IMG/VR virus record: IMGVR_UViG_3300028735_000003
Location: 62,001-126,000 of that record
DNA: 64,000 nt
Reading direction: 5' to 3' (one strand)
Part shown: piece after piece, positions 1-64,000 of the stretch
Layout: the number at the start of each line of letters is the position of its first letter
Numbering within the stretch: position 1 is the stretch's first letter
The notes under the pieces: generated by a model
What the model saw: only the letters and a program-made list of their open reading frames with translations
The model's database searches: none
Told to the model about the DNA's origin: nothing
Translations under genes and position numbers: made by a program

Positions 1-749
1 AAATTAATTTCTTTTATAGCGATAATCTTATGACCAAGGTATTTACTATGGGGCTTATCTTGATTAATTTCTTCGTATACATCTTCTAGCTTAAAAAGCA
101 GTATAACACCTTGTTCCATGCGTGTCAATGAACCGAATTTATTTCCTTTGTAATCAGTACAATTTGTGCACAAATCATAATTTTGTTTGGTTAAATTATG
201 TCTTTCAATGATTCGACAGATTGAATTTTTAATATCATCTTTGTTAGGAAATTTCTCAAATAGCTCAACCAAATTAGTACCATCAATTTCTAGACGATAC
301 TTATAATGAAACTCCCGACCAACGTCATAAAAATTAGGAGGCGGATAACTATTGTCATTTCCGGTAAAAATGTATGAGTCGGGATTGAAAATACAACTCT
401 TTAAAGTCTCATAGCTTGTAAAAGCTTTTCTACTATTACCAATAGACTGATGATCAATATAACCTTCAATTTCAAAGATTACATCATTACATCCAGTATG
501 ATCCATAATAACATCGCGAAGCATACGAAGTTTATCTGGGTCATTCTGACCATCAACAGCACAATAGTTGGCTTTAGTAAGCGAATCATTGATTCGTTCC
601 CAAGCACCACCAAATTCCCCTCCAGTCAAAATGATATTACCATTATCATCGGGTATAATAGTATCCAAAATTCCACTGCCATCCGCAATGGAAATTGAAT
701 GGCTACTAGATGAGTTGGTCTCAAAAATACCACGCCTAATATTTTTCAT
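1..749 (-). CDS. conserved phage hypothetical protein (FETNSSSSHS motif), runs off the left edge of the window
   Basis: Manual translation from ATG at 749: MKNIRRGIFETNSSSSHSISIADGSG...GYIDHQS...FTGNDN; open to base 1, absent from the ORF track because it has no stop in the window. Confidence 0.75.
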   Translation of the reverse strand, partial: MKNIRRGIFETNSSSSHSISIADGSGILDTIIPDDNGNIILTGGEFGGAWERINDSLTKANYCAVDGQNDPDKLRMLRDVIMDHTGCNDVIFEIEGYIDHQSIGNSRKAFTSYETLKSCIFNPDSYIFTGNDNSYPPPNFYDVGREFHYKYRLEIDGTNLVELFEKFPNKDDIKNSICRIIERHNLTKQNYDLCTNCTDYKGNKFGSLTRMEQGVILLFKLEDVYEEINQDKPHSKYLGHKIIAIKEIN

Positions 750-893
750 GATTATTTATATAACACTATAATTAAATTATAATTATTTAACCTAAAATCA
801 GCAGAAATCCTCTACCTTTAGGTGGAGGATGAATGCTGCTAAAAATTTTAAAATCTTTATCAATAGTTCGTTATATATTACAGTAGGCAAGAA

Positions 894-1310
894 ATGTATA
901 GAACAGATAAAACTAACAACGCTGTTTTTTCTCTATGTTATCATTTTATTTCTGTGGTAAAATATCGCCAAAAAGTATTCATAAATGATGAGATTGTAAG
1001 TGATTTGAAATCTATTGTTTGCCATATTGCATCTGATTTTGATGTTGAAATTATTGAACAATCTTGTGGAGACGATCATTTACATATTCTTTTTAGAGCA
1101 AAACCAACTTTAGATATGACAAAATTTATCAATATTCTAAAAGGAAGATCATCCCGTATGATTAGAGAAAAACACAAAAATTTTCTAAAGAATAAATTAT
1201 GGGGTGATAATTTTTGGAGCCCATCTTATTTTTTAGCAACAACAGGTAATGTAACCCTGGATATACTTAAAAAGTATGTTGAAAATCAAAGAACATTACA
1301 AGAAGACTAA
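894..1310 (+). CDS. tnpA: IS200-type Y1 (HUH) transposase
   Basis: YHFISVVKYR, DHLHIL (HUH), LWGDNFWSPSYF, KKYVENQ motifs. Confidence 0.95.
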   Translation: MYRTDKTNNAVFSLCYHFISVVKYRQKVFINDEIVSDLKSIVCHIASDFDVEIIEQSCGDDHLHILFRAKPTLDMTKFINILKGRSSRMIREKHKNFLKNKLWGDNFWSPSYFLATTGNVTLDILKKYVENQRTLQED

Positions 1311-1311
1311 T

Positions 1312-2439
1312 ATGTTAACTTTTCAATATAGAATATATCCAGATAAAGCTCAACAGCAAAAATTATGGTTGCATGCAAATAAATTAAATTGGCTGTATAA
1401 TTATTTTCTAAATCAGCGCATTGAGAATTATAAGAATGGTATTTCTATAGGACAAAAAGAACAACAATATGAATTGGTTAGCCTGAAAAAAAGTGACCCA
1501 ATACTTGCTGAAATACATTCTCAAGTATTACAACAAGTACCATTACGATTGCACCGTACTTATGAAAACTTTTTTAGAAGAGTTAAACAAAAAGGCGAGG
1601 CTCCTGGTTTTCCTAAATTTAGGAGTTGTCAAAACTTTTTTGGTATTTGCTATCCTCAATCTGGGTATTCCTTACAAAAGAATGTTTTTGTAACCAAAGT
1701 ATATGGTAAAATTGCTTTTGTTAAGCATAGATAGCTTAAAGGCACTATTAAACAAGTTTATATATCTACTAAAAATAATAAATGGTTTTTGAATATAACC
1801 ACTGATTATATTCAGGAGGAAATTAAACCACATGGAGAAATTGGCATTGATATTGGATTGAAAGATTTGGTAGTCGATTCAAATGGACAACACATTAAAA
1901 ATTGTGGTCATGTTAGGTATTTTGACAAAAAAATAGAAGATCTTCAAAGCAGAATAGATAATAAAAAGAAAGGATCACGAAGGTACCGTAGATTAAGACG
2001 AGCGAAGCAAAGGTTGTATGATGCGAAAGTTAGAAAAATCAATGACTTTCAGCATAAGGTTTCTAAAAACCTATCTCGTAAATATGATACAATTTTTGCA
2101 GAAAACTTGTCAGTAAAATATATGTCAGAAGAAAATTATACGAGATTGAATAAGGCAATAAGAAATGCCAAATTAGTGCAATTCATAGGTTTCCTTGGTT
2201 ATAAGGTTAATAAGTTGGTTTTAGTAAACCCCGCTTATACAAGTAAAATGTGCAATAATTGTGGTAAAATACATAATCTGAAATTATCAGATAGAACAAT
2301 AAGTTGTACATGTGGAAATAGTTATGACCGAGATGAAAATGCTGCTAAAAATATTCTTTGCTTGGGACAAGCCATCGTTTCTAAACGATGTACACAGTCG
2401 GCAACGATTGTGGAAGCTTCTGGCTTTAGCCAGAAGTAG
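1312..2439 (+). pseudogene. tnpB: TnpB RNA-guided nuclease interrupted by one in-frame TAG (1732-1734)
   Basis: ORFs 1276..1734 and 1789..2439 share a frame (KHR*LKGTIKQVY); RuvC motifs GIDIG, AENL, RDENAAKNI and Zn finger TSKMCNNCG/CTCG present. Confidence 0.88.
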
Positions 2440-2448
2440 TTCACAGAT

Positions 2449-2649
2449 TTAATTTCTCGTTTTAGGATCTGAATCACAATGTTGTATATAAGCATATCCA
2501 GCCATTGTTATACGATAAGAAGGATGTTCGCCACATTCAACAATCTCAATCATCCCTTTTTCTAAAAGACCCTGTATTGCATCTTCATATGACTGGTCAT
2601 CTAAGAAATAAAAATCATCTCTTATCACATTCGGATCATTTCTTTTCAT
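2449..2649 (-). CDS. hypothetical protein
   Basis: 66 aa ORF, overlaps neighbouring ORF in operon-like fashion. Confidence 0.5.
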   Translation of the reverse strand: MKRNDPNVIRDDFYFLDDQSYEDAIQGLLEKGMIEIVECGEHPSYRITMAGYAYIQHCDSDPKTRN

Positions 2650-2893
2650 ACCTAATCTCCTCTATTTGGGCAGGTACAGGAGTTACCTTATGATCCGGTT
2701 TTGTTGGCTCTTCGTTTAGATCCAATAATGCCCAGTCATTAGCTATTATAGTTCCTGCCTTTATTATTAAATAAAACTCTTCATTAGATAATTCCGACAT
2801 TAAAGATCGTATATCTAGAAGATCCATCTCTTTTGAGATGGCAATAGCAGCTTTGTGTATGTAGTATTCGAAGTCAATAATAGTGCCCCCCAT
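2636..2893 (-). CDS. hypothetical protein
   Basis: 85 aa ORF with plausible composition. Confidence 0.55.
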   Translation of the reverse strand: MGGTIIDFEYYIHKAAIAISKEMDLLDIRSLMSELSNEEFYLIIKAGTIIANDWALLDLNEEPTKPDHKVTPVPAQIEEIRYEKK

Positions 2894-3073
2894 TAGGTTA
2901 AGCTACTATTTCTTACACTCTGATACTACAATATTGGTTGTATTTATTCAGAAATAGCCGTAGCTGCTATTGCCGGTTCAATACTATAATTACCTCCCTT
3001 TGGGAGAAACCAAGCAATTTGTACTCTTGCTTGCACTTTGCTTGGAGCTAAGCCCCAGACAAAGCCTTTCTCA

Positions 3074-3559
3074 TCAACGATGAGGAAAATGATAATGTTC
3101 TTCATCTTCTTCATAGTTACTTCTCACAAGTTTATGATGGATAGGCGTGGTAGATGATATTGGGATTTCTTCAGCATAATCGTAAATCAATATATTACCA
3201 CGCCTGTCAATCCCTACTTGTGGACCATCATTCAAATGATGCGCCCAATCCGGGATTAATTTATATTGAACAGGGTTAAGATCATCAAGAACAGAAACAG
3301 CCCTCATCATCAAAATATTATCTTGAACCAAACGACAAGGCGCATAATTACTATTCCTGTTATGTCTGTATAAGAAACGCTCTCGCTTGTTTGCCAATAA
3401 ACCAGATTCGGTATAAGCAATCTTTAGAACTACATTTCCTCTCCCCCAAACACGACGTTCCTTTCCAGAGGAAACATATACCCAGCCCTTAGAAGAAATA
3501 ATACTTTCAATCTGAAGGGCTTGCATATACCATTTGTCGTAAAAAATATTTGTTAACAT
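3074..3559 (-). CDS. atypical protein-kinase-like protein (start uncertain)
   Basis: SSGKERRVW glycine loop, VVLKIA, ANKRE helix-C Glu, NILIYDY. Confidence 0.5.
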   Translation of the reverse strand: MLTNIFYDKWYMQALQIESIISSKGWVYVSSGKERRVWGRGNVVLKIAYTESGLLANKRERFLYRHNRNSNYAPCRLVQDNILMMRAVSVLDDLNPVQYKLIPDWAHHLNDGPQVGIDRRGNILIYDYAEEIPISSTTPIHHKLVRSNYEEDEEHYHFPHR

Positions 3560-3566
3560 AATTAAA

Positions 3567-4292
3567 TTATGGACAACTATCCTGCCTAACATAAGATGTT
3601 GGGGTACCTTTAAACAGGTTTGCAAGATAGTTGTCACAATCAGATTCATTGAGGCAATTGCAAACTGCATCATTAGCTGTTAATGTAAAATAATAGCAAC
3701 AGCTATATGTTACTGCGCAATTAGGATTGTGATATGTGTTAGTACATGTAGTCATAGAGACGCACATACAGTCTGCATCCGGATATGTCCGATCTGCACA
3801 ACACCATATAGTTGGACAACTGTTGTTTTTACAATCACTTGCACAAGTCTGTGTTGTAACCCACTCCCCATTTGAATTGCATGTTTGCACAAACTTGCCA
3901 TTGCACTGTTGTGTACCTGGTGAACATTCACCAGCACACATTCCATTTATACAAAGATAAGCACACGTTGGATTTGACTGTAAAATTCCATCCTTATCAC
4001 AAAACATTGGAGTTTTATCGTTACAGAACAGATCACCAGGGTTGCACCTGGCATCGTTTGTAACGATTGGCTCCTCATTTACATCAGGAACAGTATTCAC
4101 ATCAGGAACAGTAACTGTATCCTCAACCTTAGTATCTAGTTGATCTGGACCATCTGTCATAGTAATTGTTTCATCACTAGCATCATTAGGAATATTCACG
4201 TCTGGTGAAGACGTTACTTCACCATAAAAAAACTCCCCACCACCACATGACGCCAAACATACAGATAAACAGATCAATGATAGATTCTTCAT
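3567..4292 (-). CDS. Cys-rich lipoprotein resembling myxobacterial Cys-repeat lipoproteins
   Basis: Signal peptide with lipobox CLASC, Pro/Asp/Thr linker, repeated Cys motifs (CNPGDLFC, CSPGTQQC). Confidence 0.7.
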   Translation of the reverse strand: MKNLSLICLSVCLASCGGGEFFYGEVTSSPDVNIPNDASDETITMTDGPDQLDTKVEDTVTVPDVNTVPDVNEEPIVTNDARCNPGDLFCNDKTPMFCDKDGILQSNPTCAYLCINGMCAGECSPGTQQCNGKFVQTCNSNGEWVTTQTCASDCKNNSCPTIWCCADRTYPDADCMCVSMTTCTNTYHNPNCAVTYSCCYYFTLTANDAVCNCLNESDCDNYLANLFKGTPTSYVRQDSCP

Positions 4293-4293
4293 T

Positions 4294-4512
4294 TTACTCT
4301 CTAGTATGCTTACATATGCTAGGATACATAAGCCTAAATTGCCTTAGCTCTTCTTTTTTCTGTTCAAAAGCCAACTTGAATTCAATTAACTGGTCTTCTA
4401 GACCAGAGAGTTTAGATTGAAGTGCCAGAATTTTATATCTGACATCTTCTAATCGTTCTTCGTTAATGGAAAGCTCTTCCTCAAGTTTCTCTTCAGTAGT
4501 GTATATAGGCAT
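4294..4512 (-). CDS. coiled-coil hypothetical protein
   Basis: 72 aa, heptad Leu/Glu pattern. Confidence 0.55.
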   Translation of the reverse strand: MPIYTTEEKLEEELSINEERLEDVRYKILALQSKLSGLEDQLIEFKLAFEQKKEELRQFRLMYPSICKHTRE

Positions 4513-4572
4513 TTAGTTACTCTTTATTAGTTAATAATACTAAGATGCCATCTTATTAAGAGAATGCTGCTT

Positions 4573-4818
4573 TTATCGCAATTTTCTAATAAAACTTGCA
4601 ACCGTGCCATCATCAACCATTTGGTTGTAGATGCGCAAACCATCATCTGTAGCCGCAATCTCTTTAACTATTTCGTATCCACGACCAATCTCAAGCTCAA
4701 CAAGCTCACCGTCCTCCAAAGTCTTTTTGGTGTAAACTTTATCTCGCGTCGCAATAACGATGCGATTCATCTTCTCTCCAGGTTTGCTTATCTTCCCAGT
4801 TACTTGACATTTGAACAT
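4573..4818 (-). CDS. hypothetical protein
   Basis: 81 aa MFKCQVTGK..., RBS-like AAGGGGA upstream. Confidence 0.65.
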   Translation of the reverse strand: MFKCQVTGKISKPGEKMNRIVIATRDKVYTKKTLEDGELVELEIGRGYEIVKEIAATDDGLRIYNQMVDDGTVASFIRKLR

Positions 4819-4843
4819 TTCTGTATCCCCTTATATGATTGTC

Positions 4844-5089
4844 TCAGTCTTCATATTCTAGTCTAAATCTAGACCTACGAACAATCTCAATTTCTTTCTC
4901 TTCAACAGGTGTTGGAACAAACTTTATCAAAGATGATGATCTACAGATATATGCATCACCTCCAAAGTCTACCACAACAGCAGAACGATGGTTTCTAACT
5001 TCGCATATAATCTCTCCTAGCTTTGTACCAAGCTCGGAAAGAAACTTGTCACCAACATACTTCACTTTATCACCTGGCAAAAAACTCAT
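4844..5089 (-). CDS. hypothetical protein (possible SH3/KOW-like fold)
   Basis: PGDKVKYVG...VVVDFG pattern; GGAG upstream. Confidence 0.6.
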   Translation of the reverse strand: MSFLPGDKVKYVGDKFLSELGTKLGEIICEVRNHRSAVVVDFGGDAYICRSSSLIKFVPTPVEEKEIEIVRRSRFRLEYED

Positions 5090-5120
5090 TTATATCTCCT
5101 TATAATTAAATATTCTAAAT

Positions 5121-5474
5121 TTACTCCTTGTCCTGACTTTTCTTACGATCAGAAGATTTATCAATAGCGATAGGAGTTGTCGTTTTTCCATCCTTGCCAG
5201 CCTTGCCAGAACTCTTCTTTCGACCAGCCGCTTTTTCAGCGGCGATTCTAGCACCCTTGTTTTTGAGACGCAGCGCACGAGCTTCATCATTGAAGCGTGG
5301 ACTCTTGTGTTCAAACCACGACTTGGCTACTTCATCGCCATCTTTCGCCAGTTTACGAACAAAATTCTTGAAAGACAATTTATCATTGCCTTTCGCCACA
5401 CTAATCCTTCGAAAACGCCGCTTCAATACAAGTGATGCTTTGATATTTTTGATATTTGTCGCCATGTAATTCAA
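5121..5474 (-). CDS. highly basic hypothetical protein
   Basis: 117 aa Lys/Arg-rich; GAGG RBS upstream. Confidence 0.65.
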   Translation of the reverse strand: MNYMATNIKNIKASLVLKRRFRRISVAKGNDKLSFKNFVRKLAKDGDEVAKSWFEHKSPRFNDEARALRLKNKGARIAAEKAAGRKKSSGKAGKDGKTTTPIAIDKSSDRKKSQDKE

Positions 5475-5535
5475 TCCTCTTTAACTCTAAAAGATCTATA
5501 TCAACTAATAGACATGCCTCAGTATATACCCATCT

Positions 5536-5718
5536 TTAATTAAGAATTCCAATTTGATACCTTGCGTCAAATTCATCAACGTTCCATCCACATGATTCAA
5601 TGAATGCCTCTACTCGAATAAGAAAGTCATTCAATGTCTCGTCCTTGTCAAGACCTTTCGCATACATCTTTCCAACTTCTAGGTCTACAATCTCAAACGG
5701 AATCTTATTAGAAACCAT
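5536..5718 (-). CDS. hypothetical protein, tandem paralog 1
   Basis: MVSNKIPFEIVDLEVG...; AAGGAG RBS; near-copy of 5822..5995. Confidence 0.7.
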   Translation of the reverse strand: MVSNKIPFEIVDLEVGKMYAKGLDKDETLNDFLIRVEAFIESCGWNVDEFDARYQIGILN

Positions 5719-5821
5719 GATTGATCTCCTTTATAGTTTCTTTATCCGTGTTTCATGATGGGTGCGGTAGATTACAGCACGACTGCAATAGTAGATTATT
5801 TCTTATGAAAAAGTAGGCCAC

Positions 5822-5995
5822 CTACAAAATTTGATACATTGCGTTAAATTCATCGACGTTCCATCCACAGGATTCAATGAATGCCCCTACTCGAATAAGA
5901 AGGTCATTAAACGTCTCGTTCTCGTAGAGACCTTCAGCATACATCCTTCCAACTTCTAGATATACAATTTCAAACGGAATCTTATGTGAAACCAT
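5822..5995 (-). CDS. hypothetical protein, tandem paralog 2 (57 aa, not in ORF track)
   Basis: Manual translation MVSHKIPFEIVYLEVGRMYAEGLYENETFNDLLIRVGAFIESCGWNVDEFNAMYQIL; AAGGAG RBS. Confidence 0.7.
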   Translation of the reverse strand: MVSHKIPFEIVYLEVGRMYAEGLYENETFNDLLIRVGAFIESCGWNVDEFNAMYQIL

Positions 5996-6183
5996 GACTT
6001 CTCTCCTTTATGGTTCCTTTATTCGTGTTTCATGATGGGTATAACAGATTATAGTATGACTGTAACAGCAAATTATTTCTTATGAAAAAGAAAGCACCCA
6101 AAAAACGAAAAAGAAAATACGATGATTACAGTTGAGCCAATTACTTACAATTGAACACACACCTATATATTTTAGTTACCACC

Positions 6184-6708
6184 CTAACTATTATCATAAA
6201 CATCTTCATTGTCTCGATATTCAACAGCGAACAGATCACAAGGATCTCCTTCGCCTGATTCTAGGCTACAACCAATTGAATTCAAGTCAATTGCAGCCTG
6301 TTCGTACCACAATTCATCTTGGTACGCCTCTTTTGAACCAATCCCTCCACAAACAGTACAAGACCTTTCGTATCTGTTTTTAGCAGAAGTACGAATCTTG
6401 GCATGACGAATAGAATACTCACGACCATTCTTGATAGACAAGCGCATAATTCGCTCAAAACGAGCCTTATTGCGCTTTCTGATCCTGGCCGATTTGTGAC
6501 CAGGAACCGTGCCAGTACCCCTACAACATGGACAATAATCAAGATTAGATGAAGCCAATGGCATGTAGTATTTACCGCTAGGCGTCAAAGCGAATACAGT
6601 TCCTAGAAAGGTCGAACGCTTCTGAACATTACCTTCATTCTGCCAATCTTCAGAATCCAAGTCTTTACGAATGTTTTCGAGTTCTTCTTGACTGAAGACA
6701 GTTTCCAT
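6184..6708 (-). CDS. protein with two CxxCxGxG zinc-binding motifs
   Basis: CPCCRGTGTV and CTVCGGIGS; start set at METVFS after GGGAG RBS. Confidence 0.65.
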   Translation of the reverse strand: METVFSQEELENIRKDLDSEDWQNEGNVQKRSTFLGTVFALTPSGKYYMPLASSNLDYCPCCRGTGTVPGHKSARIRKRNKARFERIMRLSIKNGREYSIRHAKIRTSAKNRYERSCTVCGGIGSKEAYQDELWYEQAAIDLNSIGCSLESGEGDPCDLFAVEYRDNEDVYDNS

Positions 6709-6736
6709 AATTAACTCCCGTTTAGTTTTGATACCA

Positions 6737-7261
6737 TTAATCTTCAATCGGGTCCTTAATGCCACATTTCCAACAATATGACTCGCCTTCAGATACCTTA
6801 GCGCCGCAAACCCTACATGGTACATAAATCTTCTTATAAATTGTAGATTGTTGTGTTGTTTGTTGCATAATTGCAGATTTATCAACAGTTGGTGCAATAA
6901 CTCCCATCAAAGAAACGTTTATTGCAACTGTGTTTTTCCTAGATAGATTCAACCAAATCGTATCATACTCTGCAAGAGCATTAAGATACCCTTTAACCGT
7001 CCTCTTGTCAATGTTTGACTTGATAGTCAAATAGTTATTATGCATAACATGAGTGGGATTATGCATTGATTCTTTGTGCATCACATTAAGAATTGTGAGT
7101 GAAGCAGCTTTCAATGCGTCATGCTCCTCTTGATATAGAAAAACATTGCATATTGCACTTTGCAAGTGGTTCTCTTGCAATACCCAAACCATCATGTAAG
7201 TCGTCCCTTCGTCTTTAAACTCATTCGAATTGTGTCTGTGTACCAGTACACATACACACAA
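6737..7261 (-). CDS. hypothetical protein with C-terminal double zinc ribbon (start uncertain)
   Basis: C-terminal CRVCG...CWKCG. Confidence 0.55.
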   Translation of the reverse strand: MCVCVLVHRHNSNEFKDEGTTYMMVWVLQENHLQSAICNVFLYQEEHDALKAASLTILNVMHKESMHNPTHVMHNNYLTIKSNIDKRTVKGYLNALAEYDTIWLNLSRKNTVAINVSLMGVIAPTVDKSAIMQQTTQQSTIYKKIYVPCRVCGAKVSEGESYCWKCGIKDPIED

Positions 7262-7428
7262 ACTCTATTAACTCTATTATATATCTGTAGATCTGTACAA
7301 TACAGTCAAATTACAACAGTAGCTTTTTCAGTCTCAATGAACTAGATAAGAATCTGAAGCGAAGTAAATCCATATCAATTTATTACATTCATAATCATTA
7401 CTTTAATATGTCACAAAAACATGTGACA

Positions 7429-7791
7429 TCATTCATGGCGTCCCCAACTGTCAATCATGTAGTCTTTTGCGCGCCTCTCATATTCTTGAACCTTCGCGCG
7501 GATGGAAGCTAGTTGCTTCTCTCCATCAGCAACCAATTCAGGATGAGTTACCTTCCATTCATCTATCTTTTCCTGAAGGTAAACTTCTGCTCTCTTAAGA
7601 AAAGTCACAAATGAATCGGCTGTCTGAACCGCAAATACAGACGCAGATATGGCAGAGTCTTCAACACCATTTGCCATATTCACTGCACATTGACCACACG
7701 CAGTTTCAGGAATCTTTGGACATTGCTGCTTTGTTGTACAACCGAATGCAGTAAATGTAATCAAAAACAAACAAGCTGACTTCATATACAT
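7429..7791 (-). CDS. putative lipoprotein
   Basis: MYMKSACLFLITFTAFGC lipobox-like signal; AAGGAG RBS. Confidence 0.6.
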   Translation of the reverse strand: MYMKSACLFLITFTAFGCTTKQQCPKIPETACGQCAVNMANGVEDSAISASVFAVQTADSFVTFLKRAEVYLQEKIDEWKVTHPELVADGEKQLASIRAKVQEYERRAKDYMIDSWGRHE

Positions 7792-7843
7792 GATCGACTC
7801 CTTGAATGGAAACTCCGTACAAATACAATCTTTGAATATAAGT

Positions 7844-8122
7844 CTAATATTGCTGCTTGTATCTCTTACGATAAATACGGACAATCTTTGACCTTAATAC
7901 ATCCTGTTTTGTAACAAGAATTTCCTCGCAGGATGATGGATGCCGGGTAATGTACCCTTTAAACCATCTAACATCCTCTGGTTCCATATAAACTGTACGA
8001 AGATCAACTAGAGAAGTAAACTCTACTTGACCATGATTGTTTCTAAACCATAGTTCTTTACCATCAACTACCAGCTTGATTCCATATACTATGGATTTTG
8101 AAAGTAATTTTCTAGCTTTCAT
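7844..8122 (-). CDS. hypothetical protein
   Basis: 92 aa ORF directly downstream of a tRNA-like element. Confidence 0.55.
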   Translation of the reverse strand: MKARKLLSKSIVYGIKLVVDGKELWFRNNHGQVEFTSLVDLRTVYMEPEDVRWFKGYITRHPSSCEEILVTKQDVLRSKIVRIYRKRYKQQY

Positions 8123-8134
8123 TTTTTTTTACCA

Positions 8135-8202
8135 GGTGCTTCATGACAGAATCGAACTGCCTTCTGCTGAATCCGCCGATTTATCCAATAATCTAATGAA
8201 AC
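8135..8202 (-). ncRNA. tRNA-like element with collapsed anticodon arm
   Basis: Acceptor GTTTCAT/ATGAAGC+ACC, T arm GGCAG-TTCGATT-CTGTC, D arm GAT...ATC; only 16 nt between D and T arms (about 23 expected). Confidence 0.65.
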
Positions 8203-8395
8203 AATAATTAGACATACATATAACTATGTATCATGTTGTCATCCATCATTATCATGCGTATATGAGTGATCAATATAATACCACCAACACAATATCACGA
8301 GAAACATATCAATTTGTATTTTTTTGGTAAAATATATTCAAATGTATTCCTGGCTTATTATTTGGAAGAAGCTCATGAGAAAACCAGGGAAATCA

Positions 8396-8626
8396 TTAGC
8401 TTCTGGTTACGCTTGATATTTTTCTTACAAGCATAGCTTCATAGAGAAACTCTCCTTCATTTCTTATGAAATTTCCACGACTATCAAAACATCTTTTTAC
8501 TTCTTTCTCAAACCATCTAGGAAACTTCTCTTCCTTACATAGTTGAGAAAGCCATTCGTTAGCTTTGAATTCACCATACTCTTGGTATACGTATCTATAT
8601 TTAATTAGAATGTCCAATATGTTCAT
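8396..8626 (-). CDS. hypothetical protein
   Basis: 76 aa ORF. Confidence 0.55.
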   Translation of the reverse strand: MNILDILIKYRYVYQEYGEFKANEWLSQLCKEEKFPRWFEKEVKRCFDSRGNFIRNEGEFLYEAMLVRKISSVTRS

Positions 8627-8635
8627 GGTAATCCA

Positions 8636-8830
8636 TTATTTTGTGCGCCAAAAACATTTTCCGAATTGGATAATGCTTCCTTTGTACGTTTCTTTGCACT
8701 TGTCACGAATTGCCTTAAATGAAGTTCCAACCCATAGCTTCACAGATACATTAGACCCTGGTCCTTCAATCGTTACAAAACAGCAACACTCTCGACTAGG
8801 AGAATAAATAGGTGTGCCATACTTGGACAT
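8636..8830 (-). CDS. hypothetical protein
   Basis: 64 aa; a partial degraded copy of its 3' half lies at about 9815-9880. Confidence 0.5.
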   Translation of the reverse strand: MSKYGTPIYSPSRECCCFVTIEGPGSNVSVKLWVGTSFKAIRDKCKETYKGSIIQFGKCFWRTK

Positions 8831-8898
8831 TGTTCGATTCCTTTTATAATTAGCAATGTACTCATACTAATTGCTGTATCTTATTACATTGCTAAATA

Positions 8899-9372
8899 TC
8901 ACTTCAAAGGTCTCCCACAGTGTAGACTCCAACAATGAGTTGCGTCTACATCGTTCATCTTACCACAATGTGGACATGGAATTTCTTTTTTATCAGAAAC
9001 TTGATCCGGCTTCCCAATTCCATTGTCCAGTCTATGATAGACTCTTCGTTTATATATGTATATACAAATCCAATTATAATGATTGAATCTTGCATCACTT
9101 CCTATGCTATCGAATTTATCAATAGCATCATAATAACTGCCACTATCTAATAACTTTTTGACCTCGACGTAAATTTTATGTTCCTCCACATTTGAAGGAT
9201 TACCAAAGTCATTCTGAATGAACCAATAACTGATTTCATCAATAGCTATGAATATGGCTGATTCTTTTGTATCACAGACAAAAAAACGATTGTTTTTATC
9301 GTCCTTAGTTACAATTTCCATAATATACACATTATCAATATCAATTGGTGAAATGCTCATCATTTCCTCCAA
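8899..9372 (-). CDS. hypothetical protein with C-terminal zinc ribbon, paralog 1
   Basis: Ends CPHCGKMNDVDATHCWSLHCGRPLK, identical tail to 9916..10380. Confidence 0.7.
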   Translation of the reverse strand: MEEMMSISPIDIDNVYIMEIVTKDDKNNRFFVCDTKESAIFIAIDEISYWFIQNDFGNPSNVEEHKIYVEVKKLLDSGSYYDAIDKFDSIGSDARFNHYNWICIYIYKRRVYHRLDNGIGKPDQVSDKKEIPCPHCGKMNDVDATHCWSLHCGRPLK

Positions 9373-9505
9373 CTTTATCTGTTTAGGATAACGCAGTATC
9401 CTAAAACTACGAATACTGATAATGTTATTTCACAAATTACATTGATATCAATTCCAGTCATCATATGACATTTTGATTTCAATATCCACAGACACTTATG
9501 CCATT

Positions 9506-9745
9506 TCAACGTGCAGACTTACTATTCCGAACCTTAAAAAGGTCCAACTTATTCTGAAGCTTTTGGGTCTGCTTCTCCAATCGCTTCTTTTGATTAGCCA
9601 ATTGTTGTTGGCGTACAATCTGTTGCCGCAAAAGTCTACGTAGCAACTTCAATTTCCGAATCTCTTGCTTAATTGGTTCAAAATTATTATCACACATAGA
9701 GTCACCAGTAGTAGTTACATCGACCATATAATTAGACGCCTTCAT
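9506..9745 (-). CDS. basic coiled-coil hypothetical protein
   Basis: 79 aa, Q/K/R/L-rich helix. Confidence 0.55.
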   Translation of the reverse strand: MKASNYMVDVTTTGDSMCDNNFEPIKQEIRKLKLLRRLLRQQIVRQQQLANQKKRLEKQTQKLQNKLDLFKVRNSKSAR

Positions 9746-9915
9746 TGTCTTCTCCCTTGATCTGCTATCTTGAACTTTGTTTATAAGACAATCCTAACGA
9801 TTATTCTCTTATTTTGTACGCCAGAAACATCTTCCGAATTGAATAATATTTTACTTTGTACGTTTCTTTGCACTTATTCTACAATTAGAAATGTATCCGC
9901 ACTAATTGATGAATG

Positions 9916-10380
9916 TTAATACTTTAAGGGTCTCCCACAATGTAGACTCCAACAATGAGTCGCGTCTACATCGTTCATTTTACCACAATGTGGGCATGGA
10001 ATTTCTTTTTTGCCAGAAATTTGTTCTGGCTTCCCAATTCCATTATTCACATGCTTATGAAAAACTTTCTTTCTATAGATAGATATAAAAATCAAACTCT
10101 CATTCAAATTGAGAGTACCATTGTCTTCTATATTATCGAATTCATCAATAGCACAGTAATAATTTCCATTGTCCACCAGTTCTTTGATCCTGGTGTAAAT
10201 TTCATGTTCCTTCACATTCGAAGGATCATCAAAATCATTATTTTTGAACCAATTGTTCATTTCATCAATAGCAGCGAATATTGCAGACTCTTCTGTATCA
10301 TGAATAAAGTGATTGCTATCATCACCGCACTCATCTACAACCTCCAGAACATACACATGATCAATTGTGTAGGTATCCAT
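9916..10380 (-). CDS. hypothetical protein with C-terminal zinc ribbon, paralog 2
   Basis: Start set at MDTYTIDHV after GGAG; aligns along its length with 8899..9372. Confidence 0.7.
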   Translation of the reverse strand: MDTYTIDHVYVLEVVDECGDDSNHFIHDTEESAIFAAIDEMNNWFKNNDFDDPSNVKEHEIYTRIKELVDNGNYYCAIDEFDNIEDNGTLNLNESLIFISIYRKKVFHKHVNNGIGKPEQISGKKEIPCPHCGKMNDVDATHCWSLHCGRPLKY

Positions 10381-10397
10381 TTTTTTCTCCAACTTTA

Positions 10398-10476
10398 GGT
10401 GCTTCGTAGCAGAGTCGAACTGCTTTCTACGGATTGAAAAGTAAATCCGCCGATAGATACAATAGTCTAACGACAC
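10398..10476 (-). ncRNA. tRNA-like element with 12-nt anticodon loop
   Basis: T arm AGCAG-TTCGACT-CTGCT, 3' ACGAAGCACC, stem GCGGA/TCCGT enclosing TTTACTTTTCAA; paralogous to 8135..8202. Confidence 0.6.
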
Positions 10477-10579
10477 AATAATACATATAGCTATATTATT
10501 ACAAGCGCAGCTTCATATGAATTACCATTTATCTATAAGATAACCCCAACGATTATTCCGAAAATTATGTTCCTTTACT

Positions 10580-11509
10580 TTAGTAAATAGTAGGATCTTC
10601 TGTTCCACATTTCCAGCAAGGTGTTTCACCGGCATTCAAACCTGTCCCACAACACTTGCACGGATGGTCATTCTTGTTCTCGACTACAAAAGTTTCTTGG
10701 TGAAAATAGTTGTTTTCACACTCTTCACAATCGTCACAATCACAATCGTCACCATCACAATAGTCACAATCACAATCGTCACCATCACAATCATTACAAG
10801 AAGAATTCAGCATGTCTGACTGACTCTCATGAACATATACAGACCATTTCGTATGAAACTGCCCAGATTCATCTAGATTGAAAAGGTACCTGTTGATACC
10901 TTTTTCCTCCAACTCTCTGGCAATATCTTCTGGTGAGTCTGTCTGACCAAAATGTAACCCGGTTGTATATGAATTCTTATTCACTCTAATATACCCATAG
11001 TCAGACGGATCAAGATCTTTGATAGGATTTGCCTTCTGCGAATTCCCCTCAAATTCCTCAAAATAAGAGGAGGCGTCTTCTTTTATACATTCAACACACG
11101 ACAAATCACAGTCGATGTCTGAAAAATGATATGAAGGTGTCCAACCATATGAATCAGGTTGAATTCGAATGAGCTTTGAACAGTGATCACAAACTGACCA
11201 CTCATCATCCCACTCGCACTCAATACCCATTTTTTCAAATAGCTTGCCAACTCTATTTGGCAAGTCACTTACAAGCTTTCGCGTATGCGTATTGTAATCA
11301 TAACTGGTGATTGTATTCCAATCACCAGTCGCTACTATTCCGCATGCTGGAGTGTCATATCCAGGTTCAGCATAACCATGATGGTGTAGCCGAATCCCTT
11401 CAATTCTATTCTCAACAGAAATAGAAATAGATTTCGCCATATTCTTGGCGATATTCAGAATACGTTCTGCTCGAAGAGCAATGTTCTTGTTTCGTTCGTC
11501 AGAGTTCAT
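10580..11509 (-). CDS. hypothetical protein with Asp/Cys-rich repeat and C-terminal zinc ribbon
   Basis: 309 aa; CNDCDGDDCDCDYCDGDDCDCDDCEEC; ends CKCCG...CWKCG. Confidence 0.75.
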   Translation of the reverse strand: MNSDERNKNIALRAERILNIAKNMAKSISISVENRIEGIRLHHHGYAEPGYDTPACGIVATGDWNTITSYDYNTHTRKLVSDLPNRVGKLFEKMGIECEWDDEWSVCDHCSKLIRIQPDSYGWTPSYHFSDIDCDLSCVECIKEDASSYFEEFEGNSQKANPIKDLDPSDYGYIRVNKNSYTTGLHFGQTDSPEDIARELEEKGINRYLFNLDESGQFHTKWSVYVHESQSDMLNSSCNDCDGDDCDCDYCDGDDCDCDDCEECENNYFHQETFVVENKNDHPCKCCGTGLNAGETPCWKCGTEDPTIY

Positions 11510-11517
11510 GTTTTCGC

Positions 11518-11898
11518 CTACTCTTTTGTGTGCCCATCAAACCAAGGACCATACAATCTGGTCCTTCTCTTTCCTGCCGCTTTTGTGCAGGTACTTGAAG
11601 AGGTTTCCGGATCACTGCAATGCTCTTTCGCCTCTTCAAGAGTAAGTCCACGCTTTATTGTGATATTCCTGCAACTTTTGAAAAAAACTCGGAAAACTTT
11701 GTATGTTTCCATTGTGTACCCATCAAACCAAGGACCATACAATCTGGTCCTTCTCTTTCCTGCCGCTTTTGTGCAGGTACTTGAAGAGGTTTCCGGATCA
11801 CTGCAATGCTCTTTCGCCTCTTCAAGAGTAAGTCCACGCTTTATTGTGATATTCCTTCTACTCTCGAAAAAAAATCTAACGACTTTGTATGTTTCCAT
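11518..11898 (-). CDS. hypothetical protein made of two fused copies of a 62-aa unit
   Basis: 186-bp direct repeat (offset 11533 vs 11719). Confidence 0.7.
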   Translation of the reverse strand: METYKVVRFFFESRRNITIKRGLTLEEAKEHCSDPETSSSTCTKAAGKRRTRLYGPWFDGYTMETYKVFRVFFKSCRNITIKRGLTLEEAKEHCSDPETSSSTCTKAAGKRRTRLYGPWFDGHTKE

Positions 11899-11911
11899 GT
11901 TTTACCTGCTT

Positions 11912-12355
11912 TTATGGGTGGCAGAAACTATTTGTAGACTTGTTCTTTCGAACATATCGCCGCCAAAAATTATTGATCTTTCGGTCCAAATCAGATTTGT
12001 CCCGAAACTCATATCTACCATTTTCGTCCCAAAATTCAACAAAATCATCTACACTTGGGTGCAACCAAGAATGACAAGATGTCTTGCGATTCTCCTTATT
12101 ACATTTCAATAACTCCATACGAGTCACACCACTAGGTGATTCAGAGTCGAAAAACTTACCATACTGGTATGCAAACGCATGTGTATCATTGGAGTACAAT
12201 GAAACATCCTTATATAGGATGTACGCAATATACGCCCAACGATAACAATCCCCTTTGTTTATCTCTGATTCCATACCAACCATCTCTGGGAAAAATTCAC
12301 GAGTAATCAACTTCCCATCGATTTTACCTGGAAGTTTACCTGGAAGTTTACGCAT
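11912..12355 (-). CDS. hypothetical protein
   Basis: 147 aa; AGGAG RBS. Confidence 0.65.
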   Translation of the reverse strand: MRKLPGKLPGKIDGKLITREFFPEMVGMESEINKGDCYRWAYIAYILYKDVSLYSNDTHAFAYQYGKFFDSESPSGVTRMELLKCNKENRKTSCHSWLHPSVDDFVEFWDENGRYEFRDKSDLDRKINNFWRRYVRKNKSTNSFCHP

Positions 12356-12385
12356 GAATGTTCTCCTAGTTTTATGGTTTTGCTA

Positions 12386-12619
12386 TCAATATGGTTGATA
12401 ACAATTCTTCCATTCTTCAGAAGAATTGTACCAACAATACCACGTTCTATTACCACTTGGAGAAATTGTCTCGGCATACCAATTATGTTTATATACCAGT
12501 TGCAGCATTAGTCCAGATCCACTTGGAAGTGAATCCATACCATGCTGCTTTAGCATCCACTTTAGCCGTAAATGCACATGTGCAATGTGCATAAATAATT
12601 CGATCTGAGAAGAATCCAT
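12386..12619 (-). CDS. hypothetical protein
   Basis: 77 aa; AAGG upstream. Confidence 0.5.
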   Translation of the reverse strand: MDSSQIELFMHIAHVHLRLKWMLKQHGMDSLPSGSGLMLQLVYKHNWYAETISPSGNRTWYCWYNSSEEWKNCYQPY

Positions 12620-12622
12620 ACC

Positions 12623-12844
12623 TTATGTTGCCTTCTCAAATTTAGAGAAATATTCAATAATTCCTGTGCGAATCGCATTCACAGTTGCCGCATTCCACCT
12701 GTAGCTTCTTGCATCATATTCCAGATTTGCATACGCAACTATCAAATTTTGATTCACACCAACCGTAAACAGGAAGTTTCGGACAGCTACTGCCTTCACT
12801 CCCCTTCTCGACGCCAATTGCTCAATTCTCTCTGTTGTCAACAT
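12623..12844 (-). CDS. hypothetical protein
   Basis: 73 aa MLTTERIEQLASRRGVK. Confidence 0.6.
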   Translation of the reverse strand: MLTTERIEQLASRRGVKAVAVRNFLFTVGVNQNLIVAYANLEYDARSYRWNAATVNAIRTGIIEYFSKFEKAT

Positions 12845-12880
12845 TATTATACCTATAAAAGCATAAAAAAGAGAGAATAC

Positions 12881-13282
12881 CTATTCATATCTTGGTCGAA
12901 GCGTTGGACGCGCTGGATGATCTTCCAGGCAGACGATTATATCCATGCCTCCCAAAACTGAATAAATGTTCCCATTACGCCTGTGCCCATACAAATCTTC
13001 TAGATATCTACGAAACCAATCAACCTTTTCAGGATTGATGGGTTGCAACTCATAATCCCACTTGTCCGGACCGGCAACCGAAATTGCCTTTACCGGAATT
13101 GAGGCAACAGGGTTACGGTGGTTGTACCACCAACCACCTTCTTCCGGTCCGCCATAATGCCGGGTAATCTCATATGCATTCACATACATAAGAGATTCTG
13201 CACCGGGTTTTACATACCCTTCAGGCGGATAATCATCATCATATTGATGATCATAATCACAATCACAATCATAATCGCACAT
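12881..13282 (-). CDS. hypothetical protein
   Basis: 133 aa, YGGPEEGGWWY motif; GGAG RBS. Confidence 0.7.
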   Translation of the reverse strand: MCDYDCDCDYDHQYDDDYPPEGYVKPGAESLMYVNAYEITRHYGGPEEGGWWYNHRNPVASIPVKAISVAGPDKWDYELQPINPEKVDWFRRYLEDLYGHRRNGNIYSVLGGMDIIVCLEDHPARPTLRPRYE

Positions 13283-13301
13283 TATCGTTTCTCCATATCA
13301 G

Positions 13302-13352
13302 TGCGGTTCAAAAGTCTACACCTGTTTTACTCCACCGTTCCTGGAAACCAAA
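13302..13352. repeat. 51-bp exact repeat, copy 1 (copy 2 at 14497-14547)
   Basis: TGCGGTTCAAAAGTCTACACCTGTTTTACTCCACCGTTCCTGGAAACCAAA identical at both sites, non-coding. Confidence 0.9.
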
Positions 13353-13436
13353 CAAAACAAACATGTATAGACCCGTGAGGCGAACCCCAAAATGGCGGGA
13401 ACCCAATCCAATAGTCCCCCTTTGCATTAGACGTGG

Positions 13437-13602
13437 ATACCATAATCCAAACAAAGTTTGGACTGGTCTAGTCCCATACACACAATCTCTTATGTGTATG
13501 GGGACTGGTTTTACAAGAAAACAACATGATTCCAATACTAAACCAGCAAATATACCGGAATCTAAGTCTATGACAATGTTCAGAATGGTCCTGCCCATAC
13601 TG
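13437..13602. repeat. about 165-bp near-identical structured repeat, copy 1 (copy 2 at 13871-14036)
   Basis: Direct comparison, about 2 differences in the non-coding part; contains several hairpins. Confidence 0.9.
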
Positions 13603-13768
13603 AAACATTGTCTCTTACAACAACAAGAATCTCATCCATGTCCTCAACATGGATATTTTTTCCGCGCATGTATTCAAGGACATCCTCTTTCTTCTGGAGA
13701 CAAAGACTGTCAGGAGCCTTGCATGAAACCGTAATATCGCCGTCAAACGATACACAGATAAGTACCAT
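13580..13768 (-). CDS. 62-aa hypothetical protein, paralog 1 of 3
   Basis: MVLICVSFDGDITVSCKAPDSL...DEILVVVRDNVSVWAGPF; AAGGAG RBS. Confidence 0.65.
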   Translation of the reverse strand: MVLICVSFDGDITVSCKAPDSLCLQKKEDVLEYMRGKNIHVEDMDEILVVVRDNVSVWAGPF

Positions 13769-14013
13769 GATCGTTCTCCTTCCACGCTGAAAACTAGACA
13801 TATATGTATAGACCAGTGGGGAGACCCCCAAAATGGCGGAGACTAAATCTAGTATCACTTTTATACATAAATACCATAATCCAAACAAAGTTTGGACGGG
13901 TCTAGTCCCATACACACAATCTCTTATGTGTATGGGGACTGGTTTTACAAGAAAACAACATGATTCCAATACTAAACCAGCAAATATACCGGAATCTAAG
14001 TCTATAACAATGT

Positions 14014-14205
14014 TCAGAATGGTCTTGTCCATACTGTCACATTGTCATCCACAATAACAAGGATTTCATCAAGGTCATCCGTACTTACGCCTCTTTCTGC
14101 ACAGAGGAATTGAATTACATCCTCCTTTTTCTGGAAACGGAGGCTATACGGAGCCTTACACGAAAAGGTAGCATTATGGTCAAAAGACACACCGACGATA
14201 ACCAT
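14014..14205 (-). CDS. 63-aa hypothetical protein, paralog 2 of 3
   Basis: ...SCKAPYSL...DEILVIVDDNVTVWTRPF; AGGAG RBS. Confidence 0.65.
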   Translation of the reverse strand: MVIVGVSFDHNATFSCKAPYSLRFQKKEDVIQFLCAERGVSTDDLDEILVIVDDNVTVWTRPF

Positions 14206-14231
14206 GACAACTCTCCTATTGTTTGTAAAGT

Positions 14232-14426
14232 TCAGAATGGTCCTGACAATACTGTAATATTGTCGTTGACAATGACCAGAATCTCATCCGTGTCTTCCAG
14301 TGTAACATTATTTGTACGCAAATACTCAAGGATAGCCTCTTTCTTCTGAAGATCCTGAAGACAAAGACTGTCCGTAGCTTTGCATGAAACTGTGGCATCG
14401 CCATCAAGCTCATAAATGAGAACCAT
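14232..14426 (-). CDS. 64-aa hypothetical protein, paralog 3 of 3
   Basis: ...SCKATDSL...DEILVIVNDNITVLSGPF; AGGAG RBS. Confidence 0.65.
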   Translation of the reverse strand: MVLIYELDGDATVSCKATDSLCLQDLQKKEAILEYLRTNNVTLEDTDEILVIVNDNITVLSGPF

Positions 14427-14682
14427 AATATCTCTCCTAGTTGGAATATAAACAAATGTTTGGAAACAGGTTCGACCGCCTATATGAGCTTTTCATTGCG
14501 GTTCAAAAGTCTACACCTGTTTTACTCCACCGTTCCTGGAAACCAAATATATTGTCTTTCAAATTGGAAGGAACACGGTCAGGCTCGATATCGATTCGAC
14601 CGTTTCCCACGTATATTATACGTGTGCATTCTCCCAAGATCACGCATGCAAAATCTTGGGAATAAGCCTATCACATTCCTAG

Positions 14683-14745
14683 TGGGACCAGCCGGATTCG
14701 AACCGACATTTATTCCTTTACCCTAATCATTAGGGCAATGGTCCC
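14683..14745 (-). ncRNA. tRNA-like element lacking an anticodon arm
   Basis: Perfect acceptor GGGACCA/TGGTCCC+A, D-like arm GCCC...GGGT, T arm GTCGG-TTCGAAT-CCGGC; only 12 unpaired nt (AAAGGAATAAAT) between D and T arms. Confidence 0.7.
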
Positions 14746-14824
14746 AAAAGTACATGAACCTATAAGCTTCGGAAGAAAGGGGAATGAAACGGTTCTTATT
14801 CCATTCCCACACACCTACTATGTA

Positions 14825-15205
14825 CTACTTATCTTCCCGCTGGTCGGACCAGCGGGACACTCCGCCACCCTTTCCCTTTCCAATATGGAAAAGGGCGCCG
14901 GATTCACGGGCTCCGGCACGGTCCCGAACATAATTCTGAACTTTTTCAGAAAGAATTCGGAAGTTTTCCGGCTGAACGTTCAGCCTTTGGAGCGAATAGT
15001 TCACCAGGGCAGGCATATTGATCCTAGCCCCAGGGAACTGATCGAAGACAGCATTGACCGCGGCTCCAACCGCTTCATTTTCAGTTTCCATTTCAGCTTG
15101 AAAAGCCAAAAGGTCCTTGGCAAACTTCGCACAAGTAGCATCGAGGTCGATGCTGCCGTTCCCAGCACGCACAACGTAAGTATTGAGGTTGATCGCAGTA
15201 TTCAT
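14825..15205 (-). CDS. hypothetical protein
   Basis: Start set at MNTAINLNTY after GAAGGAG; GC-rich codon usage; GKGKGGGV motif. Confidence 0.75.
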   Translation of the reverse strand: MNTAINLNTYVVRAGNGSIDLDATCAKFAKDLLAFQAEMETENEAVGAAVNAVFDQFPGARINMPALVNYSLQRLNVQPENFRILSEKVQNYVRDRAGARESGALFHIGKGKGGGVSRWSDQREDK

Positions 15206-15430
15206 GACGAACTCCTTCTCTACGATGAATCTGGCGCTTGCCATGCTGAATCTTGACTCAATTCAAGATTCATTGACTCGCGCCTTCCTAGCACTTCCGC
15301 CCGAACGCCGTTACATGATGGGAACGTCAACCCGTTCCCGTTGCCTTGCCTTGCCTTGCGTTCGTCGCACCTTGGCGTTGTCTATGTTTCATGATGGGAT
15401 CGTTATGCGCCGCATATAATAAGGTTTCGT

Positions 15431-15746
15431 AGCAAAAACTATGCCAACTATACTTCGGCACGATTCTTGCTACGCACGAACACATGACCAATTTGGCATA
15501 TACTTTGCTTCTTTGCAATATACATGCCGTTTTGTATGGCACGATGTTTGCACTTTGCAAACGTTATGCCACCATATATCGTGACACTACATTGCCATAT
15601 ATTGTCATATATTGCCAACAAATATGGCACGAAGTTTGCACCTTTGCAAATGTTATGCCATCAATCGTGAAACTACATTGCTATATATTGTCATATAGTG
15701 TCACGCAAACATGGCACGACGTTTGCACTTTGCAAACGCTATGCCA
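15431..15746. promoter_or_regulatory. sigma54 -24/-12 cluster 1 (10 sites, both strands; includes an 87-88 bp tandem repeat)
   Basis: GG-N10-GC 16-mers at 15431(-), 15456(+), 15494(+), 15514(-), 15537(+), 15556(-), 15625(+), 15645(-), 15712(+), 15731(-), e.g. TGGCACGATGTTTGCA. Confidence 0.85.
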
Positions 15747-16206
15747 CATGATAATTCACCTCTTGTGAAAAGAGGTGCTGGTAAGTGCGGGCGAATAAAA
15801 ATCCGCCATAGTTTATCGTGAACTAGATAACGAAAAACTCTTACTGAGAGAAAGAGGTTCAATCCTCTTCTTCACCCCAGTCCTCGTTTTTCCAGTTTTT
15901 CATAGAATCCTTATGAGCTTTACTCATGCGTCGGGGCTTTTGTGCTTCGCCCCTTGCGACTGAAAGCGCAAAAAGATTGCGCCGACGTTTACGCGGTAAT
16001 TCGATTCTAAAAGACCGATCGCCTTTATGAGTAGCCATTTATCTACTCCTTTTCAAACAAGATTGGGACGCTAAAGCGCCCCAACACTACACCTTACTTC
16101 AAGGAAGTGACGGTTACCAGAACGAACCACAAACTCACTCAAATCGATCTTTCTCATGGGCTTACCCTTTCCTTCAAATCCTGTTTCATGATGGGCTGAT
16201 GTACAA

Positions 16207-16791
16207 TCAGCCCCGCGAGAACGCCACCTTGGATTGACGCACCTTCACGCCGAATCCAAGGTTGCCGTTAGACGGATGGCTCACTTTATGCACAGCCATC
16301 CGCGGCTTCTCAAAAAGACGAGAAAACGATTCATCGCGGCGAATAATATCCGTCGCGTGTTCGGGGTTAGCACACCTGTTCGAATGTACTTCCCCGAAAT
16401 AATCGGGGGGAGACTCAAACAGTCGGCGGTCAATCCAATCAATCGCCCTTTGATAAAGGGCAAACTCCTTTTCCAAAGCTTTACCCTGTTCATCACGGGC
16501 AACCTCCCCCGTGCCACGACGAATCGTGGCAACAAAGGGATATTCCACCTTTCTCGGCTTGTTCATGCCCGTATGGGCACTAGCCAAGATATGATCAAGA
16601 ACGACCCTTTTCAATTCAGTCAAAGCTGGCGTGGGAAGCAACTCCCCACTTTCCAGCTTCTTTACAATTGAAGCCGTCGCGTAAGACACTTCCGAATCCG
16701 AAGCGAGAAGGTACTCACGATGCGCTTGAAAAAAAGCAAGCGCACTAACCTTTGGAGAATTGGCTTTGTGCAGAAGCCTACGCGGTGTCAT
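16207..16791 (-). CDS. hypothetical protein
   Basis: 194 aa, GGAAGGGAG RBS, junction motif upstream. Confidence 0.7.
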   Translation of the reverse strand: MTPRRLLHKANSPKVSALAFFQAHREYLLASDSEVSYATASIVKKLESGELLPTPALTELKRVVLDHILASAHTGMNKPRKVEYPFVATIRRGTGEVARDEQGKALEKEFALYQRAIDWIDRRLFESPPDYFGEVHSNRCANPEHATDIIRRDESFSRLFEKPRMAVHKVSHPSNGNLGFGVKVRQSKVAFSRG

Positions 16792-16843
16792 GGCTAACTC
16801 CCTTCCTTTCCCTCTATCCCACTTCCGTGTTTAATGATGGGAA

Positions 16844-17026
16844 CTACTTGCTCCCACCAAAGAGCAGTCCGACGATCATGACCAGTGCACTAGCGCCGAC
16901 CGACCATCGGACAGATACTCCTTCAAAGTACTGTGCCATGATGGGAAACTGTGGGATCAGGAAAAAATTGATGGCACAAAAAATGCATGCGGACAAAATC
17001 GCCCAAAGTACCAACAGCTTCCACAT
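16844..17026 (-). CDS. small two-helix membrane protein
   Basis: MWKLLVLWAIL...; GGAGG RBS; two hydrophobic segments. Confidence 0.65.
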   Translation of the reverse strand: MWKLLVLWAILSACIFCAINFFLIPQFPIMAQYFEGVSVRWSVGASALVMIVGLLFGGSK

Positions 17027-17196
17027 ATCCGCCTCCAACTGTTTTATGATGGGTAGAACGTTCTACCCTTATTGCAACAGCACATTGACGTTCACACCTT
17101 ACTAGGTGTTTCCTAACGCCCGTCAAGTTGCGTTGCACCACCCACAATGTATTGTTTCATGATGGGATCGTTGCAATACATATAAAAGATATAACT

Positions 17197-17437
17197 TGGC
17201 ATGCTTATTGCAGACGGTTCTAACGTAGCACGCGAATTGCTACGTTGCAAAGCTCATGCCATCATATTCACGTGCAAGTATCGTACCATATACAAGTTAT
17301 GCAAGTATCATACCATATGCAAATATCATGCCAAATAATTATTCATTAGTTTCATTGATATGATAAACTTGGATATAATGAACTTTTCGTGAAAAACTTG
17401 GCTGGTATATCGTTTGCACCTTGCAAATTCAATGCCA
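17197..17437. promoter_or_regulatory. sigma54 -24/-12 cluster 2 (7 sites plus 1 variant)
   Basis: 17197(+), 17246(-), 17273(-), 17300(-), 17318(-), 17403(+), 17422(-); AG-N10-GC variant at 17226(+). Confidence 0.85.
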
Positions 17438-17505
17438 ACCTGAACAAAGAAACACAAAACTCCCGCTCATCAATTAGATGGCGAGATCAATTAGTAACGG
17501 GTTAG

Positions 17506-17841
17506 TTACACGTTGCGCTTACTCAACCAAGCAGCGCAACTGCCTTCACGGATGAGACGAACAATCTCATCCGTCAGAGGTGACCCGACTTCGGTATGAT
17601 ATCCTTGCATGGCAAGGATATCAACCTCCCGAGACGTAATCTCGGGAGAATACGTATTCCTTTCGAATTCGCGCAAGGCTTCACGCGCCTTGCGCGCGTT
17701 TTCCCGCGTTCCAATAAGCGCGGACTCAGCCCTTTCAAGGGCTTTCCTCGCCCGAGCTACGGCTTCTCGGGCGAACGCCTCATCCTCGGCTGCCTGCACG
17801 CAGGCAGCCTTGAGCCCTTCTAGAGTAGGTCTTATATTCAT
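17506..17841 (-). CDS. coiled-coil hypothetical protein
   Basis: Start set at MNIRPTL; Ala/Arg/Glu-rich helix. Confidence 0.65.
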   Translation of the reverse strand: MNIRPTLEGLKAACVQAAEDEAFAREAVARARKALERAESALIGTRENARKAREALREFERNTYSPEITSREVDILAMQGYHTEVGSPLTDEIVRLIREGSCAAWLSKRNV

Positions 17842-17922
17842 TTTATGCCTTCTTCGGTGTTGTGTTAGCGGCACCTTGACGCCAACTATGTTTCATGATG
17901 GGACGCGAACACCTGTTTTTCA

Positions 17923-18021
17923 TGGCACACACTTTGCTACTTTGCAAACAATATGCCTACCAAAACACAATGCAAGCAATTGACTTGACAATTGCTTGCA
18001 CTTACTAGCACGCTTCTTGCT
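17923..18021. promoter_or_regulatory. sigma54 cluster 3 (2 sites plus 1 variant) and a 12-bp inverted repeat
   Basis: 17923(+) TGGCACACACTTTGCT, 17943(-) AGGCATATTGTTTGCA, variant 18006(+); TGCAAGCAATTG-N6-CAATTGCTTGCA at 17971-18000. Confidence 0.75.
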
Positions 18022-18830
18022 TATCCTCCGCCCCCGCACGCTTCGTAGCGCGCTTCAAGCTCCGACCAGTTGTCGAAGTCAAGAATTCTTCTAATCTCGC
18101 GAGCCCTTGCATGCTCAAGGGCAGCTTTCATGGCGAAAACTCGCCATTCAGTTTCGGCGACGGTAGCATCATCTACCGTGCCTTCGGCGCGCAATTCACG
18201 CGCCAATTCCCGCTTGACACGCGCATCGATGACGAATTCATCGCGCGCATGTTCCGCGGTTACAAGCGCCGATACAAGTGACCGACGCATCTTGCTGGCG
18301 CGGCTTCCCACGCCAGCCGATCCAAAGACAACTGCCCTACCATGCCGGTTGGCATGGTCATCGGGCACAACATTAGGGTGACGAATCTCGAACATAATGA
18401 TCCGGCAGACGTCAAGCAAGGTACCTGTCGCCATATCTGGCATGAGGTATGCCACGCGATGGTCCTTAGTTTGACGAAGCCAAGCAATAAAGCCGTTACA
18501 ATAAGCGCGCAATTCCGTTGAAGTAGGATTCCGCCGTTGCGGCATCCCCTTTTCGTCACAATAAGCAATCTTTCCGTTGATGGCGGAATGGAATTCATCC
18601 GGTGACAACGGAATTGCGGAAGGGAATTCAGCATTAGCTGAATTCCAACCAGACTTAGACTTACGTGTCCCTTTACAATCAGAACACGACTTAGACTTCA
18701 CGGAACGCGGCTTAGTTGTAGTCGCGTCCGCGGACGAATCTGGAACCATTGCGGAGATAGAATTCTCCGCAATGTAGGTCGAAGCCAATCCTGCGAGAAA
18801 ACTATCAACAATAGACCTAGACATGGCCAA
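18021..18830 (-). CDS. hypothetical protein
   Basis: 269 aa, AAGGGAG RBS, GC-rich codons. Confidence 0.7.
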   Translation of the reverse strand: MAMSRSIVDSFLAGLASTYIAENSISAMVPDSSADATTTKPRSVKSKSCSDCKGTRKSKSGWNSANAEFPSAIPLSPDEFHSAINGKIAYCDEKGMPQRRNPTSTELRAYCNGFIAWLRQTKDHRVAYLMPDMATGTLLDVCRIIMFEIRHPNVVPDDHANRHGRAVVFGSAGVGSRASKMRRSLVSALVTAEHARDEFVIDARVKRELARELRAEGTVDDATVAETEWRVFAMKAALEHARAREIRRILDFDNWSELEARYEACGGGG

Positions 18831-18930
18831 CTCCCTTCTTTCGGGGGTATTCCCTCACTGTTGCGCCACAATTGTTTCATGATGGGTTTACATTATAGGT
18901 AGGTTGAATCCAACAATAATGAAACGAAGA

Positions 18931-19064
18931 CGGTATAGCAGTTGCTATTAGCAAAAACCATACCTGTTCTAAAACTGAATTGGTACTAATCATGCTATAG
19001 CAAAAATAATGCCACCTCTCAAAGAGACTCGGCACAACAATTGCTCCTTACAATATTCATGCCA
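18931..19064. promoter_or_regulatory. sigma54 cluster 4 (5 sites plus 1 variant)
   Basis: 18931(+), 18950(-), 18981(+), 18999(-), 19030(+); GG-N10-GT variant at 19049(-). Confidence 0.8.
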
Positions 19065-19347
19065 ACTACTTGATATTCAATATGTTTTTCACCGGACGAC
19101 AATCCCTAACCGAACTAATACTATAAAAAAAAGATAAAAAGTAGTTTTTGGTATAGTAAAAACTATATACTTTACGGACTTTCGTTATGTTCCTGCCGTC
19201 CGACAATTCCAGAACATATTAGAATCTGAAAATTATAACATTACTGTATATTACAAATAAAAAAAATATTCCAGAATATAAAAGAAAAAGAAAAATAATG
19301 AATAACAGTATAATGAGAAATAAAAATAAAAACTGGATTATTGATTT

Positions 19348-19482
19348 TGGCATAGGAAATGCTACTTGCAAAGAGCGTACCATCGTCGATTGAACTATTG
19401 GACGATGGCATGAGTATTGCTAATTGCAAGGAATATGCCAGTGAAGATTCTGAACAAGAGCCGCGTTGGCACGCGATTTGCC
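19348..19482. promoter_or_regulatory. sigma54 cluster 5 (5 sites)
   Basis: 19348(+), 19367(-), 19406(+), 19425(-), 19467(+) TGGCACGCGATTTGCC. Confidence 0.8.
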
Positions 19483-19822
19483 CCCCAAATAGGGGATACA
19501 AGCTTAAAAATTCAATGAAATAATTAATAAATCTTATCAAAATCAGTTTAAGACAAATCTAAAATAAGCTAAAGACCGATTTAACATGGTTCATAACGTG
19601 TCATTTGAAGGTTACAGACTAGTTCAAAACAGGTAATTAGAACATTAAAAGGGACGCTTCCACACTATTTGACACTTTTTGACACTTGAAAACACCAATT
19701 TTAAATTTTAAATTTTCTTATAGTTTCTTATAACATTATATTAATAATTTAATGACACTACATATATGGTCATTTTAAAATCTACTGATAATGGGGCATA
19801 AATATATAATTGGGATTATGAC

Positions 19823-20446
19823 ATGTACAGAACAAAGATATTGATATTTGTGGTAGGTATATTGTTAAATATAATATGTGGATGTCGGGACGAGAATCCG
19901 AGGTATCATTATATAGAGAGGGAGAAAGTAATTTACGAAGAAGTGATAATGCCAGTCTACTTAGATGTATTATTTAGTGATAAAGAGGAGACAGAGATAG
20001 AGCTTGGGTTAGACAGATGGAACAAGACACTTAATGGGTATATGAGGTTTGAGTATGCTGGTGAAATGGATATGGAGATATGGGCATTGAAGAAGATAGT
20101 AAATGGTGAGGCATATGGAATTTTCAGACTAAGTGAGGGGGATGATATATTAAAGAGGGCAGACGAGAGTAGGGAAGAGGGGGAGAAGGTATTAGGATTT
20201 GTAAATAAAGTAGGTGGCAGTTATATGTATTTAGCCCCTACTAGGATGAATGAAGGGGACATATATTACATAGTAATGCATGAGGCAGGGCATTTACTAG
20301 GGGCACGACATACGAGTGAAGGTATAATGAGGGGGAGTTATATAAGGGGGTACAATGGATTATGTATAGACAAGAGTGCGATAGAGCAAATAATAATTGG
20401 TAGGAATTGGGAATTAGATAGGATTAACTATTGTGTTAAAGATTAA
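19823..20446 (+). CDS. metzincin (matrixin/M10-like) zinc metallopeptidase, putative lipoprotein
   Basis: HEAGHLLGARH zinc motif followed by GIM Met-turn; N-terminal hydrophobic signal ending ICGC. Confidence 0.8.
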   Translation: MYRTKILIFVVGILLNIICGCRDENPRYHYIEREKVIYEEVIMPVYLDVLFSDKEETEIELGLDRWNKTLNGYMRFEYAGEMDMEIWALKKIVNGEAYGIFRLSEGDDILKRADESREEGEKVLGFVNKVGGSYMYLAPTRMNEGDIYYIVMHEAGHLLGARHTSEGIMRGSYIRGYNGLCIDKSAIEQIIIGRNWELDRINYCVKD

Positions 20447-21529
20447 TGAGGGGACATTTAATATTGGCAGAGAATTCTACAAAGATAATCTGAGATTTTA
20501 CATTACATTAAATTTATTATAATTATTTACATAAAACTTAGTTATCGTATATAGTGATTTTACGGAATTTACATCTAGTATAGATCTGGATAGGGAAATA
20601 TAATCTGATTATATTAGAATCTTGATACATGTATAGAAACAATTATCTAATGGATTTATGGATACTGAATTATTTTTCGGTAAGTGAATGATTACAGAAT
20701 GTAGTTATTACAGAATTTTAGGTTAAAAAAAATTAAAATTTAGCTCATATAATACGTCACAACATATTTAGTAGAAGTTATCAATTTTAAAGTTATAATT
20801 TTCACTACATAGTTTTATTATTAATGAAGGAGACATTTATTTTAAGTATGACCAGCACTTAAGCTTATTGGTTGACACACGGACTTATTTTACGTTCCAC
20901 TTTTAGCTGGAGCAGAGGTACTGAGGCAGAGGTAAAGTTATTGAGGCTATTCTTGGCAGAAATGACATTAGGTATTCATTATTTTGTGTTGAGACGGCGA
21001 ACATACAGTTATCGCAATTCGTTTGATTATTTATGTTAGGCTCTAAATTTGGATTATAGTATGTGCAAATGATGAATGATGATAGTATTACAATCAATTT
21101 AATATTAATGTTTGTAGTATTCGATTAATTTTGATACTGGGCATTTATTGGCAAAAAACATAAATATATGCAATGATTATATATTATGGAGAGCGACTTG
21201 ATTGCAGATACAGGTATAATATGGTTACAGAATTTGGAAATAATGAAGTGAATATGGGGCAGTTATTATTTTGGTGAGTGCCGCCCGAAACTCCCTTTGG
21301 TTCATATGATATGTTACAACATGTCACGGCACATCATACAGGGCTAAGATTTAATGAAAGGTTATAGTAATTGGGGTTAAAGTTATGTATTTCAAATTAG
21401 AATATATCTAGGTATTATAATTTTTACTATAGTTTTAGAGTAACGGAGTATAAGTTTAGGCAGTATTGTAGTCGAACGGTGTTTGCAATTTTGTGGGCGA
21501 AGGGAGTTATTTTAGAATTTTGATTTATT

Positions 21530-21850
21530 TTAAGTTTCGATATAACCAGATATTGTTTTTTTATTGAAACACGAGGATAGTTTTAAGTTTAGCCATTGCA
21601 TTTTTATATGCAGGTGCAAGATGAAGCGTGTTGGATATTTGATTTATTAAGTTATTTTTCTGCATCTGGGAATTGAGGATTGATAATTCTAGTAAAGTTA
21701 TGTTGATAATTTGAATAGAGGCAGTAAACATACAGTTACAGTTATCGGAATTAATGCGGATAATTTTCTTTATGTATATATTTTATACAATTTTTTGTAA
21801 TTGTATTTTACAAACTGGGCAGATCATAACATAGTTAGGTACAGTTTTAA
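21530..21850 (-). pseudogene. decayed copy of 23659..24027
   Basis: MICPVCK start and YQHNFTRIINPQFPDAEK segment with stops and frameshifts. Confidence 0.65.
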
Positions 21851-21854
21851 TTTT

Positions 21855-22262
21855 TGTTGTATATTATTTGGGTTAATATTTGGGATACCATTTATAGTAA
21901 TCATTTTAATATGAGTTGTATATTATTTTGTTGTATATTATATGTGTTTATATTTATGGCACCATTTATAGTAATGGTATTAGTCGAAGCCGTTGATATT
22001 TCTTTCTTATATTTTGCTGACCATATTTTAGTTTTATTTATGTCATAGTAGAAGCGGACGTAATATTGATATTGCAATATAGTATAGTGGACCACATTTG
22101 GAATATTCTACCATCACCGTAGTACATTACACTACATTTATCACATAATATTATTAAATCCAATTGATTATATGTTGATGTTGGGCGTAGATCCGAATTA
22201 TAATATGGGCAGATAATGATTGATGATTTATCTATATTTGAATTACAGTATGGGCAAATCAT
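21855..22262 (-). pseudogene. frameshifted copy of the MICPYCN gene
   Basis: N-half in ORF 22038..22262, C-half (YYVRFYYDINKTKIWSAKY...) in ORF 21901..22095 in another frame. Confidence 0.7.
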
Positions 22263-22968
22263 AATAGCGTTGCAATCAATTTAGTATTAAATTTAATTAA
22301 AGTTATAGCAGCGGACATACAATTAACACAAGTAAATTTGTTTTTGTTTTACATTGGGTTTATATTGGGGATATTATTGATAATAACGGTTTTAGGATAA
22401 GTTATTTGTATTTCTTCTATACATTTTAATGACCATATTTCAGTTTTATTTCTATTATAATAGAAGCAGACGTAGTATTTATATGGCATAATGAGTGTTC
22501 AGGGGATTCGATTAAAATTTAAATATGCTTAGCAACATATTACGGCACATCATACAGTGCCAAGATTTAATGAAAGGTTATTGTAATTATGGTTGAAGTT
22601 ATCGACATTAAGTTATAATATATTTAGGTATTATAATTTTTACTACAAGTATAAGTTTAGACGTGGTTGTAGGCGAACGGCGTTACATTATTGGCAATTG
22701 TTTTTATAGATGCTGGGAATGCGAGTTATATATTGGTTTTATTGAAACACTAGAATAGTTTTAAGTTTGGCTATTGCATTTCATTTATTTTTCTGTTTCA
22801 GGGAATTGAGTACCATAAATCTAGTATTGTAGTTTTTAGTATGAATAGATAATAGAGACAGAAGACATATATTTATCACAATTAATACAGGCAATTTTCT
22901 TTATGTATAGATTTTCTATAATTTTTGTAGTTGTATTTTACAAAGTTGTATTTTACAAAATGGTCAGA

Positions 22969-23280
22969 TTATAACATAGTTAGGTACAGTTTTAATTTTT
23001 GTTGTATATTATGTGGATTTATATTTAGGATACCATTTATAGTAATAGCATTAGTCGAAGCCGTTGATATTTCTTCCCTATATTTTACTGACCATATTTC
23101 AGTTTTATTTATGTCATAATGGAAGCAAACCAAGTGTTTAAATGGTATAATAGTGGTCCAGATTTGAAATATTCTACCGTTATGATTGTAAAACACATTA
23201 CATTTATCGCATAATATCATTAAATACAATTGATGATTTATGTTAGATTCTAAGATTGAATTACAGTATGGGCAAATCAT
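22969..23280 (-). CDS. CPxC zinc-finger family protein (type X)
   Basis: MICPYCN...LCDKC...QQKLKLYLTML. Confidence 0.7.
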   Translation of the reverse strand: MICPYCNSILESNINHQLYLMILCDKCNVFYNHNGRIFQIWTTIIPFKHLVCFHYDINKTEIWSVKYREEISTASTNAITINGILNINPHNIQQKLKLYLTML

Positions 23281-23658
23281 GATAGTATTACAATCAATTT
23301 AATATTAGTGTTTGTATGGTTCGATTAATTTTTAATACGTGGTTTTGATTAGCAAGTGATAATTAAATCAAATTTAAATATTTGCAATTTATAATAAAGT
23401 AAAAAGGGGCGGTTGTTATTTTGGTGAGTGCCGCCCGAAGCTCCCTTTGGTTTATATGATATGTCACAACATGTGACGGCACATCATACAGGCCAAGATT
23501 TAATGAAAGGTTATAGTAATTGGGGTTAAAGTTATGGATTTCAAATTAGAATATATCCAGGTATTATAATTTTTACTACAGTTTTCGGAGTATAAGTTTA
23601 GGCAGTATTGTAGTCGAACGGTGTTTGCAATTTTGTGGGCGAAGCGAGTTATTGGTTT

Positions 23659-24027
23659 TTATTGAAACACGAGGATAGTTTTAAGTTTAGAGATTGCATT
23701 TTTAGGGAAGATATTGATAATATGATTGATATTAAATATGCAGGTCCAAGATGAAGCGTGTTGGACATTTGATTTATTAAGTTGTTTTTCTGCTTCAGGG
23801 AATTGAGGACCCATAATTCTAGTAAAGTTATGTTGATAATCGACTATAAACCAATACGTCAACGAATCATATTGAACAAATATTGTAGTTTTTAGTAGTT
23901 CATTATTTTGAGTAGAGACAGTAAACATACAATTACAGTTATCACAATTAATGCGGATAAATTTTTCTTTATGTATAGATTTTTCTATAATTTTTTGTAG
24001 TTGTATTTTACAAAATGGGCAGATCAT
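23659..24027 (-). CDS. CPxC zinc-finger family protein (type Y)
   Basis: MICPFCK...CDNC...ISKLKTILVFQ. Confidence 0.7.
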   Translation of the reverse strand: MICPFCKIQLQKIIEKSIHKEKFIRINCDNCNCMFTVSTQNNELLKTTIFVQYDSLTYWFIVDYQHNFTRIMGPQFPEAEKQLNKSNVQHASSWTCIFNINHIINIFPKNAISKLKTILVFQ

Positions 24028-24335
24028 AAGATAGTTAGGTACAGTTTTAATTTTTGTTGTATATTATGTGGATTTATATTTAGGATACCATTTATAGTAA
24101 TGGTATTAGTATAAGTTTTGGGGAGTTCTTTTGTACATTTTACTGACCATATATTTGTGTGATTTGTATTATAGTAGAAGCGAACAAAGTGTTTATATTG
24201 TACGATATTAGTCCAAATCTGAAATATTCTACCATCATGGAGGTATATTACATTACATTTATCGCATAGTATCATTAAATATAATTGATTATTTATATTA
24301 TATTTTAAAATTGAATTACAGTATTGGCAAATCAT
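24024..24335 (-). CDS. CPxC zinc-finger family protein (type X)
   Basis: MICQYCN...LCDKC...QQKLKLYLTIL; 4-nt overlap with 23659..24027. Confidence 0.7.
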   Translation of the reverse strand: MICQYCNSILKYNINNQLYLMILCDKCNVIYLHDGRIFQIWTNIVQYKHFVRFYYNTNHTNIWSVKCTKELPKTYTNTITINGILNINPHNIQQKLKLYLTIL

Positions 24336-24653
24336 GATAGCATTACAATCAATTTAAGAGTTCATGGGATTAGATTAAAAATTAAATATATGACATTGAG
24401 TCGCCCGGAGCTCCATTTGGTTTACATGATGCTTAGCAACATATCACGGCACATCATACAGGAGCAATATTTAATGAAAGGTTATGGTAATTGTGGGTGA
24501 AGTTATCGACATCAAGTTATAATATATTTAGGTATTATAATTTTCACTATAAGTATAAGTTTAGACGGTATTGTAGGCGAACGGCGTTACATTATTGGCA
24601 ATTCTTTTTATAGATGCGGGAAAGGCGGGTTATATATTGGTTTTATTGAAACA

Positions 24654-25205
24654 CTAGAATAGTTTTAAGTTTAGCCATTGCATTTTAGGGGAGATATTGA
24701 TAATTTCATTAAGATGAAATAATTCTATTGTTGATATTTCTTCTCTATATTTTAATGACCATATTTCAGTTTTATTTATGTCATAATAGAGGCAAACGAA
24801 GTGTTTATACGGTGTAATGGTGGTCCAGATCTTAAATATTCTACCATCATTATGGTACAACACATTACATTTATCGCATAATATTATGAAAGATACAGTT
24901 TTAATTTTGTTGTATATTATGTGTATTTATATTTAGGACAACATTTTTAGTAATAATTGCTGAAGATTCTTATATACATTTTACTGACCATATTTCAGTT
25001 TTATTTATGTCATAATAGAGGCAAACGAAGTGTTTATACGGCATAATGGTTGTCCAGATGCGAAATATTGTACCATCATTAATGTACTGTACAATACAAT
25101 ACAATACAATACAATACATTACAATACATTACATTTACTGCATAGTATAATTAAATATAATTGATTAGTAATGTTATGTTCTAAATTCGAATTACAGTAG
25201 GGACA
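24654..25205 (-). pseudogene. disrupted and chimeric type X/Y copies with a (TACAA)n microsatellite
   Basis: MICPYCNSNLEH start at 25205 broken by repeats at 25085-25137; second fragment ends in a type-Y-like tail. Confidence 0.6.
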
Positions 25206-25207
25206 AA

Positions 25208-25573
25208 TCATGATAGAAGCACGATCAATTTAATTTTATTAAACAATTTATTATAGTTCATAGGCAATATAGGCTGAGTTTTACAGACATGTTTAAATAA
25301 GACGTGACCTATTTTATATTCGGTAGTAGCATTTGGGTGATCTGGTGGTATATGTATAGCTATTTGTGTATAGTTATTATATGTATCGATTTTATATGGC
25401 ATAACAATCATTTCATGATATTTATATTTACGATCTACTACATAATGGAATTTTTGTTTACCGCCTTGGAACTTAATAGGGGTTGGGCACCAATAGACTC
25501 CACGATTTACATCTTGAGTTTTCATAATTTTACCGCACAACGGGCATAATTCTGTTATTTGTTTTCTTATCAT
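25208..25573 (-). CDS. CPxC family protein with conserved C-terminal tail
   Basis: CPLCG...FNKIKLIVLLS. Confidence 0.7.
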   Translation of the reverse strand: MIRKQITELCPLCGKIMKTQDVNRGVYWCPTPIKFQGGKQKFHYVVDRKYKYHEMIVMPYKIDTYNNYTQIAIHIPPDHPNATTEYKIGHVLFKHVCKTQPILPMNYNKLFNKIKLIVLLS

Positions 25574-25860
25574 TAGGCAACTTTCATTGGTAAGTCATGA
25601 TTAATATCAAAATTATTTTAAAATATAATACTGCAATAACAAGGTAGTTTCTATAAAACAGAAGTCAATTTTATAAAAATAGCGGGTATATTTTTTAATT
25701 TGGTGACATTTTCCGTTGGTGATGAAGTTTTAGGTATAAATTTCATATATTTAATGATCATTTGCAAAATAAATTATCACCAACGCAGTGTTTTTGGCAA
25801 TAGGTATGGACATTTTATTATTAATAAAATCGCATATTGATATAACATACGGGAGATATT

Positions 25861-27669
25861 ATGCCTTTATTTTCAATCATCAATACGCCGGTGGAATTTT
25901 TACAATCGAAATCATGGATTACGAACAAATTTTTTGTTAATTTTGGATACATTGAAGATGGTCCTGGAACAGATTTAAAGTTCTCAAACAGTGCTATGGT
26001 TACTACGCCGATAGAACAGAATCCGTCATTAAAACAATATTTTAAGCCAATTAGCGATCAATACAACCTAAGTTCTTGTGTTGCGAATGCTGTTGCTGAT
26101 TGTTTTGAAGCACAGATGGCTCATAGGAAGGGTTGTGATCCATCTAATATAGAAGATATTTCCAGATTATTTATTTATTGGAACGCCAGGAATCTTTCCA
26201 ATCCACCTACAAGTAACATAGATAAGGGGTCACAGATCAGGTTAGCTTTTGACAGCATGGCACGTTACGGAGCGCCGAGTGAGAAGACATATCCATATGA
26301 TTTATCGAATGTGAACGTAAGACCACCTATTATTGCATATCGCGAAGCTATTAAACATAGGATTAGTAAGTTTTACAGAATAGACGTGGGAGGGATTAAT
26401 AGAATAGTTCAAATCAAGCAAGCATTATCTGCTGGTAATCCAGTTGTATTTGGGACTAAAGTAGCGGAGAGTTTTAAGTATGTAAACAGTGACGAAGTAG
26501 TGGTTAATCCTGGTGGTGGGTGGATAGGTGGACATGCTATGTGTATAGTGGGGTGGTCTGAAGACAAGCAAGCATTTGAAGTTAGAAATTCTTGGGGATG
26601 TTATGATGACAAGACAGAGATTTTGACAAATGATGGTTGGAAATTATTTAAAGATGTAACGTATAATGATAAATTTGCGACATTAAACTCTGATACGCAT
26701 CATTTGGAATTTCAAAAAGCATCAAAAATACATGAGTATGATTTTAGCGGCAAACTTTATTATTTCAAAGATGGACATATAGATCTTGCAGTTACTCCAA
26801 ATCACAGAATGTACGTAGGAGACTATAAAGACAAAGACGACACATCATGGAGTATTAAAAGAGCTGATGAAATTTCAAAGCCTATTTATTTTAAAAAAGA
26901 CGTTATAAACATTGTTCCGGACGTAAGTCACTTTAATATTGAAGACAAAACAGTTGAAGCTGATACGTGGTTAGAATTTATGGGTTATTTTCTATCATGT
27001 GGATACAATTGTGAAAAACATAATAAAACAACTATTTACGAGACAATTGGGTTAAATAAAGATAAGATTAATCATTGTTTGAAAAAACTTCCATTTAAAT
27101 TTTCTAAAGACAAAAAATCTATAAATCACAAAAGTATAAATAGATGGCATTATACAACGAAAGAATTATATAAATATCTTTCTATCTTTGGAAAAGAGGA
27201 TGAAAAATTCATACCACGCTATCTTTTAGAATTATCTCGTCGTCAAAGTAAGATTTTACTAGACGCTATGATGCTTGGTAATGGCACAAAAGTCAAAGGA
27301 AAATATATTTATCATACTTCATCCAAACAATTAGCAGATGATATTCAGGAGTTAGCTTTGCGCTGTAATTTATCGGCAGATATAAGAATTACAAACAGAG
27401 TTAGATCAAAAAATAATAAACACGCAGAATATAAGATAAAAATTAAAACTACAAAAACTATGTCACAATTCAATAATGAACCGATTCAGAAGTCATATAC
27501 TGGTAAAGTTTATTGTGTGACAGTACCAAATGGTCTATTATATGTTAGGAGAAATGGTAAAGCAGTATGGTGTGGAAATTCTGATTGGGGAGTTAATGGA
27601 TATTGTTGGATGGATAAGAACTATATAGCATCTAGCATAACTTCAGACATTTGGGTACCAACTGTTTAA
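25861..27669 (+). CDS. papain-like (C1) cysteine peptidase containing an intein
   Basis: QYNLSSCVANA (catalytic Cys), GGHAMCIVGW (His), VRNSWG (Asn), then intein, then SDWGVNGYCWM. Confidence 0.9.
   Translation: MPLFSIINTPVEFLQSKSWITNKFFVNFGYIEDGPGTDLKFSNSAMVTTPIEQNPSLKQYFKPISDQYNLSSCVANAVADCFEAQMAHRKGCDPSNIEDISRLFIYWNARNLSNPPTSNIDKGSQIRLAFDSMARYGAPSEKTYPYDLSNVNVRPPIIAYREAIKHRISKFYRIDVGGINRIVQIKQALSAGNPVVFGTKVAESFKYVNSDEVVVNPGGGWIGGHAMCIVGWSEDKQAFEVRNSWGCYDDKTEILTNDGWKLFKDVTYNDKFATLNSDTHHLEFQKASKIHEYDFSGKLYYFKDGHIDLAVTPNHRMYVGDYKDKDDTSWSIKRADEISKPIYFKKDVINIVPDVSHFNIEDKTVEADTWLEFMGYFLSCGYNCEKHNKTTIYETIGLNKDKINHCLKKLPFKFSKDKKSINHKSINRWHYTTKELYKYLSIFGKEDEKFIPRYLLELSRRQSKILLDAMMLGNGTKVKGKYIYHTSSKQLADDIQELALRCNLSADIRITNRVRSKNNKHAEYKIKIKTTKTMSQFNNEPIQKSYTGKVYCVTVPNGLLYVRRNGKAVWCGNSDWGVNGYCWMDKNYIASSITSDIWVPTV
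26599..27579 (+). mobile_element. intein (327 aa) with degenerate LAGLIDADG domain
   Basis: Begins CYDDKTEILT, block B VTPNH, ends VYCVTVPNGLLYVRRNGKAVWCGN, +1 Ser. Confidence 0.9.
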
Positions 27670-27679
27670 GGAGAGGTAC

Positions 27680-28030
27680 ATGAAAATCTTTCATGTTTTA
27701 TTATTAGTAGTAACTCTAATTGGTTGTGCAAACTGTAGTCAAGGCGGGAATGAGCCTTATGTTAGGACTCAGCCAGGGGTTGAATATTGCGATGATATGT
27801 GCAATGTATTAAAGGATAAAGATTGCAAAGGTTATTATGAAGATATTATAATAAACTGCAATGATGATCCTATTTACTTTAAAACAATGAATTGTGATAT
27901 AAACGGGGTGGTCATACTAACTTGCACTCAATTTTGTGAATATGAGATGCGCAATTCTGTTCAATTAAATCCTAAATGTATAGCCGACAATTTAGTTACT
28001 TGTGATGAAATAGAAGATATTTGTAAATAA
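27680..28030 (+). CDS. Cys-rich lipoprotein
   Basis: Lipobox LIGC, many Cys; AGGAG RBS; co-oriented with the protease. Confidence 0.7.
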   Translation: MKIFHVLLLVVTLIGCANCSQGGNEPYVRTQPGVEYCDDMCNVLKDKDCKGYYEDIIINCNDDPIYFKTMNCDINGVVILTCTQFCEYEMRNSVQLNPKCIADNLVTCDEIEDICK

Positions 28031-28031
28031 T

Positions 28032-28420
28032 CAAGAAAACACTACAAGCATTTAATTTTGTCCAATTTTTATCTTGAAAAGATAAATTAACTAAACCATC
28101 TGTTGACATAATTATAACAAATTGTAGAGTTTGATTTTATCAAATACCGATTGTTGTTTGTCGTTGGAGAAAAGCATCAAATGTTTACGTTGTGATAATT
28201 TTTGCAATTTATATATAATAGTTTTATTTTGTTATAATTTATATAAATTTTGTGTAGCAAAGATATAATAGTTTCTATTTAATTTACGATATACGTAGAA
28301 TAGTTTATTTGAATGTAGAATCTAATTCTTGTACATATTCTTTACGATCTTGACAAAGTCAAAGATTTTTATTAACAGGTAGCATTTCTCTATTGTAGAT
28401 TAGGCGCTTAAAGTTCATTT
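28032..28420 (-). pseudogene. decayed member(s) of the C-terminal-tail family
   Basis: Frameshifted tail KLDKIK/MLVVFS at about 28032-28075; scattered stops. Confidence 0.4.
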
Positions 28421-28578
28421 ATTTGAGTTTTTCTTATAATAGACTTATTTAAAGTTACCTTTATACACATATCTAAAGTCAGACATCATTGTTAGCATTA
28501 CTTATTTTCATTATCAATTTGAAAATCGTTCAAATTTATAGGAAGACATCTTTAGGCAAGAACTAAATATCGTAACAA

Positions 28579-28998
28579 TCACAAAAACGTTGCCAATGTT
28601 TTAATTTTGTTCAATGTATTTATAAGATAGGGATAATCAAGCGCAATCAATCTATTATTTAATACTACTTTTTCTGGTATTAAATAATCTTTTTCATATT
28701 TATTTTTAGTAAAATATACGATAGTTGTATTACGCATCACATAGTTTACATATATTTCATATCCTAAAACTGGAAGATCTACTTTTTCAAATAATTTCTC
28801 ATTAGATAATGATGATATTTGTGAGAATAAATGAGTTGGAGGATTTTCAAATTTAATTTGGTTAGTATCATAATGATTACATACAGACTCTATAAATGAA
28901 AATGAATGTTTATTAAGTATTTGGCATTTATCATTAAAAAAATACTTATATCTCATATCTTTGCCACAGACAGGGCATTTATCATAAGATTTAAACAT
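28579..28998 (-). CDS. CPxC family protein with conserved C-terminal tail
   Basis: CPVCG...LNKIKTLATFL. Confidence 0.75.
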   Translation of the reverse strand: MFKSYDKCPVCGKDMRYKYFFNDKCQILNKHSFSFIESVCNHYDTNQIKFENPPTHLFSQISSLSNEKLFEKVDLPVLGYEIYVNYVMRNTTIVYFTKNKYEKDYLIPEKVVLNNRLIALDYPYLINTLNKIKTLATFL

Positions 28999-29080
28999 TA
29001 AATAAACTCAATTTATAAATGATTTTGTACTTTTATTTTGATAAAATGATACACAATGTGTGATAATAAATGATATTTAA

Positions 29081-29464
29081 TCATAAAAACGTAGCATATA
29101 TCTTAATTTTCCTGATTAATTTATCAAAATTTGATATATCTGGATCAAACCAAGGCACAGTATTATAAAATAATTTACTATATGGAATTCCAGTAGTAAT
29201 TACACCAGCATTTTTTCCTTTTATGATAATAGGCTTATTAAGATATATGGTTTTAGTATTAAAATCCCAACGTATTTCTTTAGTGCTAGAGTCATTATAT
29301 GACATAATGAGCACTTTATCTATATTAGAATCATATTGAATAGTAAATCTGTGACTAGGGTATTTATTACAAATTTTTACGTCGTACAAACTTTTATTGT
29401 TAAAAAGACCGAAATCATTTAAAAGTATATCTCCGCATTTAGGGCATTTTGATGGTATTATCAT
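29081..29464 (-). CDS. CPxC family protein with conserved C-terminal tail
   Basis: CPKCG...IRKIKIYATFL. Confidence 0.75.
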   Translation of the reverse strand: MIIPSKCPKCGDILLNDFGLFNNKSLYDVKICNKYPSHRFTIQYDSNIDKVLIMSYNDSSTKEIRWDFNTKTIYLNKPIIIKGKNAGVITTGIPYSKLFYNTVPWFDPDISNFDKLIRKIKIYATFL

Positions 29465-29526
29465 AATATTTATTAGTAACTTGATATAATATATATTGAT
29501 TTTATAGCTACTTTAATTACATTTAA

Positions 29527-29892
29527 TCATAAGAATGTTATAAACAAAGACACTTTAGATTTTAGATTTTTTAAATCTGGGAAATCGGGATCTATTATTT
29601 TAGATACGTCTATTTTTGACATCTGTTTGTTATTTTTGTAACAAACAATTTGACTTTTCGTATTATAATAATCTAAAAATATAAATATATCATATTTACT
29701 GGTGAGAGACATTTTCAACAAATCAACTTGTTTAGTTTTTTCATCTACGAAAATTTGAAGGCAGTGATTTAAGCCCGCACAAGTTCTTTCTATATAATCT
29801 GATGTCTTATCAACAAATGTTATTAATCTGTTTTTTAATTTATTTGATCGCATTAAATCGCCACAAATAGGGCAATACTTAGTGTCTTGCAT
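29527..29892 (-). CDS. CPxC family protein with conserved C-terminal tail
   Basis: CPICG...KSKVSLFITFL. Confidence 0.75.
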   Translation of the reverse strand: MQDTKYCPICGDLMRSNKLKNRLITFVDKTSDYIERTCAGLNHCLQIFVDEKTKQVDLLKMSLTSKYDIFIFLDYYNTKSQIVCYKNNKQMSKIDVSKIIDPDFPDLKNLKSKVSLFITFL

Positions 29893-29920
29893 ACATAGCT
29901 ATATAACTCGAAGTTTACTC

Positions 29921-29990
29921 GTCAATTACCACAAGCACAAGGCTAGTAGCTTACCCATGGATAAACCTAGATATTCGGCTGATTGACACG
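29921..29990 (-). mobile_element. IS200/IS605 right-end (omegaRNA-like) remnant
   Basis: Minus strand GTCAATCAGCCG...degenerate hairpin...TAATTGAC, matching the 3' end of the 48.3-48.7 kb element. Confidence 0.55.
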
Positions 29991-30103
29991 CAATAAAGGA
30001 AAAGTTAAAAAAACTTTTATGTAAAGCTTGCATCATATCTGAATATCAGATAAATCTATATTTTATTGGCATAAAGTTGTATAGATAAATAAAGGAACTT
30101 TTT

Positions 30104-30454
30104 ATGAGCCACGACTCAACTAATTTATTAGATTTAGTAACTGCATTTGAAAAACGTGCTGAGTTAGCCTTGTTTAAAATTTCTGAAAACAAGAGAGATC
30201 CTAAAGCAAAGGTTAGAAATCGTGGAATAGTTTGTGTTCCTGCTGAAAGAGCAAAAGATAACAAAGATCATTTCCCAATTAATAATATTGATCAAGCAAG
30301 GAACGCCATTGCTAGAGTTAATCAATATAGCAAGGTACCAGATTGGTACAAAGGATCACTTCAGTCATTGGTTAATCTTGTAATACGCAAGGTACATTCG
30401 AAGTATCCATCAATTGAGATTTCTAAAGATGCCAAAAAACCTGGCAAAAATTAA
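30104..30454 (+). CDS. conserved phage hypothetical protein
   Basis: HFPINNIDQARNAIARVNQ motif; AAGGA upstream. Confidence 0.7.
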   Translation: MSHDSTNLLDLVTAFEKRAELALFKISENKRDPKAKVRNRGIVCVPAERAKDNKDHFPINNIDQARNAIARVNQYSKVPDWYKGSLQSLVNLVIRKVHSKYPSIEISKDAKKPGKN

Positions 30455-30460
30455 TTGTTG

Positions 30461-30544
30461 TGCTAAGGAGAGGGCTTGATCACTACACCATTACAGGTAT
30501 TAGTTTCTTAGGCTAGCGCGGCTGCCAGTTTCGCCACGATATCA
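30461..30544 (-). pseudogene. tRNA-Leu remnant (apparent anticodon AAG)
   Basis: Leu-type D arm GCGAAACTGGCAGCCGC, loop CTAAGAA, long variable region; degenerate T arm and unpaired acceptor. Confidence 0.55.
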
Positions 30545-30560
30545 TATTAAATTGTCATAG

Positions 30561-30644
30561 TGCTTAAGAGTGGATTCGAACCACTACGTCCTTTCGAGCA
30601 TAAGTTTTTAAGACTTCCCTGGCTACCAATTACAGCATTACTCC
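30561..30644 (-). pseudogene. tRNA-Leu(TAA) with non-pairing 5' acceptor strand
   Basis: D arm CTG...CAG, loop CTTAAAA, variable arm, T arm AGTGG-TTCGAAT-CCACT; 5' GGAGTAA does not pair with 3' CTTAAGC. Confidence 0.75.
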
Positions 30645-30893
30645 TGGTTAAATCTAGAGTCTGATATACTGGCGCGTGTGCAACCATTACGTCTACATAA
30701 TTTGTATTTATCTCTTTAACCATCCTATCAACTTTAGCCTCCATTTCTGGAAGCTCTCTTTCATAATTCCACATTATATTTATTATCCAAATCCAAAGAA
30801 TCTGCAAGTGGATGGTATAGTAGTGCGTCTGCTGTAGATCCATCAGAAAGATTCACAGTAATTGGTGAACGCCCATATCCACGTGGCTCAATA

Positions 30894-31145
30894 TCATTCA
30901 ACCACATGCGTATCATTTGATTGAGCAATTCCAAATTCATAAACTTTAACCACGGACGGGCTATCTGTCTGTTGAAAATATGACAATATCTTACTAAATC
31001 TCTTAAAGAAAGTTGGATCTGGTTCGTGAGTTACTTTTAAGATTTTATTTGGTTTATCTTCTAGTTCACATAACCATCCGCTTCTGCCTCTTATTGGCTT
31101 ACCAAGTTTAAACAAACTCCACATAGCGGTTCGTGCCGTGCTCAT
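30894..31145 (-). pseudogene. truncated kinase-like fragment
   Basis: GRSGW...KILKVT...SPSVVKVYEFG then stop. Confidence 0.45.
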
Positions 31146-31513
31146 ACCAACAATGTATGTCGTAAAAACTGTCGCGCAAGGACGGACATTTTTTAAAAAT
31201 CATGGATCTTGGTCTTCGATAATCATTCGCACACCTTGATAGATTCCTCGATTACAAAAAGTAAACTCTCCTTGCAATTTATGACAATCAATAAGTCGTT
31301 TCCCCTTCATCACATCCTCGAAATCAGACAGAAACATAGAATATTTGCGCCAGTGTTTAGTGACCTAAACAAAAATGAGCAGACCACTTTGTAGGATAAC
31401 ATCTAACAAACTAAAATGTATCAAAAAAAAAACATACAAATCATTCACTAGTACAAGACTGATGATTTTCTTGGTATAAAATCATTTTCCAAACCATTTA
31501 TTGTGAAGTTTTC

Positions 31514-32071
31514 CTATGAGAAAATAACATAAGTACTTAGCTTATTAATTAACCTTTCTCTGGTTTTAAATTTATAAAGAGGCAAAAGTGGAAGATCTAA
31601 CTTGATTATGTTATCAGCTTTACTGTTCCATACATTTACTTCTGTTTTATTTTCATCATACTCTGTCATAAGACTATAAATTCTATCACTATCATATACA
31701 GATAATATTTCGCGTTTAATAGTTAAGGCTTTTACATATCCATTTGAATTAAATTCCATGTTATTTGTTAGTATGTAGTTTCTACATTCGCTACAATTGC
31801 TGGTAAACACAAGATTTTTAGTCTCAAGATACGTTGAAAATTTTTTTTGATCTGACACTATGAATTTATTAGTTTCTATATAAATCCTTAATGCCAAAGT
31901 AAAAGAATACGTTATCTTTAAAGTAGCATCTAACACTCCATGATTTATAACTTGCTGAATATTTCTTATTTCATTATTTTCTAAGCAACAAATCTTAGCG
32001 GTTGTCTTTTCACCGCAGGAAAAACACGGTCCATTATATAGCATAAAGTCTTTGACTGTAAATCTTTTCAT
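31514..32071 (-). CDS. CxxC family protein with conserved C-terminal tail
   Basis: CFSCG, CSEC...INKLSTYVIFS. Confidence 0.75.
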   Translation of the reverse strand: MKRFTVKDFMLYNGPCFSCGEKTTAKICCLENNEIRNIQQVINHGVLDATLKITYSFTLALRIYIETNKFIVSDQKKFSTYLETKNLVFTSNCSECRNYILTNNMEFNSNGYVKALTIKREILSVYDSDRIYSLMTEYDENKTEVNVWNSKADNIIKLDLPLLPLYKFKTRERLINKLSTYVIFS

Positions 32072-32133
32072 TAACTTATAATTATCATTATATTATCGCG
32101 AGATGTTTTCTATAGCTAAAGCAAATTTAGATC

Positions 32134-33225
32134 TTATGATTTCGCGAAATATCTTAAATACGCCAAAATAAACTCTTGTATATCACCATCTAAAACACGA
32201 TTACAGTTGTTATGTTCAAAATCAGTTCTATGATCTTTTACTAATGAATAAGGTGAAAGAGTATAAGTTCTAATCTGGCTACCAAATTTGGCATCCATTT
32301 GAGACTCGATGAACTTATCTTTTTCAGATTGTCTTTTCTTCTTTTCGATATCATATAATTTTGATTTTAACATCTTCAGCGCAGTTTTCTTATTAGAAAG
32401 TTGATCGCGCTCGGTTCTAACCAATATATTAATGCCTGTAGGTAAATGTTTTAATCTAATTGCGCTAGCAACCTTGTTTACATTTTGACCGCCAGAGCCG
32501 GAAGATGTTTGTGCGGTGATTTCAATATCTTTATCTTCTATTTTAATATCGATAGTATCTTCGATATCTGGTGTAACAGATACTGCTGCAAAGGAAGTAT
32601 GACGGGCATCTCCTGCATTAAAAGGAGAATTACGGATTAAACGATGAACTCCATTTTCTCCTTTAAGGAAGCCATAAGCATATGGACCATCTATTCTATA
32701 AGATACGGAATCTGTACAAATAGAACTATGTTCTTCTGACGGTTTATTATCTAATATTTCCACTTTAAAATTATAAGCATCTGCCCAACGCAAGTACATT
32801 CTGGACATCATTGTAACCCAATTAGCGGCTTCTAGACCGCCAGCGCCCGCATTAATTGTCAGTATAGCCGGGCTATTAGCCATTGGATCTGTCATCATTT
32901 GACGAAACTCTAAGGCTAACAATTCATCATAAATCTTTGCAATATGCTCTTGTTGTTCCGGCAATTCTTCTGGGAGTTCTTTTGCAATTTCTGAATAGAA
33001 ATCGATGTCATCAGACATTTACTGTATTTTTGTGACGAAATCAGTTAGGCGCTGGCGTTCTTTCATAAGGGCGCCAGCTTTCTTTGCATCACTCCAAATA
33101 TTATTATTTGATATCTGTAAATCAATTTCGTCGATTCTAGCTCTATATTTACTAAAATCGGTCATACTATTTATAGACTTTATCTTCTCAACACAGTATG
33201 CAATTAATTGTTGTGCTGTTTCCAT
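32134..33225 (-). CDS. prfB: peptide chain release factor 2, interrupted by an in-frame TAA at codon 69 (33019-33021)
   Basis: SPF anticodon mimic (LIRNSPF), GGQ (SGSGGQNVNK); N-terminal 68 aa (IWSDAKKAGALMKER) in the same frame; junction CAG TAA ATG. Confidence 0.9.
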
Positions 33226-33406
33226 TGGTTTATAACTTTGGTTATAGGTTATAATTAAAACTTATTAATATAGGTGCAGATCTATAGCATTATAAAGACA
33301 TTTCCAAAACCAATGATGGAAGATATTATTATGATTATTGTTACCAAACACATAAATACTATCTAATGACATTGGCACTTATATAATAAGCTTTACAGTT
33401 TAAAAA

Positions 33407-34093
33407 TTAAGACATCAAGACCCAGTTATCTAGACGTGAAAACAATTTATCTCTATATTGAATATCAAAATTTGGTCTTATATTCAGTTTAGGTAATACT
33501 TTCTCAAAAATTTTAGGTCTAAATTTTTTATCTTTTGCTTCTTTATCAGTACGTGTGTAGTAAAGTAATACGGTCTCTTCATTTTCGTAGTCTATATTAA
33601 CCATATAAATCTTTTCTACGTCATTAACTTTTCTTGATAAAGAAAACGCCTCATTAGTGTTTACTATTTTTGAATTCGTTCTACTTAAATGGTTTGTAAT
33701 TATTACATTTTTATCATCCATGTATAGATCAAATATGGGAGAACATCTATAATAACAGCCGCGATATAGATCTATATACCAATTTTTACCAATAAACCCC
33801 TTATCGTTGCAAAGATAGAATAAATATATTTGTTTCTGTAAGGCTTTTTGTTTTAAAGATTGAGAGCTGAATCTTATATCTATTTTGCTATCACCGAATT
33901 CGATATCGATATATGACCCTGCGAAATCAGGGTCTTCTGATTTAAACGGTTCAAAACTATAAACTTTATTTTTTGCGTTAAAAATAGTAATACCTTTAAA
34001 ACACATAGAATCTATCATTTGTAGATATAGAGTCAAATGTTCGCCACAAATCGGACATTTTGAATTAAAATCCAAGAAATTATTAAAATTCAT
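33407..34093 (-). CDS. CPxC family protein with conserved C-terminal tail
   Basis: CPICG...FSRLDNWVLMS. Confidence 0.75.
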   Translation of the reverse strand: MNFNNFLDFNSKCPICGEHLTLYLQMIDSMCFKGITIFNAKNKVYSFEPFKSEDPDFAGSYIDIEFGDSKIDIRFSSQSLKQKALQKQIYLFYLCNDKGFIGKNWYIDLYRGCYYRCSPIFDLYMDDKNVIITNHLSRTNSKIVNTNEAFSLSRKVNDVEKIYMVNIDYENEETVLLYYTRTDKEAKDKKFRPKIFEKVLPKLNIRPNFDIQYRDKLFSRLDNWVLMS

Positions 34094-34154
34094 TTATTTT
34101 ATTATTGCAACTGGCATGGTCTATAATATGTAGATTTTTACTAATTTACCACTA

Positions 34155-34218
34155 GTCAATTATCATCAGCACAAGATTGGTGGCTTATCCTTGGATATCA
34201 ATGATATTTGATTGACTG
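34155..34218 (-). mobile_element. IS200/IS605 right-end remnant
   Basis: Minus strand GTCAATCAAATATC...AAGCCACCAATCTTGTGCTGATGATAATTGAC. Confidence 0.5.
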
Positions 34219-34321
34219 TTTGTTCTACATTATTCTTCTTAGTAGTTTATCATAAAAATAAAGAACTGATGAGAAACTTTCTGTAACTTGTTCTTTCTTT
34301 TCTAAATTTATATAATTATTA

Positions 34322-34960
34322 TTAGCTGAAAATAACTAGAGTAGATACTCTTGTTTTTAACTTATCTTTATCAAAATCTGAGAAATTTATAAATGGTATT
34401 ACCAATGGTTCACTTTCATAATTATTGATTGGGACTATTCTTGTTACATTATAAATCCAATCACTTTGTACCAAATATCTATCAATAGTAACTGATTCAA
34501 AATACGCACGGAATGGATATATTCTGGTATTGATGCTAAAATTTTTATATTCTCCAGATTGTTTTAGTGACTTTTCGCACGTTAAGAAATCTGAATTTAT
34601 AGAATAAAATGTTTTACAGTTTTTATTAGTACATCTAGATGAAATATGTGGTTTGAACTGCTCAAATATTCTTAATGTTTCGTTATATTCGGCATTATTG
34701 GTTTTATTTGGATGAAATGATATTTCATTAGTTTGTATATCTATAGAGCCCACAGAATCAACAGAAGTAGATATGGATGTGTACTTTATATTAAAGACCA
34801 AATGATTATCTGTCAGCTTAGAATTTATTAAAGATGAAATGCCTGAATAATCTAATATAACATAATTTGTAAGTCTAGATTTTAGCGGCTCTCCACAAAA
34901 AATGCATTGTGTCCTGAATGATATAAAATCAGATATATTTTCGAACTTTTTCTGAATCAC
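34322..34960 (-). CDS. CxxC family protein with conserved C-terminal tail
   Basis: CIFCG...KTRVSTLVIFS. Confidence 0.75.
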   Translation of the reverse strand: MIQKKFENISDFISFRTQCIFCGEPLKSRLTNYVILDYSGISSLINSKLTDNHLVFNIKYTSISTSVDSVGSIDIQTNEISFHPNKTNNAEYNETLRIFEQFKPHISSRCTNKNCKTFYSINSDFLTCEKSLKQSGEYKNFSINTRIYPFRAYFESVTIDRYLVQSDWIYNVTRIVPINNYESEPLVIPFINFSDFDKDKLKTRVSTLVIFS

Positions 34961-35601
34961 GAAAATACCAAAAGTTTCTTAATTCTATTTAACATATCAT
35001 ATGGATCTGAAACGTCATTAGATATCAATGGTAAACTTATCGTTTTAAATCCAGTATTTTTTTTAGTATTGTTTATTGGTGTATACTCTGTTTTGTCTAT
35101 TGTATATACATTACGTATTTCATATACATTATTTTTATCATGTTCCAACGTAATTAATTCAGAATTCAAAATTGCTTCATCTATGCGTCTTTCATTTATA
35201 TTAATCTTTAGCATTAGCGTATAAGAATACCTGTAACAATACATACAATCAATTGAGTGATCACACAACATTATCCCATTATACAAAGTATATTGTGGTT
35301 GAGTAACTCCAGGAATGAAAGCAAAAGGTATTTGCTTAAATCCGTATACAAAAGTATTGTTCATAGGTCGAGTAATAGAAAACTCTATAATAGTATTAGA
35401 GTCTATATTAAATACTAATCTGTCGCCATTATACAGATCTACTTTAATATTTCTTATTTTGCTATCAGAAAGAGGTAAAGAATGTGAATGATCATTTTGT
35501 ATATTCCAACAAAACAGAGATTCTGACATAGAATGTCCACATATCGGACAAACTTCACGATATGGATATGCATCACTTAATTTAGTAAAGATTTTCAGCA
35601 C
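34957..35601 (-). CDS. CPxC family protein with conserved C-terminal tail
   Basis: CPICG...LNRIKKLLVFS. Confidence 0.75.
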   Translation of the reverse strand: MLKIFTKLSDAYPYREVCPICGHSMSESLFCWNIQNDHSHSLPLSDSKIRNIKVDLYNGDRLVFNIDSNTIIEFSITRPMNNTFVYGFKQIPFAFIPGVTQPQYTLYNGIMLCDHSIDCMYCYRYSYTLMLKININERRIDEAILNSELITLEHDKNNVYEIRNVYTIDKTEYTPINNTKKNTGFKTISLPLISNDVSDPYDMLNRIKKLLVFS

Positions 35602-35604
35602 AAA

Positions 35605-36258
35605 TTATGACTCGTAATATTCTTCAAATACTTCTTTTGTTAATCCGGAATCAATCAAAATTGGTCTGCCATCTTTAGTTCCCCATGAAGAAATCCTAGC
35701 CATATCTCCTGGCATAAGATTAAATTTTTTACCAATTTCAACTAACTCTTTGTATATATCGCTATTAGATATAGCGTCAAAATTATCTGGTTTCTTTCGA
35801 TATTTATGTTTTGAAACCGATTTTAGCCCAAATTTAACCGACTCACCAAAATCATTGAAATCTAATCCAGTCATTTTCTTGAATTGTTTTTCAGTTATCT
35901 TCTCAAGATATGCGACCTCAATCCAAGCATAATTCTGTGCCTTACGAATTACATTATTTAAATACTTGGATTTCATTTTAGAATTTGCTTCTACTTTATT
36001 TTGCGCAATTCCTTTATCATTCTTAGCTAATTTAAGTACTGTTTTGTTCGGAGTCAAGTACACGATTCTGCTCGATCCAGACGATAAATGTTTTAGATTT
36101 TTCTCGGCATACTTCTTTCGTGCGCTATATGTATCTAATTTTTGAAGATTTTTCAAAATTACATCGGTATTTTCTGAGTTTTCAGGCAATTCTTCCTTCT
36201 CTGCGGTCGCCAATGACTCATATATGCTAGCAAATCTAAGTATTTTATTAGCGTTCAT
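35605..36258 (-). CDS. atypical protein-kinase-like protein
   Basis: SSGSSRIVY loop, VLKLAK, AQNKVE, DMARISSWG, ILIDSG. Confidence 0.65.
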   Translation of the reverse strand: MNANKILRFASIYESLATAEKEELPENSENTDVILKNLQKLDTYSARKKYAEKNLKHLSSGSSRIVYLTPNKTVLKLAKNDKGIAQNKVEANSKMKSKYLNNVIRKAQNYAWIEVAYLEKITEKQFKKMTGLDFNDFGESVKFGLKSVSKHKYRKKPDNFDAISNSDIYKELVEIGKKFNLMPGDMARISSWGTKDGRPILIDSGLTKEVFEEYYES

Positions 36259-36498
36259 GTAATAAATACTTTGTTAGTAATATTTCAGAAGATATATCAT
36301 ATTCTATGATAACAAAAGAAGATTATCTAAAATTGATACAGGAAGTGTTTGCATCAGAAAATGAAGATGATCTAGGTATAGATTCCGAAACATCCACAAA
36401 TGTCGAGCTAATTAACAAAAATAAAATAGATGCAGGATTAACATGATGCTATTTTAAAAGTTATAAGAACAAATAAAAAGATAATTATAGGCGAGTTT

Positions 36499-36798
36499 AT
36501 GGTTATAACGAAATCTATTTCCAGTCATATAAATGAAAATGTATATCAAGACTCTTCTACTAATGATATTAATAACTCAACAATATATACAATTATAGTA
36601 TATGAACATAAAACCAAAACATTAACAGGTATACCTTGTAATATTCAGGTAAAAGTAGATTTATCAAAAGATATAAGATTCGCTAATAAAGATTGGATAA
36701 AATGTTTCAATCGTTTTGCAGGAAAATTAAGTGAAAAAGAGTTCGTAGAGTTATTAAAATGGATGCAAGCAATTACAAAATTATCAGCATTCATCTAA
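36499..36798 (+). CDS. hypothetical protein
   Basis: 99 aa, ends QAITKLSAFI. Confidence 0.6.
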   Translation: MVITKSISSHINENVYQDSSTNDINNSTIYTIIVYEHKTKTLTGIPCNIQVKVDLSKDIRFANKDWIKCFNRFAGKLSEKEFVELLKWMQAITKLSAFI

Positions 36799-37457
36799 TA
36801 GAACGTCAATAATTTGTTTATTCTTGCTATGGTCTCAGATTTAGAGACAAATTTTATTAGACTTGTTTCTATAGTATTAAAGTTAGGAATGTATACAGAA
36901 GTTTTTATGTCATCCTTATATCTTTCTGTTCCGAAATTCAATATACTCTTATTAGTAATATAATTATTTACTAACTTAAATAGTCTATATCCATCATATC
37001 CATCAGTAATATGTGTTGATAAATCAAATGATTCTGAACTTATTGTTAAATCTGGTAATTTTAATGGTTCTGTCAGATTTATTTTGAAATAATTAGATGA
37101 GTACTGATATGATTTGCAATGATTACAGAATTTGTATATTTTATACATGCCGGTGTTTGCATTAAAAGATACAAATCTTTTAAGAAGAGACACCGGAATA
37201 TATTCTATTTTTTTGCTGTTTTTTCTATAAAACTCTATAAAAAATGAATTATCATCTAATCCAAATGAATAGCCTACATAATATGATTTTTGATTTTTAT
37301 CTATGGAAGGAATAAATAGACTAATCAATAATCTTCCATCTTCATATCTATGTTTTTGCTGTTTTCGTGAATTAAACGTCATTGACAGAGTGTTATCACA
37401 CAATGGGCACATATTCCTATAAACTAAAAAATCTCTCAAATTCATTACTATTTCCAA
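36795..37457 (-). CDS. CPxC family protein with conserved C-terminal tail
   Basis: CPLCD, CNHC...IARINKLLTFY. Confidence 0.75.
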   Translation of the reverse strand: MEIVMNLRDFLVYRNMCPLCDNTLSMTFNSRKQQKHRYEDGRLLISLFIPSIDKNQKSYYVGYSFGLDDNSFFIEFYRKNSKKIEYIPVSLLKRFVSFNANTGMYKIYKFCNHCKSYQYSSNYFKINLTEPLKLPDLTISSESFDLSTHITDGYDGYRLFKLVNNYITNKSILNFGTERYKDDIKTSVYIPNFNTIETSLIKFVSKSETIARINKLLTFY

Positions 37458-37656
37458 CTATTTACAGTATAAAATAATCACTACAGACAGAAATGCAACC
37501 CTGTTAATTACTTTAATTTATACGCATGCCAGTATAGTATATACTAACTCCCCCTATTATATTCCCCATACGTTTGTCGAGATCCAGTTCGGAATATAAA
37601 TACAAATATAGCGCCAAATCACGAAAATTTGACGCTATATAATGAAGATTATTTAA

Positions 37657-38997
37657 CTATTTATTCAATAAAGATTCTGGTGGTGGACCAGGTTGTGTCA
37701 TATATCCACTAGCCACTTCTTGCATATAATTAATTAATGACATATACTCTTTATATAAATCGCCAATTAGCTGACCATTATTGTTCATAGTATATAAATC
37801 TCCGTATTCTGGCTGAAAGTATGGGAGCCACAGCATTAGGACTTCGCTTTTGGATATATTCTTTTTTGATTTGAACATATATGTGTCTGCGGCAATAGCA
37901 TTATACATTCTATTTAATTTGTCTCTAAAGTTAATAAGTTTTGCTGCAGCAATACGGTCTGTATTAATATTTTGTTTGTTTTGTTGTATCAACGCTTCTT
38001 CAGGATTCGATTTAGTAGCATATTGTTGGTATAAATTCCAAGCAGTTCTAGTTCTTGGTCCGAGAATGCCATCCACATCACTTTCACTCCATTCTCTTCC
38101 ATTTAATTTATCAGATAATGTTTTTTTGAAATTAGGGTCTCTTTCAGTATAATTTAAAATATTTTGTTGAAATGACATAATTTTAGGCTTTGTTTTTAGA
38201 TTGGCATCAGCACTGTATGGATCTGAGCTTGTTTTTTTTGATTCTGCTAATACTCTACGCATGGCACTTGTTTCTAGCCAAGTATTTGGTGGGTTTTGTG
38301 TCATGTTAAACTGATTACGCACCTGTTGCACTAAATATCTTCCTTTATCTGCCAACTGACTTAATCTAGTGTTTTCTCTTGGATTAGAGATTACTAGTTT
38401 TGCAGACATATCGTCTAATCTAGTTATAACTCTTTCCATCTTAGGGACGAATGATTGTGCAGTTTTTGAATCGGATGATTTTTGTGCTTCTTGTAATTTT
38501 GCGTAATAGAAATTGAATAACGCATCTATTGATTGGGCTGGTTTGGGAGCTGGCGCTGGTGCCCCGGCTGCTTGTTCAGTAGTTTGCTGTGTTGATTTTG
38601 GTAATGTGGAGTTCGACATCAATTTTAAAAGATTATATTTTTTCATTAATGAATTTTTATACGATGGTACAATTCTTGATAAATTATCAATTGCTTCTTT
38701 TAACTTTTCTATATCAATATTAGGGTCCTTCAAAATTGATGAAGCTCTCATAGCTTCTTGTGAGTTTTTTTGATCTTGTGGTACTAGTGATAATATAGAT
38801 TGTGCGTATTGAACTAACTCTTTGAATTTATAAAGAAAGTCTAAAGCAGTTACTGGTCCTGTGTTACCGTATTCATCTACCATAAACACACTCTGAGTAC
38901 TCTGAGCAGATTTTAAAAAGTCTTTTCTTTCATCATACAATGATAATCTCTCAAACAATGCGGCTTTTTTAAGAATCATATCAATTTTTTTCATCAT
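37657..38997 (-). CDS. helical protein with putative peptidoglycan-binding motif
   Basis: VDGILGPRTRTAW resembles the PG_binding_1 DGIxGPxT motif; Ala/Pro linker. Confidence 0.6.
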   Translation of the reverse strand: MMKKIDMILKKAALFERLSLYDERKDFLKSAQSTQSVFMVDEYGNTGPVTALDFLYKFKELVQYAQSILSLVPQDQKNSQEAMRASSILKDPNIDIEKLKEAIDNLSRIVPSYKNSLMKKYNLLKLMSNSTLPKSTQQTTEQAAGAPAPAPKPAQSIDALFNFYYAKLQEAQKSSDSKTAQSFVPKMERVITRLDDMSAKLVISNPRENTRLSQLADKGRYLVQQVRNQFNMTQNPPNTWLETSAMRRVLAESKKTSSDPYSADANLKTKPKIMSFQQNILNYTERDPNFKKTLSDKLNGREWSESDVDGILGPRTRTAWNLYQQYATKSNPEEALIQQNKQNINTDRIAAAKLINFRDKLNRMYNAIAADTYMFKSKKNISKSEVLMLWLPYFQPEYGDLYTMNNNGQLIGDLYKEYMSLINYMQEVASGYMTQPGPPPESLLNK

Positions 38998-39055
38998 TGT
39001 GTACCTTTATTCATAGACACTACATTCTATACATCATTATGCAATAATAATGCAA

Positions 39056-39580
39056 TTATTTTCTGTTGATAAAATTTATATTGTTGTACTCATTATCAAT
39101 ATTAGGATTATGAACCCCGCTTGTATCTGCACTTTGTATAGCAAAAATACCTCCCAATTGTCTAGGAAATGGATATGCAATAGGAGATGGCAAGTTAACT
39201 ACATATTTAGAATGATTATATCTGAGAAGCTGATGTATTTCAATACGATTGATAGGAACTGTAAGACCTGGAGGTCCAAAGTTATTCTTTTCGATGCTTG
39301 CCAGACCATGCTTGACAAAAATAACAACATCCGCATATTCACGGTTCGTGTAGTCATGGAAGTCGGACCTAATTACTAAAATTCTATATTGCAATAGATG
39401 TACAATAGTTGGATAATTAGGGTCAGCTACAACGCGGGCATCAAATTCATCTCCAGTCATAGTTTCTGTGATATATAATTGTGATTCTAATGTAGCTTTA
39501 CTAACAGCATCTAAATCACCATAGGTAGTACCATATCCATCGATATTACCATTACAAAATATTATAGCTGGCGGGAACAT
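39056..39580 (-). CDS. hypothetical protein (start uncertain)
   Basis: ADVVIFVKHGLASIEKNNFGPPG motif. Confidence 0.6.
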   Translation of the reverse strand: MFPPAIIFCNGNIDGYGTTYGDLDAVSKATLESQLYITETMTGDEFDARVVADPNYPTIVHLLQYRILVIRSDFHDYTNREYADVVIFVKHGLASIEKNNFGPPGLTVPINRIEIHQLLRYNHSKYVVNLPSPIAYPFPRQLGGIFAIQSADTSGVHNPNIDNEYNNINFINRK

Positions 39581-39646
39581 AATTATATGATATTTTATCA
39601 CCTTGACTCGTAATTGTAAGTGATTATTCATCATAATGAGAAAAAT

Positions 39647-40171
39647 ATGACTAACGAAACAACTCCAATTTTTAAGTTTGCAATTCGAGAAGATTTAAAA
39701 GATAGCGAATTCGATTTTCTGCCACAAAAAGCCACACCTCGGTCATCAGGATGGGACGTGCGTGCAGCAATAAAATCCCCGTTTATTGATATAGAATATG
39801 GTGAGATAGTCAAGATACCACTGGGATTTAGGGCTTTTTGCCCAGACGGGTGGTGGTTAGAGCTTAAACCGAGGTCTTCTACATTTGTTAAGAAGAGGTT
39901 GCATTGTCTTTATGGCACGATTGATGAAGATTATGAGGGTGAGCTAATATTAGCCGCACAATTTATACCACATTTGATAGGATATAATAATACTATTGCT
40001 GGTAATTTTGACAAACTTCGGATTATGTTTGGAGAAGCATTAGGTCAGATAATACCAGTAAGAAGACAAGAGATGATTGTTGATAGAGTGTCTAATGAAG
40101 AATATGACGCTCTCTGTAAACAACGTAACGCTGAAAGAGGAGCTGGTGGGTTCGGCTCTACAGGTAAATAA
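39647..40171 (+). CDS. dut: trimeric dUTPase
   Basis: SGWDV, PRSS, GTIDEDYEG, RGAGGFGSTG motifs. Confidence 0.93.
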   Translation: MTNETTPIFKFAIREDLKDSEFDFLPQKATPRSSGWDVRAAIKSPFIDIEYGEIVKIPLGFRAFCPDGWWLELKPRSSTFVKKRLHCLYGTIDEDYEGELILAAQFIPHLIGYNNTIAGNFDKLRIMFGEALGQIIPVRRQEMIVDRVSNEEYDALCKQRNAERGAGGFGSTGK

Positions 40172-40172
40172 G

Positions 40173-40898
40173 ATGTCAAGATCGTCAGAGATAATGATAG
40201 AAAATGTATTTGAGAAACTAAGCTCTAATGAGTTTGTTCCGCTAACTACTTTGGAGCAAAACGAAGCCATCAAGAAATTTTATGAAGAACACAAAGAGAT
40301 GCAGACAAACCTTGTTAGAGGCGTCGGAGCAAATCAGTTTAGAGCTGATGAACCATGGATTCAGACGTATACTGGCAAACGATTTACGCCGACAAATCCA
40401 ATTGTAGACGATATAGTTATAGAAGATATTGCACATCCACTATCTATGCAATGTAGGTTTAGTGGACACGTAAAAAAATTCTATTCTGTTGCCCAACATT
40501 CTGTATTAGTGAGCTATGTTTGTGATAACCAAGATGCTTTATGGGGACTACTTCATGATGCTTCTGAAGCTTATTTGGTTGACATACCTAGACCTATTAA
40601 GAAATCAGGCAAATTTGATAACTATTTGGAATTCGAGAATATCATGCAAAGGGCAATTTGTAAAAAATTTGGGCTTCAACCTGACATGCCAGAATCTGTG
40701 AGAATGGCGGATGATATGCTATTAGCCACTGAAGCTAGGGATCTTATGTCGCCAATGCATAAGGATTGGATTAACTTAACAGATCCTCTACCATTTACAA
40801 TAACGCCATTATCTCATGATGATGCCAAATTATTGTTTTTAAAGCGTTTTGAAGAATTGACTGGTACACCATTTGTTTTCGAACCTTGTGAAAAATAA
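40173..40898 (+). CDS. HD-domain 5'-deoxynucleotidase-like protein (YfbR/YfdR-like)
   Basis: IQTYTG, IEDIAH, RFSGH, YSVAQHSV, LLHDASEAY. Confidence 0.85.
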   Translation: MSRSSEIMIENVFEKLSSNEFVPLTTLEQNEAIKKFYEEHKEMQTNLVRGVGANQFRADEPWIQTYTGKRFTPTNPIVDDIVIEDIAHPLSMQCRFSGHVKKFYSVAQHSVLVSYVCDNQDALWGLLHDASEAYLVDIPRPIKKSGKFDNYLEFENIMQRAICKKFGLQPDMPESVRMADDMLLATEARDLMSPMHKDWINLTDPLPFTITPLSHDDAKLLFLKRFEELTGTPFVFEPCEK

Positions 40899-40924
40899 TA
40901 TAATGCAGACGATATAGATATCTT

Positions 40925-41260
40925 ATGACAAATATTATTCCTAATCAGAGATGTAAACTATGTAAGAGGGTAGCTGAAAAACATCCGAAATTAAAATGGG
41001 CTGATAAGGATTTATGTTTAGAGTGTTTCAACAAACCAAAGCCTAAATTTTATTATGACGTTAAGGTAGAAGTTATGTTGCCTGCTATACTAACGTATAG
41101 AGTTCTAGCTGAAGATCCAGAAAAAGCTGCTGCTATGATTAAAGGAATGCACCCAACGTCAATAAAACACAGATTAATAGGCAGAAAAGAGCTCAAGTTA
41201 ATAGTTTATGAAGCGGGCTGTACGGTAATTAAGTATATGAGAAATTTATTTGGGAAATGA
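40925..41260 (+). CDS. hypothetical protein with CxxC pairs
   Basis: CKLC, CLEC. Confidence 0.6.
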   Translation: MTNIIPNQRCKLCKRVAEKHPKLKWADKDLCLECFNKPKPKFYYDVKVEVMLPAILTYRVLAEDPEKAAAMIKGMHPTSIKHRLIGRKELKLIVYEAGCTVIKYMRNLFGK

Positions 41261-41261
41261 T

Positions 41262-41753
41262 ATGTTTGATATTTATTTAAAAAGAGTCCAGATAGGGGAC
41301 AGAAAAGGGGTAGTTACTACTGTTACAATACCGTCAAATGTTCCTATTTGCGAAATAAAGGGCGATATTATAACATTTGATTCTCTTTCTAAATTAGAAA
41401 ATCCAAATGACGCCTTACAAATTGGTCCTGATATCTACATAGCTCCATCTGGTTCAATTACCGATTATATTAGACATAGTTGTAATCCTAATTGCATGTT
41501 ACATGTAGTTGGGAACAGAGCAATTATATATTCAATGTATGTAATAAAAGCTGACTCAGAAATAACATATGACTATTCATCTACATCTACAGAAAGCCTA
41601 AATACGTGGGAAATGAAATGCACTTGTAAATCGTTTAATTGCAGAAAAAATATTAGCGGATTTCAATATCTAGATCCGCAAATTCAATTAGAATATAAAA
41701 GAAAAGGTATTGCTGCTTTATTTATTAGGGAGCCAATATTTTTGAAAAAGTAA
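41262..41753 (+). CDS. SET-domain protein (lysine methyltransferase-like) with post-SET cysteines
   Basis: YIRHSCNPNC, EITYDY, CTCKSFNCR. Confidence 0.85.
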   Translation: MFDIYLKRVQIGDRKGVVTTVTIPSNVPICEIKGDIITFDSLSKLENPNDALQIGPDIYIAPSGSITDYIRHSCNPNCMLHVVGNRAIIYSMYVIKADSEITYDYSSTSTESLNTWEMKCTCKSFNCRKNISGFQYLDPQIQLEYKRKGIAALFIREPIFLKK

Positions 41754-41985
41754 GATAATATGAGTTTATATTTTTTATTTGGCTCCTTATAAAGGTAAGA
41801 TTTGTATCTTGAAATTTCAAAAGAAGATATCGACATGCCTTAATTATAAGGATATTAAATTTTATTTGGAATACTTAGATTCCATATTTTAGAACAGAAA
41901 TAAAATCCAGAAAAATTAGAAATTATCATTAGCATAACACAAATAAAAATATGGGGTATAATGTTGAAAACAAAAGGTACAAAAT

Positions 41986-42624
41986 ATGTCAGGACTTAAA
42001 TTTTATGTGGTTGATACGGAGACAAGTGGATTGCGCGCATCGTACCATGAGATTACAGAAATAGGTATAATTCGTGTCACAGATAGAATGCAATTACATA
42101 GGTGTATAAGGTGTGAATATCCGGAGAGAGCTAGTTTTGATGCTTTGAAGATCACAAAGAAAACAACAGCAGATTTAAGTAAAGGATACGATAAGGCTGC
42201 GGTTGTAGCAGAATGTAATAAGTTTTTTGCAGAAGATGGTGCTACTCCAGCAGCAAGGGTTATAGTTGGTCACAATATTATTGCGTTTGATAAAAAGTTT
42301 TTACATGCGTTATGGGCTGAACAAGGACAAGAATTTCCTGCACATTTGTGGTTAGATACGATGTCATTAACCAGACAATTTCTTAAACAAGCAGGAATAA
42401 AAACCAGGTCCATTAATCTTCATGCGTCCTGTGATTATGTGGGAGTTAAGAAGCTGTCAGAAGCGCATAATGCTAAGATAGATAGTCGAAATAACTATCT
42501 ACTTTACAAAAATTTGATTGAAGAAAAAAAGATAGATTATCTACCATTCATAAAATCATTTCCACATACACTTTCTATATCAAATGATAATGGTGGATTA
42601 GACCCAGATTTATTAAATTTATGA
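41986..42624 (+). CDS. DEDDh 3'-5' exonuclease (DnaQ-like)
   Basis: VVDTETSG, VGHNIIAFD, AHNAKID. Confidence 0.88.
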   Translation: MSGLKFYVVDTETSGLRASYHEITEIGIIRVTDRMQLHRCIRCEYPERASFDALKITKKTTADLSKGYDKAAVVAECNKFFAEDGATPAARVIVGHNIIAFDKKFLHALWAEQGQEFPAHLWLDTMSLTRQFLKQAGIKTRSINLHASCDYVGVKKLSEAHNAKIDSRNNYLLYKNLIEEKKIDYLPFIKSFPHTLSISNDNGGLDPDLLNL

Positions 42625-43274
42625 AAAGTCCAAGTATAGAGTCTCTTTACTCAACATTACATAAGCATATGTTAATGGTAGAATCTTATACAGAGGTTCC
42701 AAACATAACATTTATGTTTAAGGCATGCAGATTAAAACCATATTCTTATTTTTTTGAAGAAAGAAATAATAAAATTGCATTATATACATGGTGGTTTGAC
42801 GAATTTGGTAATTCGTTTAAACTGTTAAAGAGTAGAAGGCTTCAAATAATATACGGTGATTTAGCATTAGATCGAGACAAAATTGTTTGTACCGATTTAT
42901 ACTATGGAGTAGACATAAAGAAAATAGCCAAGATAAGTAAATTTGCGTACATAAGCTATGGAATAGATGAAGACCTATATCAAGACTGTGCTATAATATC
43001 AATGTTGGGAATAGACAATTATTTCAGAACTTATTTGTATCTATATGGGTATTGGCAGCAGGTATCTACATTAACTTTAGGAATAAAAAACATAAAGACA
43101 ATTGCTAAAAATTTAGACCTAAAGTATAATAAGGCGCTTTCAAATACAGAAAATATTAAACTACCTTGCGTGGAGGCGCAAACATGGTTAACTTCTTTAC
43201 CAATTCGTGATGATTTCTCTCACACCTTGGAGAAACAATGTAGTATTGTTTCGTCCATTTTTCAAACAAGTTGA
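42621..43274 (+). CDS. hypothetical protein
   Basis: 217 aa, 4-nt overlap with upstream gene. Confidence 0.65.
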   Translation: MKSPSIESLYSTLHKHMLMVESYTEVPNITFMFKACRLKPYSYFFEERNNKIALYTWWFDEFGNSFKLLKSRRLQIIYGDLALDRDKIVCTDLYYGVDIKKIAKISKFAYISYGIDEDLYQDCAIISMLGIDNYFRTYLYLYGYWQQVSTLTLGIKNIKTIAKNLDLKYNKALSNTENIKLPCVEAQTWLTSLPIRDDFSHTLEKQCSIVSSIFQTS

Positions 43275-43292
43275 AAGGAATAAATACAGTAT

Positions 43293-43508
43293 ATGTCAAA
43301 TCGTGATAGAGTAGAATTAGAAGGTAACGTTATTGATTCAAACAAAGGTAAGTTTAGAGTAAAGATTAGCGACACATATGTTGTTTTGTGTACGCTTAGC
43401 GGGAAAATTCGACAGAATTCTGTCAAGATTTTATTAGGTGACAGGGTAAAAGTTGAAGTGTCAGAGTATGACACAACTCAAGGAAGAATTACATATAGAA
43501 TGCAGTAA
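43293..43508 (+). CDS. infA: translation initiation factor IF-1
   Basis: VELEGNVI...FRVK...LSGKIRQNSVKILLGDRVKVEVSEYDTTQGRITYR. Confidence 0.93.
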   Translation: MSNRDRVELEGNVIDSNKGKFRVKISDTYVVLCTLSGKIRQNSVKILLGDRVKVEVSEYDTTQGRITYRMQ

Positions 43509-44753
43509 TTATCCTAATTTTTCGTTTATATCGTTGAGAAAATTATTAATTCTATTCATAATAGATATACGTTGAGATTTGCTGTTATGATCTGTGGTTC
43601 TTGGTGTAGCTGAAGCTGGCGGGGCTGGCGGGGCTGGCGGGGCTGGCGGGGCTGGCGAAGCTGGCGACGTAGTTGTGATGACACTGTTTGGTTTAGATGA
43701 ATCGATTTTTTCGTACAAACTAATTCCAAATGGTTTGTTGCTGTGGCGTTCTTTTCTAGCCAAATAAGTTTTGCCATTACTTAATGTAACAGTTATTTCA
43801 GACCCGTATGGTCTATCCAATAATGATTTAGCAGCAGATGTAGCCTCATCAAATACAGCAGGGTCAATACTTGCTGACCTATATCCTGGTGGTGGTCCAT
43901 CGCTTTTTACTGTATATCCTCTTATACCAACGCCTGGATTGAATGTCAACGCTGAAGATAGATGTCTAGTATTTAAGGCTCTATCAAGTGTTGTGCGAAT
44001 CTGTCTGCCATTTTTATCTGTAACAACCACATTACCATTATCTACTCCGCGCAACCAAGTAATATACTCTTGTTGATCTAGCCCATGAGGCGTTGTACCT
44101 ATACCACCCTGTTCTGGCTTATTGCTATCCACACTAGTCCAAATACCATAATAGGCTGCACGGTTTTCTGCTCCTGGCTCTGGTTGTACAATTGATTTTG
44201 CAAATCCATCAACAGGTTTATTTGGATCCATTCCCTCTTGTGACGCTAATTGATCACTAACTCTTCTACTATATTCTATAGTAGCTCTAGGATCGCTAAT
44301 TAGTCCCGAGACTACTTCTTCTGGAGAATAGCGTCTTCCTTCTATTGTAACTCCAGTTCCACTTAATGGTCTTGCTGGCACTTTATTTGAATTCTGATGA
44401 ATTAAATCTGCCATCTTGGCAGTTGGTAATTCCATTCCAAAATGCCTAGCAATTCTTTGGGCAGTTGGTGGTGACGGAGATACTCTAATTCCGTCAATAG
44501 TAAAAAAGTCCTGCATTACTTGAAAAGTAATTTTCGTACCATCTGGACCAGGGACAGTAATTGGAACCATTTTAGGTTTTGGCTGTCTTATTGCATACTG
44601 ATATATTAACTCATCTCGTTCTTTTGGTGTTTTAGCTTGAGAATAGAGTTCTCTAAAAGATTTTGTCTTTGTATCCTCAGCGGCTGTTTTTGATTTCAAT
44701 ACATTCAACGCACGTTTGTGTATTAACGCTCTTTTTTCAGATAAAGTAATCAT
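43509..44753 (-). CDS. uncharacterised multidomain protein, paralog of 44761..45516
   Basis: TAQRIA...LPTAKMADLI; (PPA)x4 repeat. Confidence 0.7.
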   Translation of the reverse strand: MITLSEKRALIHKRALNVLKSKTAAEDTKTKSFRELYSQAKTPKERDELIYQYAIRQPKPKMVPITVPGPDGTKITFQVMQDFFTIDGIRVSPSPPTAQRIARHFGMELPTAKMADLIHQNSNKVPARPLSGTGVTIEGRRYSPEEVVSGLISDPRATIEYSRRVSDQLASQEGMDPNKPVDGFAKSIVQPEPGAENRAAYYGIWTSVDSNKPEQGGIGTTPHGLDQQEYITWLRGVDNGNVVVTDKNGRQIRTTLDRALNTRHLSSALTFNPGVGIRGYTVKSDGPPPGYRSASIDPAVFDEATSAAKSLLDRPYGSEITVTLSNGKTYLARKERHSNKPFGISLYEKIDSSKPNSVITTTSPASPAPPAPPAPPAPPASATPRTTDHNSKSQRISIMNRINNFLNDINEKLG

Positions 44754-44760
44754 GGCTATA

Positions 44761-45516
44761 TTAATATCTCAGAAATGTTAAGATGCCCTCATCACTAATT
44801 AATGCAGACAATGTAGCATCTTTAAAAACATCTTGTATTCTCATCGGTGAATGATTTACCATTACATCATTGGCAATTAACCTGATTCCGTGACTATAAT
44901 CGGCATATGTATCTTCATGACTCCAGTAATTCATATTTTGAATCGGAGTTCCATCAGCCTTAAACCAACCAAATATAGCGACCCTTTTATTTGGATTATT
45001 AGGGCTGAGTTTATTTGTTAATATGACGTCTTTTTTATGACCAGCAGTTAGCATTGTATTATCCATACCGATCAAAAGTTTATTAATTCGATCATTATGA
45101 ATTCTAATTCTATCCATACTCATCATACTAGAATCGTATGGTGGACCCCATGTTAATTTATTAGCATCCAACTTATTTATTGCATGTTGCCAAATATCAG
45201 TAACCATCTTTCTAGTTGGAAGAGAACAATCGTACTTATCTGCTATTTTTTGAGCAGTTAAGGGATTCATTGGCATTCTTATATAGTCAGAATCATCTCC
45301 AATAGATAAATAATCTGGGCTAACCATATAAGTTATGGTATTTCCATTCGATGAAACAGTAACTGGTATAAATTTTCTAATAAAACCAGGGATATTGCCA
45401 CTTAAAAAAGAATCAAGTATATGGTCTTCTCTAACATTTATGGCGACAGACATATTGCCGCTAATAAACTCAGAACCCGAAATAGCTACTGGTTGTCTAT
45501 CTGGTATTAGTGCCAT
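44761..45516 (-). CDS. uncharacterised conserved protein
   Basis: TAQKIA...LPTRKMV, GHKKD, AIFGW, HEDTYADYSHGIRL. Confidence 0.75.
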   Translation of the reverse strand: MALIPDRQPVAISGSEFISGNMSVAINVREDHILDSFLSGNIPGFIRKFIPVTVSSNGNTITYMVSPDYLSIGDDSDYIRMPMNPLTAQKIADKYDCSLPTRKMVTDIWQHAINKLDANKLTWGPPYDSSMMSMDRIRIHNDRINKLLIGMDNTMLTAGHKKDVILTNKLSPNNPNKRVAIFGWFKADGTPIQNMNYWSHEDTYADYSHGIRLIANDVMVNHSPMRIQDVFKDATLSALISDEGILTFLRY

Positions 45517-45907
45517 TTTATCCTGCCAATCATATTAACTACCAACATATACATGCCAAGATAAGCGCAGGAGTTAATCTATAATATCTTTTATGTATAC
45601 AATTATTCATGATATAACTGATAGTTTATCAACATAATAATTAACAGAGCCAATTATATTTAAGCTATCACAATATATCATATATTATAGAAGATTTTAT
45701 GTCTGGAAGCGTTATGCTAATTTTACAAACTTAATCAATAAATTTAATGTACTTTATTATATTATATTATTTTTATCTTTATTTTTTACGGATTGACATT
45801 ATTTGCGTGTGTGGTTATATTCTATTTGTCGATGTTTATTCGATTTTATAATAAAATTATAAATTATTTTGTGTGAGTATATCGTTGACGCATCAGGAGA
45901 ATTATTT

Positions 45908-46921
45908 ATGGACTATGTTATAAGAGACGGGTTGGTATTTGACGACGTTTTATTAGTTCCGAAATACTCCACCATAGATAGCAGGACTACCGGTGTAGAT
46001 GTTTCAGTTAAGATTAAAAATGTCACATATCTTCACCCTATAATTCCTGCTAATATGCAAACGATAACTGGACATGAAATGGCTCAGGCTGTTTCTAGAA
46101 GTGGTGGATTAGCTATTGTAAACAGATTTATGCCTTTTGAGTACCAATTAAATATCGCTAAAAAAGAAAAAGATAATTTGAATAATATTGGATTTTCGGT
46201 TGGTGTAAAACAAGAATATAAGGATTATGTTAAGATATTTAGTGAGTATGGTGTAAATATATTCTGTATAGATATTGCTCATGGAGATTCAAAAGGCGGT
46301 GTCAATATGACATCGTGGATTCGTGACAATTATCCTGAAGCTACTATAATAGCAGGCAATGTTGCTACTGGTAATGGAGCATTAAGGTTATGGAATGCCG
46401 GTGCAGATATTGTAAAAGTTGGAGTTGGTCCTGGTAGTTTATGTACTACTAGAATTGAAACTGGTAACGGAGTGCCACAATTAACAGCCTTAATGGATGT
46501 CGCAGAAGCCAGAAAATATCGATTACAGGATTCAAAATCTGCTTTTATTATCGCAGATGGTGGTATAAAGAATGCTGGAGATATTGTAAAAGCATTATGT
46601 TTTGCTGATATGGTTATGGCGGGGAATATATTTGCCGGATGCCTAGAAACACCTGGTACAGTTCTATCTATCATGGGTAAGACATATAAGGAGTACAGGG
46701 GCAGCTCAACGCATAAAACAAGTCATGTGGAAGGCGTAGCGGCAATAGTCCCAACAAAAGGAACATTCAAATCCATCCTAGATAAATTAATAGAAGGATT
46801 GCGCTCTGGTTGTTCATATCAGGGTTCTGCGAATTTACAAGAACTTAAAGAAGATCCTGAGTTTATTAGAATAACAAACGCAGGGTTAATTGAGAGTTAT
46901 CCTCACAACATATCGGGTTAA
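45908..46921 (+). CDS. IMP dehydrogenase / GMP reductase family (no CBS domains)
   Basis: LVFDDVLLVP, IDIAHG, KVGVGPGSLCTTR, ADGGI, EGV; IMPDH versus GMPR not resolved. Confidence 0.9.
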   Translation: MDYVIRDGLVFDDVLLVPKYSTIDSRTTGVDVSVKIKNVTYLHPIIPANMQTITGHEMAQAVSRSGGLAIVNRFMPFEYQLNIAKKEKDNLNNIGFSVGVKQEYKDYVKIFSEYGVNIFCIDIAHGDSKGGVNMTSWIRDNYPEATIIAGNVATGNGALRLWNAGADIVKVGVGPGSLCTTRIETGNGVPQLTALMDVAEARKYRLQDSKSAFIIADGGIKNAGDIVKALCFADMVMAGNIFAGCLETPGTVLSIMGKTYKEYRGSSTHKTSHVEGVAAIVPTKGTFKSILDKLIEGLRSGCSYQGSANLQELKEDPEFIRITNAGLIESYPHNISG

Positions 46922-46923
46922 TA

Positions 46924-47112
46924 ATGAGCTTTAAATTATTCAAGATAATAATTTTCTTTCTAATATGTATTATTACAATAATAACATATATATTAATGTT
47001 CTGGGCTTTTAACAAGCAAATATATTATATGGCTGCACTATGTGGTTTATTAGCAATATCACAGATATATTATCTATATCTGGATTATGTAAGAATATGG
47101 AGATCAAAATGA
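46924..47112 (+). CDS. small membrane protein
   Basis: 62 aa, two hydrophobic segments. Confidence 0.5.
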   Translation: MSFKLFKIIIFFLICIITIITYILMFWAFNKQIYYMAALCGLLAISQIYYLYLDYVRIWRSK

Positions 47113-47294
47113 GTTTAATGAGAATCATTGCAGCTATTGTGACATTATTACTTTTAATTGTTTGTTTAATATTAATGGTTATTACTGCATTATCTGGTAA
47201 TTGGTCAGCGGCACTTGTTATATTTATGATTTGTTGTGGTTTTAGTATTTTCACATACAATGATTACTTGAAGTTTTTTGTTGATAAAAAATGA
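47109..47294 (+). CDS. small membrane protein
   Basis: 61 aa, two hydrophobic segments; 4-nt overlaps on both sides. Confidence 0.55.
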   Translation: MSLMRIIAAIVTLLLLIVCLILMVITALSGNWSAALVIFMICCGFSIFTYNDYLKFFVDKK

Positions 47295-48169
47295 ACGAAG
47301 AAGAAAATAACTATTTGAAATTGCTGAAAACTATATTACAGTGCGGAGAAGAGCGCGTAGATAGGACTGGTGTTGGAACAATTGGAATTTTTGGAACCCA
47401 ACTTAGATTTTCACTTGAAAATAATAAAATACCGATGCTAACAACTAAGAAGATATTTGCTAAAGGAGTTGTAGAAGAATTATTGTTCTTTTTGAGAGGC
47501 GATACTGATACTAAAAAGTTGGAAGCAAAAGGCGTTAATATATGGAAAGGCAATACTACAAGAAAATTTCTTGACAGTCGTGGATTAAAGAATCTTCCAG
47601 AAGGCGATATGGGCAAAGGTTATGGGTTTCAGTGGCGTCATTTTGGCCAACACAAAAATGATTATAACGGTCAATATTGCAACAAAGGTGTAGACCAATT
47701 AGCTGATGTTTTAGATAAATTAAAGAACCACCCAGATGATAGAAGAATTTTGATCAGTGCGTGGAATCCATCTCAATTAGATGAGATGGCTTTACCGCCG
47801 TGTCATTTATTGGCTCAGTTCTATGTTATAAAAGGGCATTTGTCATGTCAATTTTATCAAAGGTCTGTGGATTCATTTCTTGGATTACCGTTCAATATTC
47901 TAAGTTATGCTATAATGACACATATTCTGGCAAAAGCATCTAAACTTAAACCAAAAGAATTAGTATTCGTTGGTGGGGATACACATATATATAAGAGTCA
48001 CATACAACAAGTAACTAATCAGATATGTAGAATACCTTATGACTTCCCAACTTTACAGATCAATAAAGATATAAAATCAATAAAAGATATTGAAGAACTT
48101 GAATGGAAAGATTTTATAATTGATGGATATGTAAGTCATCCTGCAATAAAGGCAGAAATGGCAGTGTAA
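47291..48169 (+). CDS. thyA: thymidylate synthase
   Basis: DRTGVGT, YGFQWR, MALPPCH, YQRSVD, PFNI, HIY, IKAEMAV. Confidence 0.97.
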   Translation: MNEEENNYLKLLKTILQCGEERVDRTGVGTIGIFGTQLRFSLENNKIPMLTTKKIFAKGVVEELLFFLRGDTDTKKLEAKGVNIWKGNTTRKFLDSRGLKNLPEGDMGKGYGFQWRHFGQHKNDYNGQYCNKGVDQLADVLDKLKNHPDDRRILISAWNPSQLDEMALPPCHLLAQFYVIKGHLSCQFYQRSVDSFLGLPFNILSYAIMTHILAKASKLKPKELVFVGGDTHIYKSHIQQVTNQICRIPYDFPTLQINKDIKSIKDIEELEWKDFIIDGYVSHPAIKAEMAV

Positions 48170-48269
48170 TAATCAATACACTAGAAATATATGCTTTCTA
48201 TACATATTTATATTAAAAATATAATATCATAAAGTTATAACTATAAATTATAGTAACGCAGTTTGCAAG

Positions 48270-48680
48270 TGTCCGCATCATGAAAACCTCGCAAGGAGAC
48301 CCACGGCTTTAGCCGTGGGAGGAATTGCGGATTAGAAAAGTTAATCCGCTTATTATTTTTATTTGATTTTCTACTACTAATGATATATATATCTGTGATG
48401 CGAAGAACTTATAATTTTTATTTAGATGCAAGATATACTTCTCAAAAATGTTTTAATTGTAGAATTATTGAAAAGTCTAATAGAAATAAGTCGAGATATA
48501 TTTGTAGCAGATGTGGTTACATAGAACATGCAGATATTAATGCTGCTAAAAATATTAAGACAAATTACTTTCTCTCGTTAGCTGAAAAGAATAACGAGCA
48601 GGCTGTTGTCAATCAGCCAAATGCAGCCAAAACTAATGTTTTGAGCAGCAAGCCCACGACTTTAGTCGTGGGTTATTGAC
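48270..48680 (+). mobile_element. internally deleted IS200/IS605 (tnpB-type) element
   Basis: Hairpins CCCACGGC-TTTA-GCCGTGGG (48300-48319) and CCCACGAC-TTTA-GTCGTGGG-TTATTGAC (48653-48680); TnpB C-terminal fragment YTSQKC...CSRCG...ADINAAKNI. Confidence 0.85.
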
Positions 48681-48722
48681 TATATATGATATAAAAATAG
48701 GTAGAATATTGAGATTTCTATT

Positions 48723-49286
48723 ATGATAGGTATAATTTCTTCTACAAGTATAAATGGAGTTATTGGAATTTACAAAGATGGACTTGGCAAATTACCATTT
48801 CATTATCCAGATGATATGAGATACTTTAGAGAGACAACTCGTGGCTCTATAGTTATTATGGGACGTAAGACTTTCGAAAGCATAGGAAAACCTTTGCCAA
48901 AAAGAGAAAATATCGTAATTACATCGCAGAATTTAGAAGTTTCTGGAGTCACTTGCCATAGGAGTATTGCGTCTGCTCTTAAGGCAGAATCTGTAAAATT
49001 ACGTGATCATGCTGTAAATATATGGTTCATTGGTGGCTCAGGCATCTATCAAGAAGCAATGCTATATGCAGACGAAATTCATTTGACATTAATTCCAGAT
49101 TATATAGACGATCAAAACTCAATTAAATTTCCATTTATAAATCCAATAATGTTTGATTTATGTGGATACAAACAATTATCAGACCCACCAACTGATAAAT
49201 TAATCTGTGCTATTTATAATAGGAAAAAAAAGAATAACCATTATGAAAAAGTCATTAACGAGACCAAACTTTTAAAAGATAAATAA
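48723..49286 (+). CDS. folA: dihydrofolate reductase
   Basis: NGVIG, LPF...DMRYFR, VIMGRKTFESIGKPLPKRENIVIT, IGGSGIY. Confidence 0.95.
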   Translation: MIGIISSTSINGVIGIYKDGLGKLPFHYPDDMRYFRETTRGSIVIMGRKTFESIGKPLPKRENIVITSQNLEVSGVTCHRSIASALKAESVKLRDHAVNIWFIGGSGIYQEAMLYADEIHLTLIPDYIDDQNSIKFPFINPIMFDLCGYKQLSDPPTDKLICAIYNRKKKNNHYEKVINETKLLKDK

Positions 49287-49307
49287 ATTTGTTACAGTTA
49301 ACAGTGG

Positions 49308-50039
49308 TTAAATATTTTTTGTAATTCTATAATATTCATCAGCTATTTTTTCAATTTTTTTAACCTTTATACTAAAGGCAATTCTATTTCGATTAGTTAA
49401 ATGTTCGTTCATGTTGAACGAATGAGCTTCTTGTTTAGCTTCATCAGATAGCCAAGATTTTTCACCAGGTTTTAATTTAAATGATGGTGTCGGGACATAT
49501 ACATAATTTTTGGGATCTTGATAAACGCCATCTTTTTTAATTTCTAGGTGTAGATGAGGAGAAGTGCCGGCCGCATTACCACTATCTCCTACAGTACCAA
49601 TTATTGTATTTTTGCTAACTTTTTGATTTGGGTATACTGAGACAGTTCCCATGTGTCTATAAATAGAAGACAATCTATCAGAATGTTTAATATTAATTAC
49701 GTTACCACCTTTTGGTTCTGAACTAACACTTACGACGATACCATCGGCAATTGGATAAACAGAAGTTCCACCTGGGGCTCTTAAATCTACACCATTATGA
49801 ACTCCATTATGTCTTTTATCACCAACACCAAAAATACCCGAACATTCATAATGTACTTTAATTGGGTTCTGAAAATATCCGTTTGATTCTGGCTGTGACT
49901 GTTCTCCGTCACCATTCAAAAATTGCAGAAAAGTATCCGCATAACTATCTGATTTACTGACATCTGAAGATATTAGCGATACGATTTGTTGTAATAAATT
50001 GTTTACATCAACCATAAAAATATACCACATTATAGACAT
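49308..50039 (-). CDS. M23 family metallopeptidase (peptidoglycan hydrolase)
   Basis: HNGVDL, YRHM, IGTVGDSG, PHLHLEI. Confidence 0.9.
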   Translation of the reverse strand: MSIMWYIFMVDVNNLLQQIVSLISSDVSKSDSYADTFLQFLNGDGEQSQPESNGYFQNPIKVHYECSGIFGVGDKRHNGVHNGVDLRAPGGTSVYPIADGIVVSVSSEPKGGNVINIKHSDRLSSIYRHMGTVSVYPNQKVSKNTIIGTVGDSGNAAGTSPHLHLEIKKDGVYQDPKNYVYVPTPSFKLKPGEKSWLSDEAKQEAHSFNMNEHLTNRNRIAFSIKVKKIEKIADEYYRITKNI

Positions 50040-50050
50040 AAAACGAAAAT

Positions 50051-50078
50051 AAGGCAGTCTTATGGCTGCCTTATTTTT
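50051..50078 (-). terminator. probable intrinsic terminator
   Basis: AAGGCAG-N8-CTGCCTT hairpin flanked by A and T runs, between two minus-strand genes. Confidence 0.5.
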
Positions 50079-50105
50079 AATACAATTTAATACTATAATA
50101 TAGTA

Positions 50106-50588
50106 TTATTGAGTTTCTTCGTAATAATATACGCTTATTCCATTTTGTATTAATTGTTCATCCAGCATCTTGGTGATTTCAGGAACCAAATTAACTAATA
50201 TAGAAGATACATGTACTGAAGCTTTCTCATATTTAGCCATATCACTAACTTTTTTAAGACATGCTTCTAATGCTTTCAGGTCAGTAGTCAGGTTTTCATC
50301 TTGGAAAAGCATGTGAATTACCCAAGTATCACTTTGTACTGCTGTAGTCATAACTGCACCCAGCTTGTATGCACCTGTTTTTGTGGCAAACCATCCCATA
50401 CTTTCTTGACGAACCTGTTTCCACTTTTTATCAAAAATTGTAAATAATGGATTTTCTGGTTTGCCTGCCATATTATTTACGGATAGTACAAATCTTAGAC
50501 CGGCATTTTCCGGGGCTAAAATTGTCCCCTTTATAATCTTTGTTTTCCCAAGAGGCTTAAATCTATTAACTTCTGTTTTAGTGCTCAT
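50106..50588 (-). CDS. macrodomain-like protein
   Basis: IIKGTIL...VNNM...GW...LG...VIHML pattern as in small phage macrodomains. Confidence 0.45.
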   Translation of the reverse strand: MSTKTEVNRFKPLGKTKIIKGTILAPENAGLRFVLSVNNMAGKPENPLFTIFDKKWKQVRQESMGWFATKTGAYKLGAVMTTAVQSDTWVIHMLFQDENLTTDLKALEACLKKVSDMAKYEKASVHVSSILVNLVPEITKMLDEQLIQNGISVYYYEETQ

Positions 50589-50631
50589 ATTCTGTTCCTT
50601 TATCTATACAATAGATATATCAATACCAACG

Positions 50632-51282
50632 TTAATTTTTCTTTTCCACAGGATTCAAGATCATATTTTCTATTTGTTTTAGCATTGAATCCCGCTCCTC
50701 TGACGAAGAAATCTTGTCTAAATTAAATTCTACTGATTGAAGTCCAAATTCACTACCCATTATAAGGTTATCAGGCAAATCGTCCAAATATACACAACCA
50801 TAAAATTTAGGATATCTTTGTAAAAAGCTCTGATAATACAACGACTGAGGTTTTCTAACACCAACTTCACAACTGAAATAACGTATTGCCTCTTTCCAAA
50901 CCTGTGTATTCAACATCTTCAGATATGAATCAATAACCTTTGTGTGTTCAAACCCAACATTAGATAATAAAGCAATATGTAAATCATGATTATTGCTAAT
51001 CTCAGTAAAAAATTCAAACATATCATGATCAAAGTTTAGAACATTCATATTCCAAGAGTGTAGCAAATCTTTTACGACTACAGATGATTTAATATGGAAC
51101 TCACCTTCCAAAATTTCTTTCATATTGACTAAACCAGAATCTAGTAACCTTTGTGATCTACTTATACAAGCACTAACTTCCAAAGTAGATATATTTAGTC
51201 TTTCTGATATATCGGATATAAAATCTTTAAGGTTGATTTTACATAAAACATTTCCTATGTCTAATGCCACATATCTTTTCAT
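50632..51282 (-). CDS. HAD-family hydrolase
   Basis: ALDIGNVL, LLSN, RKP, YLDDLPDNL. Confidence 0.8.
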   Translation of the reverse strand: MKRYVALDIGNVLCKINLKDFISDISERLNISTLEVSACISRSQRLLDSGLVNMKEILEGEFHIKSSVVVKDLLHSWNMNVLNFDHDMFEFFTEISNNHDLHIALLSNVGFEHTKVIDSYLKMLNTQVWKEAIRYFSCEVGVRKPQSLYYQSFLQRYPKFYGCVYLDDLPDNLIMGSEFGLQSVEFNLDKISSSEERDSMLKQIENMILNPVEKKN

Positions 51283-52268
51283 ATTTCGGATATTCTTTCG
51301 TGCAATAGTTTAATGTGTGATGAATAATTGGGAGTTATTATTTTATCATATTCATAATCTATATTGTCTGACGGGTCATAAATTGTTGTACTAAGCTCAA
51401 ATTTCTCTGATGCTACACTATTTATTATACTATCTATGTCGTTGTGATCTACTAATACTAAACTATGTTTTCCATTATAGAAGGCATCTGCTAAAAAACT
51501 TGTCTGACCGCCACAAATAAATAAGTTAGAGTTTCGTAGATTACATGCATACTCTTGTTCATTTTTTATATCTTTTGTAAGAATATCAGGATAATACTCG
51601 TTGCCATCGTCACAAAATAGCACAGAATCATAATGTTTTCTTAACAAGCTTATTATGTTTCTTTGTGGTTTTATCATACCGGCGACCAAATTGTGTTCAC
51701 AAATTTTTGACTTGCTGCCAACGGTATGATATGGTCTTATCCATTCAAATTGGTCTTTGATATTAAAATTGTTGGCATCGCCAAAATGAGAATATACAAA
51801 GTTATGGCTAGAATTATCTATCATATTCATAATTCTTTGGTTATTCAATGGGACTTTATGAAAAATATAATAATATTGTTTAAACAAACCCAAATTGTAT
51901 TTTTGATATCGTGGTAATGCAAAATTCAACAGTGATGAACTACACTGCCACAAAGTAATGTTTAAAACATTCGCTATATAAGACGTAAAGTATTCAAGAT
52001 CGCTAATTATCAAATCAGGATTAAATAGTCTGACCTGATCAAAATAAATTTCAAAATTCTCATTATCTAAAGAAATATGATTTGGTTTAAAAATGTTGTA
52101 TAAGCAATCCAAAGTCCAATCTATATTTAATCCTATTGGACTAGATTTTTTGTACGCAGCAACCTTCAGATTATATCCTGAATTAGCTATAGCTTTAGAA
52201 AATCTTTCCAATTGAATTCTAGAACTATAGTTGTTGGATGCTGCATACAATATCTTTAAGCTATTCAT
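51279..52268 (-). CDS. GT-B glycosyltransferase-like protein
   Basis: PDLIISDLEYFT and FICGGQTSFLADAFYNGK patterns. Confidence 0.5.
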   Translation of the reverse strand: MNSLKILYAASNNYSSRIQLERFSKAIANSGYNLKVAAYKKSSPIGLNIDWTLDCLYNIFKPNHISLDNENFEIYFDQVRLFNPDLIISDLEYFTSYIANVLNITLWQCSSSLLNFALPRYQKYNLGLFKQYYYIFHKVPLNNQRIMNMIDNSSHNFVYSHFGDANNFNIKDQFEWIRPYHTVGSKSKICEHNLVAGMIKPQRNIISLLRKHYDSVLFCDDGNEYYPDILTKDIKNEQEYACNLRNSNLFICGGQTSFLADAFYNGKHSLVLVDHNDIDSIINSVASEKFELSTTIYDPSDNIDYEYDKIITPNYSSHIKLLHERISEI

Positions 52269-52857
52269 TATATTTGACTAACATCTCCTTAAAGAAAGCG
52301 ACTTGTTTCATAAACACTTCTTTAGTAGCTTTAGTATCAGCTCCGGCAGAGTGCGCCTTGTCATTTTTGACACCATATTTCTTTATAATGGTACTTAAAT
52401 TATAGTGATCCGAGAAGCTTCCCTTACAATAGTCTTTAAATAGTTCTATGATCATTGTATCCAAATATCGTCTTCCAAAAGGATATGTGTCTCGTGAGTT
52501 GCACTTAATCCATAACTGTTCTAGACGCTCCAAGTCGAATGATACATTGTGACCAACTGCAAGTCTTTGTTCAGCAGGGACGCCATCTTCCATTAACCAA
52601 TTTTCAATTTCTACGATTACCTTGTTTGGATCGCCATATAGTTCACGACCTTGTTTTGTTTCATGTCTTAGATCCTCAATCTTATGTCCATTAATTCTTA
52701 AAGCTCCAGCTTCAAAATTATTTGGATTGGTTGGCTTTAATAGCCACGTCTTTTGAACGTTGTCTTTCAATCTGTATAATGATATCTCAATCACATCATA
52801 TAAACGAGAGTCTAATCCGGTAGTTTCAGTATCTAAAATGTAAATAGAATAATACAT
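52261..52857 (-). CDS. DEDDh 3'-5' exonuclease
   Basis: ILDTETTG, VGHNVSFD, AHSAGAD. Confidence 0.88.
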   Translation of the reverse strand: MYYSIYILDTETTGLDSRLYDVIEISLYRLKDNVQKTWLLKPTNPNNFEAGALRINGHKIEDLRHETKQGRELYGDPNKVIVEIENWLMEDGVPAEQRLAVGHNVSFDLERLEQLWIKCNSRDTYPFGRRYLDTMIIELFKDYCKGSFSDHYNLSTIIKKYGVKNDKAHSAGADTKATKEVFMKQVAFFKEMLVKYNE

Positions 52858-52911
52858 AAAAATTCTCCTAAGACTGCGCCTAGGTGTAAAATAATCCTAA
52901 TAATTAGCCTG

Positions 52912-53355
52912 TCAAGACTGTGAATTTATTTTCTTTTTTATTTCGGTCTTCAGATGATTGAATGAGTTAATGCCTGTTTTATATTGAGCTATTAGGAAAT
53001 TGACTCCGTCTACAGATCGTAGAAAAGACTTCTCTTTTTTAGTTAATTTTGCACCCTCAATAATAAACACTACTTTATTATCTTCAAATATCTTCCAACG
53101 CTCTCCATTATTTGGTAAAGAAAATCTTTTTACTCTGATTATTTTCTCAGTAATATCATCTTCCTCATGATAAAGATCATATTCGAATTTACTGAGATTA
53201 TACTTCAAGTTTGGATCTTTGAATTCTTCAACAACATAATTAGTAATAGATGATTCATTTGGTAATGTTTTAATTGGCATTAATTTTTCCCTTGATGTTT
53301 TATGTGGTTCAACAGATAGACAAAATTGATGTCTGTATTTGTAAGTGATAATCAT
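52912..53355 (-). CDS. hypothetical protein (start may be internal)
   Basis: 147 aa ORF. Confidence 0.6.
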   Translation of the reverse strand: MIITYKYRHQFCLSVEPHKTSREKLMPIKTLPNESSITNYVVEEFKDPNLKYNLSKFEYDLYHEEDDITEKIIRVKRFSLPNNGERWKIFEDNKVVFIIEGAKLTKKEKSFLRSVDGVNFLIAQYKTGINSFNHLKTEIKKKINSQS

Positions 53356-53483
53356 TAGTTTTTTGGTTCTATATATTTCTTCATAGATCGTAATAAATTG
53401 TATTTATATTGATTTTTATATTCTTGTAACGTTTAGGTGAAAAGTTTTCCAAAAATTTCTATAAACAGCATTTATTACATATT

Positions 53484-54698
53484 TTACTTGCAAGCATTAT
53501 CAGCAGCTATTATTCCTGTTACTGCTGCTGCTAGTATGCCTATTATACCAGCAGATTCGCCAGCAACAAACATTCCGTCCACATCTGATGATAGATTATT
53601 GCCTATATTAATTTTAGGAGACATAGGAATAATTGTAGGTACATAAAAATAAGCTTTTGTTATTATTTCTGGAATAATAATCGATAAATCTGTGATCGCT
53701 TGTTTAAGCCAGCTATATTCTGGAATAATGGAAATTTTACTTTTATTTGCAAATAGAGCAGAAATTCTTTCCTTTATTATTCTATCATTAGCTAAAACAA
53801 ATGTTAATTTTCCAATTCTATCTGTTTGTTCAAATCCAGCATTTGGGAAATATCTATTGCCTATTATATTAAAGGATACCTTATCAGTCTTCCATCTGTT
53901 TTCATTAGATCTAAAAGCCGATATAGCCATATCTAAATGATCTTCTGGTATAACAGTGCCATACCAATTGAACGGACCAACCTCAAGAGATTCATCATCT
54001 TTAATAAGATTGCACGAAGATTTGTTAAGATCCTTTAAAACATCAGAGTTCATTTCCACTCTAATTCCAAATTTAGCTATATCATTATTATTGACAATTC
54101 CAAACTTGTTATACAATTCATTTGTCCATCTCCAACCGCTTCTACCAACTGCTAGAATTATCTTTTTGCATCTAAATTCTTCTTCTCCAGTTGATACAAC
54201 AAACATAGCATTTTTCTTGTACAAACTTTGTATTTCATTATCGAACGAATATTTAATGTTTTTATTTTGTTCAATAATTTCAGACATATATTTAGATAAA
54301 GCATGAATATCTTTAGGACATATCTGATAATGATCATTTAAAAATATAGAGTATTTATTTTTTCTTAATCTTTTTATAAAAGAGGCTGATGGAGACTTAT
54401 CTTTGATTAGTTTAAATGTATTAATATTGGATAGGACATTATTGAAATAATCGTATGCATATTTGCACTTTCTCATTCCAACTATATCAGAAACATTCAA
54501 CAGATTATTTGTGTAAAGTTTTCCATCACTATTGGGAAGGCAACCTAGCCATCCTTCTAGTTGACGACGACGTTTCATAGGAGGTCGTCCCAAATCAAAT
54601 AGTATAGTCTTTACATTTTTATGTTTTTGAGCTAAGCGCAAGGCTGCAAAAGATCCGGCAACGCCTGCCCCAATAATACCGATGTCATAATTGTTCAT
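53484..54698 (-). CDS. FAD-dependent oxidoreductase
   Basis: IGIIGAGVAG Rossmann motif, ILAVGRSG, C-terminal FVAGE. Confidence 0.85.
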   Translation of the reverse strand: MNNYDIGIIGAGVAGSFAALRLAQKHKNVKTILFDLGRPPMKRRRQLEGWLGCLPNSDGKLYTNNLLNVSDIVGMRKCKYAYDYFNNVLSNINTFKLIKDKSPSASFIKRLRKNKYSIFLNDHYQICPKDIHALSKYMSEIIEQNKNIKYSFDNEIQSLYKKNAMFVVSTGEEEFRCKKIILAVGRSGWRWTNELYNKFGIVNNNDIAKFGIRVEMNSDVLKDLNKSSCNLIKDDESLEVGPFNWYGTVIPEDHLDMAISAFRSNENRWKTDKVSFNIIGNRYFPNAGFEQTDRIGKLTFVLANDRIIKERISALFANKSKISIIPEYSWLKQAITDLSIIIPEIITKAYFYVPTIIPMSPKINIGNNLSSDVDGMFVAGESAGIIGILAAAVTGIIAADNACK

Positions 54699-54756
54699 GC
54701 AATATACCTGCTACAGACCTCTGTAACGAATATTATATCATGACCAGATTATTATT

Positions 54757-55410
54757 TTAAGTCTCAACGCTATTAATTAGGTCATCAATTATATCAAAAA
54801 TCGGATCTTCATAAGGACGATGTCCAGATTGTATTTTCTTTACTGCCTCATTAAATTGATCATTGATATTTGGAAACACCCACATAAAATAGTATGATGA
54901 ACTCTTGAATTCAGATATAAATGAATTTTTAGCATTATCTAAATAAGGGTTAAAATGCATCTTCTCTGATAGTTTTTGAATCGTATATAATGACGCCATA
55001 TATGCGCGGCGTTCAAAATACATTCTAAAATAGGATGGCAAAGGAGTTAAGCTTAATATTGTAAGAATAATTGCAATCTTCCAACTAAAAATAAATAGTG
55101 GTAACGCAACTAATAACAATGAAACTGGGAACAAATATAGAAAGTTATATACAATTGGGTTGAATCTTTTTGAATCGTATATATGTACGAGCTCATGCAA
55201 TAAAATTATGATAGAAGATCGTGGTCTACTATTTACATACCTTTCATCTGGAAAATAAATAGTAGACCCTATAGTAGTAGTATATTTTGTTATGAAACGT
55301 TTATTAAAAAATAGAATATAGCTAAGTAGTTTCATAAGAATAGAATTATTCTTATACTTTATTTTTATATTTGGAAAATACTTCTTAGCATATTCTACTA
55401 AATTTAACAT
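54757..55410 (-). CDS. HExxH-motif protein with membrane segment
   Basis: ILLHELVH; hydrophobic stretch. Confidence 0.55.
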   Translation of the reverse strand: MLNLVEYAKKYFPNIKIKYKNNSILMKLLSYILFFNKRFITKYTTTIGSTIYFPDERYVNSRPRSSIIILLHELVHIYDSKRFNPIVYNFLYLFPVSLLLVALPLFIFSWKIAIILTILSLTPLPSYFRMYFERRAYMASLYTIQKLSEKMHFNPYLDNAKNSFISEFKSSSYYFMWVFPNINDQFNEAVKKIQSGHRPYEDPIFDIIDDLINSVET

Positions 55411-55411
55411 T

Positions 55412-55903
55412 TTATAATTCCACCCAAACTTTTGGCGAATCATAAGGCATTTCATAGTTACTTATAGTTGTATAATTAGCCCAATTTGGATCTCTAGAAT
55501 ACGAATCCAAAGCTGCTTTTACAGCAGCCTTAAGTCGGGGTATATATGAATTATATACCCTATCTATTACTGGTTTCATAGCTGGATTATCAACAAGAGA
55601 GCCTGTAACGTTTAAAGATATACTATCTATTACCCATCCAGACTTCTCTTTATGAGCTGTCATGGATCCACCACCTCCAATGGTAACATCACCATATATT
55701 TCGTTACCCTTCCTCCATTCTGCATCTCTTTTGGCTGTTAAAGCAGTAGCTAGCCTATTTTGTAAATTAAATGCTTCCATAGATTTTGAGATAGTTCCAA
55801 CAATAAAAATAGAAATTGCTGATGAATCTGCTTCCCCGGCATATTTCCTAAGTTTTGTTTCAAATCTATCAGCTAGTTTTATTAGTCTATAAGTGTAATT
55901 CAT
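55412..55903 (-). CDS. hypothetical protein
   Basis: MNYTYRLIKLADRF...; AAGGAG RBS. Confidence 0.7.
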   Translation of the reverse strand: MNYTYRLIKLADRFETKLRKYAGEADSSAISIFIVGTISKSMEAFNLQNRLATALTAKRDAEWRKGNEIYGDVTIGGGGSMTAHKEKSGWVIDSISLNVTGSLVDNPAMKPVIDRVYNSYIPRLKAAVKAALDSYSRDPNWANYTTISNYEMPYDSPKVWVEL

Positions 55904-56009
55904 GTTGCTCCTTATTATTATATAATCTAATTAATAGATATGTTCCTATTTTATTTTGAAGATCGTTTAAAAGTATGTTATTTTGTATCGTACAGAAAGT
56001 AGATATGAA

Positions 56010-56060
56010 GTCAATTATCATCAGCATAAGCTGTTGGTTTTCTTTACATAAGATAAGTAA
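56010..56060 (-). mobile_element. IS200/IS605 right-end remnant
   Basis: Plus strand GTCAATTATCATCAGCATAAGCTGTTGG, nearly the same as 34155. Confidence 0.45.
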
Positions 56061-56319
56061 ATATTCTTTTCTGCTAATCTTATGTTACAATATGTAACAT
56101 AAGATCCTGTGCTACAATTACTATATAACATTGATTAAACCTGACTACTTCACAAGATAAAACATTATTGTTGAACATATTGTGCAGACGACGACTAGAG
56201 CTATTGTATTAATAGTTGTGTTATTATCAAAATCATGGGGTGTTTTGTGATATTAATTACCTGAGATGCATTCTCTATTAGAGTATACTAAACTTTTAGT
56301 ATATTTACGAGGTTCATGT

Positions 56320-57294
56320 ATGCCAATAGTTTATCCAGCACAGATTGATACTAATATAACTTTGCCCAAAGTTACTGATAATTTAACCCCGGTTACTGGA
56401 TCTGTATATAATCGTTTGCAAGAAGCGGTTATTGCGATAGAATTAGAATTAGGCGTTAAACCAAGTGCAACATACTCAACAGTTAGGTCCAGATTAGATA
56501 CGTTAGAAGGTATTTTAAGTAAATTGAAACTTAATCTACAATTTGGCGGTGATATCGAAGTGCAATCAGATCCAACAATTCAACATGTTATTGGAATTAG
56601 GGGTGAAATTATTTTAGACAATTTAGAAAAGCCGGTTGGAGGTTCATTGCGATGGAACGGATCATATTGGAATCAGACGCAATTATATCAAGATGATATT
56701 TTACCGCCATTCATGGTTACAATAAATGGTCCTGCAATGGCAGAAGTAAATCAACACATCTCTCATCCTGCATTTGTATCTACATACAATTTTGACCCAC
56801 CAACATCAATTTCGTTATCTGATACCGAAGGTCATTCACAGGTAATTCCAATAGCTGATAGAGCATTATTTTATAGCGATTACGAATTTCAAAAAACAGT
56901 ATTCGACGGATATGTAACATTTACACTTACAGCAGAACACCATCAAACCACAAGGACCGCTGAATATACTATATATTGGGGGCAAAAATTATATTGGGGA
57001 GTTGGTCCTGCTGGATATACGACAGCATCTGATATTAAAAATAATTTGGATGGATATGTTACTAATAGTATTGCTGCAAAATTTAATGTAAATGCTGGTG
57101 CAACTGAAAAGATTTATTTCGCATGCAGGGCAGCATATGGGGCAGCTACATTCTATGTGGGCGGATTCGAGGGTGGTTTCACATTAGTTAGTGATGCAAT
57201 ATCGTTAACAAACGATTACGGATACACTGAAAATTATGCTTTATATGAAAGCGATAATCTTGGACTTGGTAGCACTACTGTTACTGTTAGCTAA
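56320..57294 (+). CDS. putative virion structural protein
   Basis: YPAQID..., [10 protein letters not shown], beta-rich C-terminus. Confidence 0.65.
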
Positions 57295-57302
57295 GGGATA
57301 CT

Positions 57303-58547
<1,245 letters not shown>

Positions 58548-58560
58548 TTTAAGGAACAAT

Positions 58561-60465
58561 ATGCCAATAAACTTAATTTCTAAAATTAAACCAAAGAATG
58601 ACGGATATTTTCCTGTCTGCGAAGATGTAGATATTGAAGGCGGATATCAGGTAAGAGCAAACATAGCTGATAGAAATAGAATACCAACACTTAATAGAAA
58701 AATTGGTATGTTAGTTTATGTTCAATCTGAAGCTAAATATTATACTTTATCTGGTGGAACTGGAAATGAACATTGGATTGAAGCTCAAATTGGTGGAGGA
58801 GGGTTTACACCTGGAGGAGACTTATCAGGAACCAGCACAAATCAAATAGTTATCGGATTAAATACAGTTCCGATACCACAAGCACTACCAATAGATTCTG
58901 ATATATTGGAGGTTAATAAACCACTATTATTATCTAAACAGGCATTTGGAAGTACAACAGATGGCTATAGTGTATGGGTAGCTGACATATTTAATCCATA
59001 TGATGGTGATGTAAATCCATATCATTATTCAAACTATGGTGGTCTAGTAAAAGTAAATTATGCTGACGAATATATATCTACACGTTATGACTATTCTGAG
59101 CAATTAATTACTGGAAGTAATAGCAAAAGAATTTATACTGTTGCATATTTTGATGGATACCTTTATGCTTCTGGAACTGAAAAAAATAATAACGAATGGC
59201 ATTCAGCTATTTGGAAGATTAATCCTGCAAATGGATATATTTTAGACTCATCATTTACTGACAAATTATCTTACATATACTCTGCTGCTGGATCATTATG
59301 GTTAACGGTACCAGGTGGATATAGTAGTTATGAAGATTCTTCTCCATTGTATAAAGTAGACCCTACAAATTTATCAATACAAACATTGGTAGACTTATCA
59401 GAATATATTGAAGGGCAATATACATATTATTGTGGATTCACTTATGATTCAACATTAGAAAAGATTTGGTTTTCATCATCAGACACTGGATATATATTCA
59501 GAATTGATCCTACAACACTTAATATAGATATTGCAATATCTGATTATAATTTTCCTAATGGAATGGCATATGATCCAGATAATCATAAAATATGGGTAAC
59601 ATGTTCTGCTGTGGGTTATTATGCAACAAATAATTCTAACTGGATTCATATTCTAAATCCAATCAGCGGATCATTAATCACAACAGTATCTGATACAACT
59701 GAACTAATACACAATAACTTACTAATATCTTATGATTCTACAAATCATAAGATGTGGTGCCCATCCAGTAGTATACCTGACAAATTAGACCCTCCTGGCA
59801 AAATCAGTGGAAATAGAATAATAAGAATTGATGCTACTACGTATACTATAGATGGTATTGGGCAATTAAATAGTAGTATAAATAATTCTCTTATATGTGC
59901 TGGTGGATATGTTTGGAATATTGATAATCCAGAAGACACTGTAGAATATTCAATTGTAAAAATAGCACCGTCACAAATTACTGATATTACAGACCCAGAC
60001 AATTCACCATTCTATACTGGACAAGATTGGGGGGGGATACTTGCCTCAATAGATTCTGGACGAATATCATATACATTCGTACAGAAAAACAGCAGTGTTG
60101 TGACAGATTGTACAGCCAGAGAGTTAATACTTATAAGAAATAAAGATGAAATAGTTCTCGCTCCAATTAATAGCGATATATATCTTCCTTTAACACCAGT
60201 TGATGGTCAAAAACATACTATTATAGATGCTAATGGGGGTGCAGGGCAACCATATTCATCTATTTATGTGTATAAACAAATTCCTTATCATTATCCGTTC
60301 CGATCTTTATTATACAAAATATATGATAATTATGGCGCCCTAACAGTTATATGGTCAGAAGCAATGAGTAGGTGGTATATAATTTCATATTACCCAATAA
60401 GTTCTACTGGTCCTACTGGTCCTACTGGAGATACTGGTCCTACTGGACCTAGAGGAGATAAATGA
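58561..60465 (+). CDS. putative tail/fibre protein with beta-propeller-like repeats and short terminal collagen stub
   Basis: Repeated YDxxxxKIW / IDPxT motifs; GGDLSGT motif; ends [18 protein letters not shown]. Confidence 0.7.
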   Translation: MPINLISKIKPKNDGYFPVCEDVDIEGGYQVRANIADRNRIPTLNRKIGMLVYVQSEAKYYTLSGGTGNEHWIEAQIGGGGFTPGGDLSGTSTNQIVIGLNTVPIPQALPIDSDILEVNKPLLLSKQAFGSTTDGYSVWVADIFNPYDGDVNPYHYSNYGGLVKVNYADEYISTRYDYSEQLITGSNSKRIYTVAYFDGYLYASGTEKNNNEWHSAIWKINPANGYILDSSFTDKLSYIYSAAGSLWLTVPGGYSSYEDSSPLYKVDPTNLSIQTLVDLSEYIEGQYTYYCGFTYDSTLEKIWFSSSDTGYIFRIDPTTLNIDIAISDYNFPNGMAYDPDNHKIWVTCSAVGYYATNNSNWIHILNPISGSLITTVSDTTELIHNNLLISYDSTNHKMWCPSSSIPDKLDPPGKISGNRIIRIDATTYTIDGIGQLNSSINNSLICAGGYVWNIDNPEDTVEYSIVKIAPSQITDITDPDNSPFYTGQDWGGILASIDSGRISYTFVQKNSSVVTDCTARELILIRNKDEIVLAPINSDIYLPLTPVDGQKHTIIDANGGAGQPYSSIYVYKQIPYHYPFRSLLYKIYDNYGALTVIWSEAMSRWYIISYYPISSTGPTGPTGDTGPTGPRGDK

Positions 60466-60737
60466 CAACTGCATATATTTCTAAAATAATACACAATCAT
60501 AATCTTATCACAATAGAGGAACATGAAGATTTAATGCAGCAAACAATTGATTCTGGCGCTGCTGCAGAAGAGCCTGAACCAGAAAAATCTCAGATCATTT
60601 ATACTAAAATAGGCTGTAGTAGATGTGGATTTGAACTTATAGATGCAAAAGAAACAAAAACGACAAATGATGGTAAAAAATATAGGCGATGTTTCTGTTT
60701 TAGATGCGGTAATAGGGCTTGGAGAAGAACACCATGA
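60462..60737 (+). CDS. zinc-ribbon hypothetical protein
   Basis: CSRCG...CFRCG. Confidence 0.55.
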   Translation: MTTAYISKIIHNHNLITIEEHEDLMQQTIDSGAAAEEPEPEKSQIIYTKIGCSRCGFELIDAKETKTTNDGKKYRRCFCFRCGNRAWRRTP

Positions 60738-61384
60738 AAAGATTTTTAGTAACAAGTATCGGTAGAAGCGGTACAAAATACATATCAAAACTATTTTCAG
60801 AATCTGGAATTTATTGTAGTTGGGAAAAATCCTTTACTATAAATAAACATGATATAAATTGGAATATTGGTAGTAATGGTGGCGAAGTATCTTGGTTAGC
60901 AGCTCCATATATTTTTCAACTACCTGCTGGAACAATCATTTTACATCAAACGAGAAATCCATTAGTATGGTTAAATTCTTGGTTAAAAGTTACACCACAA
61001 TGGGGTCAACAAATCACAAATTTTGTAGATGATAATTGTGGATTTTACAGATGGTTTGATGGCTATCATCCAACAGTAGATATGAAATTATATGTAAATT
61101 GGAATAATATGATTGAAGCAGCCGCTCAAGACCCAAAATTTACGTATATTAGATATAAATTGGAAGATATTAATACAAATAAAATAATCGAATTAGCAAA
61201 ATTAATTGAATCACCAGTTAATCAAACAGATATTTTACAAGCAATAAACAAATTAGGTAAAAAAGTGAATTCATCAAAAGATAATCCTTTGTATGTACCG
61301 GTAACATGGAATACGTTGCCTACTGGACCCGAGCTTGATGATTTTAAAGCTATTACGCTAAAATATGGGTATATTATAGAATAA
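60734..61384 (+). CDS. sulfotransferase-like (P-loop) protein
   Basis: VTSIGRSGTKYI (5'-PSB-like) and HQTRNPL (3'-PB-like). Confidence 0.6.
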   Translation: MKRFLVTSIGRSGTKYISKLFSESGIYCSWEKSFTINKHDINWNIGSNGGEVSWLAAPYIFQLPAGTIILHQTRNPLVWLNSWLKVTPQWGQQITNFVDDNCGFYRWFDGYHPTVDMKLYVNWNNMIEAAAQDPKFTYIRYKLEDINTNKIIELAKLIESPVNQTDILQAINKLGKKVNSSKDNPLYVPVTWNTLPTGPELDDFKAITLKYGYIIE

Positions 61385-62455
61385 TTAAAGCTCACTATAC
61401 TTTAGATTTTTGATTATTCTTTCAACCTGAGCACCAGGAAGCATGCCGCTATTTAACAAATATTTGTTTAAATATGCGGCTTCTTGTTTTTTACCAATCC
61501 AATATGCAGCAATAGCTAATTCGTCTATTATCTTCCAATCGTAACATGCTGATTCTATAAATAATCCATCTTGAGGCTTTGGTATATTACACCCAATTTT
61601 TGCATAAAAATACGATTTATGGAAATCATTAGATGTTCTACAAAAAGAACATAAATAGGCTAACGCTTCAACTCTTTTAGGCTGGCAATTAAACGCTTCT
61701 AAATATTTAGTTTCTATTTTTAGATTATCATGCGGATATAATGACTCGTAAAGTTTTGCCGCTTCTAGTAATGCTATATACTGTTCTTCGATCCAACCGC
61801 CCATTTTACTACGTTGTTGATATAATTTTAAAGATTTTTCTTTATTCCCCGCATCTCTATAGCTTTGAGCGGCATAAAACACATAACGTGAATTGTTTGG
61901 CTCAGCAATCAATGCTTTTTCTAATACCTCTGCATCTTTAAGATACTTGTTAGGGTCTTGTGAGCGAGCTCCATTAGCTCCAAAAATTATCTTACAATCA
62001 TCCAATGGAACAGCAATAACATTGCTTGGTAACTCAAGATATTCGTGTAATACACCAACATATCTTGCTGATAATTTAGAACTAAATAATTGTGGTCGGC
62101 TATATACTATCGGTCCATGATTAAAAGTAATTGTATATGCTTGCTTATTTAGATTTTTGAATACATCAATATTATTAATTACAAGATAATCATCAGCGTC
62201 TATTATAAATATATAATCCGCTTTATTTTTAGCTAGTTCTAAAGATTTATTTCTATTGGTAGCAAAATCAAACCACTTATGCTTATGGAATTCACCAGGA
62301 ATATCTTTAAGGCAATTCTGAACAATATATTCTGTATTATCAGTAGAGCCAGTATCACATATAATCCAGTAATCAATAAATGGTTTTACAGAGTTAAGAC
62401 ATCTTTCTATGCAATGCGCCTCATTTTTTACAATCATAGATAAACATATGGTCAT
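61385..62455 (-). CDS. GT2 glycosyltransferase with TPR-like C-terminus
   Basis: ICLSMIVKNEAHCIERCL, DTGSTD, IIDADD, HEY; TPR-like helices. Confidence 0.88.
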   Translation of the reverse strand: MTICLSMIVKNEAHCIERCLNSVKPFIDYWIICDTGSTDNTEYIVQNCLKDIPGEFHKHKWFDFATNRNKSLELAKNKADYIFIIDADDYLVINNIDVFKNLNKQAYTITFNHGPIVYSRPQLFSSKLSARYVGVLHEYLELPSNVIAVPLDDCKIIFGANGARSQDPNKYLKDAEVLEKALIAEPNNSRYVFYAAQSYRDAGNKEKSLKLYQQRSKMGGWIEEQYIALLEAAKLYESLYPHDNLKIETKYLEAFNCQPKRVEALAYLCSFCRTSNDFHKSYFYAKIGCNIPKPQDGLFIESACYDWKIIDELAIAAYWIGKKQEAAYLNKYLLNSGMLPGAQVERIIKNLKYSEL

Positions 62456-62476
62456 GTCCTATGATATATCGATACG

Positions 62477-63463
62477 TTACTCATATTTTACAAGTATATA
62501 TGCATCATAGCATATTAATTCGTTTAAGGAAAATATGGATACATTATAGTGAGCTGCTATAGCATTTCTTATGCTACCATTATTGTTTCCTACTGATAAT
62601 TTTTCGCTGATATAACGAATTGGTTTTGTATCTTTTACGATAATATTTCCAGTAACAATTACTTCATTATTAGTTTCATCATATAATTGTATGGTTATCT
62701 TTTCGCCAATATTATTAGATTTAATATCAATTACAAAAAATAATGTACGTGTTAGTCCAGATATTATAGTAGGATAATCTGCCATATCAATACTAGTGCC
62801 GCCAACAACTCCATGGGTAACAGGCGTCATAGAGCTAACTATTGGTACTCGAACTGGTAAAATAGCGCCTGGTAATCCCTGAATACCAGGTGGTCCCTGA
62901 AGACCTTGGTCTCCTTTTGGTCCTTGTATTCCTTGTGGACCTGCCGGTCCAACTGGACCCGTAGGACCAGGAATACCTTGTAGACCTTGAATTCCCTGAA
63001 CTCCCTGAACTCCTTGATCACCTTTTGGTCCTTGAGGTCCTCTAATTCCTTGAATACCGGCGGGACCCGTATCGCCTTTAGGACCTTGTGGACCTGTATC
63101 ACCTTTAGGACCAGTTGGTCCAATAGGTCCCATTGGTCCCGTTGGACCAATATCACCAGTATCACCTTTCGCGCCTATTTTACCTTCTGGTCCCTGTAAT
63201 CCTTGCGGACCTGTTGGTCCTGTATCACCAGTGTCTCCCCTTTCTCCAGTCATACCCTGTGGTCCTGTTGGACCTGGACTTCCAGAAATAGTAGCCACAG
63301 AATCGCCATCATAAAACATCCAACCAGATTTAACATTGTATCGTAAAGATGCTGTTTTACCATCTGCGCATTGGAAAACAATCTCTTTATCTGAATCGGT
63401 TCCATCACCAATGTATAATGTATTTCCAGGTATTGAATTTATCGGGCTGCTTAGTTTTGGCAT
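62477..63463 (-). CDS. collagen-like fibre protein
   Basis: About 45 G-X-Y triplets; start set at MPKLSS after AAAGAG. Confidence 0.85.
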
Positions 63464-63477
63464 GATTATCTCTTTAC

Positions 63478-63798
63478 TTAAATTGCCCAGGTTGCTATGA
63501 CTCTTATTGTAGGTTGAACTAATGTCCCAGGACCAGAATAATGTGCTCCAGTGAAATCTGGAGAACCAGTTACTGTCCAACCAACGTTATTTGTTCCATT
63601 ATAACCCACCATATGATAATATCTGACTTGTGTTGTTCCTGATCCTGCACCAACAGAGCAATAAACTGATGCCAATTTAGCATTTGGTAATGATGACTTA
63701 ACTGGGTCTTTAAACTCATGTTTTCCATCATATCTTACATCAGGTGCTGAAGAAGATACCGCAACATATGGAAGAGCTTCACCACTTAAATCAGCCAT
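63478..63798 (-). CDS. hypothetical protein (structural cluster)
   Basis: Start set at MADLSGE, overlapping the upstream stop. Confidence 0.6.
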
Positions 63799-64000
63799 TA
63801 GAAACCCACCAATGGTATTGTGCCAGGAACACTTGGAGTTCCATTCCAAGGAAAAATAAAATCATCGCATTGCCAAAATTGTCTTGTTGAATCATCTGGG
63901 TATGTTGTATCCACATATGATCCTAAATTAGCTGCAGATATATCTCCAAACCACAAATCATATATTTGCCCATGACGACCCTTAGCTCCGGTAGTTTCCG
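63798..64000 (-). CDS. partial CDS running off the right edge
   Basis: ...KGRHGQIYDLWFGD...YPDDSTRQFWQCDDFIFPWNGTP... stop at 63798-63800. Confidence 0.6.
   Translation of the reverse strand, partial: ETTGAKGRHGQIYDLWFGDISAANLGSYVDTTYPDDSTRQFWQCDDFIFPWNGTPSVPGTIPLVGF

What the first reader, a model, noticed from the sequence alone, without database searches (positions are those of the whole stretch)
20900..25210. Gene accordion with chimeric and hypervariable CPxC cassettes
Seen: at least five type X and three type Y copies, intact, frameshifted or fused (24654..24863 joins an X-type middle to a Y-type tail). The intact X copies share ends but differ in the central segment (TTIIPFKHLVCFHYDINKTE vs TNIVQYKHFVRFYYNTNHTN). 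Established: poxvirus-style accordions amplify counter-defence genes under host pressure. Inference: recombinational diversification of a host-interaction surface.
Basis: partly seen in the sequence, partly recalled or inferred. Interest (0 to 1): 0.6.

Follow-up and report, generated by a model that had tools for sequence, protein, structure and literature searches.

The report
Decaying tandem gene array, jumbo phage
A 354-kb phage from a microbial mat carries about five and a half tandem copies of a 1-kb two-gene cassette encoding small zinc-ribbon proteins of an uncharacterised family; the copies have swapped segments and most are now broken, so this is an old amplification in decay rather than an active hypervariable system.

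Summary
The repeats are real. On the minus strand, a 1,055-bp unit has been amplified head to tail between 25211 and 20903. The unit holds X (103 aa), then Y (122 aa) overlapping X by 4 bp, then a ~380-bp spacer. I count 7 X-derived segments (2 intact) and 5 Y-derived segments (1 intact). Only unit 24335-23281 is complete.

The genome is a jumbo tailed phage, not a giant eukaryotic virus. X and Y are short members of a phage multigene family with 277 clusters in the library. It has no Pfam or PHROG model and no structural relative. At least 13 paralogs lie at 20.9-37.5 kb, and related phage contigs share the layout.

The units are clear mosaics (chi-square p = 1e-14), so recombination between copies is supported.
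- dN/dS is 0.25-0.39, including in the "hypervariable" centre.
- There is no adenine bias and no reverse transcriptase.
- The two intact X copies differ by dS 0.47, about the ortholog distance to the nearest relative (0.50).
- Unit-specific contigs lie at about the depth of the right flank.

My reading is birth-and-death evolution by unequal recombination, gene conversion and slippage. Protein function is unknown; a host-interaction role is only an inference.

The parts
25208..25573 (-). Z: intact 121-aa paralog (CPLCG...CP, tail NKIKLIVLLS) at the head of the array. It is not part of the repeated unit. Its stop overlaps the start of the first X by 4 nt (ATGA).
   Evidence: Ortholog in L001 is 83% identical with dN/dS 0.19.
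24891..25211 (-). U1: broken X copy. It has a 35-nt slippage insertion, a 12-nt and a 1-nt deletion, and a truncated tail joined directly to the next X fragment.
25090..25133 (.). (TACAA)8.8 microsatellite, which reads (TTGTA)n on the coding strand and interrupts U1 X.
   Evidence: alignment to L001
24643..24919 (-). U1': an X fragment (from about unit position 29, without the zinc knuckle) fused near 24722 to a Y tail. It contains the chimeric ORF 24654-24863, and the Y tail carries a 1-nt deletion.
24336..24642 (-). Spacer of U1', of the type shared with U3 (about 92% identical).
   Evidence: (D6)
24024..24335 (-). U2 X: intact, 103 aa, with all four zinc-ribbon cysteines kept (C3, C6, C24, C27).
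23659..24027 (-). U2 Y: the only intact Y, 122 aa. Its start overlaps the X stop by 4 nt.
   Evidence: Ortholog in L016 is 42% identical with dN/dS 0.18.
23281..23658 (-). U2 spacer. It has a conserved ~200-nt core with a long hairpin, then GGGCGG-N18-CCGCCC followed by a U-run (terminator-like), then the region upstream of the next X.
   Evidence: fold z = -3.05
22969..23280 (-). U3 X: intact, 103 aa.
   Evidence: AF2 model with pLDDT 85
22500..22968 (-). U3 Y remnant plus a truncated spacer. In Y the start codon is lost, the first Cys codon is a stop, there is a 15-nt duplication at 22929-22959, and there are large deletions.
22341..22499 (-). Xf: an X fragment (middle and tail only). It is the copy closest to the X of the related phage contig L001.
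21824..22262 (-). U4 X: it has a 45-nt N-terminal duplication, a 5-nt insertion causing a frameshift, and a ~74-nt tail duplication.
21098..21829 (-). U4 Y remnant (stop at codon 15, plus deletions) and spacer. This spacer is 95-97% identical to the U2 spacer.
20903..21097 (-). U5: the end of the array. An X N-terminus (second Cys lost) is fused to a Y middle piece and then runs into unrelated sequence.
28579..37457 (-). Older part of the same family, all on the minus strand. Short paralogs lie at 28579-28998, 29081-29464 and 29527-29892. Long paralogs lie at 31514-32071, 33407-34093, 34322-34960, 34957-35601 and 36795-37457. They flank a release-factor gene at 32134-33018. No DNA-level repeats remain here.

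Best explanation
The region is the youngest end of a lineage-specific multigene family in a 354-kb tailed jumbo phage from a microbial mat, and it is still recombining.

Shown:
- A 1,055-bp cassette was amplified head to tail to about 5.5 units. It consists of gene X, a 4-bp-overlapping gene Y, and a ~380-bp spacer carrying a hairpin, a terminator-like stem and the region upstream of the next X.
- Units later exchanged segments, giving a mosaic pattern.
- Most units then decayed. The lesions are microsatellite slippage, short internal duplications, frameshifts, a lost start codon, premature stops, and deletions that fuse X to X and X to Y.
- Two X copies and one Y copy remain intact and show purifying selection.
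- X and Y are short members of an uncharacterised phage protein family. The predicted fold is a 4-Cys zinc ribbon, a beta-sheet and a conserved C-terminal helix, and it matches no solved structure.

Inferred:
- The amplification arose by unequal homologous recombination or replication slippage, as in laboratory phage accordions.
- The amplification is old, and what we see is birth-and-death turnover rather than a live copy-number response.
- The proteins are soluble, zinc-dependent binders that act on the host (takeover or counter-defence). This rests only on their position in the low-density accessory arm, the size of the paralog expansion and the fast turnover between relatives.

The confidence given applies to the structural and evolutionary account. 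The functional guess alone deserves about 0.3.
For: - Anatomy and significance.
- Unique locus in the genome.
- Phage identity: Baseplate_J, terminase gpA with inteins and ribonucleotide reductase; tRNAs and a tmRNA.
- Mosaicism: (chi-square p = 1e-14; runs test p < 1e-4).
- Purifying selection and age. dN/dS is 0.25-0.39; paralog dS 0.47 against ortholog dS 0.50.
- Not an assembly artefact: Logan contigs of the one public run that holds the stretch (possibly the source sample) match unit-specific pieces with 0 mismatches in 7 of the 8 listed records. They lie at depth 55-70 against 63.6 for the right flank, and at about double depth where two units are identical.
- Family membership: X vs Y hhalign 96.9%, E 1.5e-10. 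X and Y vs a 119-sequence profile of long members: 91% and 86%, E 1e-6 and 5e-6. The profile search gives 277 clusters. All genome copies lie at 20.9-37.5 kb.
- Same block architecture in related contigs: long paralogs, a release-factor gene, then a run of at least 15 short paralogs with overlapping stops and starts.
- Turnover between relatives: L001 has Z-X-Y, while L016 has Z-Y with no X.
- Fold: AF2 pLDDT 85 and 87. No PDB match: Foldseek E > 0.03, VIA Z <= 5.0.
Against: - Function is not shown. No family, fold or neighbour gives a biochemical lead. A weak Lar-like hit (19 bits against a cutoff of 39.6) and a weak CPxCG_zf hit (16.5 against 27.2) cover only the zinc knuckle.
- Only one sequencing run holds the locus, and only as contigs. 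These cannot show rare copy-number variants, so within-population polymorphism is not excluded.
- The left-flank contig (which runs to 21375, inside the array) has depth 126 against 64 for the right flank. Four loose contig ends lie at 20529, 21629, 21870 and 21912. These could reflect a second structural variant.
- The central segments of all broken X copies are still open frames with dN/dS about 0.37-0.39. Recent inactivation fits this, but it is also what donor cassettes would show.
- The dN/dS estimates rest on few sites (27-103 codons).
Confidence: 0.75

Rival explanations
1. Live adaptive accordion: copy number of X-Y is expanding and contracting now, under pressure from a host defence. 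X or Y would be a counter-defence factor whose dose or variants matter.
For: - Tandem head-to-tail amplification of a gene cassette.
- Recombination between units.
- Different arrangement in relatives.
- Unexplained 2x depth of the left-flank contig and loose contig ends inside the array.
- Laboratory precedent in T4 and T6 (PMC9391042, PMC13096335).
Against: - Copies are 70-90% identical, not near-identical.
- dS between the intact X copies is 0.47, about the distance to the nearest other phage.
- Most copies are dead.
- Unit-specific contigs lie near single-copy depth, and no alternative joints were seen.
- dN/dS is below 1 everywhere.
Confidence: 0.12
2. Silent-cassette diversification: the broken copies serve as a donor library. 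Gene conversion moves their segments into the single complete unit (24335-23281), producing variant X and Y proteins in the phage population, as in bacterial antigenic variation.
For: - Clear mosaicism that includes exchange between the intact unit and dead units.
- The central segment of every broken X is still an open frame with dN/dS about 0.37-0.39.
- The spacers are better conserved than the genes and carry a long hairpin.
Against: - No dedicated recombinase, reverse transcriptase or recombination signal was identified.
- Lesions also hit the parts that would need to be donated.
- Ordinary gene conversion in a recombination-proficient phage explains the mosaics.
- Open frames of 27-60 codons with low dN/dS are expected if inactivation is recent.
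- There is a single sample and no population variation data.
Confidence: 0.06
3. Diversity-generating retroelement: the variable X centre would be mutagenised from a template repeat by a reverse transcriptase.
For: Only the appearance of conserved ends and a variable centre.
Against: - No reverse transcriptase in the 354-kb genome (best PF00078 hit 10.6 bits, E 0.07).
- Mismatches are not at adenines (13 of 53, with A at 40% of bases).
- Most mismatches are transitions (30 of 53) and third codon positions are the commonest class (24 of 53).
Confidence: 0.01
4. Assembly artefact: the array would be a misassembly of strain variants of a single X-Y locus stacked in tandem.
For: - It is a metagenome assembly.
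- The left-flank contig has double depth.
Against: - A separate unitig assembly (Logan; possibly of the same sample's reads) reproduces unit-specific sequence with 0 mismatches in 7 of the 8 listed records. Pieces cross unit boundaries, for example 21838-22639 and 20300-21375.
- The listed pieces leave four gaps (21376-21562, 23001-23090, 23525-23660, 24544-25011), so continuity across the whole array is not shown.
- Units differ by distinct indels, fusions and truncations, not just SNPs.
- Depth is about one copy per unit, and about double exactly where U2 and U3 are identical.
Confidence: 0.03

Closest known systems
Segmental amplifications ('accordions') in T-even phages: tifA in T4 under toxIN (Srikant et al. 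2022, PMC9391042), and SegB-promoted amplification of anti-defence loci in T6 (PMC13096335). The original poxvirus accordions are cited from my own knowledge (Elde et al. 2012).
   Same: Both are head-to-tail tandem amplifications of a short gene-bearing segment in a large dsDNA virus, made by recombination in the accessory part of the genome. A homing-endonuclease-type gene sits close by: an intein with a LAGLIDADG domain lies in the protease gene about 650 bp from the array head.
   Different: The known cases have near-identical copies that arise within days and vary in number within a population, and the amplified gene has a proven counter-defence function. Here the copies are old (dS about 0.5), mosaic and mostly dead. 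No copy-number polymorphism was seen, and the function is unknown. Any role for the endonuclease is pure speculation.
Birth-and-death evolution of tandem multigene families with gene conversion (a general concept; paralog families of jumbo phages, from my own knowledge).
   Same: It has tandem paralogs of very different ages, pseudogenes next to intact genes, purifying selection on the survivors, mosaic copies, and gain and loss between relatives.
   Different: This is a previously undescribed protein family, and the amplified unit is a two-gene cassette with its own structured spacer.
Pseudogene-cassette antigenic variation (pilE/pilS, vlsE; from my own knowledge).
   Same: One complete unit sits beside several truncated, promoter-less or broken homologous cassettes, with evidence of segment exchange.
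   Different: No directional conversion, no recombination signal and no population variation have been shown. The cassettes carry disabling lesions, not just truncations.
Small CPxCG zinc-finger proteins (Pfam PF19769) and Lar restriction-alleviation proteins (TIGR03655).
   Same: They share an N-terminal CxxC...CxxC zinc-ribbon knuckle in a small protein.
   Different: Scores are below the curated cut-offs (16.5 against 27.2 bits; 19.1 against 39.6 bits) and cover only the knuckle. The beta-sheet and the C-terminal helix motif are not shared.

Membership tests
Viral genomic accordion (adaptive segmental amplification) | Head-to-tail tandem repeats of a gene-containing segment | tested here: met
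   A 1,055-nt unit in about 5.5 copies, with periods of 1055-1071 nt.
Viral genomic accordion (adaptive segmental amplification) | Recent, near-identical copies whose number varies within the population | tested here: not met
   Copies are 70-90% identical. dS is 0.47 between the intact X copies against 0.50 for orthologs. Unit-specific contigs lie at about the right-flank depth, with no alternative joints. This rests on contigs of one run only, so rare variants are not excluded.
Viral genomic accordion (adaptive segmental amplification) | The amplified gene is a host-range or counter-defence factor | not testable with these tools
   No informative family, fold or literature match.
Diversity-generating retroelement | Reverse transcriptase gene nearby | tested here: not met
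   The best PF00078 hit in the whole genome is 10.6 bits, E 0.07.
Diversity-generating retroelement | Template/variable repeat pair differing at adenines | tested here: not met
   13 of 53 mismatches fall on A, which is 40% of the bases. Most mismatches are transitions and third codon positions are the commonest class.
Pfam PF19769 CPxCG_zf | Score at or above the gathering threshold (27.2 bits) | tested here: not met
   Y scores 16.5 bits over profile positions 1-53 of 183; X has no hit.
Lar restriction-alleviation family (TIGR03655) | Score at or above the curated cut-off (39.6 bits) | tested here: not met
   Y scores 19.1 bits, E 0.0012, over the zinc knuckle only.
Uncharacterised jumbo-phage family 'CxxC...CxxC...(R/K)(I/L)KxLxxF(S/L)-COOH' (defined here) | Four-Cys split zinc ribbon at the N-terminus | tested here: met
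   C3, C6, C24 and C27 are present in both intact X copies and the L001 X; Y has C3, C6, C28 and C31. They are invariant in the 119-sequence alignment of long members.
Uncharacterised jumbo-phage family 'CxxC...CxxC...(R/K)(I/L)KxLxxF(S/L)-COOH' (defined here) | Conserved C-terminal helix motif ending the protein | tested here: met
   X ends QQKLKLYLT(M/I)L and Y ends SKLKTILVFQ. It is modelled as a helix at pLDDT of about 90.
Uncharacterised jumbo-phage family 'CxxC...CxxC...(R/K)(I/L)KxLxxF(S/L)-COOH' (defined here) | Significant profile match to members from other phages | tested here: met
   hhalign of X and Y against the long-member profile gives 91% and 86%, E 1e-6 and 5e-6. That profile contains no X or Y but includes three long paralogs from this window. 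The library search gives 277 clusters at E <= 1e-3.
Birth-and-death tandem multigene family | Intact genes, pseudogenes and chimeras side by side; purifying selection on survivors; gain and loss between relatives | tested here: met
   lesions; dN/dS 0.2-0.4; Z-X-Y against Z-Y in relatives.

The most novel reading that the evidence does not exclude
The array is a phage-borne cassette system. The broken X and Y copies would be kept as a donor library, and gene conversion would shuffle their segments into the one complete X-Y unit. The phage population would then carry many variants of a host-binding zinc-ribbon protein. This would be an antigenic-variation-like mechanism, which to my knowledge has not been described in a virus of bacteria.
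Probability: 0.06. Interest if true: 0.85.

Novelty: new member of a known kind. Interest (0 to 1): 0.4.

Why it matters
Gene accordions in phages are known mainly from laboratory evolution. A natural genome that preserves an old amplification shows what such events leave behind, and how multigene families in jumbo phages may grow. This one has mosaic units, fusions and slippage scars next to two surviving genes.

The analysis also defines a sizeable, unannotated phage protein family. It has 277 clusters, no Pfam or PHROG model, and a confidently predicted fold with no solved relative. Members form blocks of 13 to more than 20 paralogs around a release-factor gene in several jumbo-phage contigs. 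That makes it a concrete target for functional work on host takeover or counter-defence.

The finding does not show hypervariability or an arms-race signature.

Tried and rejected
- **Giant eukaryotic virus.** I first suspected this from the AT-rich genome and the intein. It is rejected: Baseplate_J and terminase gpA are present, and the mimivirus AAAATTGA promoter motif is not enriched (25 and 28 found against 20 expected).
- **Stop-codon recoding as rescue for the broken copies.** Rejected. The internal stops are a mix of TAA, TAG and TGA together with frameshifts. No code raises coding density convincingly. There is no suppressor tRNA.
- **DGR.** Rejected.
- **Dispersed mobile element or known RNA in the spacer.** The spacer occurs only in the array. 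Rfam gives nothing, with the best hit at E 0.98.
- **Sigma-70 promoter and terminator scan.** Not above the shuffled background.
- **Close relatives of X and Y.** None for either in IMG/VR. The word-based protein search found one for X and none for Y.
- **Cultured or deposited phages.** No hit for a long paralog.
- **Pfam, PHROGs and NCBIfam on 38 family members.** Only sub-threshold noise.
- **PDB sequence profile search.** Nothing.
- **Fold searches** (PDB Foldseek, VIA wide, ESM Atlas). Nothing above noise. BFVD returned only uncharacterised proteins of uncultured Caudovirales phages. The Atlas feature searches gave nothing.
- **Complex prediction for X-Y.** Not run, because I make no binding claim.

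Full report
**What genome this is.** The window is bases 62,001-126,000 of a 353,765-bp IMG/VR virus record, linear, with a CheckV completeness of 79%. It is a jumbo tailed phage. It encodes a Baseplate_J protein, a gpA-type large terminase interrupted by inteins, and a ribonucleotide reductase with an intein. It also carries nine tRNAs and a tmRNA. GC content is 33%. The first ~100 kb have low coding density (0.45-0.75) against 0.85-1.0 in the core, and the finding lies in this accessory arm. The only public run holding the stretch is a microbial-mat metagenome.

All genes of the region read on the minus strand. Self-comparison gives a repeat of period 1055-1071 nt, with E-values down to 1e-174. 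The reference unit is 24335-23281:
- X: 312 nt, 103 aa.
- Y: 369 nt, 122 aa, with its ATG overlapping the X stop as ATGA.
- A 378-nt spacer.

**Layout, reading downstream from the intact paralog Z (25573-25208)**:
- **U1 (25211-24891).** An X copy broken by a (TTGTA)n slippage insertion at 25090-25133, two small deletions and a truncated tail.
- **U1' (24919-24336).** An X fragment without its zinc knuckle, fused near 24722 to a Y tail and followed by a spacer.
- **U2.** Complete.
- **U3 (23280-22500).** X is intact. Y has lost its start codon, has its first Cys codon turned into a stop, a 15-nt duplication and large deletions. The spacer is truncated.
- **Xf (22499-22341).** An X middle and tail only.
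- **U4 (22262-21098).** X has a 45-nt N-terminal duplication, a 5-nt frameshifting insertion and a ~74-nt tail duplication. Y stops at codon 15.
- **U5 (21097-20903).** An X N-terminus fused to a Y middle piece, running into unrelated sequence.

This gives 7 X-derived segments (2 intact) and 5 Y-derived segments (1 intact). The array is unique in the genome.

**It is unlikely to be an assembly artefact.** Logan contigs of run X1, a separate unitig assembly (the run may be the sample the window was assembled from), match unit-specific pieces, with 0 mismatches in 7 of the 8 listed records. They cross unit boundaries and lie at depth 55-70, against 63.6 for the 18.6-kb right-flank contig. Depth rises to 107-138 where U2 and U3 are identical. 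The listed pieces leave four gaps (21376-21562, 23001-23090, 23525-23660, 24544-25011), so no single record spans the array. No alternative joints were reported, but contigs drop rare variants.

Two things remain unexplained. The left-flank contig, which reaches 21375, has depth 126 although that DNA is single-copy in the assembly. Four loose contig ends fall at 20529, 21629, 21870 and 21912.

- **Selection.** The two intact X copies give dN/dS 0.29. In the "hypervariable" centre it is 0.25, and dS is also highest there: 0.93, against 0.26-0.58 at the ends. The centre is therefore older, not faster at the protein level. Across the central 27 codons of all seven X copies (six here, one in a relative), every pair has dN/dS below 1. 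The pooled values are 0.36 for intact pairs, 0.37 for intact-broken pairs and 0.39 for broken pairs.
- **DGR.** There is no reverse transcriptase and no adenine bias.
- **Age.** The paralog dS of 0.47 is about the ortholog dS between this phage and its nearest relative: 0.50 for Z and 0.51 for the neighbouring protease.
- **Recombination.** This is supported. Among U2, U3 and U4, the closest pair changes along the unit. In the X N-part U2=U3 at 21 of 33 informative sites. In the X middle U3=U4 at 20 of 39. In the spacer U2=U4 at 60 of 67. The chi-square p is 1e-14, and there are 69 runs against 113 expected. Spacer types alternate (U1' resembles U3, U2 resembles U4). This pattern suggests a two-unit duplication followed by further exchange.

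**What X and Y are.**
- X and Y are homologous over their full length (hhalign 96.9%, E 1.5e-10).
- Along 20.9-37.5 kb there are at least 13 paralogs on the same strand. They share an N-terminal CxxC...CxxC and a C-terminal (R/K)(I/L)KxLxxF(S/L) ending.
- A profile of them finds 277 clusters (at 50% identity) among 1.84 billion library proteins. Most are ~180-235 aa and span the whole profile. The ten hits looked up were all metagenomic, named "hypothetical protein" or unnamed.
- X and Y match a profile of 119 long members at 91% and 86%. They correspond to the part from the second zinc knuckle to the C-terminus.
- There is no Pfam, PHROG or NCBIfam model and no PDB sequence relative.
- AlphaFold models are confident: X has pLDDT 85 and pTM 0.75, and a long paralog has 87 and 0.81. 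They show a zinc ribbon, a beta-sheet and a C-terminal helix.
- They match nothing in the PDB (Foldseek E > 0.03; VIA Z <= 5.0, below the usual noise of 7-8). The only matches are uncharacterised proteins of uncultured Caudovirales phages in BFVD.

**Comparative context.**
- Related jumbo-phage contigs (L013/L014, 98 kb, and a 22.5-kb Logan contig) have the same block: ~200-aa paralogs, an RF2-like release-factor gene, more ~200-aa paralogs, then a run of at least 15 short (105-136 aa) paralogs with overlapping stops and starts. One of these, L013:19499-19867, ends in NPTNVEQKLKLYLLFM, close to the X tail.
- Those arrays, and the older part of the window's block, show no DNA-level repeats. The X-Y array is the only young amplification.
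- Gene content turns over between relatives. L001/L002 (about 85% nt identity) have protease | Z | X | Y, with an intact X that is closest to the window's fragment Xf. L016 (Z 63% identical) has protease | three paralogs | Z | Y-ortholog, with no X.

**Mechanism.**
- Shown: amplification, mosaic exchange, decay by slippage, duplication and deletion, and purifying selection on the survivors.
- Inferred: the amplification arose by unequal homologous recombination, as in T4 tifA amplifications (PMC9391042). The array is now in the collapse and decay phase of a birth-and-death process.
- The protein function is open. My best guess, at about one chance in three, is soluble zinc-dependent proteins that bind host factors (takeover or counter-defence). 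This is based only on genomic position, paralog expansion and turnover.
- An intein with a LAGLIDADG domain lies about 650 bp from the array head. Homing endonucleases can promote amplification in T6 (PMC13096335). I note this only as a lead.

**Verdict.** This is a real and well-defined feature. It is not supported as a current, positively selected or hypervariable system. The case is a new member of a known kind, and it lies inside a protein family that has not been described.

Noticed in passing
window 25861-27669 (+): A 602-aa papain-like cysteine protease interrupted by an intein with a LAGLIDADG-type domain (PF14528, E 3.5e-4). It is divergently transcribed from the array head. The same interrupted gene is present in the relative L001 (dN/dS 0.21).
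   Followed up: partly
window 32134-33018 (-); L013:11321-12415: An RF2-like peptide-chain release-factor gene (PCRF + RF-1 domains) sits inside the paralog block. The same position is conserved in three independent jumbo-phage contigs. I found no sign of stop-codon recoding and no suppressor tRNA.
   Followed up: partly
window 1-19000: This stretch has higher GC (38-47% against 28-33% elsewhere) and few long ORFs. It contains a TnpB/IS605 OrfB-like gene at 1789-2439 (+) (PF01385 E 2e-17, PF07282 E 5e-15). The array ends abruptly (U5) about 1.9 kb to its right, so it may be a foreign insertion that truncated the array.
   Followed up: partly
window 13298-14547 and 15535-15747: There are further local repeats. 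13350-13770 matches 13791-14207 at 79%, with more copies up to 14547, and an 86-nt unit is repeated 2.4 times at 15535-15747. Rfam calls a tRNA at 14683-14745 (-) (33.8 bits) that ARAGORN does not.
   Followed up: no
window 20300-21375, and 20529, 21629, 21870, 21912: In run X1 the contig covering the left flank and the last part of the array has depth 126, against about 64 for the array and the right flank. The DNA is single-copy in the assembly. Four contigs end with unrelated sequence at the listed places. This may be a second structural variant in the sample.
   Followed up: partly
window 23395-23662 (-) and the three other spacers: The spacer core (~200 nt) is conserved as well as or better than the X gene: 85-97% between units for the first two spacer segments. 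It folds with z = -3.05, with a long near-perfect hairpin (CUGUAUGAUGUG...CAUAUCAUAUA). This is followed by GGGCGG-N18-CCGCCC and a U-run. It has no Rfam match and does not occur elsewhere in the genome.
   Followed up: partly
window 36499-36798 (+); L013:7922-8437 (-), 13631-14014 (+), 14015-14440 (-): Neighbouring proteins, at least three of them without the N-terminal zinc knuckle, end in a similar C-terminal motif (...KLSAFI, ...KLSAFL, ...KMKAFY, ...QLRAFL). The C-terminal helix may be a module shared beyond the zinc-ribbon family.
   Followed up: no
window 35605-36258 (-); L013:8478-9140 (+): A well-conserved 217-220-aa protein with no Pfam hit is embedded among the long paralogs in both phages. 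It is clearly orthologous by eye.
   Followed up: no
window 19823-20446 (+): A 207-aa protein with an HExxH motif and weak, sub-threshold matches to zinc metallopeptidase families. It lies just beyond the left end of the array.
   Followed up: no
genome 306537-306898 (outside the window): A phage-encoded tmRNA with tag ANDNAFVPMAQAA, plus nine tRNAs, including two tRNA-Ile(tat). These may hint at the host.
   Followed up: no

Follow-up and report, generated by a model that had tools for sequence, protein, structure and literature searches.

The ankyrin/PRANC (F-box-like) host-range proteins of poxviruses end in a conserved C-terminal element, the PRANC, a multi-helix domain of ~40-50 aa that binds eukaryotic Skp1. 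Among short C-terminal tags, ssrA finishes with LAA; the last position is Phe in DegS ligands and in the OMP beta-signal. In Bacillus phage G, a phage of ~0.5 Mb, a zinc-ribbon family has expanded to ~35 copies, for which roles as specific transcription factors or in DNA binding have been suggested (Iyer et al. 2021, PMC7824862). Here we analysed a window of 64,000 nucleotides that lies within the 353,765-bp record of an uncultivated huge phage, whose terminase, ribonucleotide reductase and TubZ genes contain inteins.

The preliminary description of this window had proposed 12 divergent proteins that share an early CxxC motif and a C-terminal tail. All 12 ORFs are present at the coordinates listed below, on the minus strand and with lengths of 103-228 aa. 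Each has a CxxC within its first 22 residues (12/12), and in each the tail pattern [KR][ILV]xx(hydrophobic)(hydrophobic)x[FML][SLQY] stands immediately before the stop codon (12/12). TAA, TGA and TAG are all used as stops, and since they are mixed among the 12 ORFs the standard genetic code applies. Across the 353,765-bp record the tail pattern occurs in 13 of the 408 ORFs of at least 90 aa, 12 of which also carry the early CxxC, compared to 0.018 ORFs expected by chance to combine the two; shuffled proteomes gave a mean of 0.15 tail matches. Twelve members is a lower bound, as decayed copies exist besides.

The genes form a co-oriented array, with stop and start codons that frequently overlap and with the gene for release factor 2 (RF2) in its midst. 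The same array around RF2 is found in L015 (a 478.7-kb contig), L018 and L019 (a 394-kb IMG/VR record), and related huge phages carry >20 copies per array around this gene, with 12 to >25 family copies per genome. Individual paralogues have syntenic orthologues of 24-43% identity on three other phage contigs, while within one genome the paralogues are barely detectable by BLAST. RF2 is kept as a syntenic neighbour across phages, and in 4/4 phages compared the gene in the 'LPLIPLD'-type position has a 217-aa ORF outside the family as its immediate upstream neighbour. The features of the window are as follows.

20968..25238, no strand: tandem repeat with a unit of ~1,055 bp, copies 60-99% identical
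21864..22543, minus strand: decayed copies, including fragments that match the family HMM and a 74-aa ORF (22038-22262) that opens MICPYCNS and lacks the tail
22969..23280, minus strand: short-form member of the MICPYCNS type, 103 aa, tail KLKLYLTML
23659..24027, minus strand: short-form member of the MICPFCK type, 122 aa, tail KLKTILVFQ
24024..24335, minus strand: short-form member of the MICQYCNS type, 103 aa, its stop overlapping the start of the following gene (ATGA); a recent duplicate of 22969-23280 (73% identity)
24602..25211, minus strand: decayed MICPYCNS-type gene copies, among them a 30-aa N-terminal fragment (25119-25211) that starts at an ATG overlapping the stop of 25208-25573
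25208..25573, minus strand: short-form member, 121 aa, tail KIKLIVLLS, its second putative zinc site down to one Cys and a possible His
28579..28998, minus strand: short-form member, 139 aa, tail KIKTLATFL; orthologue L015:15144-15569 (40% identity)
29081..29464, minus strand: short-form member, 127 aa, tail KIKIYATFL
29527..29892, minus strand: short-form member, 121 aa, tail KVSLFITFL, the protein modelled as the short form; orthologues L015:14656-15018 (43% identity) and L019:14274-14663 (35% identity)
31514..32071, minus strand: long-form member of the 'MKxFTVKDF...LPLLPLYKFK' subtype, 185 aa, tail KLSTYVIFS, immediately downstream of the release-factor gene; orthologues L018:6092-6670 (36% identity) and L015:12548-13117
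32134..33225, minus strand: release factor 2 gene, not a family member, with PCRF and RF-1 domains and SPF and GGQ motifs; split here by an in-frame TAA-ATG
33407..34093, minus strand: long-form member of the 'NWVLMS' subtype, 228 aa, tail RLDNWVLMS; orthologues L015:10001-10720 (41% identity) and L018:3692-4384; a relative from run X2 has an in-frame 18-nt insertion at 33775
34322..34960, minus strand: long-form member, 212 aa, tail RVSTLVIFS, with a GTG start overlapping the upstream stop (GTGA); orthologue L018:3105-3695 (32% identity)
34957..35601, minus strand: long-form member, 214 aa, with C18/C21, C119/C122 and E148, the protein modelled as the long form; tail helix at residues 200-213 (RIKKLLVFS); P0001 96% identical; orthologue L018:2500-3102
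35605..36258, minus strand: the 217-aa ORF, not a family member, a conserved syntenic neighbour with the C-terminal end ...PILIDSGLTKEVFEEYYES
36795..37457, minus strand: long-form member, 220 aa from a TTG start, tail RINKLLTFY, with CPLC at 17-20 and CNHC as the second knuckle; its database representative P0002 begins at MNLRDF, four codons further on (216 aa); syntenic orthologues L018:640-1296 (29% identity) and L015:7483-8166

At 20.9-25.3 kb, tandem duplication and decay are recent. The ~1,055-bp repeat produced pairs of MICPYCNS and MICPFCK genes, and the decayed copies lie inside it.

When 1.84 billion proteins were searched with a profile built from the 12 proteins, 682 cluster representatives were retrieved at E<=1e-3, a lower bound on the number of clusters formed at 50% identity. 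Nearly all of these are 156-239 aa long and are matched from residue 1-6 through the final residue, and independent database members cover profile positions 2-144 over their whole length. The 12 window proteins score 59-118 bits against the family profile, which was built from these same sequences. So far the family comes from huge-phage or unassigned metagenomic contigs only, and Pfam, PHROG, NCBIfam and the PDB hold no family that matches it. The Lar restriction-alleviation family (PF14354 / TIGR03655) was rejected as a candidate: a single member reached 14.8 and 19.1 bits where the cut-offs are 28.6 and 39.6, and its similarity is confined to the zinc-ribbon part.

Among 142 sequences, C18, C21, C119 and E148 never vary and C122 is conserved in >=90%, the invariance of the Glu being a long-form feature; one subtype is conserved over its full length (LNSE, HEIRNxY, TEY, LPLIPLD). 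The second knuckle takes the form C-x2-5-C in 9/12 window proteins and of a single Cys with a nearby His in 3/12. The statement that the middles of the proteins do not align is fair by eye, and leave-one-out HMMs of the 12 cores mostly performed no better than shuffles, but by profile and structure methods the cores are homologous. The related proposal of independent modular cores was not borne out, as the second zinc knuckle and beta module are common to the family: long and short profiles align in hhalign across 93 columns, starting at the second knuckle and reaching the C-terminus, with a probability of 96.8% (E 2.5e-10), alongside the invariant C18/C21/C119/E148. The 12 ORFs of the window are paralogues that diverged long ago within one uncharacterised family.

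AlphaFold2 models of both forms predict a zinc ribbon together with a beta meander and, at the C-terminus, an amphipathic helix that corresponds to the tail. The long form was modelled at pLDDT 85.2 and pTM 0.79, with the tail helix at pLDDT 91-95, and the short form at pLDDT 88.8 and pTM 0.78, with seven strands and a helix at residues 108-120 (pLDDT 78-86). Long-form structural alignments that include the tail helix were obtained with compact beta-alpha domains, namely Elf1 (Z 4.6, residues 146-212; the best match of the C-terminal module), KTSC (148-214) and a BLIP-like domain (5-211), and PUR-alpha repeats were also matched (Z 3.7-3.8, <8). The top structural matches of the short form were LolB (Z 6.7), the LolA superfamily (Z 5.9) and FABP- and nitrobindin-like barrels, all <8, and the Lol and barrel alignments cover residues 1-99 only, leaving the tail helix outside. 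Z scores <8 indicate no more than a common arrangement, and with best values of 4.6 (long) and 6.7 (short) the fold search yielded no functional analogue; Foldseek gave no match in the PDB at E<=0.001.

The tail is by far the best-conserved segment of the family, and its polar R/K at -9 and K at -7 exceed the rest of the fold in conservation. Logos of 148 long members from the database and 60 short members from arrays (208 sequences) show R/K at -9 in 98-100%, a hydrophobic residue at -2 in every sequence, Phe at -2 in 88% and either Ser (55-83%) or Leu as the last residue. Their periodicity is helical, with hydrophobic residues at -12/-11, -8, -5, -4 and -2, and the Pro and Asp/Asn reported upstream of the tail are seen as Pro at -15 and Asn/Asp at -16 and -19. 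The chain ends exactly one residue past the hydrophobic or Phe anchor at -2 in 147/148 database members and 60/60 array members; the only exception among the 148, P0095, is a two-domain fusion with an internal tail. The idea of a shared terminal helix thus stands in so far as there is one family, with variable middles and a tail at the free C-terminus. As far as the models show, from pLDDT and alignments, this tail is a core helix of a single fold, the very finding that the preliminary description had named as contrary to its proposal.

The reading we favour, at roughly even odds (about 0.5), is that these proteins form a scaffold family of small zinc-ribbon binders in which the tail is a structural helix. 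Judging from the models, the tail is most likely a built-in helix of the common zinc-binding fold rather than a detachable docking tag. An N-terminal CPxC knuckle and a second C-x2-5-C knuckle would together form the putative zinc ribbon, between whose knuckles the long forms are predicted to carry ~100 residues of additional beta structure. After the ribbon, a curved antiparallel beta meander is predicted to lead into an amphipathic alpha-helix of 13-14 residues, the tail, with which the chain ends. The hydrophobic positions of the tail would pack on the beta sheet in the core, and such burial is the most likely arrangement given the pLDDT values and alignment ranges. Packing in the core would explain why these positions do not change even though divergence is seen in the loops, on the surface of the sheet and in the insert between the knuckles. 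We further infer a small-binder function, in which each paralogue would be a small stable binding scaffold specialised for a separate host or phage target, in takeover or counter-defence, and would be expressed in operons with the phage RF2.

A less probable explanation is that the tail helix with its free ...F-S/L end serves as a shared docking, targeting or degron signal. Many zinc-ribbon 'heads' would then converge on one hub, such as a protease, clamp or RNA polymerase of the host or a compartment or particle of the phage. The outstanding conservation of the tail, including R/K at -9, Phe at -2 and conserved polar residues on the helix, together with the near-universal exact end, the restriction of internal tails to one fusion protein and the many paralogues per genome, would fit such a signal. 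In addition, zero length variation past the -2 anchor is not obviously a demand of a purely structural helix, and because a purely structural role leaves the exact chain end unexplained, a role in terminal recognition keeps some plausibility. However, the helix is confidently predicted within the monomer models and aligned as part of compact domains, the remainder of the protein is homologous as well, and there is no match to the ssrA (LAA-COOH), OMP beta-signal, PDZ class I/II or PRANC patterns. We therefore consider it unlikely that the ...[KR]-h-K-x-h-h-x-F-S terminal helix represents a novel type of signal for targeting or docking in phages, and similarly improbable that dozens of heads per genome are brought by it to a common receptor such as a host hub, a phage-built compartment or the capsid.

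Somewhat less likely still, the family could consist of sequence-specific nucleic-acid-binding regulators or structural DNA/RNA-binding proteins. Contact would be made through the zinc ribbon and beta sheet, and a contribution from the basic face of the tail helix is just as doubtful. The weak zinc-ribbon similarity to TFE, Elf1, L37Ae and RPB9 at E 0.02-0.08, the PUR-alpha matches, presumed co-transcription with a translation factor and the phage G precedent (PMC7824862) point in this direction, as does a pI of 8.2-9.6 in 11/12 window proteins. Family-wide, however, the median pI is ~6.7-7.3 and falls below 5.2 in one tenth of members, and the basic pI in the window may stem from its 28% GC; moreover, the similarities are all below significance and concern a generic zinc ribbon only, with no known DNA-binding motif. 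That the tail is a membrane-targeting amphipathic helix (MinD/FtsA-like), or that half-barrel and helix form a LolA/LolB-like lipid-binding module, is very improbable, since an amphipathic helix with Lys/Arg and aromatics at the extreme C-terminus and the LolB, LolA and barrel matches are set against Z scores all <8, alignments that stop at residue 99 before the helix, a wide hydrophobic face placed with high confidence in a soluble monomer model, and the absence of a signal peptide or lipobox.

Huge phages carry hundreds of genes without an assigned role, and one large family of such genes is now identified, whose architecture is defined, whose models are confident and whose orthologues keep conserved positions beside the phage RF2. 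A 'dark' early-type gene block is thereby open to experiment. A tail that proved to be a common recognition signal would reveal a new principle by which proteins are routed when a phage infects its host; even with a purely structural tail, the family remains a natural library of small binder scaffolds stabilised by zinc.

The precedents named in the preliminary description do not fit by sequence, the family having no terminal LAA, terminal Phe, signal peptide, or PRANC or F-box match. With C-terminal tags (ssrA/ClpX, Prc/Tsp, DegS PDZ ligands and the OMP beta-signal) it shares a hydrophobic free C-terminus, but its tail is predicted to be a long amphipathic helix inside a folded domain. An ssrA-type ClpXP degron was rejected because the last residues are F-S or F-L and not LAA, and an OMP beta-signal or DegS-activating YxF because the Phe occupies -2 and a zinc knuckle, not a signal peptide, stands at the N-terminus. 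Classical zinc ribbons (TFE/TFIIE, Elf1, L37Ae/eL43, RPB9) likewise have two CxxC-type knuckles and are the sole sequence-level similarities, over 35-45 residues and not significant (E 0.02-0.5), yet they lack a counterpart of the beta meander, the long inter-knuckle insert and the tail helix. The small phage inhibitors Ugi/SAUGI and BLIP-like domains also consist of a small antiparallel sheet backed by a helix, which in their case provides a protein-binding or mimic surface. Ugi aligned to the short form over 63/70 residues (Z 5.9) and Ugi-2 with Z 4.9, both <8; having neither a zinc site nor sequence similarity, these proteins offer a functional analogy only.

Like the poxvirus ankyrin/PRANC proteins, the family is multi-copy, with variable binding parts and a conserved C-terminal element, and birth-and-death evolution in gene arrays is common to both. 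Here, in contrast, the element is one helix of 13-14 aa in a bacterial virus, the variable part is one homologous zinc-ribbon and beta fold, and neither the 12 window proteins nor 56 scanned family members gave a Pfam match to PRANC, F-box or ankyrin. Under the docking explanation the family might, by analogy, be a bacterial-virus counterpart of the PRANC/F-box adaptors of eukaryotic viruses, which we think improbable. The phage G family was rejected as the same family, as the HMM match covers the zinc ribbon only (positions 13-57, best E 0.0017, 17 bits) and the K[IL]KxxLxF[SL] tail is not present in the phage G ORF inspected. Both are lineage-specific sets of multi-copy small proteins that open with a CxxC zinc ribbon, and on this sequence evidence we regard the two expansions as analogous rather than as one family.

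The twelve ORFs were found as first described, all on the minus strand within 22,969-37,457 of the window and encoding proteins of 103-228 aa. When the tail pattern [KR][ILV]xx-h-h-x-[FMLI]-[SLQY]-stop (h, hydrophobic) was applied to the 408 ORFs of at least 90 aa in the 353,765-bp record, 13 matched; 12 of these also carried CxxC within the first 25 residues, and all 12 fell in one block. The joint count of tail and CxxC expected by chance is 0.018, and shuffled proteomes averaged 0.15 tail matches. All three stop codons, TAA, TGA and TAG, terminate genes of the family, and no alternative genetic code raised coding density or gave a selective gain in ORF coverage. Such a code was therefore rejected: translation follows the standard code, and the motif truly abuts the stop.

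The preliminary description held that the middles of these proteins do not align by eye. This was borne out by eye and by leave-one-out HMMs of trimmed cores, most of which were not significantly alike; deeper profile comparison, however, revealed homology. In a 142-sequence alignment, C18, C21, C119 and E148 were invariant and C122 nearly so. Profiles of the long and the short forms could be aligned along 93 columns that begin at the second Cys knuckle and reach the C-terminus (hhalign probability 96.8%, E 2.5e-10), with the long forms carrying ~100 additional residues between the knuckles. In addition, one subtype was conserved over its whole length in the blocks C..C..Y.Y, LNSE, HEIRNxY, TEY and LPLIPLD. 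The cores of family members are thus homologous. Because of the conserved Cys set and the long-short profile alignment, the N-terminal CxxC is predicted to be half of a four-ligand zinc ribbon; in the window proteins the second knuckle is C-x2-5-C in nine of twelve and a single Cys with a nearby His in three.

An exhaustive search with the profile of the twelve window proteins recovered 682 cluster representatives at E<=1e-3, of which 49 reached E<=1e-10. Nearly all were 156-239 aa long and were matched from the first residues to the very last. At both ends the database members resemble the window proteins: they begin MKxFxxLxDAxxYxxxCPxC and end ...LPLIPLDxxNPxxTLxRIKxLxxFS, with C-terminal subtype variants ...LPLLPLYKFKxKExLxxKIKTYLxFS and ...RLDSWILMS. 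Comparison of family members with Pfam, PHROGs, NCBIfam and PADLOC gave nothing but sub-threshold zinc-ribbon noise, and the database relatives belong to no Pfam family. PDB sequence profiles returned generic zinc ribbons alone (E>=0.02), and ESM Atlas feature and structure look-ups provided no lead (scores <0.85, TM <0.5). A word-index protein search returned solely a 96%-identical copy, and a related-loci search from a single family member found none. Returns from BFVD were limited to 'Uncharacterized protein [uncultured Caudovirales phage]', seemingly family relatives of both long and short form. A literature search found no description of this family, which is a widespread, undescribed huge-phage family with an apparently unmatched fold.

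Logos of the tail (148 long and 60 short members) displayed a helical periodicity, with hydrophobic residues at -12/-11, -8, -5, -4 and -2 counted from the C-terminus. R/K occupied -9 in 98-100% of sequences, K occupied -7 in 40-63%, and Phe occupied -2 in 88%; the chain ended in Ser (83% of the long and 55% of the short members) or Leu. The Pro and Asp/Asn said to precede the tail were recovered as a Pro/Asp/Asn cap at -15 to -19. In every logo sequence, -2 was hydrophobic and the chain ended at -1. Gene overlap was rejected as the cause of this precision, since only three of the twelve stops overlap a downstream start. An internal tail was found in just one of the 148 database members examined, P0095 (454 aa), a head-to-tail fusion of two family domains whose first tail, ...QRVRIYSFIF, runs straight into the MLKKFLNFNHNCPVC of the second domain. 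A family tail also ends one ORF outside the window:

G000:C1:60488-60919 of the whole record (L014:4488-4919 in a locus within it), minus strand, 1.1-1.5 kb before the window start: 143-aa ORF ending ...FKSLAKRLIKLIVFS

This protein has no zinc knuckle and is not matched by the family HMM, and its similarity to a family member (L015:17055-17525, in another phage contig; E 0.003) is limited to the last 16 residues. It may be a member that has diverged strongly or been truncated, or the match may be due to chance.

We modelled one protein of each form with AlphaFold2. The long form encoded at 34957-35601 (214 aa; 142-sequence alignment) gave pLDDT 85.2 and pTM 0.79, with a mostly beta structure and the tail as a helix at 200-213 (pLDDT 91-95). 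For the short form at 29527-29892 (121 aa; alignment of 60 short members drawn from four phages) the values were pLDDT 88.8 and pTM 0.78, and the model places a helix at 108-120 after seven antiparallel strands. Foldseek against the PDB found no match for either model. In exhaustive VIA-align comparisons the best rows were Elf1 (Z 4.6, residues 146-212) and PUR-alpha repeats (Z 3.7-3.8) for the long form, and LolB (Z 6.7), LolA (5.9), Ugi (5.9) and also OspA, BLIP-like and FABP-like sheets for the short form, all of these values (<=6.7) lying below the level that would mean more than a common arrangement. Several long-form rows spanned a compact beta-alpha unit including the helix (Elf1 146-212, KTSC 148-214, BLIP-like 5-211). 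These rows suggest indirectly that the long-form model packs the tail helix on the sheet, and we infer its burial from pLDDT and the alignment ranges. MI-APC covariation among 212 aligned members included some helix-strand pairs, which we left unused because they were inseparable from subfamily signal. A homodimer prediction for the short form scored 0.02 and was counted neither for nor against binding.

The invariable end of the tail and its conserved polar residues would suit a tail that truly acts as a terminal signal for docking or targeting or as a degron. We consider such a signal unlikely, given the confidence of the models and the fact that the remainder of the protein is homologous as well.

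The array has the following features and surroundings (window coordinates):

20968-25238: tandem repeat array, unit ~1,055 bp, 60-99% identity, with decayed family copies inside
25861-27669, plus strand: cysteine-peptidase-like ORF (weak Peptidase_C39_2 match) with a LAGLIDADG intein
27680-28030, plus strand: Cys-rich 116-aa ORF with a lipoprotein-like signal (LIGC), directly after the cysteine-peptidase-like ORF
29921-29941, 34155-34175 and 56010-56030, all minus strand: motif CTTGTGCTGGTGGTAATTGAC and near variants
32134-33225, minus strand: release factor 2 (RF2) gene with SPF and GGQ motifs and an in-frame TAA-ATG at 33016-33021
35605-36258, minus strand: 217-aa ORF ending ...PILIDSGLTKEVFEEYYES, directly upstream of the 'LPLIPLD'-type position gene in 4/4 phages compared

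The count of twelve stands for intact genes but not for copy number, since the family HMM found decayed copies in the tandem repeat, at ~21.9-22.5 kb and ~24.6-25.2 kb. Each ~1,055-bp unit encodes two family genes (103 aa and 122 aa), most units having decayed into fragments. The 68-nt non-coding stretches at 21444-21511 and 23586-23653 share 99% identity. Duplication and decay are ongoing in the MICPYCNS subgroup.

The array layout is common to three other phage contigs, L015 (from a 478.7-kb contig), L018 and L019 (from a 394-kb IMG/VR record). These carry several ~200-aa members together with a conserved ~217-aa ORF and a 362-aa release factor, often translationally coupled; next come 9 to ~25 or more short members in a row, every one with an N-terminal CxxC and the tail. 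Among the window proteins, the long members and several of the short members have syntenic orthologues (24-43% identity), while paralogues within a genome are nearly undetectable by BLAST, except for a recent duplicate pair (73% identity); most paralogues are therefore old and individually retained.

The two plus-strand ORFs at 25861-27669 and 27680-28030 break up the family array. As read from the upstream sequences, none of the twelve family genes has a Shine-Dalgarno-like purine run before its start, the upstream 15 nt being A/T-rich; this would fit a host not dependent on Shine-Dalgarno pairing, such as Bacteroidota. The CTTGTGCTGGTGGTAATTGAC-type motif occurs three times in the window, where 0.14 occurrences would be expected; the record as a whole has 15, on both strands (reversed control, 0). 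All three window sites lie upstream of genes, two of which are family members; folding gave no convincing structure, and the motif is a candidate for a promoter or other regulatory site of the phage. The 217-aa ORF has no Pfam match. By eye, its GSSRIVY...VLKLAK stretch is kinase-like, and its N-terminus, KILRFAxxxxSLA, is similar to that of the 446-aa ORF at 37657-38997.

The window RF2, 63% identical to the release factor of L019, is split in frame into 68-aa and 294-aa ORFs by a TAA followed directly by ATG. In a ~97%-identical relative present in a hot-spring metagenome (run X2), these six positions hold TCA CTG (Ser-Leu) instead and the gene is unbroken, and in the three related phages the factor is contiguous (362 aa). 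Two substitutions produced the stop and the start together, and the split gene may yield a functional two-piece RF2 or serve UAA-dependent autoregulation.

The window covers bases 62,001-126,000 of the source record, which is linear in IMG/VR and has a CheckV completeness of 79%. Inteins interrupt three proteins of the record: a gpA-type large terminase, a class I ribonucleotide reductase and a TubZ-like tubulin. A giant eukaryotic virus or a nucleus-forming phage was rejected or unsupported, the phage gpA-type terminase and TubZ being present, and Pfam detected no multisubunit RNA polymerase. The window region had no blastn match among cultured phages, and two family members had no tblastn match in 50,697 phage records; the record is an uncultivated huge phage without a close cultured relative. 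Public sequencing runs located it in microbial mat; none of the public runs found to contain the locus was an RNA run. Besides the bacterial-type RF2, the window encodes GMP reductase, a glycosyltransferase and collagen-repeat proteins. Further features are:

1789-2439, plus strand: truncated TnpB/OrfB_IS605 ORF (PF01385 and Cas12f1-like TNB), bordering an 18-kb higher-GC stretch
57303-58547, plus strand, and 62477-63580, minus strand: two collagen triple-helix repeat proteins, with a Kelch-like 634-aa ORF adjoining

The collagen-repeat and Kelch-like proteins may be fibre or decoration proteins. The 18-kb stretch (2000-20000) has a GC content of 0.34-0.47 against ~0.30 elsewhere, a strongly negative GC skew and few long ORFs; a tRNA at 14683-14745 (minus strand) was called by Rfam and not reported by ARAGORN.

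In the best-supported reading all members share a single fold, with the zinc ribbon and the C-terminal amphipathic helix as a constant scaffold and with a variable sheet surface, loops and inter-knuckle insert; each paralogue would be a small binding protein specialised for a different target in host takeover or counter-defence. We put this combined reading, fold and function together, at about even odds (roughly 0.5). The binder function is suggested by the arrangement of small genes in one co-oriented block, by distinct orthologues having been retained, by birth-and-death evolution and by a general resemblance to small phage inhibitors of sheet-plus-helix make-up. A role as nucleic-acid-binding regulators, as proposed for the zinc-ribbon expansion of phage G, would fit the basic window proteins, but the family-wide pI is centred on 7 and we regard it as rather improbable. 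Membrane or lipid binding seems very improbable.

Turning to known systems, the preliminary description had likened the family to PRANC/F-box proteins and its tail to ssrA, PDZ ligands and the outer-membrane-protein beta-signal; for each of these, a defining sequence feature is absent from the family. The closest known phenomenon is the ~35-copy zinc-ribbon expansion of Bacillus phage G (PMC7824862). As a kind, jumbo-phage zinc-ribbon families of many copies have precedent. In phage G, however, the family profile matches the ribbon part only (E 0.0017) and the protein inspected lacks the family tail, and the two expansions are analogous rather than homologous.

What the first reader, a model, noticed from the sequence alone, without database searches (positions are those of the whole stretch)
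32134..33225. Phage RF2 without the canonical +1 frameshift but with an in-frame UAA-AUG at codon 69
Seen: no CTT-TGA slippery site around codon 24 (reads MTDF in frame); instead CAG TAA ATG, with both halves otherwise intact (SPF, GGQ) and no Shine-Dalgarno before the internal ATG. Established: bacterial prfB is autoregulated by competition between RF2 termination and frameshifting; RF2 reads UAA; domain 1 mediates RF3 recycling but is not required for hydrolysis. Inference: an alternative autoregulatory switch by readthrough, a coupled re-initiation giving an N-truncated RF2, or a fresh nonsense mutation.
Basis: partly seen in the sequence, partly recalled or inferred. Interest (0 to 1): 0.68.

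Follow-up and report, generated by a model that had tools for sequence, protein, structure and literature searches.

The report
Phage RF2 gene split by mutation
A huge hot-spring phage carries a release factor 2 gene cut into a 68-codon and a 294-codon reading frame by two base changes seen only in this strain, so the stop is a recent mutation and not a conserved regulatory signal.

Summary
On the minus strand, a 68-codon frame (33225-33022) ends in TAA (33021-33019). It is followed directly by ATG (33018) and a 294-codon frame carrying the SPF and GGQ motifs. Both halves line up in order with prfB, and there is no CTT TGA C frameshift site.

The stop is not conserved. All 119 nearest proteins and 24 of 24 full-length DNA loci of this huge-phage RF2 clade are uninterrupted. 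A second strain (97.9% nucleotide identity, contig L003) reads TCA CTG (Ser Leu) where the window reads TAA ATG. That is two C-to-A changes two bases apart.

The genome (353,765 bp, hot spring metagenome) uses the standard code and has no suppressor tRNA. Three assemblies agree on the sequence; reads could not be checked. The lack of a frameshift is clade-wide and ordinary.

UAA is read by RF1 as well as RF2, so it cannot sense RF2 level specifically. Readthrough autoregulation is therefore rejected.

What remains open is whether this is a dead gene or a working two-piece gene. TAAATG is a normal gene junction in this phage, and a new start codion right next to the new stop has only a 0.7-2% chance if the changes were independent. 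I lean slightly to coupled re-initiation giving an N-truncated RF2. Interest is low.

The parts
33022..33225 (-). ORF1: first 68 codons of phage prfB. In the model of the intact allele these are helices 4-21, 24-39 and 41-45 and the first two thirds of helix 47-83 of domain 1.
   Evidence: TIGR00020 positions 5-60, E 8.9e-6; secondary structure of the intact allele
33019..33021 (-). In-frame TAA at codon 69. The sister strain has TCA (Ser). The change is C to A at window base 33020.
33016..33018 (-). ATG at codon 70, the start of ORF2. The sister strain has CTG (Leu). The change is C to A at window base 33018.
   Evidence: Met at this column in 3 of 119 relatives
32137..33018 (-). ORF2: 294 codons. 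It holds the rest of domain 1 and all of the PCRF and RF-1 domains. The stop TAA is at 32134-32136.
   Evidence: PCRF 8.1e-37, RF-1 9.3e-34; TIGR00020 positions 68-353, 356.3 bits
32620..32628 (-). SPF tripeptide (TCT CCT TTT), the RF2-type stop-codon reader.
   Evidence: read directly; invariant in the clade (S200 P201 F202)
32485..32493 (-). GGQ (GGC GGT CAA), the peptidyl-tRNA hydrolysis motif.
   Evidence: read directly; invariant in the clade (G245 G246 Q247)
33148..33168 (-). The place where cellular prfB genes carry CTT TGA C. Here it holds plain in-frame sense codons (S M T D F S).
   Evidence: CTTTGAC found in 7 of 8 cellular relatives, L014-L020, and in none of the phage clade
33226..33406 (-). 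181-base spacer upstream of ORF1. The last 121 bases are identical in the sister strain. There is no SD-like motif before the ATG. One promoter-like match lies at 33296-33267, but such matches are not above chance.

Best explanation
This is the release factor 2 gene of a huge phage (353,765-bp record from a hot spring metagenome). In this strain it was recently cut in two by a pair of C-to-A substitutions two bases apart, TCA CTG (Ser69 Leu70) to TAA ATG. The change is private to this strain and is not a recoding or regulatory signal. I infer the following consequence. Ribosomes translate the 68-codon ORF1, terminate at UAA and re-initiate on the abutting AUG. This phage uses the same TAAATG junction between ordinary neighbouring genes. 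The product would be a 294-residue RF2 that lacks the first 69 residues of domain 1 but keeps the SPF codon-reading and GGQ hydrolysis domains, plus a free 68-residue fragment that may or may not dock back onto it. Such a factor should still release peptides at UAA and UGA, but with impaired RF3-dependent recycling. Shown: the mutation, its derived state, its absence in all relatives, and the standard genetic code. Inferred: re-initiation and residual activity.
For: Derived and private: the sister strain L003 (97.9% identity over 1092 bases) is intact at 363 codons and reads TCA CTG. The next relative, P0004 (77%), also reads Q-S-L. All 119 nearest proteins have a sense residue at this column. 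All 24 full-length clade DNA loci are uninterrupted frames of 359-375 codons. No stand-alone relative of the 68-residue piece exists among 5.8 billion proteins.

Real in the DNA: three assemblies (JGI, Logan SRR8554436, ENA ERZ27247594) are identical over 4885 bases, TAAATG included.

Standard code: ORFs of at least 100 codons cover 85% of the genome under table 11. There are 9 tRNAs and none is a suppressor. The extra tRNA-like element has no anticodon arm.

Coupling is plausible: four other in-frame TAAATG junctions in the genome separate distinct genes, two of which have whole Pfam domains on both sides. ATGA and TAATG overlaps are also frequent.

Start next to stop: if the 22 other differences fell independently, the chance that one turns codon 70 into ATG is 0.007, or 0.02 for any start codon. 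Met occurs at this column in only 3 of 119 relatives.

No decay: the window allele keeps the clade-invariant W136 and Q109, and dN/dS against the sister strain outside codons 69-70 is 0.13.

Activity without domain 1: domain 1 is not needed for peptide release in vitro, and truncated factors work in vivo with slow growth (PMC1586002, citing Mora et al. 2003).

Fragment docking has weak support only: complex prediction scored 0.43 against a best control of 0.00. That mark was reached by 51 of 78 solved complexes and 2 of 108 mismatched pairs. At 0.60 or under, however, it was reached by only 5 of the 78 solved complexes and by all 4 mismatches that passed. The runs agree in at least 95% of contacts and the partner's pLDDT is at least 77. 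The result may also be recalled from solved RF2 structures.
Against: The break lies in the middle of a long helix (47-83) of domain 1, not in a loop, which is a poor place for a designed split. The RNA around the internal ATG is as structured as an average internal ATG: -6.1 kcal/mol, in the more-structured 14% of real starts (14% fold as stably or more so) and at the 40th percentile of internal ATGs. It has no SD, although about 37% of crudely called starts in this genome have one. Differences between the two strains are clustered: 5 neighbour gaps of 3 bases or less, P about 0.008 under random placement. One multi-nucleotide event could therefore have made both the stop and the start with no selection. 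Divergence is too small (23 differences) to tell whether ORF2 has been under selection since the break. Only one genome has the split.
Confidence: 0.5

Rival explanations
1. It is a plain pseudogene. A recent nonsense mutation inactivated an accessory phage gene, and the adjacent ATG is a by-product of the same multi-nucleotide mutation or of chance. ORF2 is then either not made in useful amounts or is inactive.
For: The stop is unique to one strain among more than 140 relatives. It cuts a helix rather than a loop. The internal ATG has no SD and sits in an average internal RNA context. Substitutions between the two strains are clustered, including an adjacent double change at codon 136, so multi-nucleotide events do occur here. 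The N-terminal 68 residues contain clade-invariant positions (W44, E56), so they matter to the protein.
Against: Creating a start codon exactly at the next codon has a chance of 0.007-0.02 if the changes were independent. There are no further disabling changes, and the invariant residues of ORF2 are kept. The clade has kept this gene across 54-82% protein identity and in genomes of 200-500 kb, so outright loss should carry a cost. TAAATG is a working gene junction in this genome.
Confidence: 0.35
2. It is a sequencing or assembly artefact, or a minority variant that reached the consensus.
For: All three assemblies may come from one read set. The reads could not be inspected.
Against: Three different assemblers give the identical 4885 bases. 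The difference is two substitutions, not a homopolymer indel. Logan contigs drop rare variants, according to the tool description.
Confidence: 0.05
3. It is programmed readthrough of UAA that autoregulates RF2, replacing the +1 frameshift of cellular prfB.
For: The stop is in frame and both halves are intact. The gene lacks the canonical frameshift.
Against: The stop is not conserved in any relative, including a strain 97.9% identical. UAA is read by host RF1 and RF2 as well, so it cannot sense phage RF2 specifically, and UAA is the least leaky stop in bacteria (established knowledge). No suppressor tRNA is present. The whole clade lacks both devices, so these phages simply do not autoregulate RF2 in this way.
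Confidence: 0.03
4. TAA is reassigned or suppressed in this phage.
For: Reading TAA as sense lengthens many frames, but this is expected in any 33% G+C genome.
Against: TAA ends 210 of 323 crudely called genes. The other TAAATG junctions separate distinct genes, two of them with complete domains on each side. There is no tRNA with anticodon UUA.
Confidence: 0.01

Closest known systems
Release factors encoded by huge phages (Al-Shayeb et al. 2020, PMC7162821)
   Same: This is a phage genome of more than 200 kb that carries RF2, a tmRNA and tRNAs. That paper reports release factors 1 and 2, tmRNAs and other translation genes in huge phages. The window's gene belongs to a large clade of such genes, 54-82% identical to it or its intact allele, on contigs of up to 500 kb.
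   Different: In this one strain the gene is split by TAA-ATG. All other members seen are single frames.
Cellular prfB with the programmed +1 frameshift (CUU UGA C)
   Same: Same protein family: PCRF and RF-1 domains, SPF and GGQ motifs. Solved RF2 structures match at E about 1e-78.
   Different: There is no frameshift site here or anywhere in the phage clade, whereas 7 of 8 cellular relatives fetched have CTTTGAC. Identity to cellular RF2 is 45% or less. The interruption here is an in-frame UAA, 45 codons downstream of where the frameshift would be, and it is not conserved.
PrfH (RF-H), a natural class I release factor homologue without domain 1 (PMC1586002)
   Same: Both are N-truncated release-factor-like proteins whose frame abuts the stop of an upstream frame, so translational coupling is expected.
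   Different: ORF2 scores 356 bits on prfB against 95 bits on prfH. It keeps SPF and about 40 residues of domain 1. Its upstream frame is its own N-terminus, not an rtcB-like gene.
Laboratory RF1 and RF2 with domain 1 deleted (Mora et al. 2003, as cited in PMC1586002)
   Same: Loss of N-terminal domain 1 leaves codon recognition and hydrolysis intact in vitro, and the factor supports slow growth in vivo.
   Different: Here only residues 1-69 are detached, the cut is inside a helix, and the detached piece is still encoded just upstream.

Membership tests
Bacterial-type class I release factor RF2 (prfB, TIGR00020) | PCRF and RF-1 domains in order, with a whole-protein score over the curated cut-off | tested here: met
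   PCRF 8.1e-37 and RF-1 9.3e-34. Read through the stop, the locus scores 389.2 bits against a cut-off of 370. ORF2 alone scores 356.3 bits, just under the cut-off.
Bacterial-type class I release factor RF2 (prfB, TIGR00020) | SPF tripeptide (RF2 specificity) and GGQ | tested here: met
   SPF at 32628-32620 and GGQ at 32493-32485. Both are invariant in the clade.
Bacterial-type class I release factor RF2 (prfB, TIGR00020) | One continuous polypeptide (a single frame, or two frames joined by the programmed frameshift) | tested here: not met
   In-frame TAA at codon 69. The intact allele exists in sister strain L003.
prfB autoregulated by programmed +1 frameshifting | CUU UGA C slippery site near codon 25 with an upstream SD-like element | tested here: not met
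   No CTTTGA in the gene. It is absent from all 25 phage-clade DNA loci and present in 7 of 8 cellular relatives.
Programmed stop-codon readthrough | The stop codon is conserved at the same position in orthologues | tested here: not met
   0 of 119 proteins, 0 of 24 full-length DNA loci, and the 97.9%-identical strain has TCA.
Programmed stop-codon readthrough | Measurable synthesis of the extended product | not testable with these tools
   No proteomic or reporter data are available.
Translationally coupled gene pair (termination-reinitiation) | The stop of the upstream frame overlaps or abuts the start of the downstream frame on one transcript | tested here: met
   TAAATG with zero spacing. 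The same junction occurs at 4 other gene boundaries, and ATGA and TAATG overlaps occur 12 and 13 times.
Translationally coupled gene pair (termination-reinitiation) | Downstream translation depends on upstream translation | not testable with these tools
   This needs a reporter or a western blot with ORF1 start and stop mutants.
PrfH / ArfB type truncated release factors | Best match to the prfH or arfB models | tested here: not met
   prfB 356 bits, prfH 95 bits, ArfB 39 bits.

The most novel reading that the evidence does not exclude
The TAA-ATG pair was kept by selection and turns the phage prfB into a two-cistron gene. Its products are a 68-residue N-terminal piece and a 294-residue catalytic piece, which work together or with the short piece dispensable. 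Synthesis of the catalytic piece would then depend on termination at the UAA of the first cistron. That would make it a natural split release factor with a termination-dependent, positive rather than negative, link to release factor activity.
Probability: 0.3. Interest if true: 0.5.

Novelty: new member of a known kind. Interest (0 to 1): 0.22.

Why it matters
As it stands, it matters little. It removes a candidate for a new recoding or autoregulatory signal and shows that the stop is a private mutation in one strain of a huge phage.

Two modest points remain. First, the pair of natural alleles (intact in L003, split in the window) is a ready-made test of how much of RF2 domain 1 a release factor can lose or carry as a separate chain. 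Second, the phage RF2 clade is large, well conserved, lacks the frameshift throughout and is 45% or less identical to cellular RF2. This shows that these phages supply an unregulated RF2, which fits a genome whose crudely called genes end in TAA or TGA in 90% of cases.

Tried and rejected
- **Alternative genetic code:** ORF coverage with TAG, TGA or TAA read as sense gave no signal beyond what a 33% G+C genome gives. Rejected.
- **Suppressor tRNA:** none among the 9 tRNAs. An extra Rfam tRNA hit at 14683-14745 lacks the anticodon arm. Rejected as a decoder.
- **Systematic TAA readthrough:** the 4 other in-frame TAAATG junctions separate different genes (HU-like next to an unknown gene; glycosyltransferase next to a methyltransferase; two pairs with no hits). 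Rejected.
- **Other split copies:** a search with the 68-residue piece found only itself. P0038 (296 aa) is cut by the contig end. The 341-348-residue relatives are start-codon miscalls of full-length frames.
- **More strains:** a degenerate pattern across the junction found only the window's own contig in metagenome contigs and nothing in viral contigs. The phage GenBank collection gave no DNA match.
- **Reads:** I did not try to reach the reads any other way, and read laying was not used.
- **Promoter and terminator scan:** not above chance.
- **Paralogy of the flanking ORFs:** no BLAST similarity and no Pfam hit.

Full report
**What is there.** The finding's coordinates hold a release factor 2 gene on the minus strand.
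- ORF1 runs 33225..33022 (68 codons) and ends ...CAG TAA, with the TAA at 33021..33019.
- The next triplet, ATG at 33018..33016, opens ORF2, which runs 294 codons to the TAA at 32136..32134.
- ORF1 matches prfB model TIGR00020 at positions 5-60 and ORF2 at positions 68-353. Pfam finds PCRF and RF-1 in ORF2 and the start of PCRF in ORF1.
- Read through the stop, the locus scores 389.2 bits, above the curated 370, with one TAA inside.
- SPF (32628..32620) and GGQ (32493..32485) are present. There is no CTTTGA in the gene, and no AGGA, GGAG or GAGG in the 15 bases before the internal ATG.

**The genome.** The window is bases 62001-126000 of a 353,765-bp IMG/VR virus record (contig Ga0272446_1000003 of JGI metagenome 3300028735; CheckV completeness 79%).
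- Tail-fibre-like proteins, and a protein with weak terminase-, peptidase- and ribonucleotide-reductase-family matches, lie in the window.
- The metagenome is from hot spring LCB-006, according to the acknowledgements of PMC9246946.
- G+C is 33%. Under the standard code, frames of at least 100 codons cover 85% of the genome.
- ARAGORN finds 9 tRNAs, none a suppressor, and a tmRNA.
- Crudely called genes end in TAA 210 times, TGA 82 times and TAG 31 times.
- This is the only class I release factor gene in the record. No RF1, RF3 or SmpB was found.

**Is the stop conserved? No.**
- The 294-residue piece finds a large family of 340-376-residue proteins at 65-82% identity, many on contigs of 200-500 kb. 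In an alignment of the 119 best, every one has a sense residue at the stop's column (Y 27, S 25, Q 14, and others). The next column is F in 93 and M in only 3.
- The shorter entries (341-348 residues) are start-codon miscalls of full-length frames. The 296-residue entry is cut by its contig end.
- I examined 25 DNA loci of the clade. All 24 full-length ones carry one uninterrupted frame of 359-375 codons, and the 25th is cut by its contig end.
- A search with the 68-residue piece finds nothing but itself.
- Most tellingly, the 90% cluster of ORF2 contains a 363-residue protein, P0121. It lies on a 1681-bp contig from another JGI sample (L003).
- Gene to gene, L003 and the window differ at 23 of 1092 bases (97.9% identity), and the flanks are equally similar. 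Where the window has TAA ATG, L003 has TCA CTG (Ser Leu). The two differences are C to A at bases 206 and 208 of the gene.
- The next relative, P0004 (77%), also reads Q-S-L, so TAA ATG is the derived state.

**Is it real DNA?** Three assemblies made by different pipelines (JGI, Logan for SRR8554436, ENA ERZ27247594) are identical over 4885 bases around the gene. They may rest on one read set. A double substitution is not a typical assembly error, so I give an artefact or minor variant about 5%.

**The missing frameshift.** None of the phage-clade genes has the CUU UGA C site, while 7 of the 8 cellular relatives fetched from bacterial genomes do, with an SD-like run upstream. The clade is 45% or less identical to cellular RF2. 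Absence of the frameshift is thus clade-wide. A minority of bacterial prfB genes also lack it (my knowledge of Baranov and colleagues' surveys). It is not linked to the TAA.

**Why readthrough autoregulation fails.**
- The stop is not conserved.
- UAA is read by RF1 and RF2 alike. It therefore cannot measure RF2 in the way the RF2-specific UGA of cellular prfB does (established knowledge).
- UAA is the tightest bacterial stop.
- No suppressor tRNA exists in the record.
- The one extra tRNA-like element found by Rfam (window 14683-14745) has no anticodon arm.
- Reading TAA as sense is contradicted by its use as the main stop. It is also contradicted by the four other in-frame TAAATG junctions, which separate distinct genes. 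Two of these have whole Pfam domains on each side.

**Dead gene or two-piece gene?** This cannot be settled here.

*For continued expression of ORF2:*
- TAAATG, ATGA and TAATG junctions are the ordinary way genes abut in this phage. Termination-reinitiation at such junctions is well documented in bacteria (my knowledge).
- If the 22 other differences fell independently, the chance that one makes codon 70 an ATG is 0.007, or 0.02 for any start codon.
- At the two clade-conserved positions where the two strains differ (Q109, W136), ORF2 keeps the clade residue; it is the intact sister allele that carries R109 and F136.
- dN/dS between the alleles outside codons 69-70 is 0.13.
- Domain 1 is dispensable for peptide release in vitro, and truncated factors function in vivo with slow growth, while stimulation of RF3 is lost (PMC1586002 citing Mora et al. 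2003).
- A fold of the two pieces together gave only weak support. The score was 0.43 against a best control of 0.00. That mark was reached by 51 of 78 solved complexes and 2 of 108 mismatched pairs. At 0.60 or under it was reached by only 5 of those 78 and by all 4 mismatches that passed. The runs agree in at least 95% of contacts and the partner's pLDDT is at least 77. Because RF2 structures are solved, the pass may be from memory.

*Against continued expression:*
- The AlphaFold model of the intact allele (mean pLDDT 84.3) puts residue 69 in the middle of helix 47-83, not in a loop.
- The RNA around the internal ATG is no more open than at a random internal ATG (-6.1 kcal/mol, against a median of -2.9 for starts) and lacks an SD.
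- Differences between the strains are clustered: 5 gaps of 3 bases or less, P about 0.008. A single multi-nucleotide event could therefore have produced both changes.
- The first 68 residues contain clade-invariant positions (W44, E56).
- There is only one such genome, and the divergence is too small for any test of selection after the break.

I put coupled expression of an N-truncated, at least partly active RF2 at about 0.5 and a plain pseudogene at about 0.35.

**Comparison with what is known.** Release factors 1 and 2, tmRNAs and other translation genes in huge phages were reported by Al-Shayeb et al. 2020 (PMC7162821). The gene is a member of that kind. It works like RF2 and passes the domain and motif tests for the family, but it fails the test of being one continuous polypeptide. 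It is not PrfH or ArfB. The split itself has no counterpart among the relatives examined.

**Verdict.** Interest is low.

Noticed in passing
window 14683-14745 (-): A tRNA-like element (Rfam tRNA, 33.8 bits) that ARAGORN did not call. It has an acceptor stem, a D-like hairpin and a T arm, but only 5 bases where the 15-base anticodon arm should be. It folds at -30.3 kcal/mol (z -4.4). It cannot decode a codon, and its role is unknown.
   Followed up: partly
genome C1:306537-306898 (-), outside the window: The phage encodes a tmRNA (tag ANDNAFVPMAQAA) and 9 tRNAs, including two tRNA-Ile(UAU). No SmpB, RF1 or RF3 was found in the 354 kb held.
   Followed up: partly
window 31514-32071, 33407-34093, 34322-34960, 34957-35601 (all -): The ORFs flanking RF2 (185-228 aa) each have an N-terminal CxxCG motif, and three of the four end in a tail such as VIFS or LVFS (the fourth, 33407-34093, ends VLMS). 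They have no Pfam or PHROG hit and no BLAST similarity to each other. Arrays of similar ~200-aa ORFs flank RF2 in the related phages L002, L011 and L012 (one ends YIVFS).
   Followed up: partly
L003:402-1493: The intact sister allele carries F136 and R109, where 49 of 49 and 47 of 49 clade members have W and Q. The window's split allele keeps the conserved residues.
   Followed up: partly
L013 (JBAYGN010000022.1, 7.3-kb contig): A member of the phage RF2 clade (77% identity, no frameshift) sits on a short contig binned into a Candidatus Paceibacterota MAG. It is either a phage contig mis-binned or a hint at the host group.
   Followed up: no
window 33051-33078: A G+C-rich inverted repeat (GCTGGCG...CGCCAGC) lies inside ORF1, over the conserved LMKERQ codons, 30 bases before the TAA. 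It is identical in L003 and absent in L011.
   Followed up: no
L012:1432-2295: A related phage contig carries a 287-aa tRNA-synt_2c (alanyl-tRNA synthetase-like) gene four genes upstream of its RF2.
   Followed up: no
window 20000-24000: This stretch is poor in long ORFs: only 28% is covered by frames of at least 100 codons under any stop-codon reading except TAA as sense. Small tandem repeats lie at 21909-21958 and 22929-22959.
   Followed up: no
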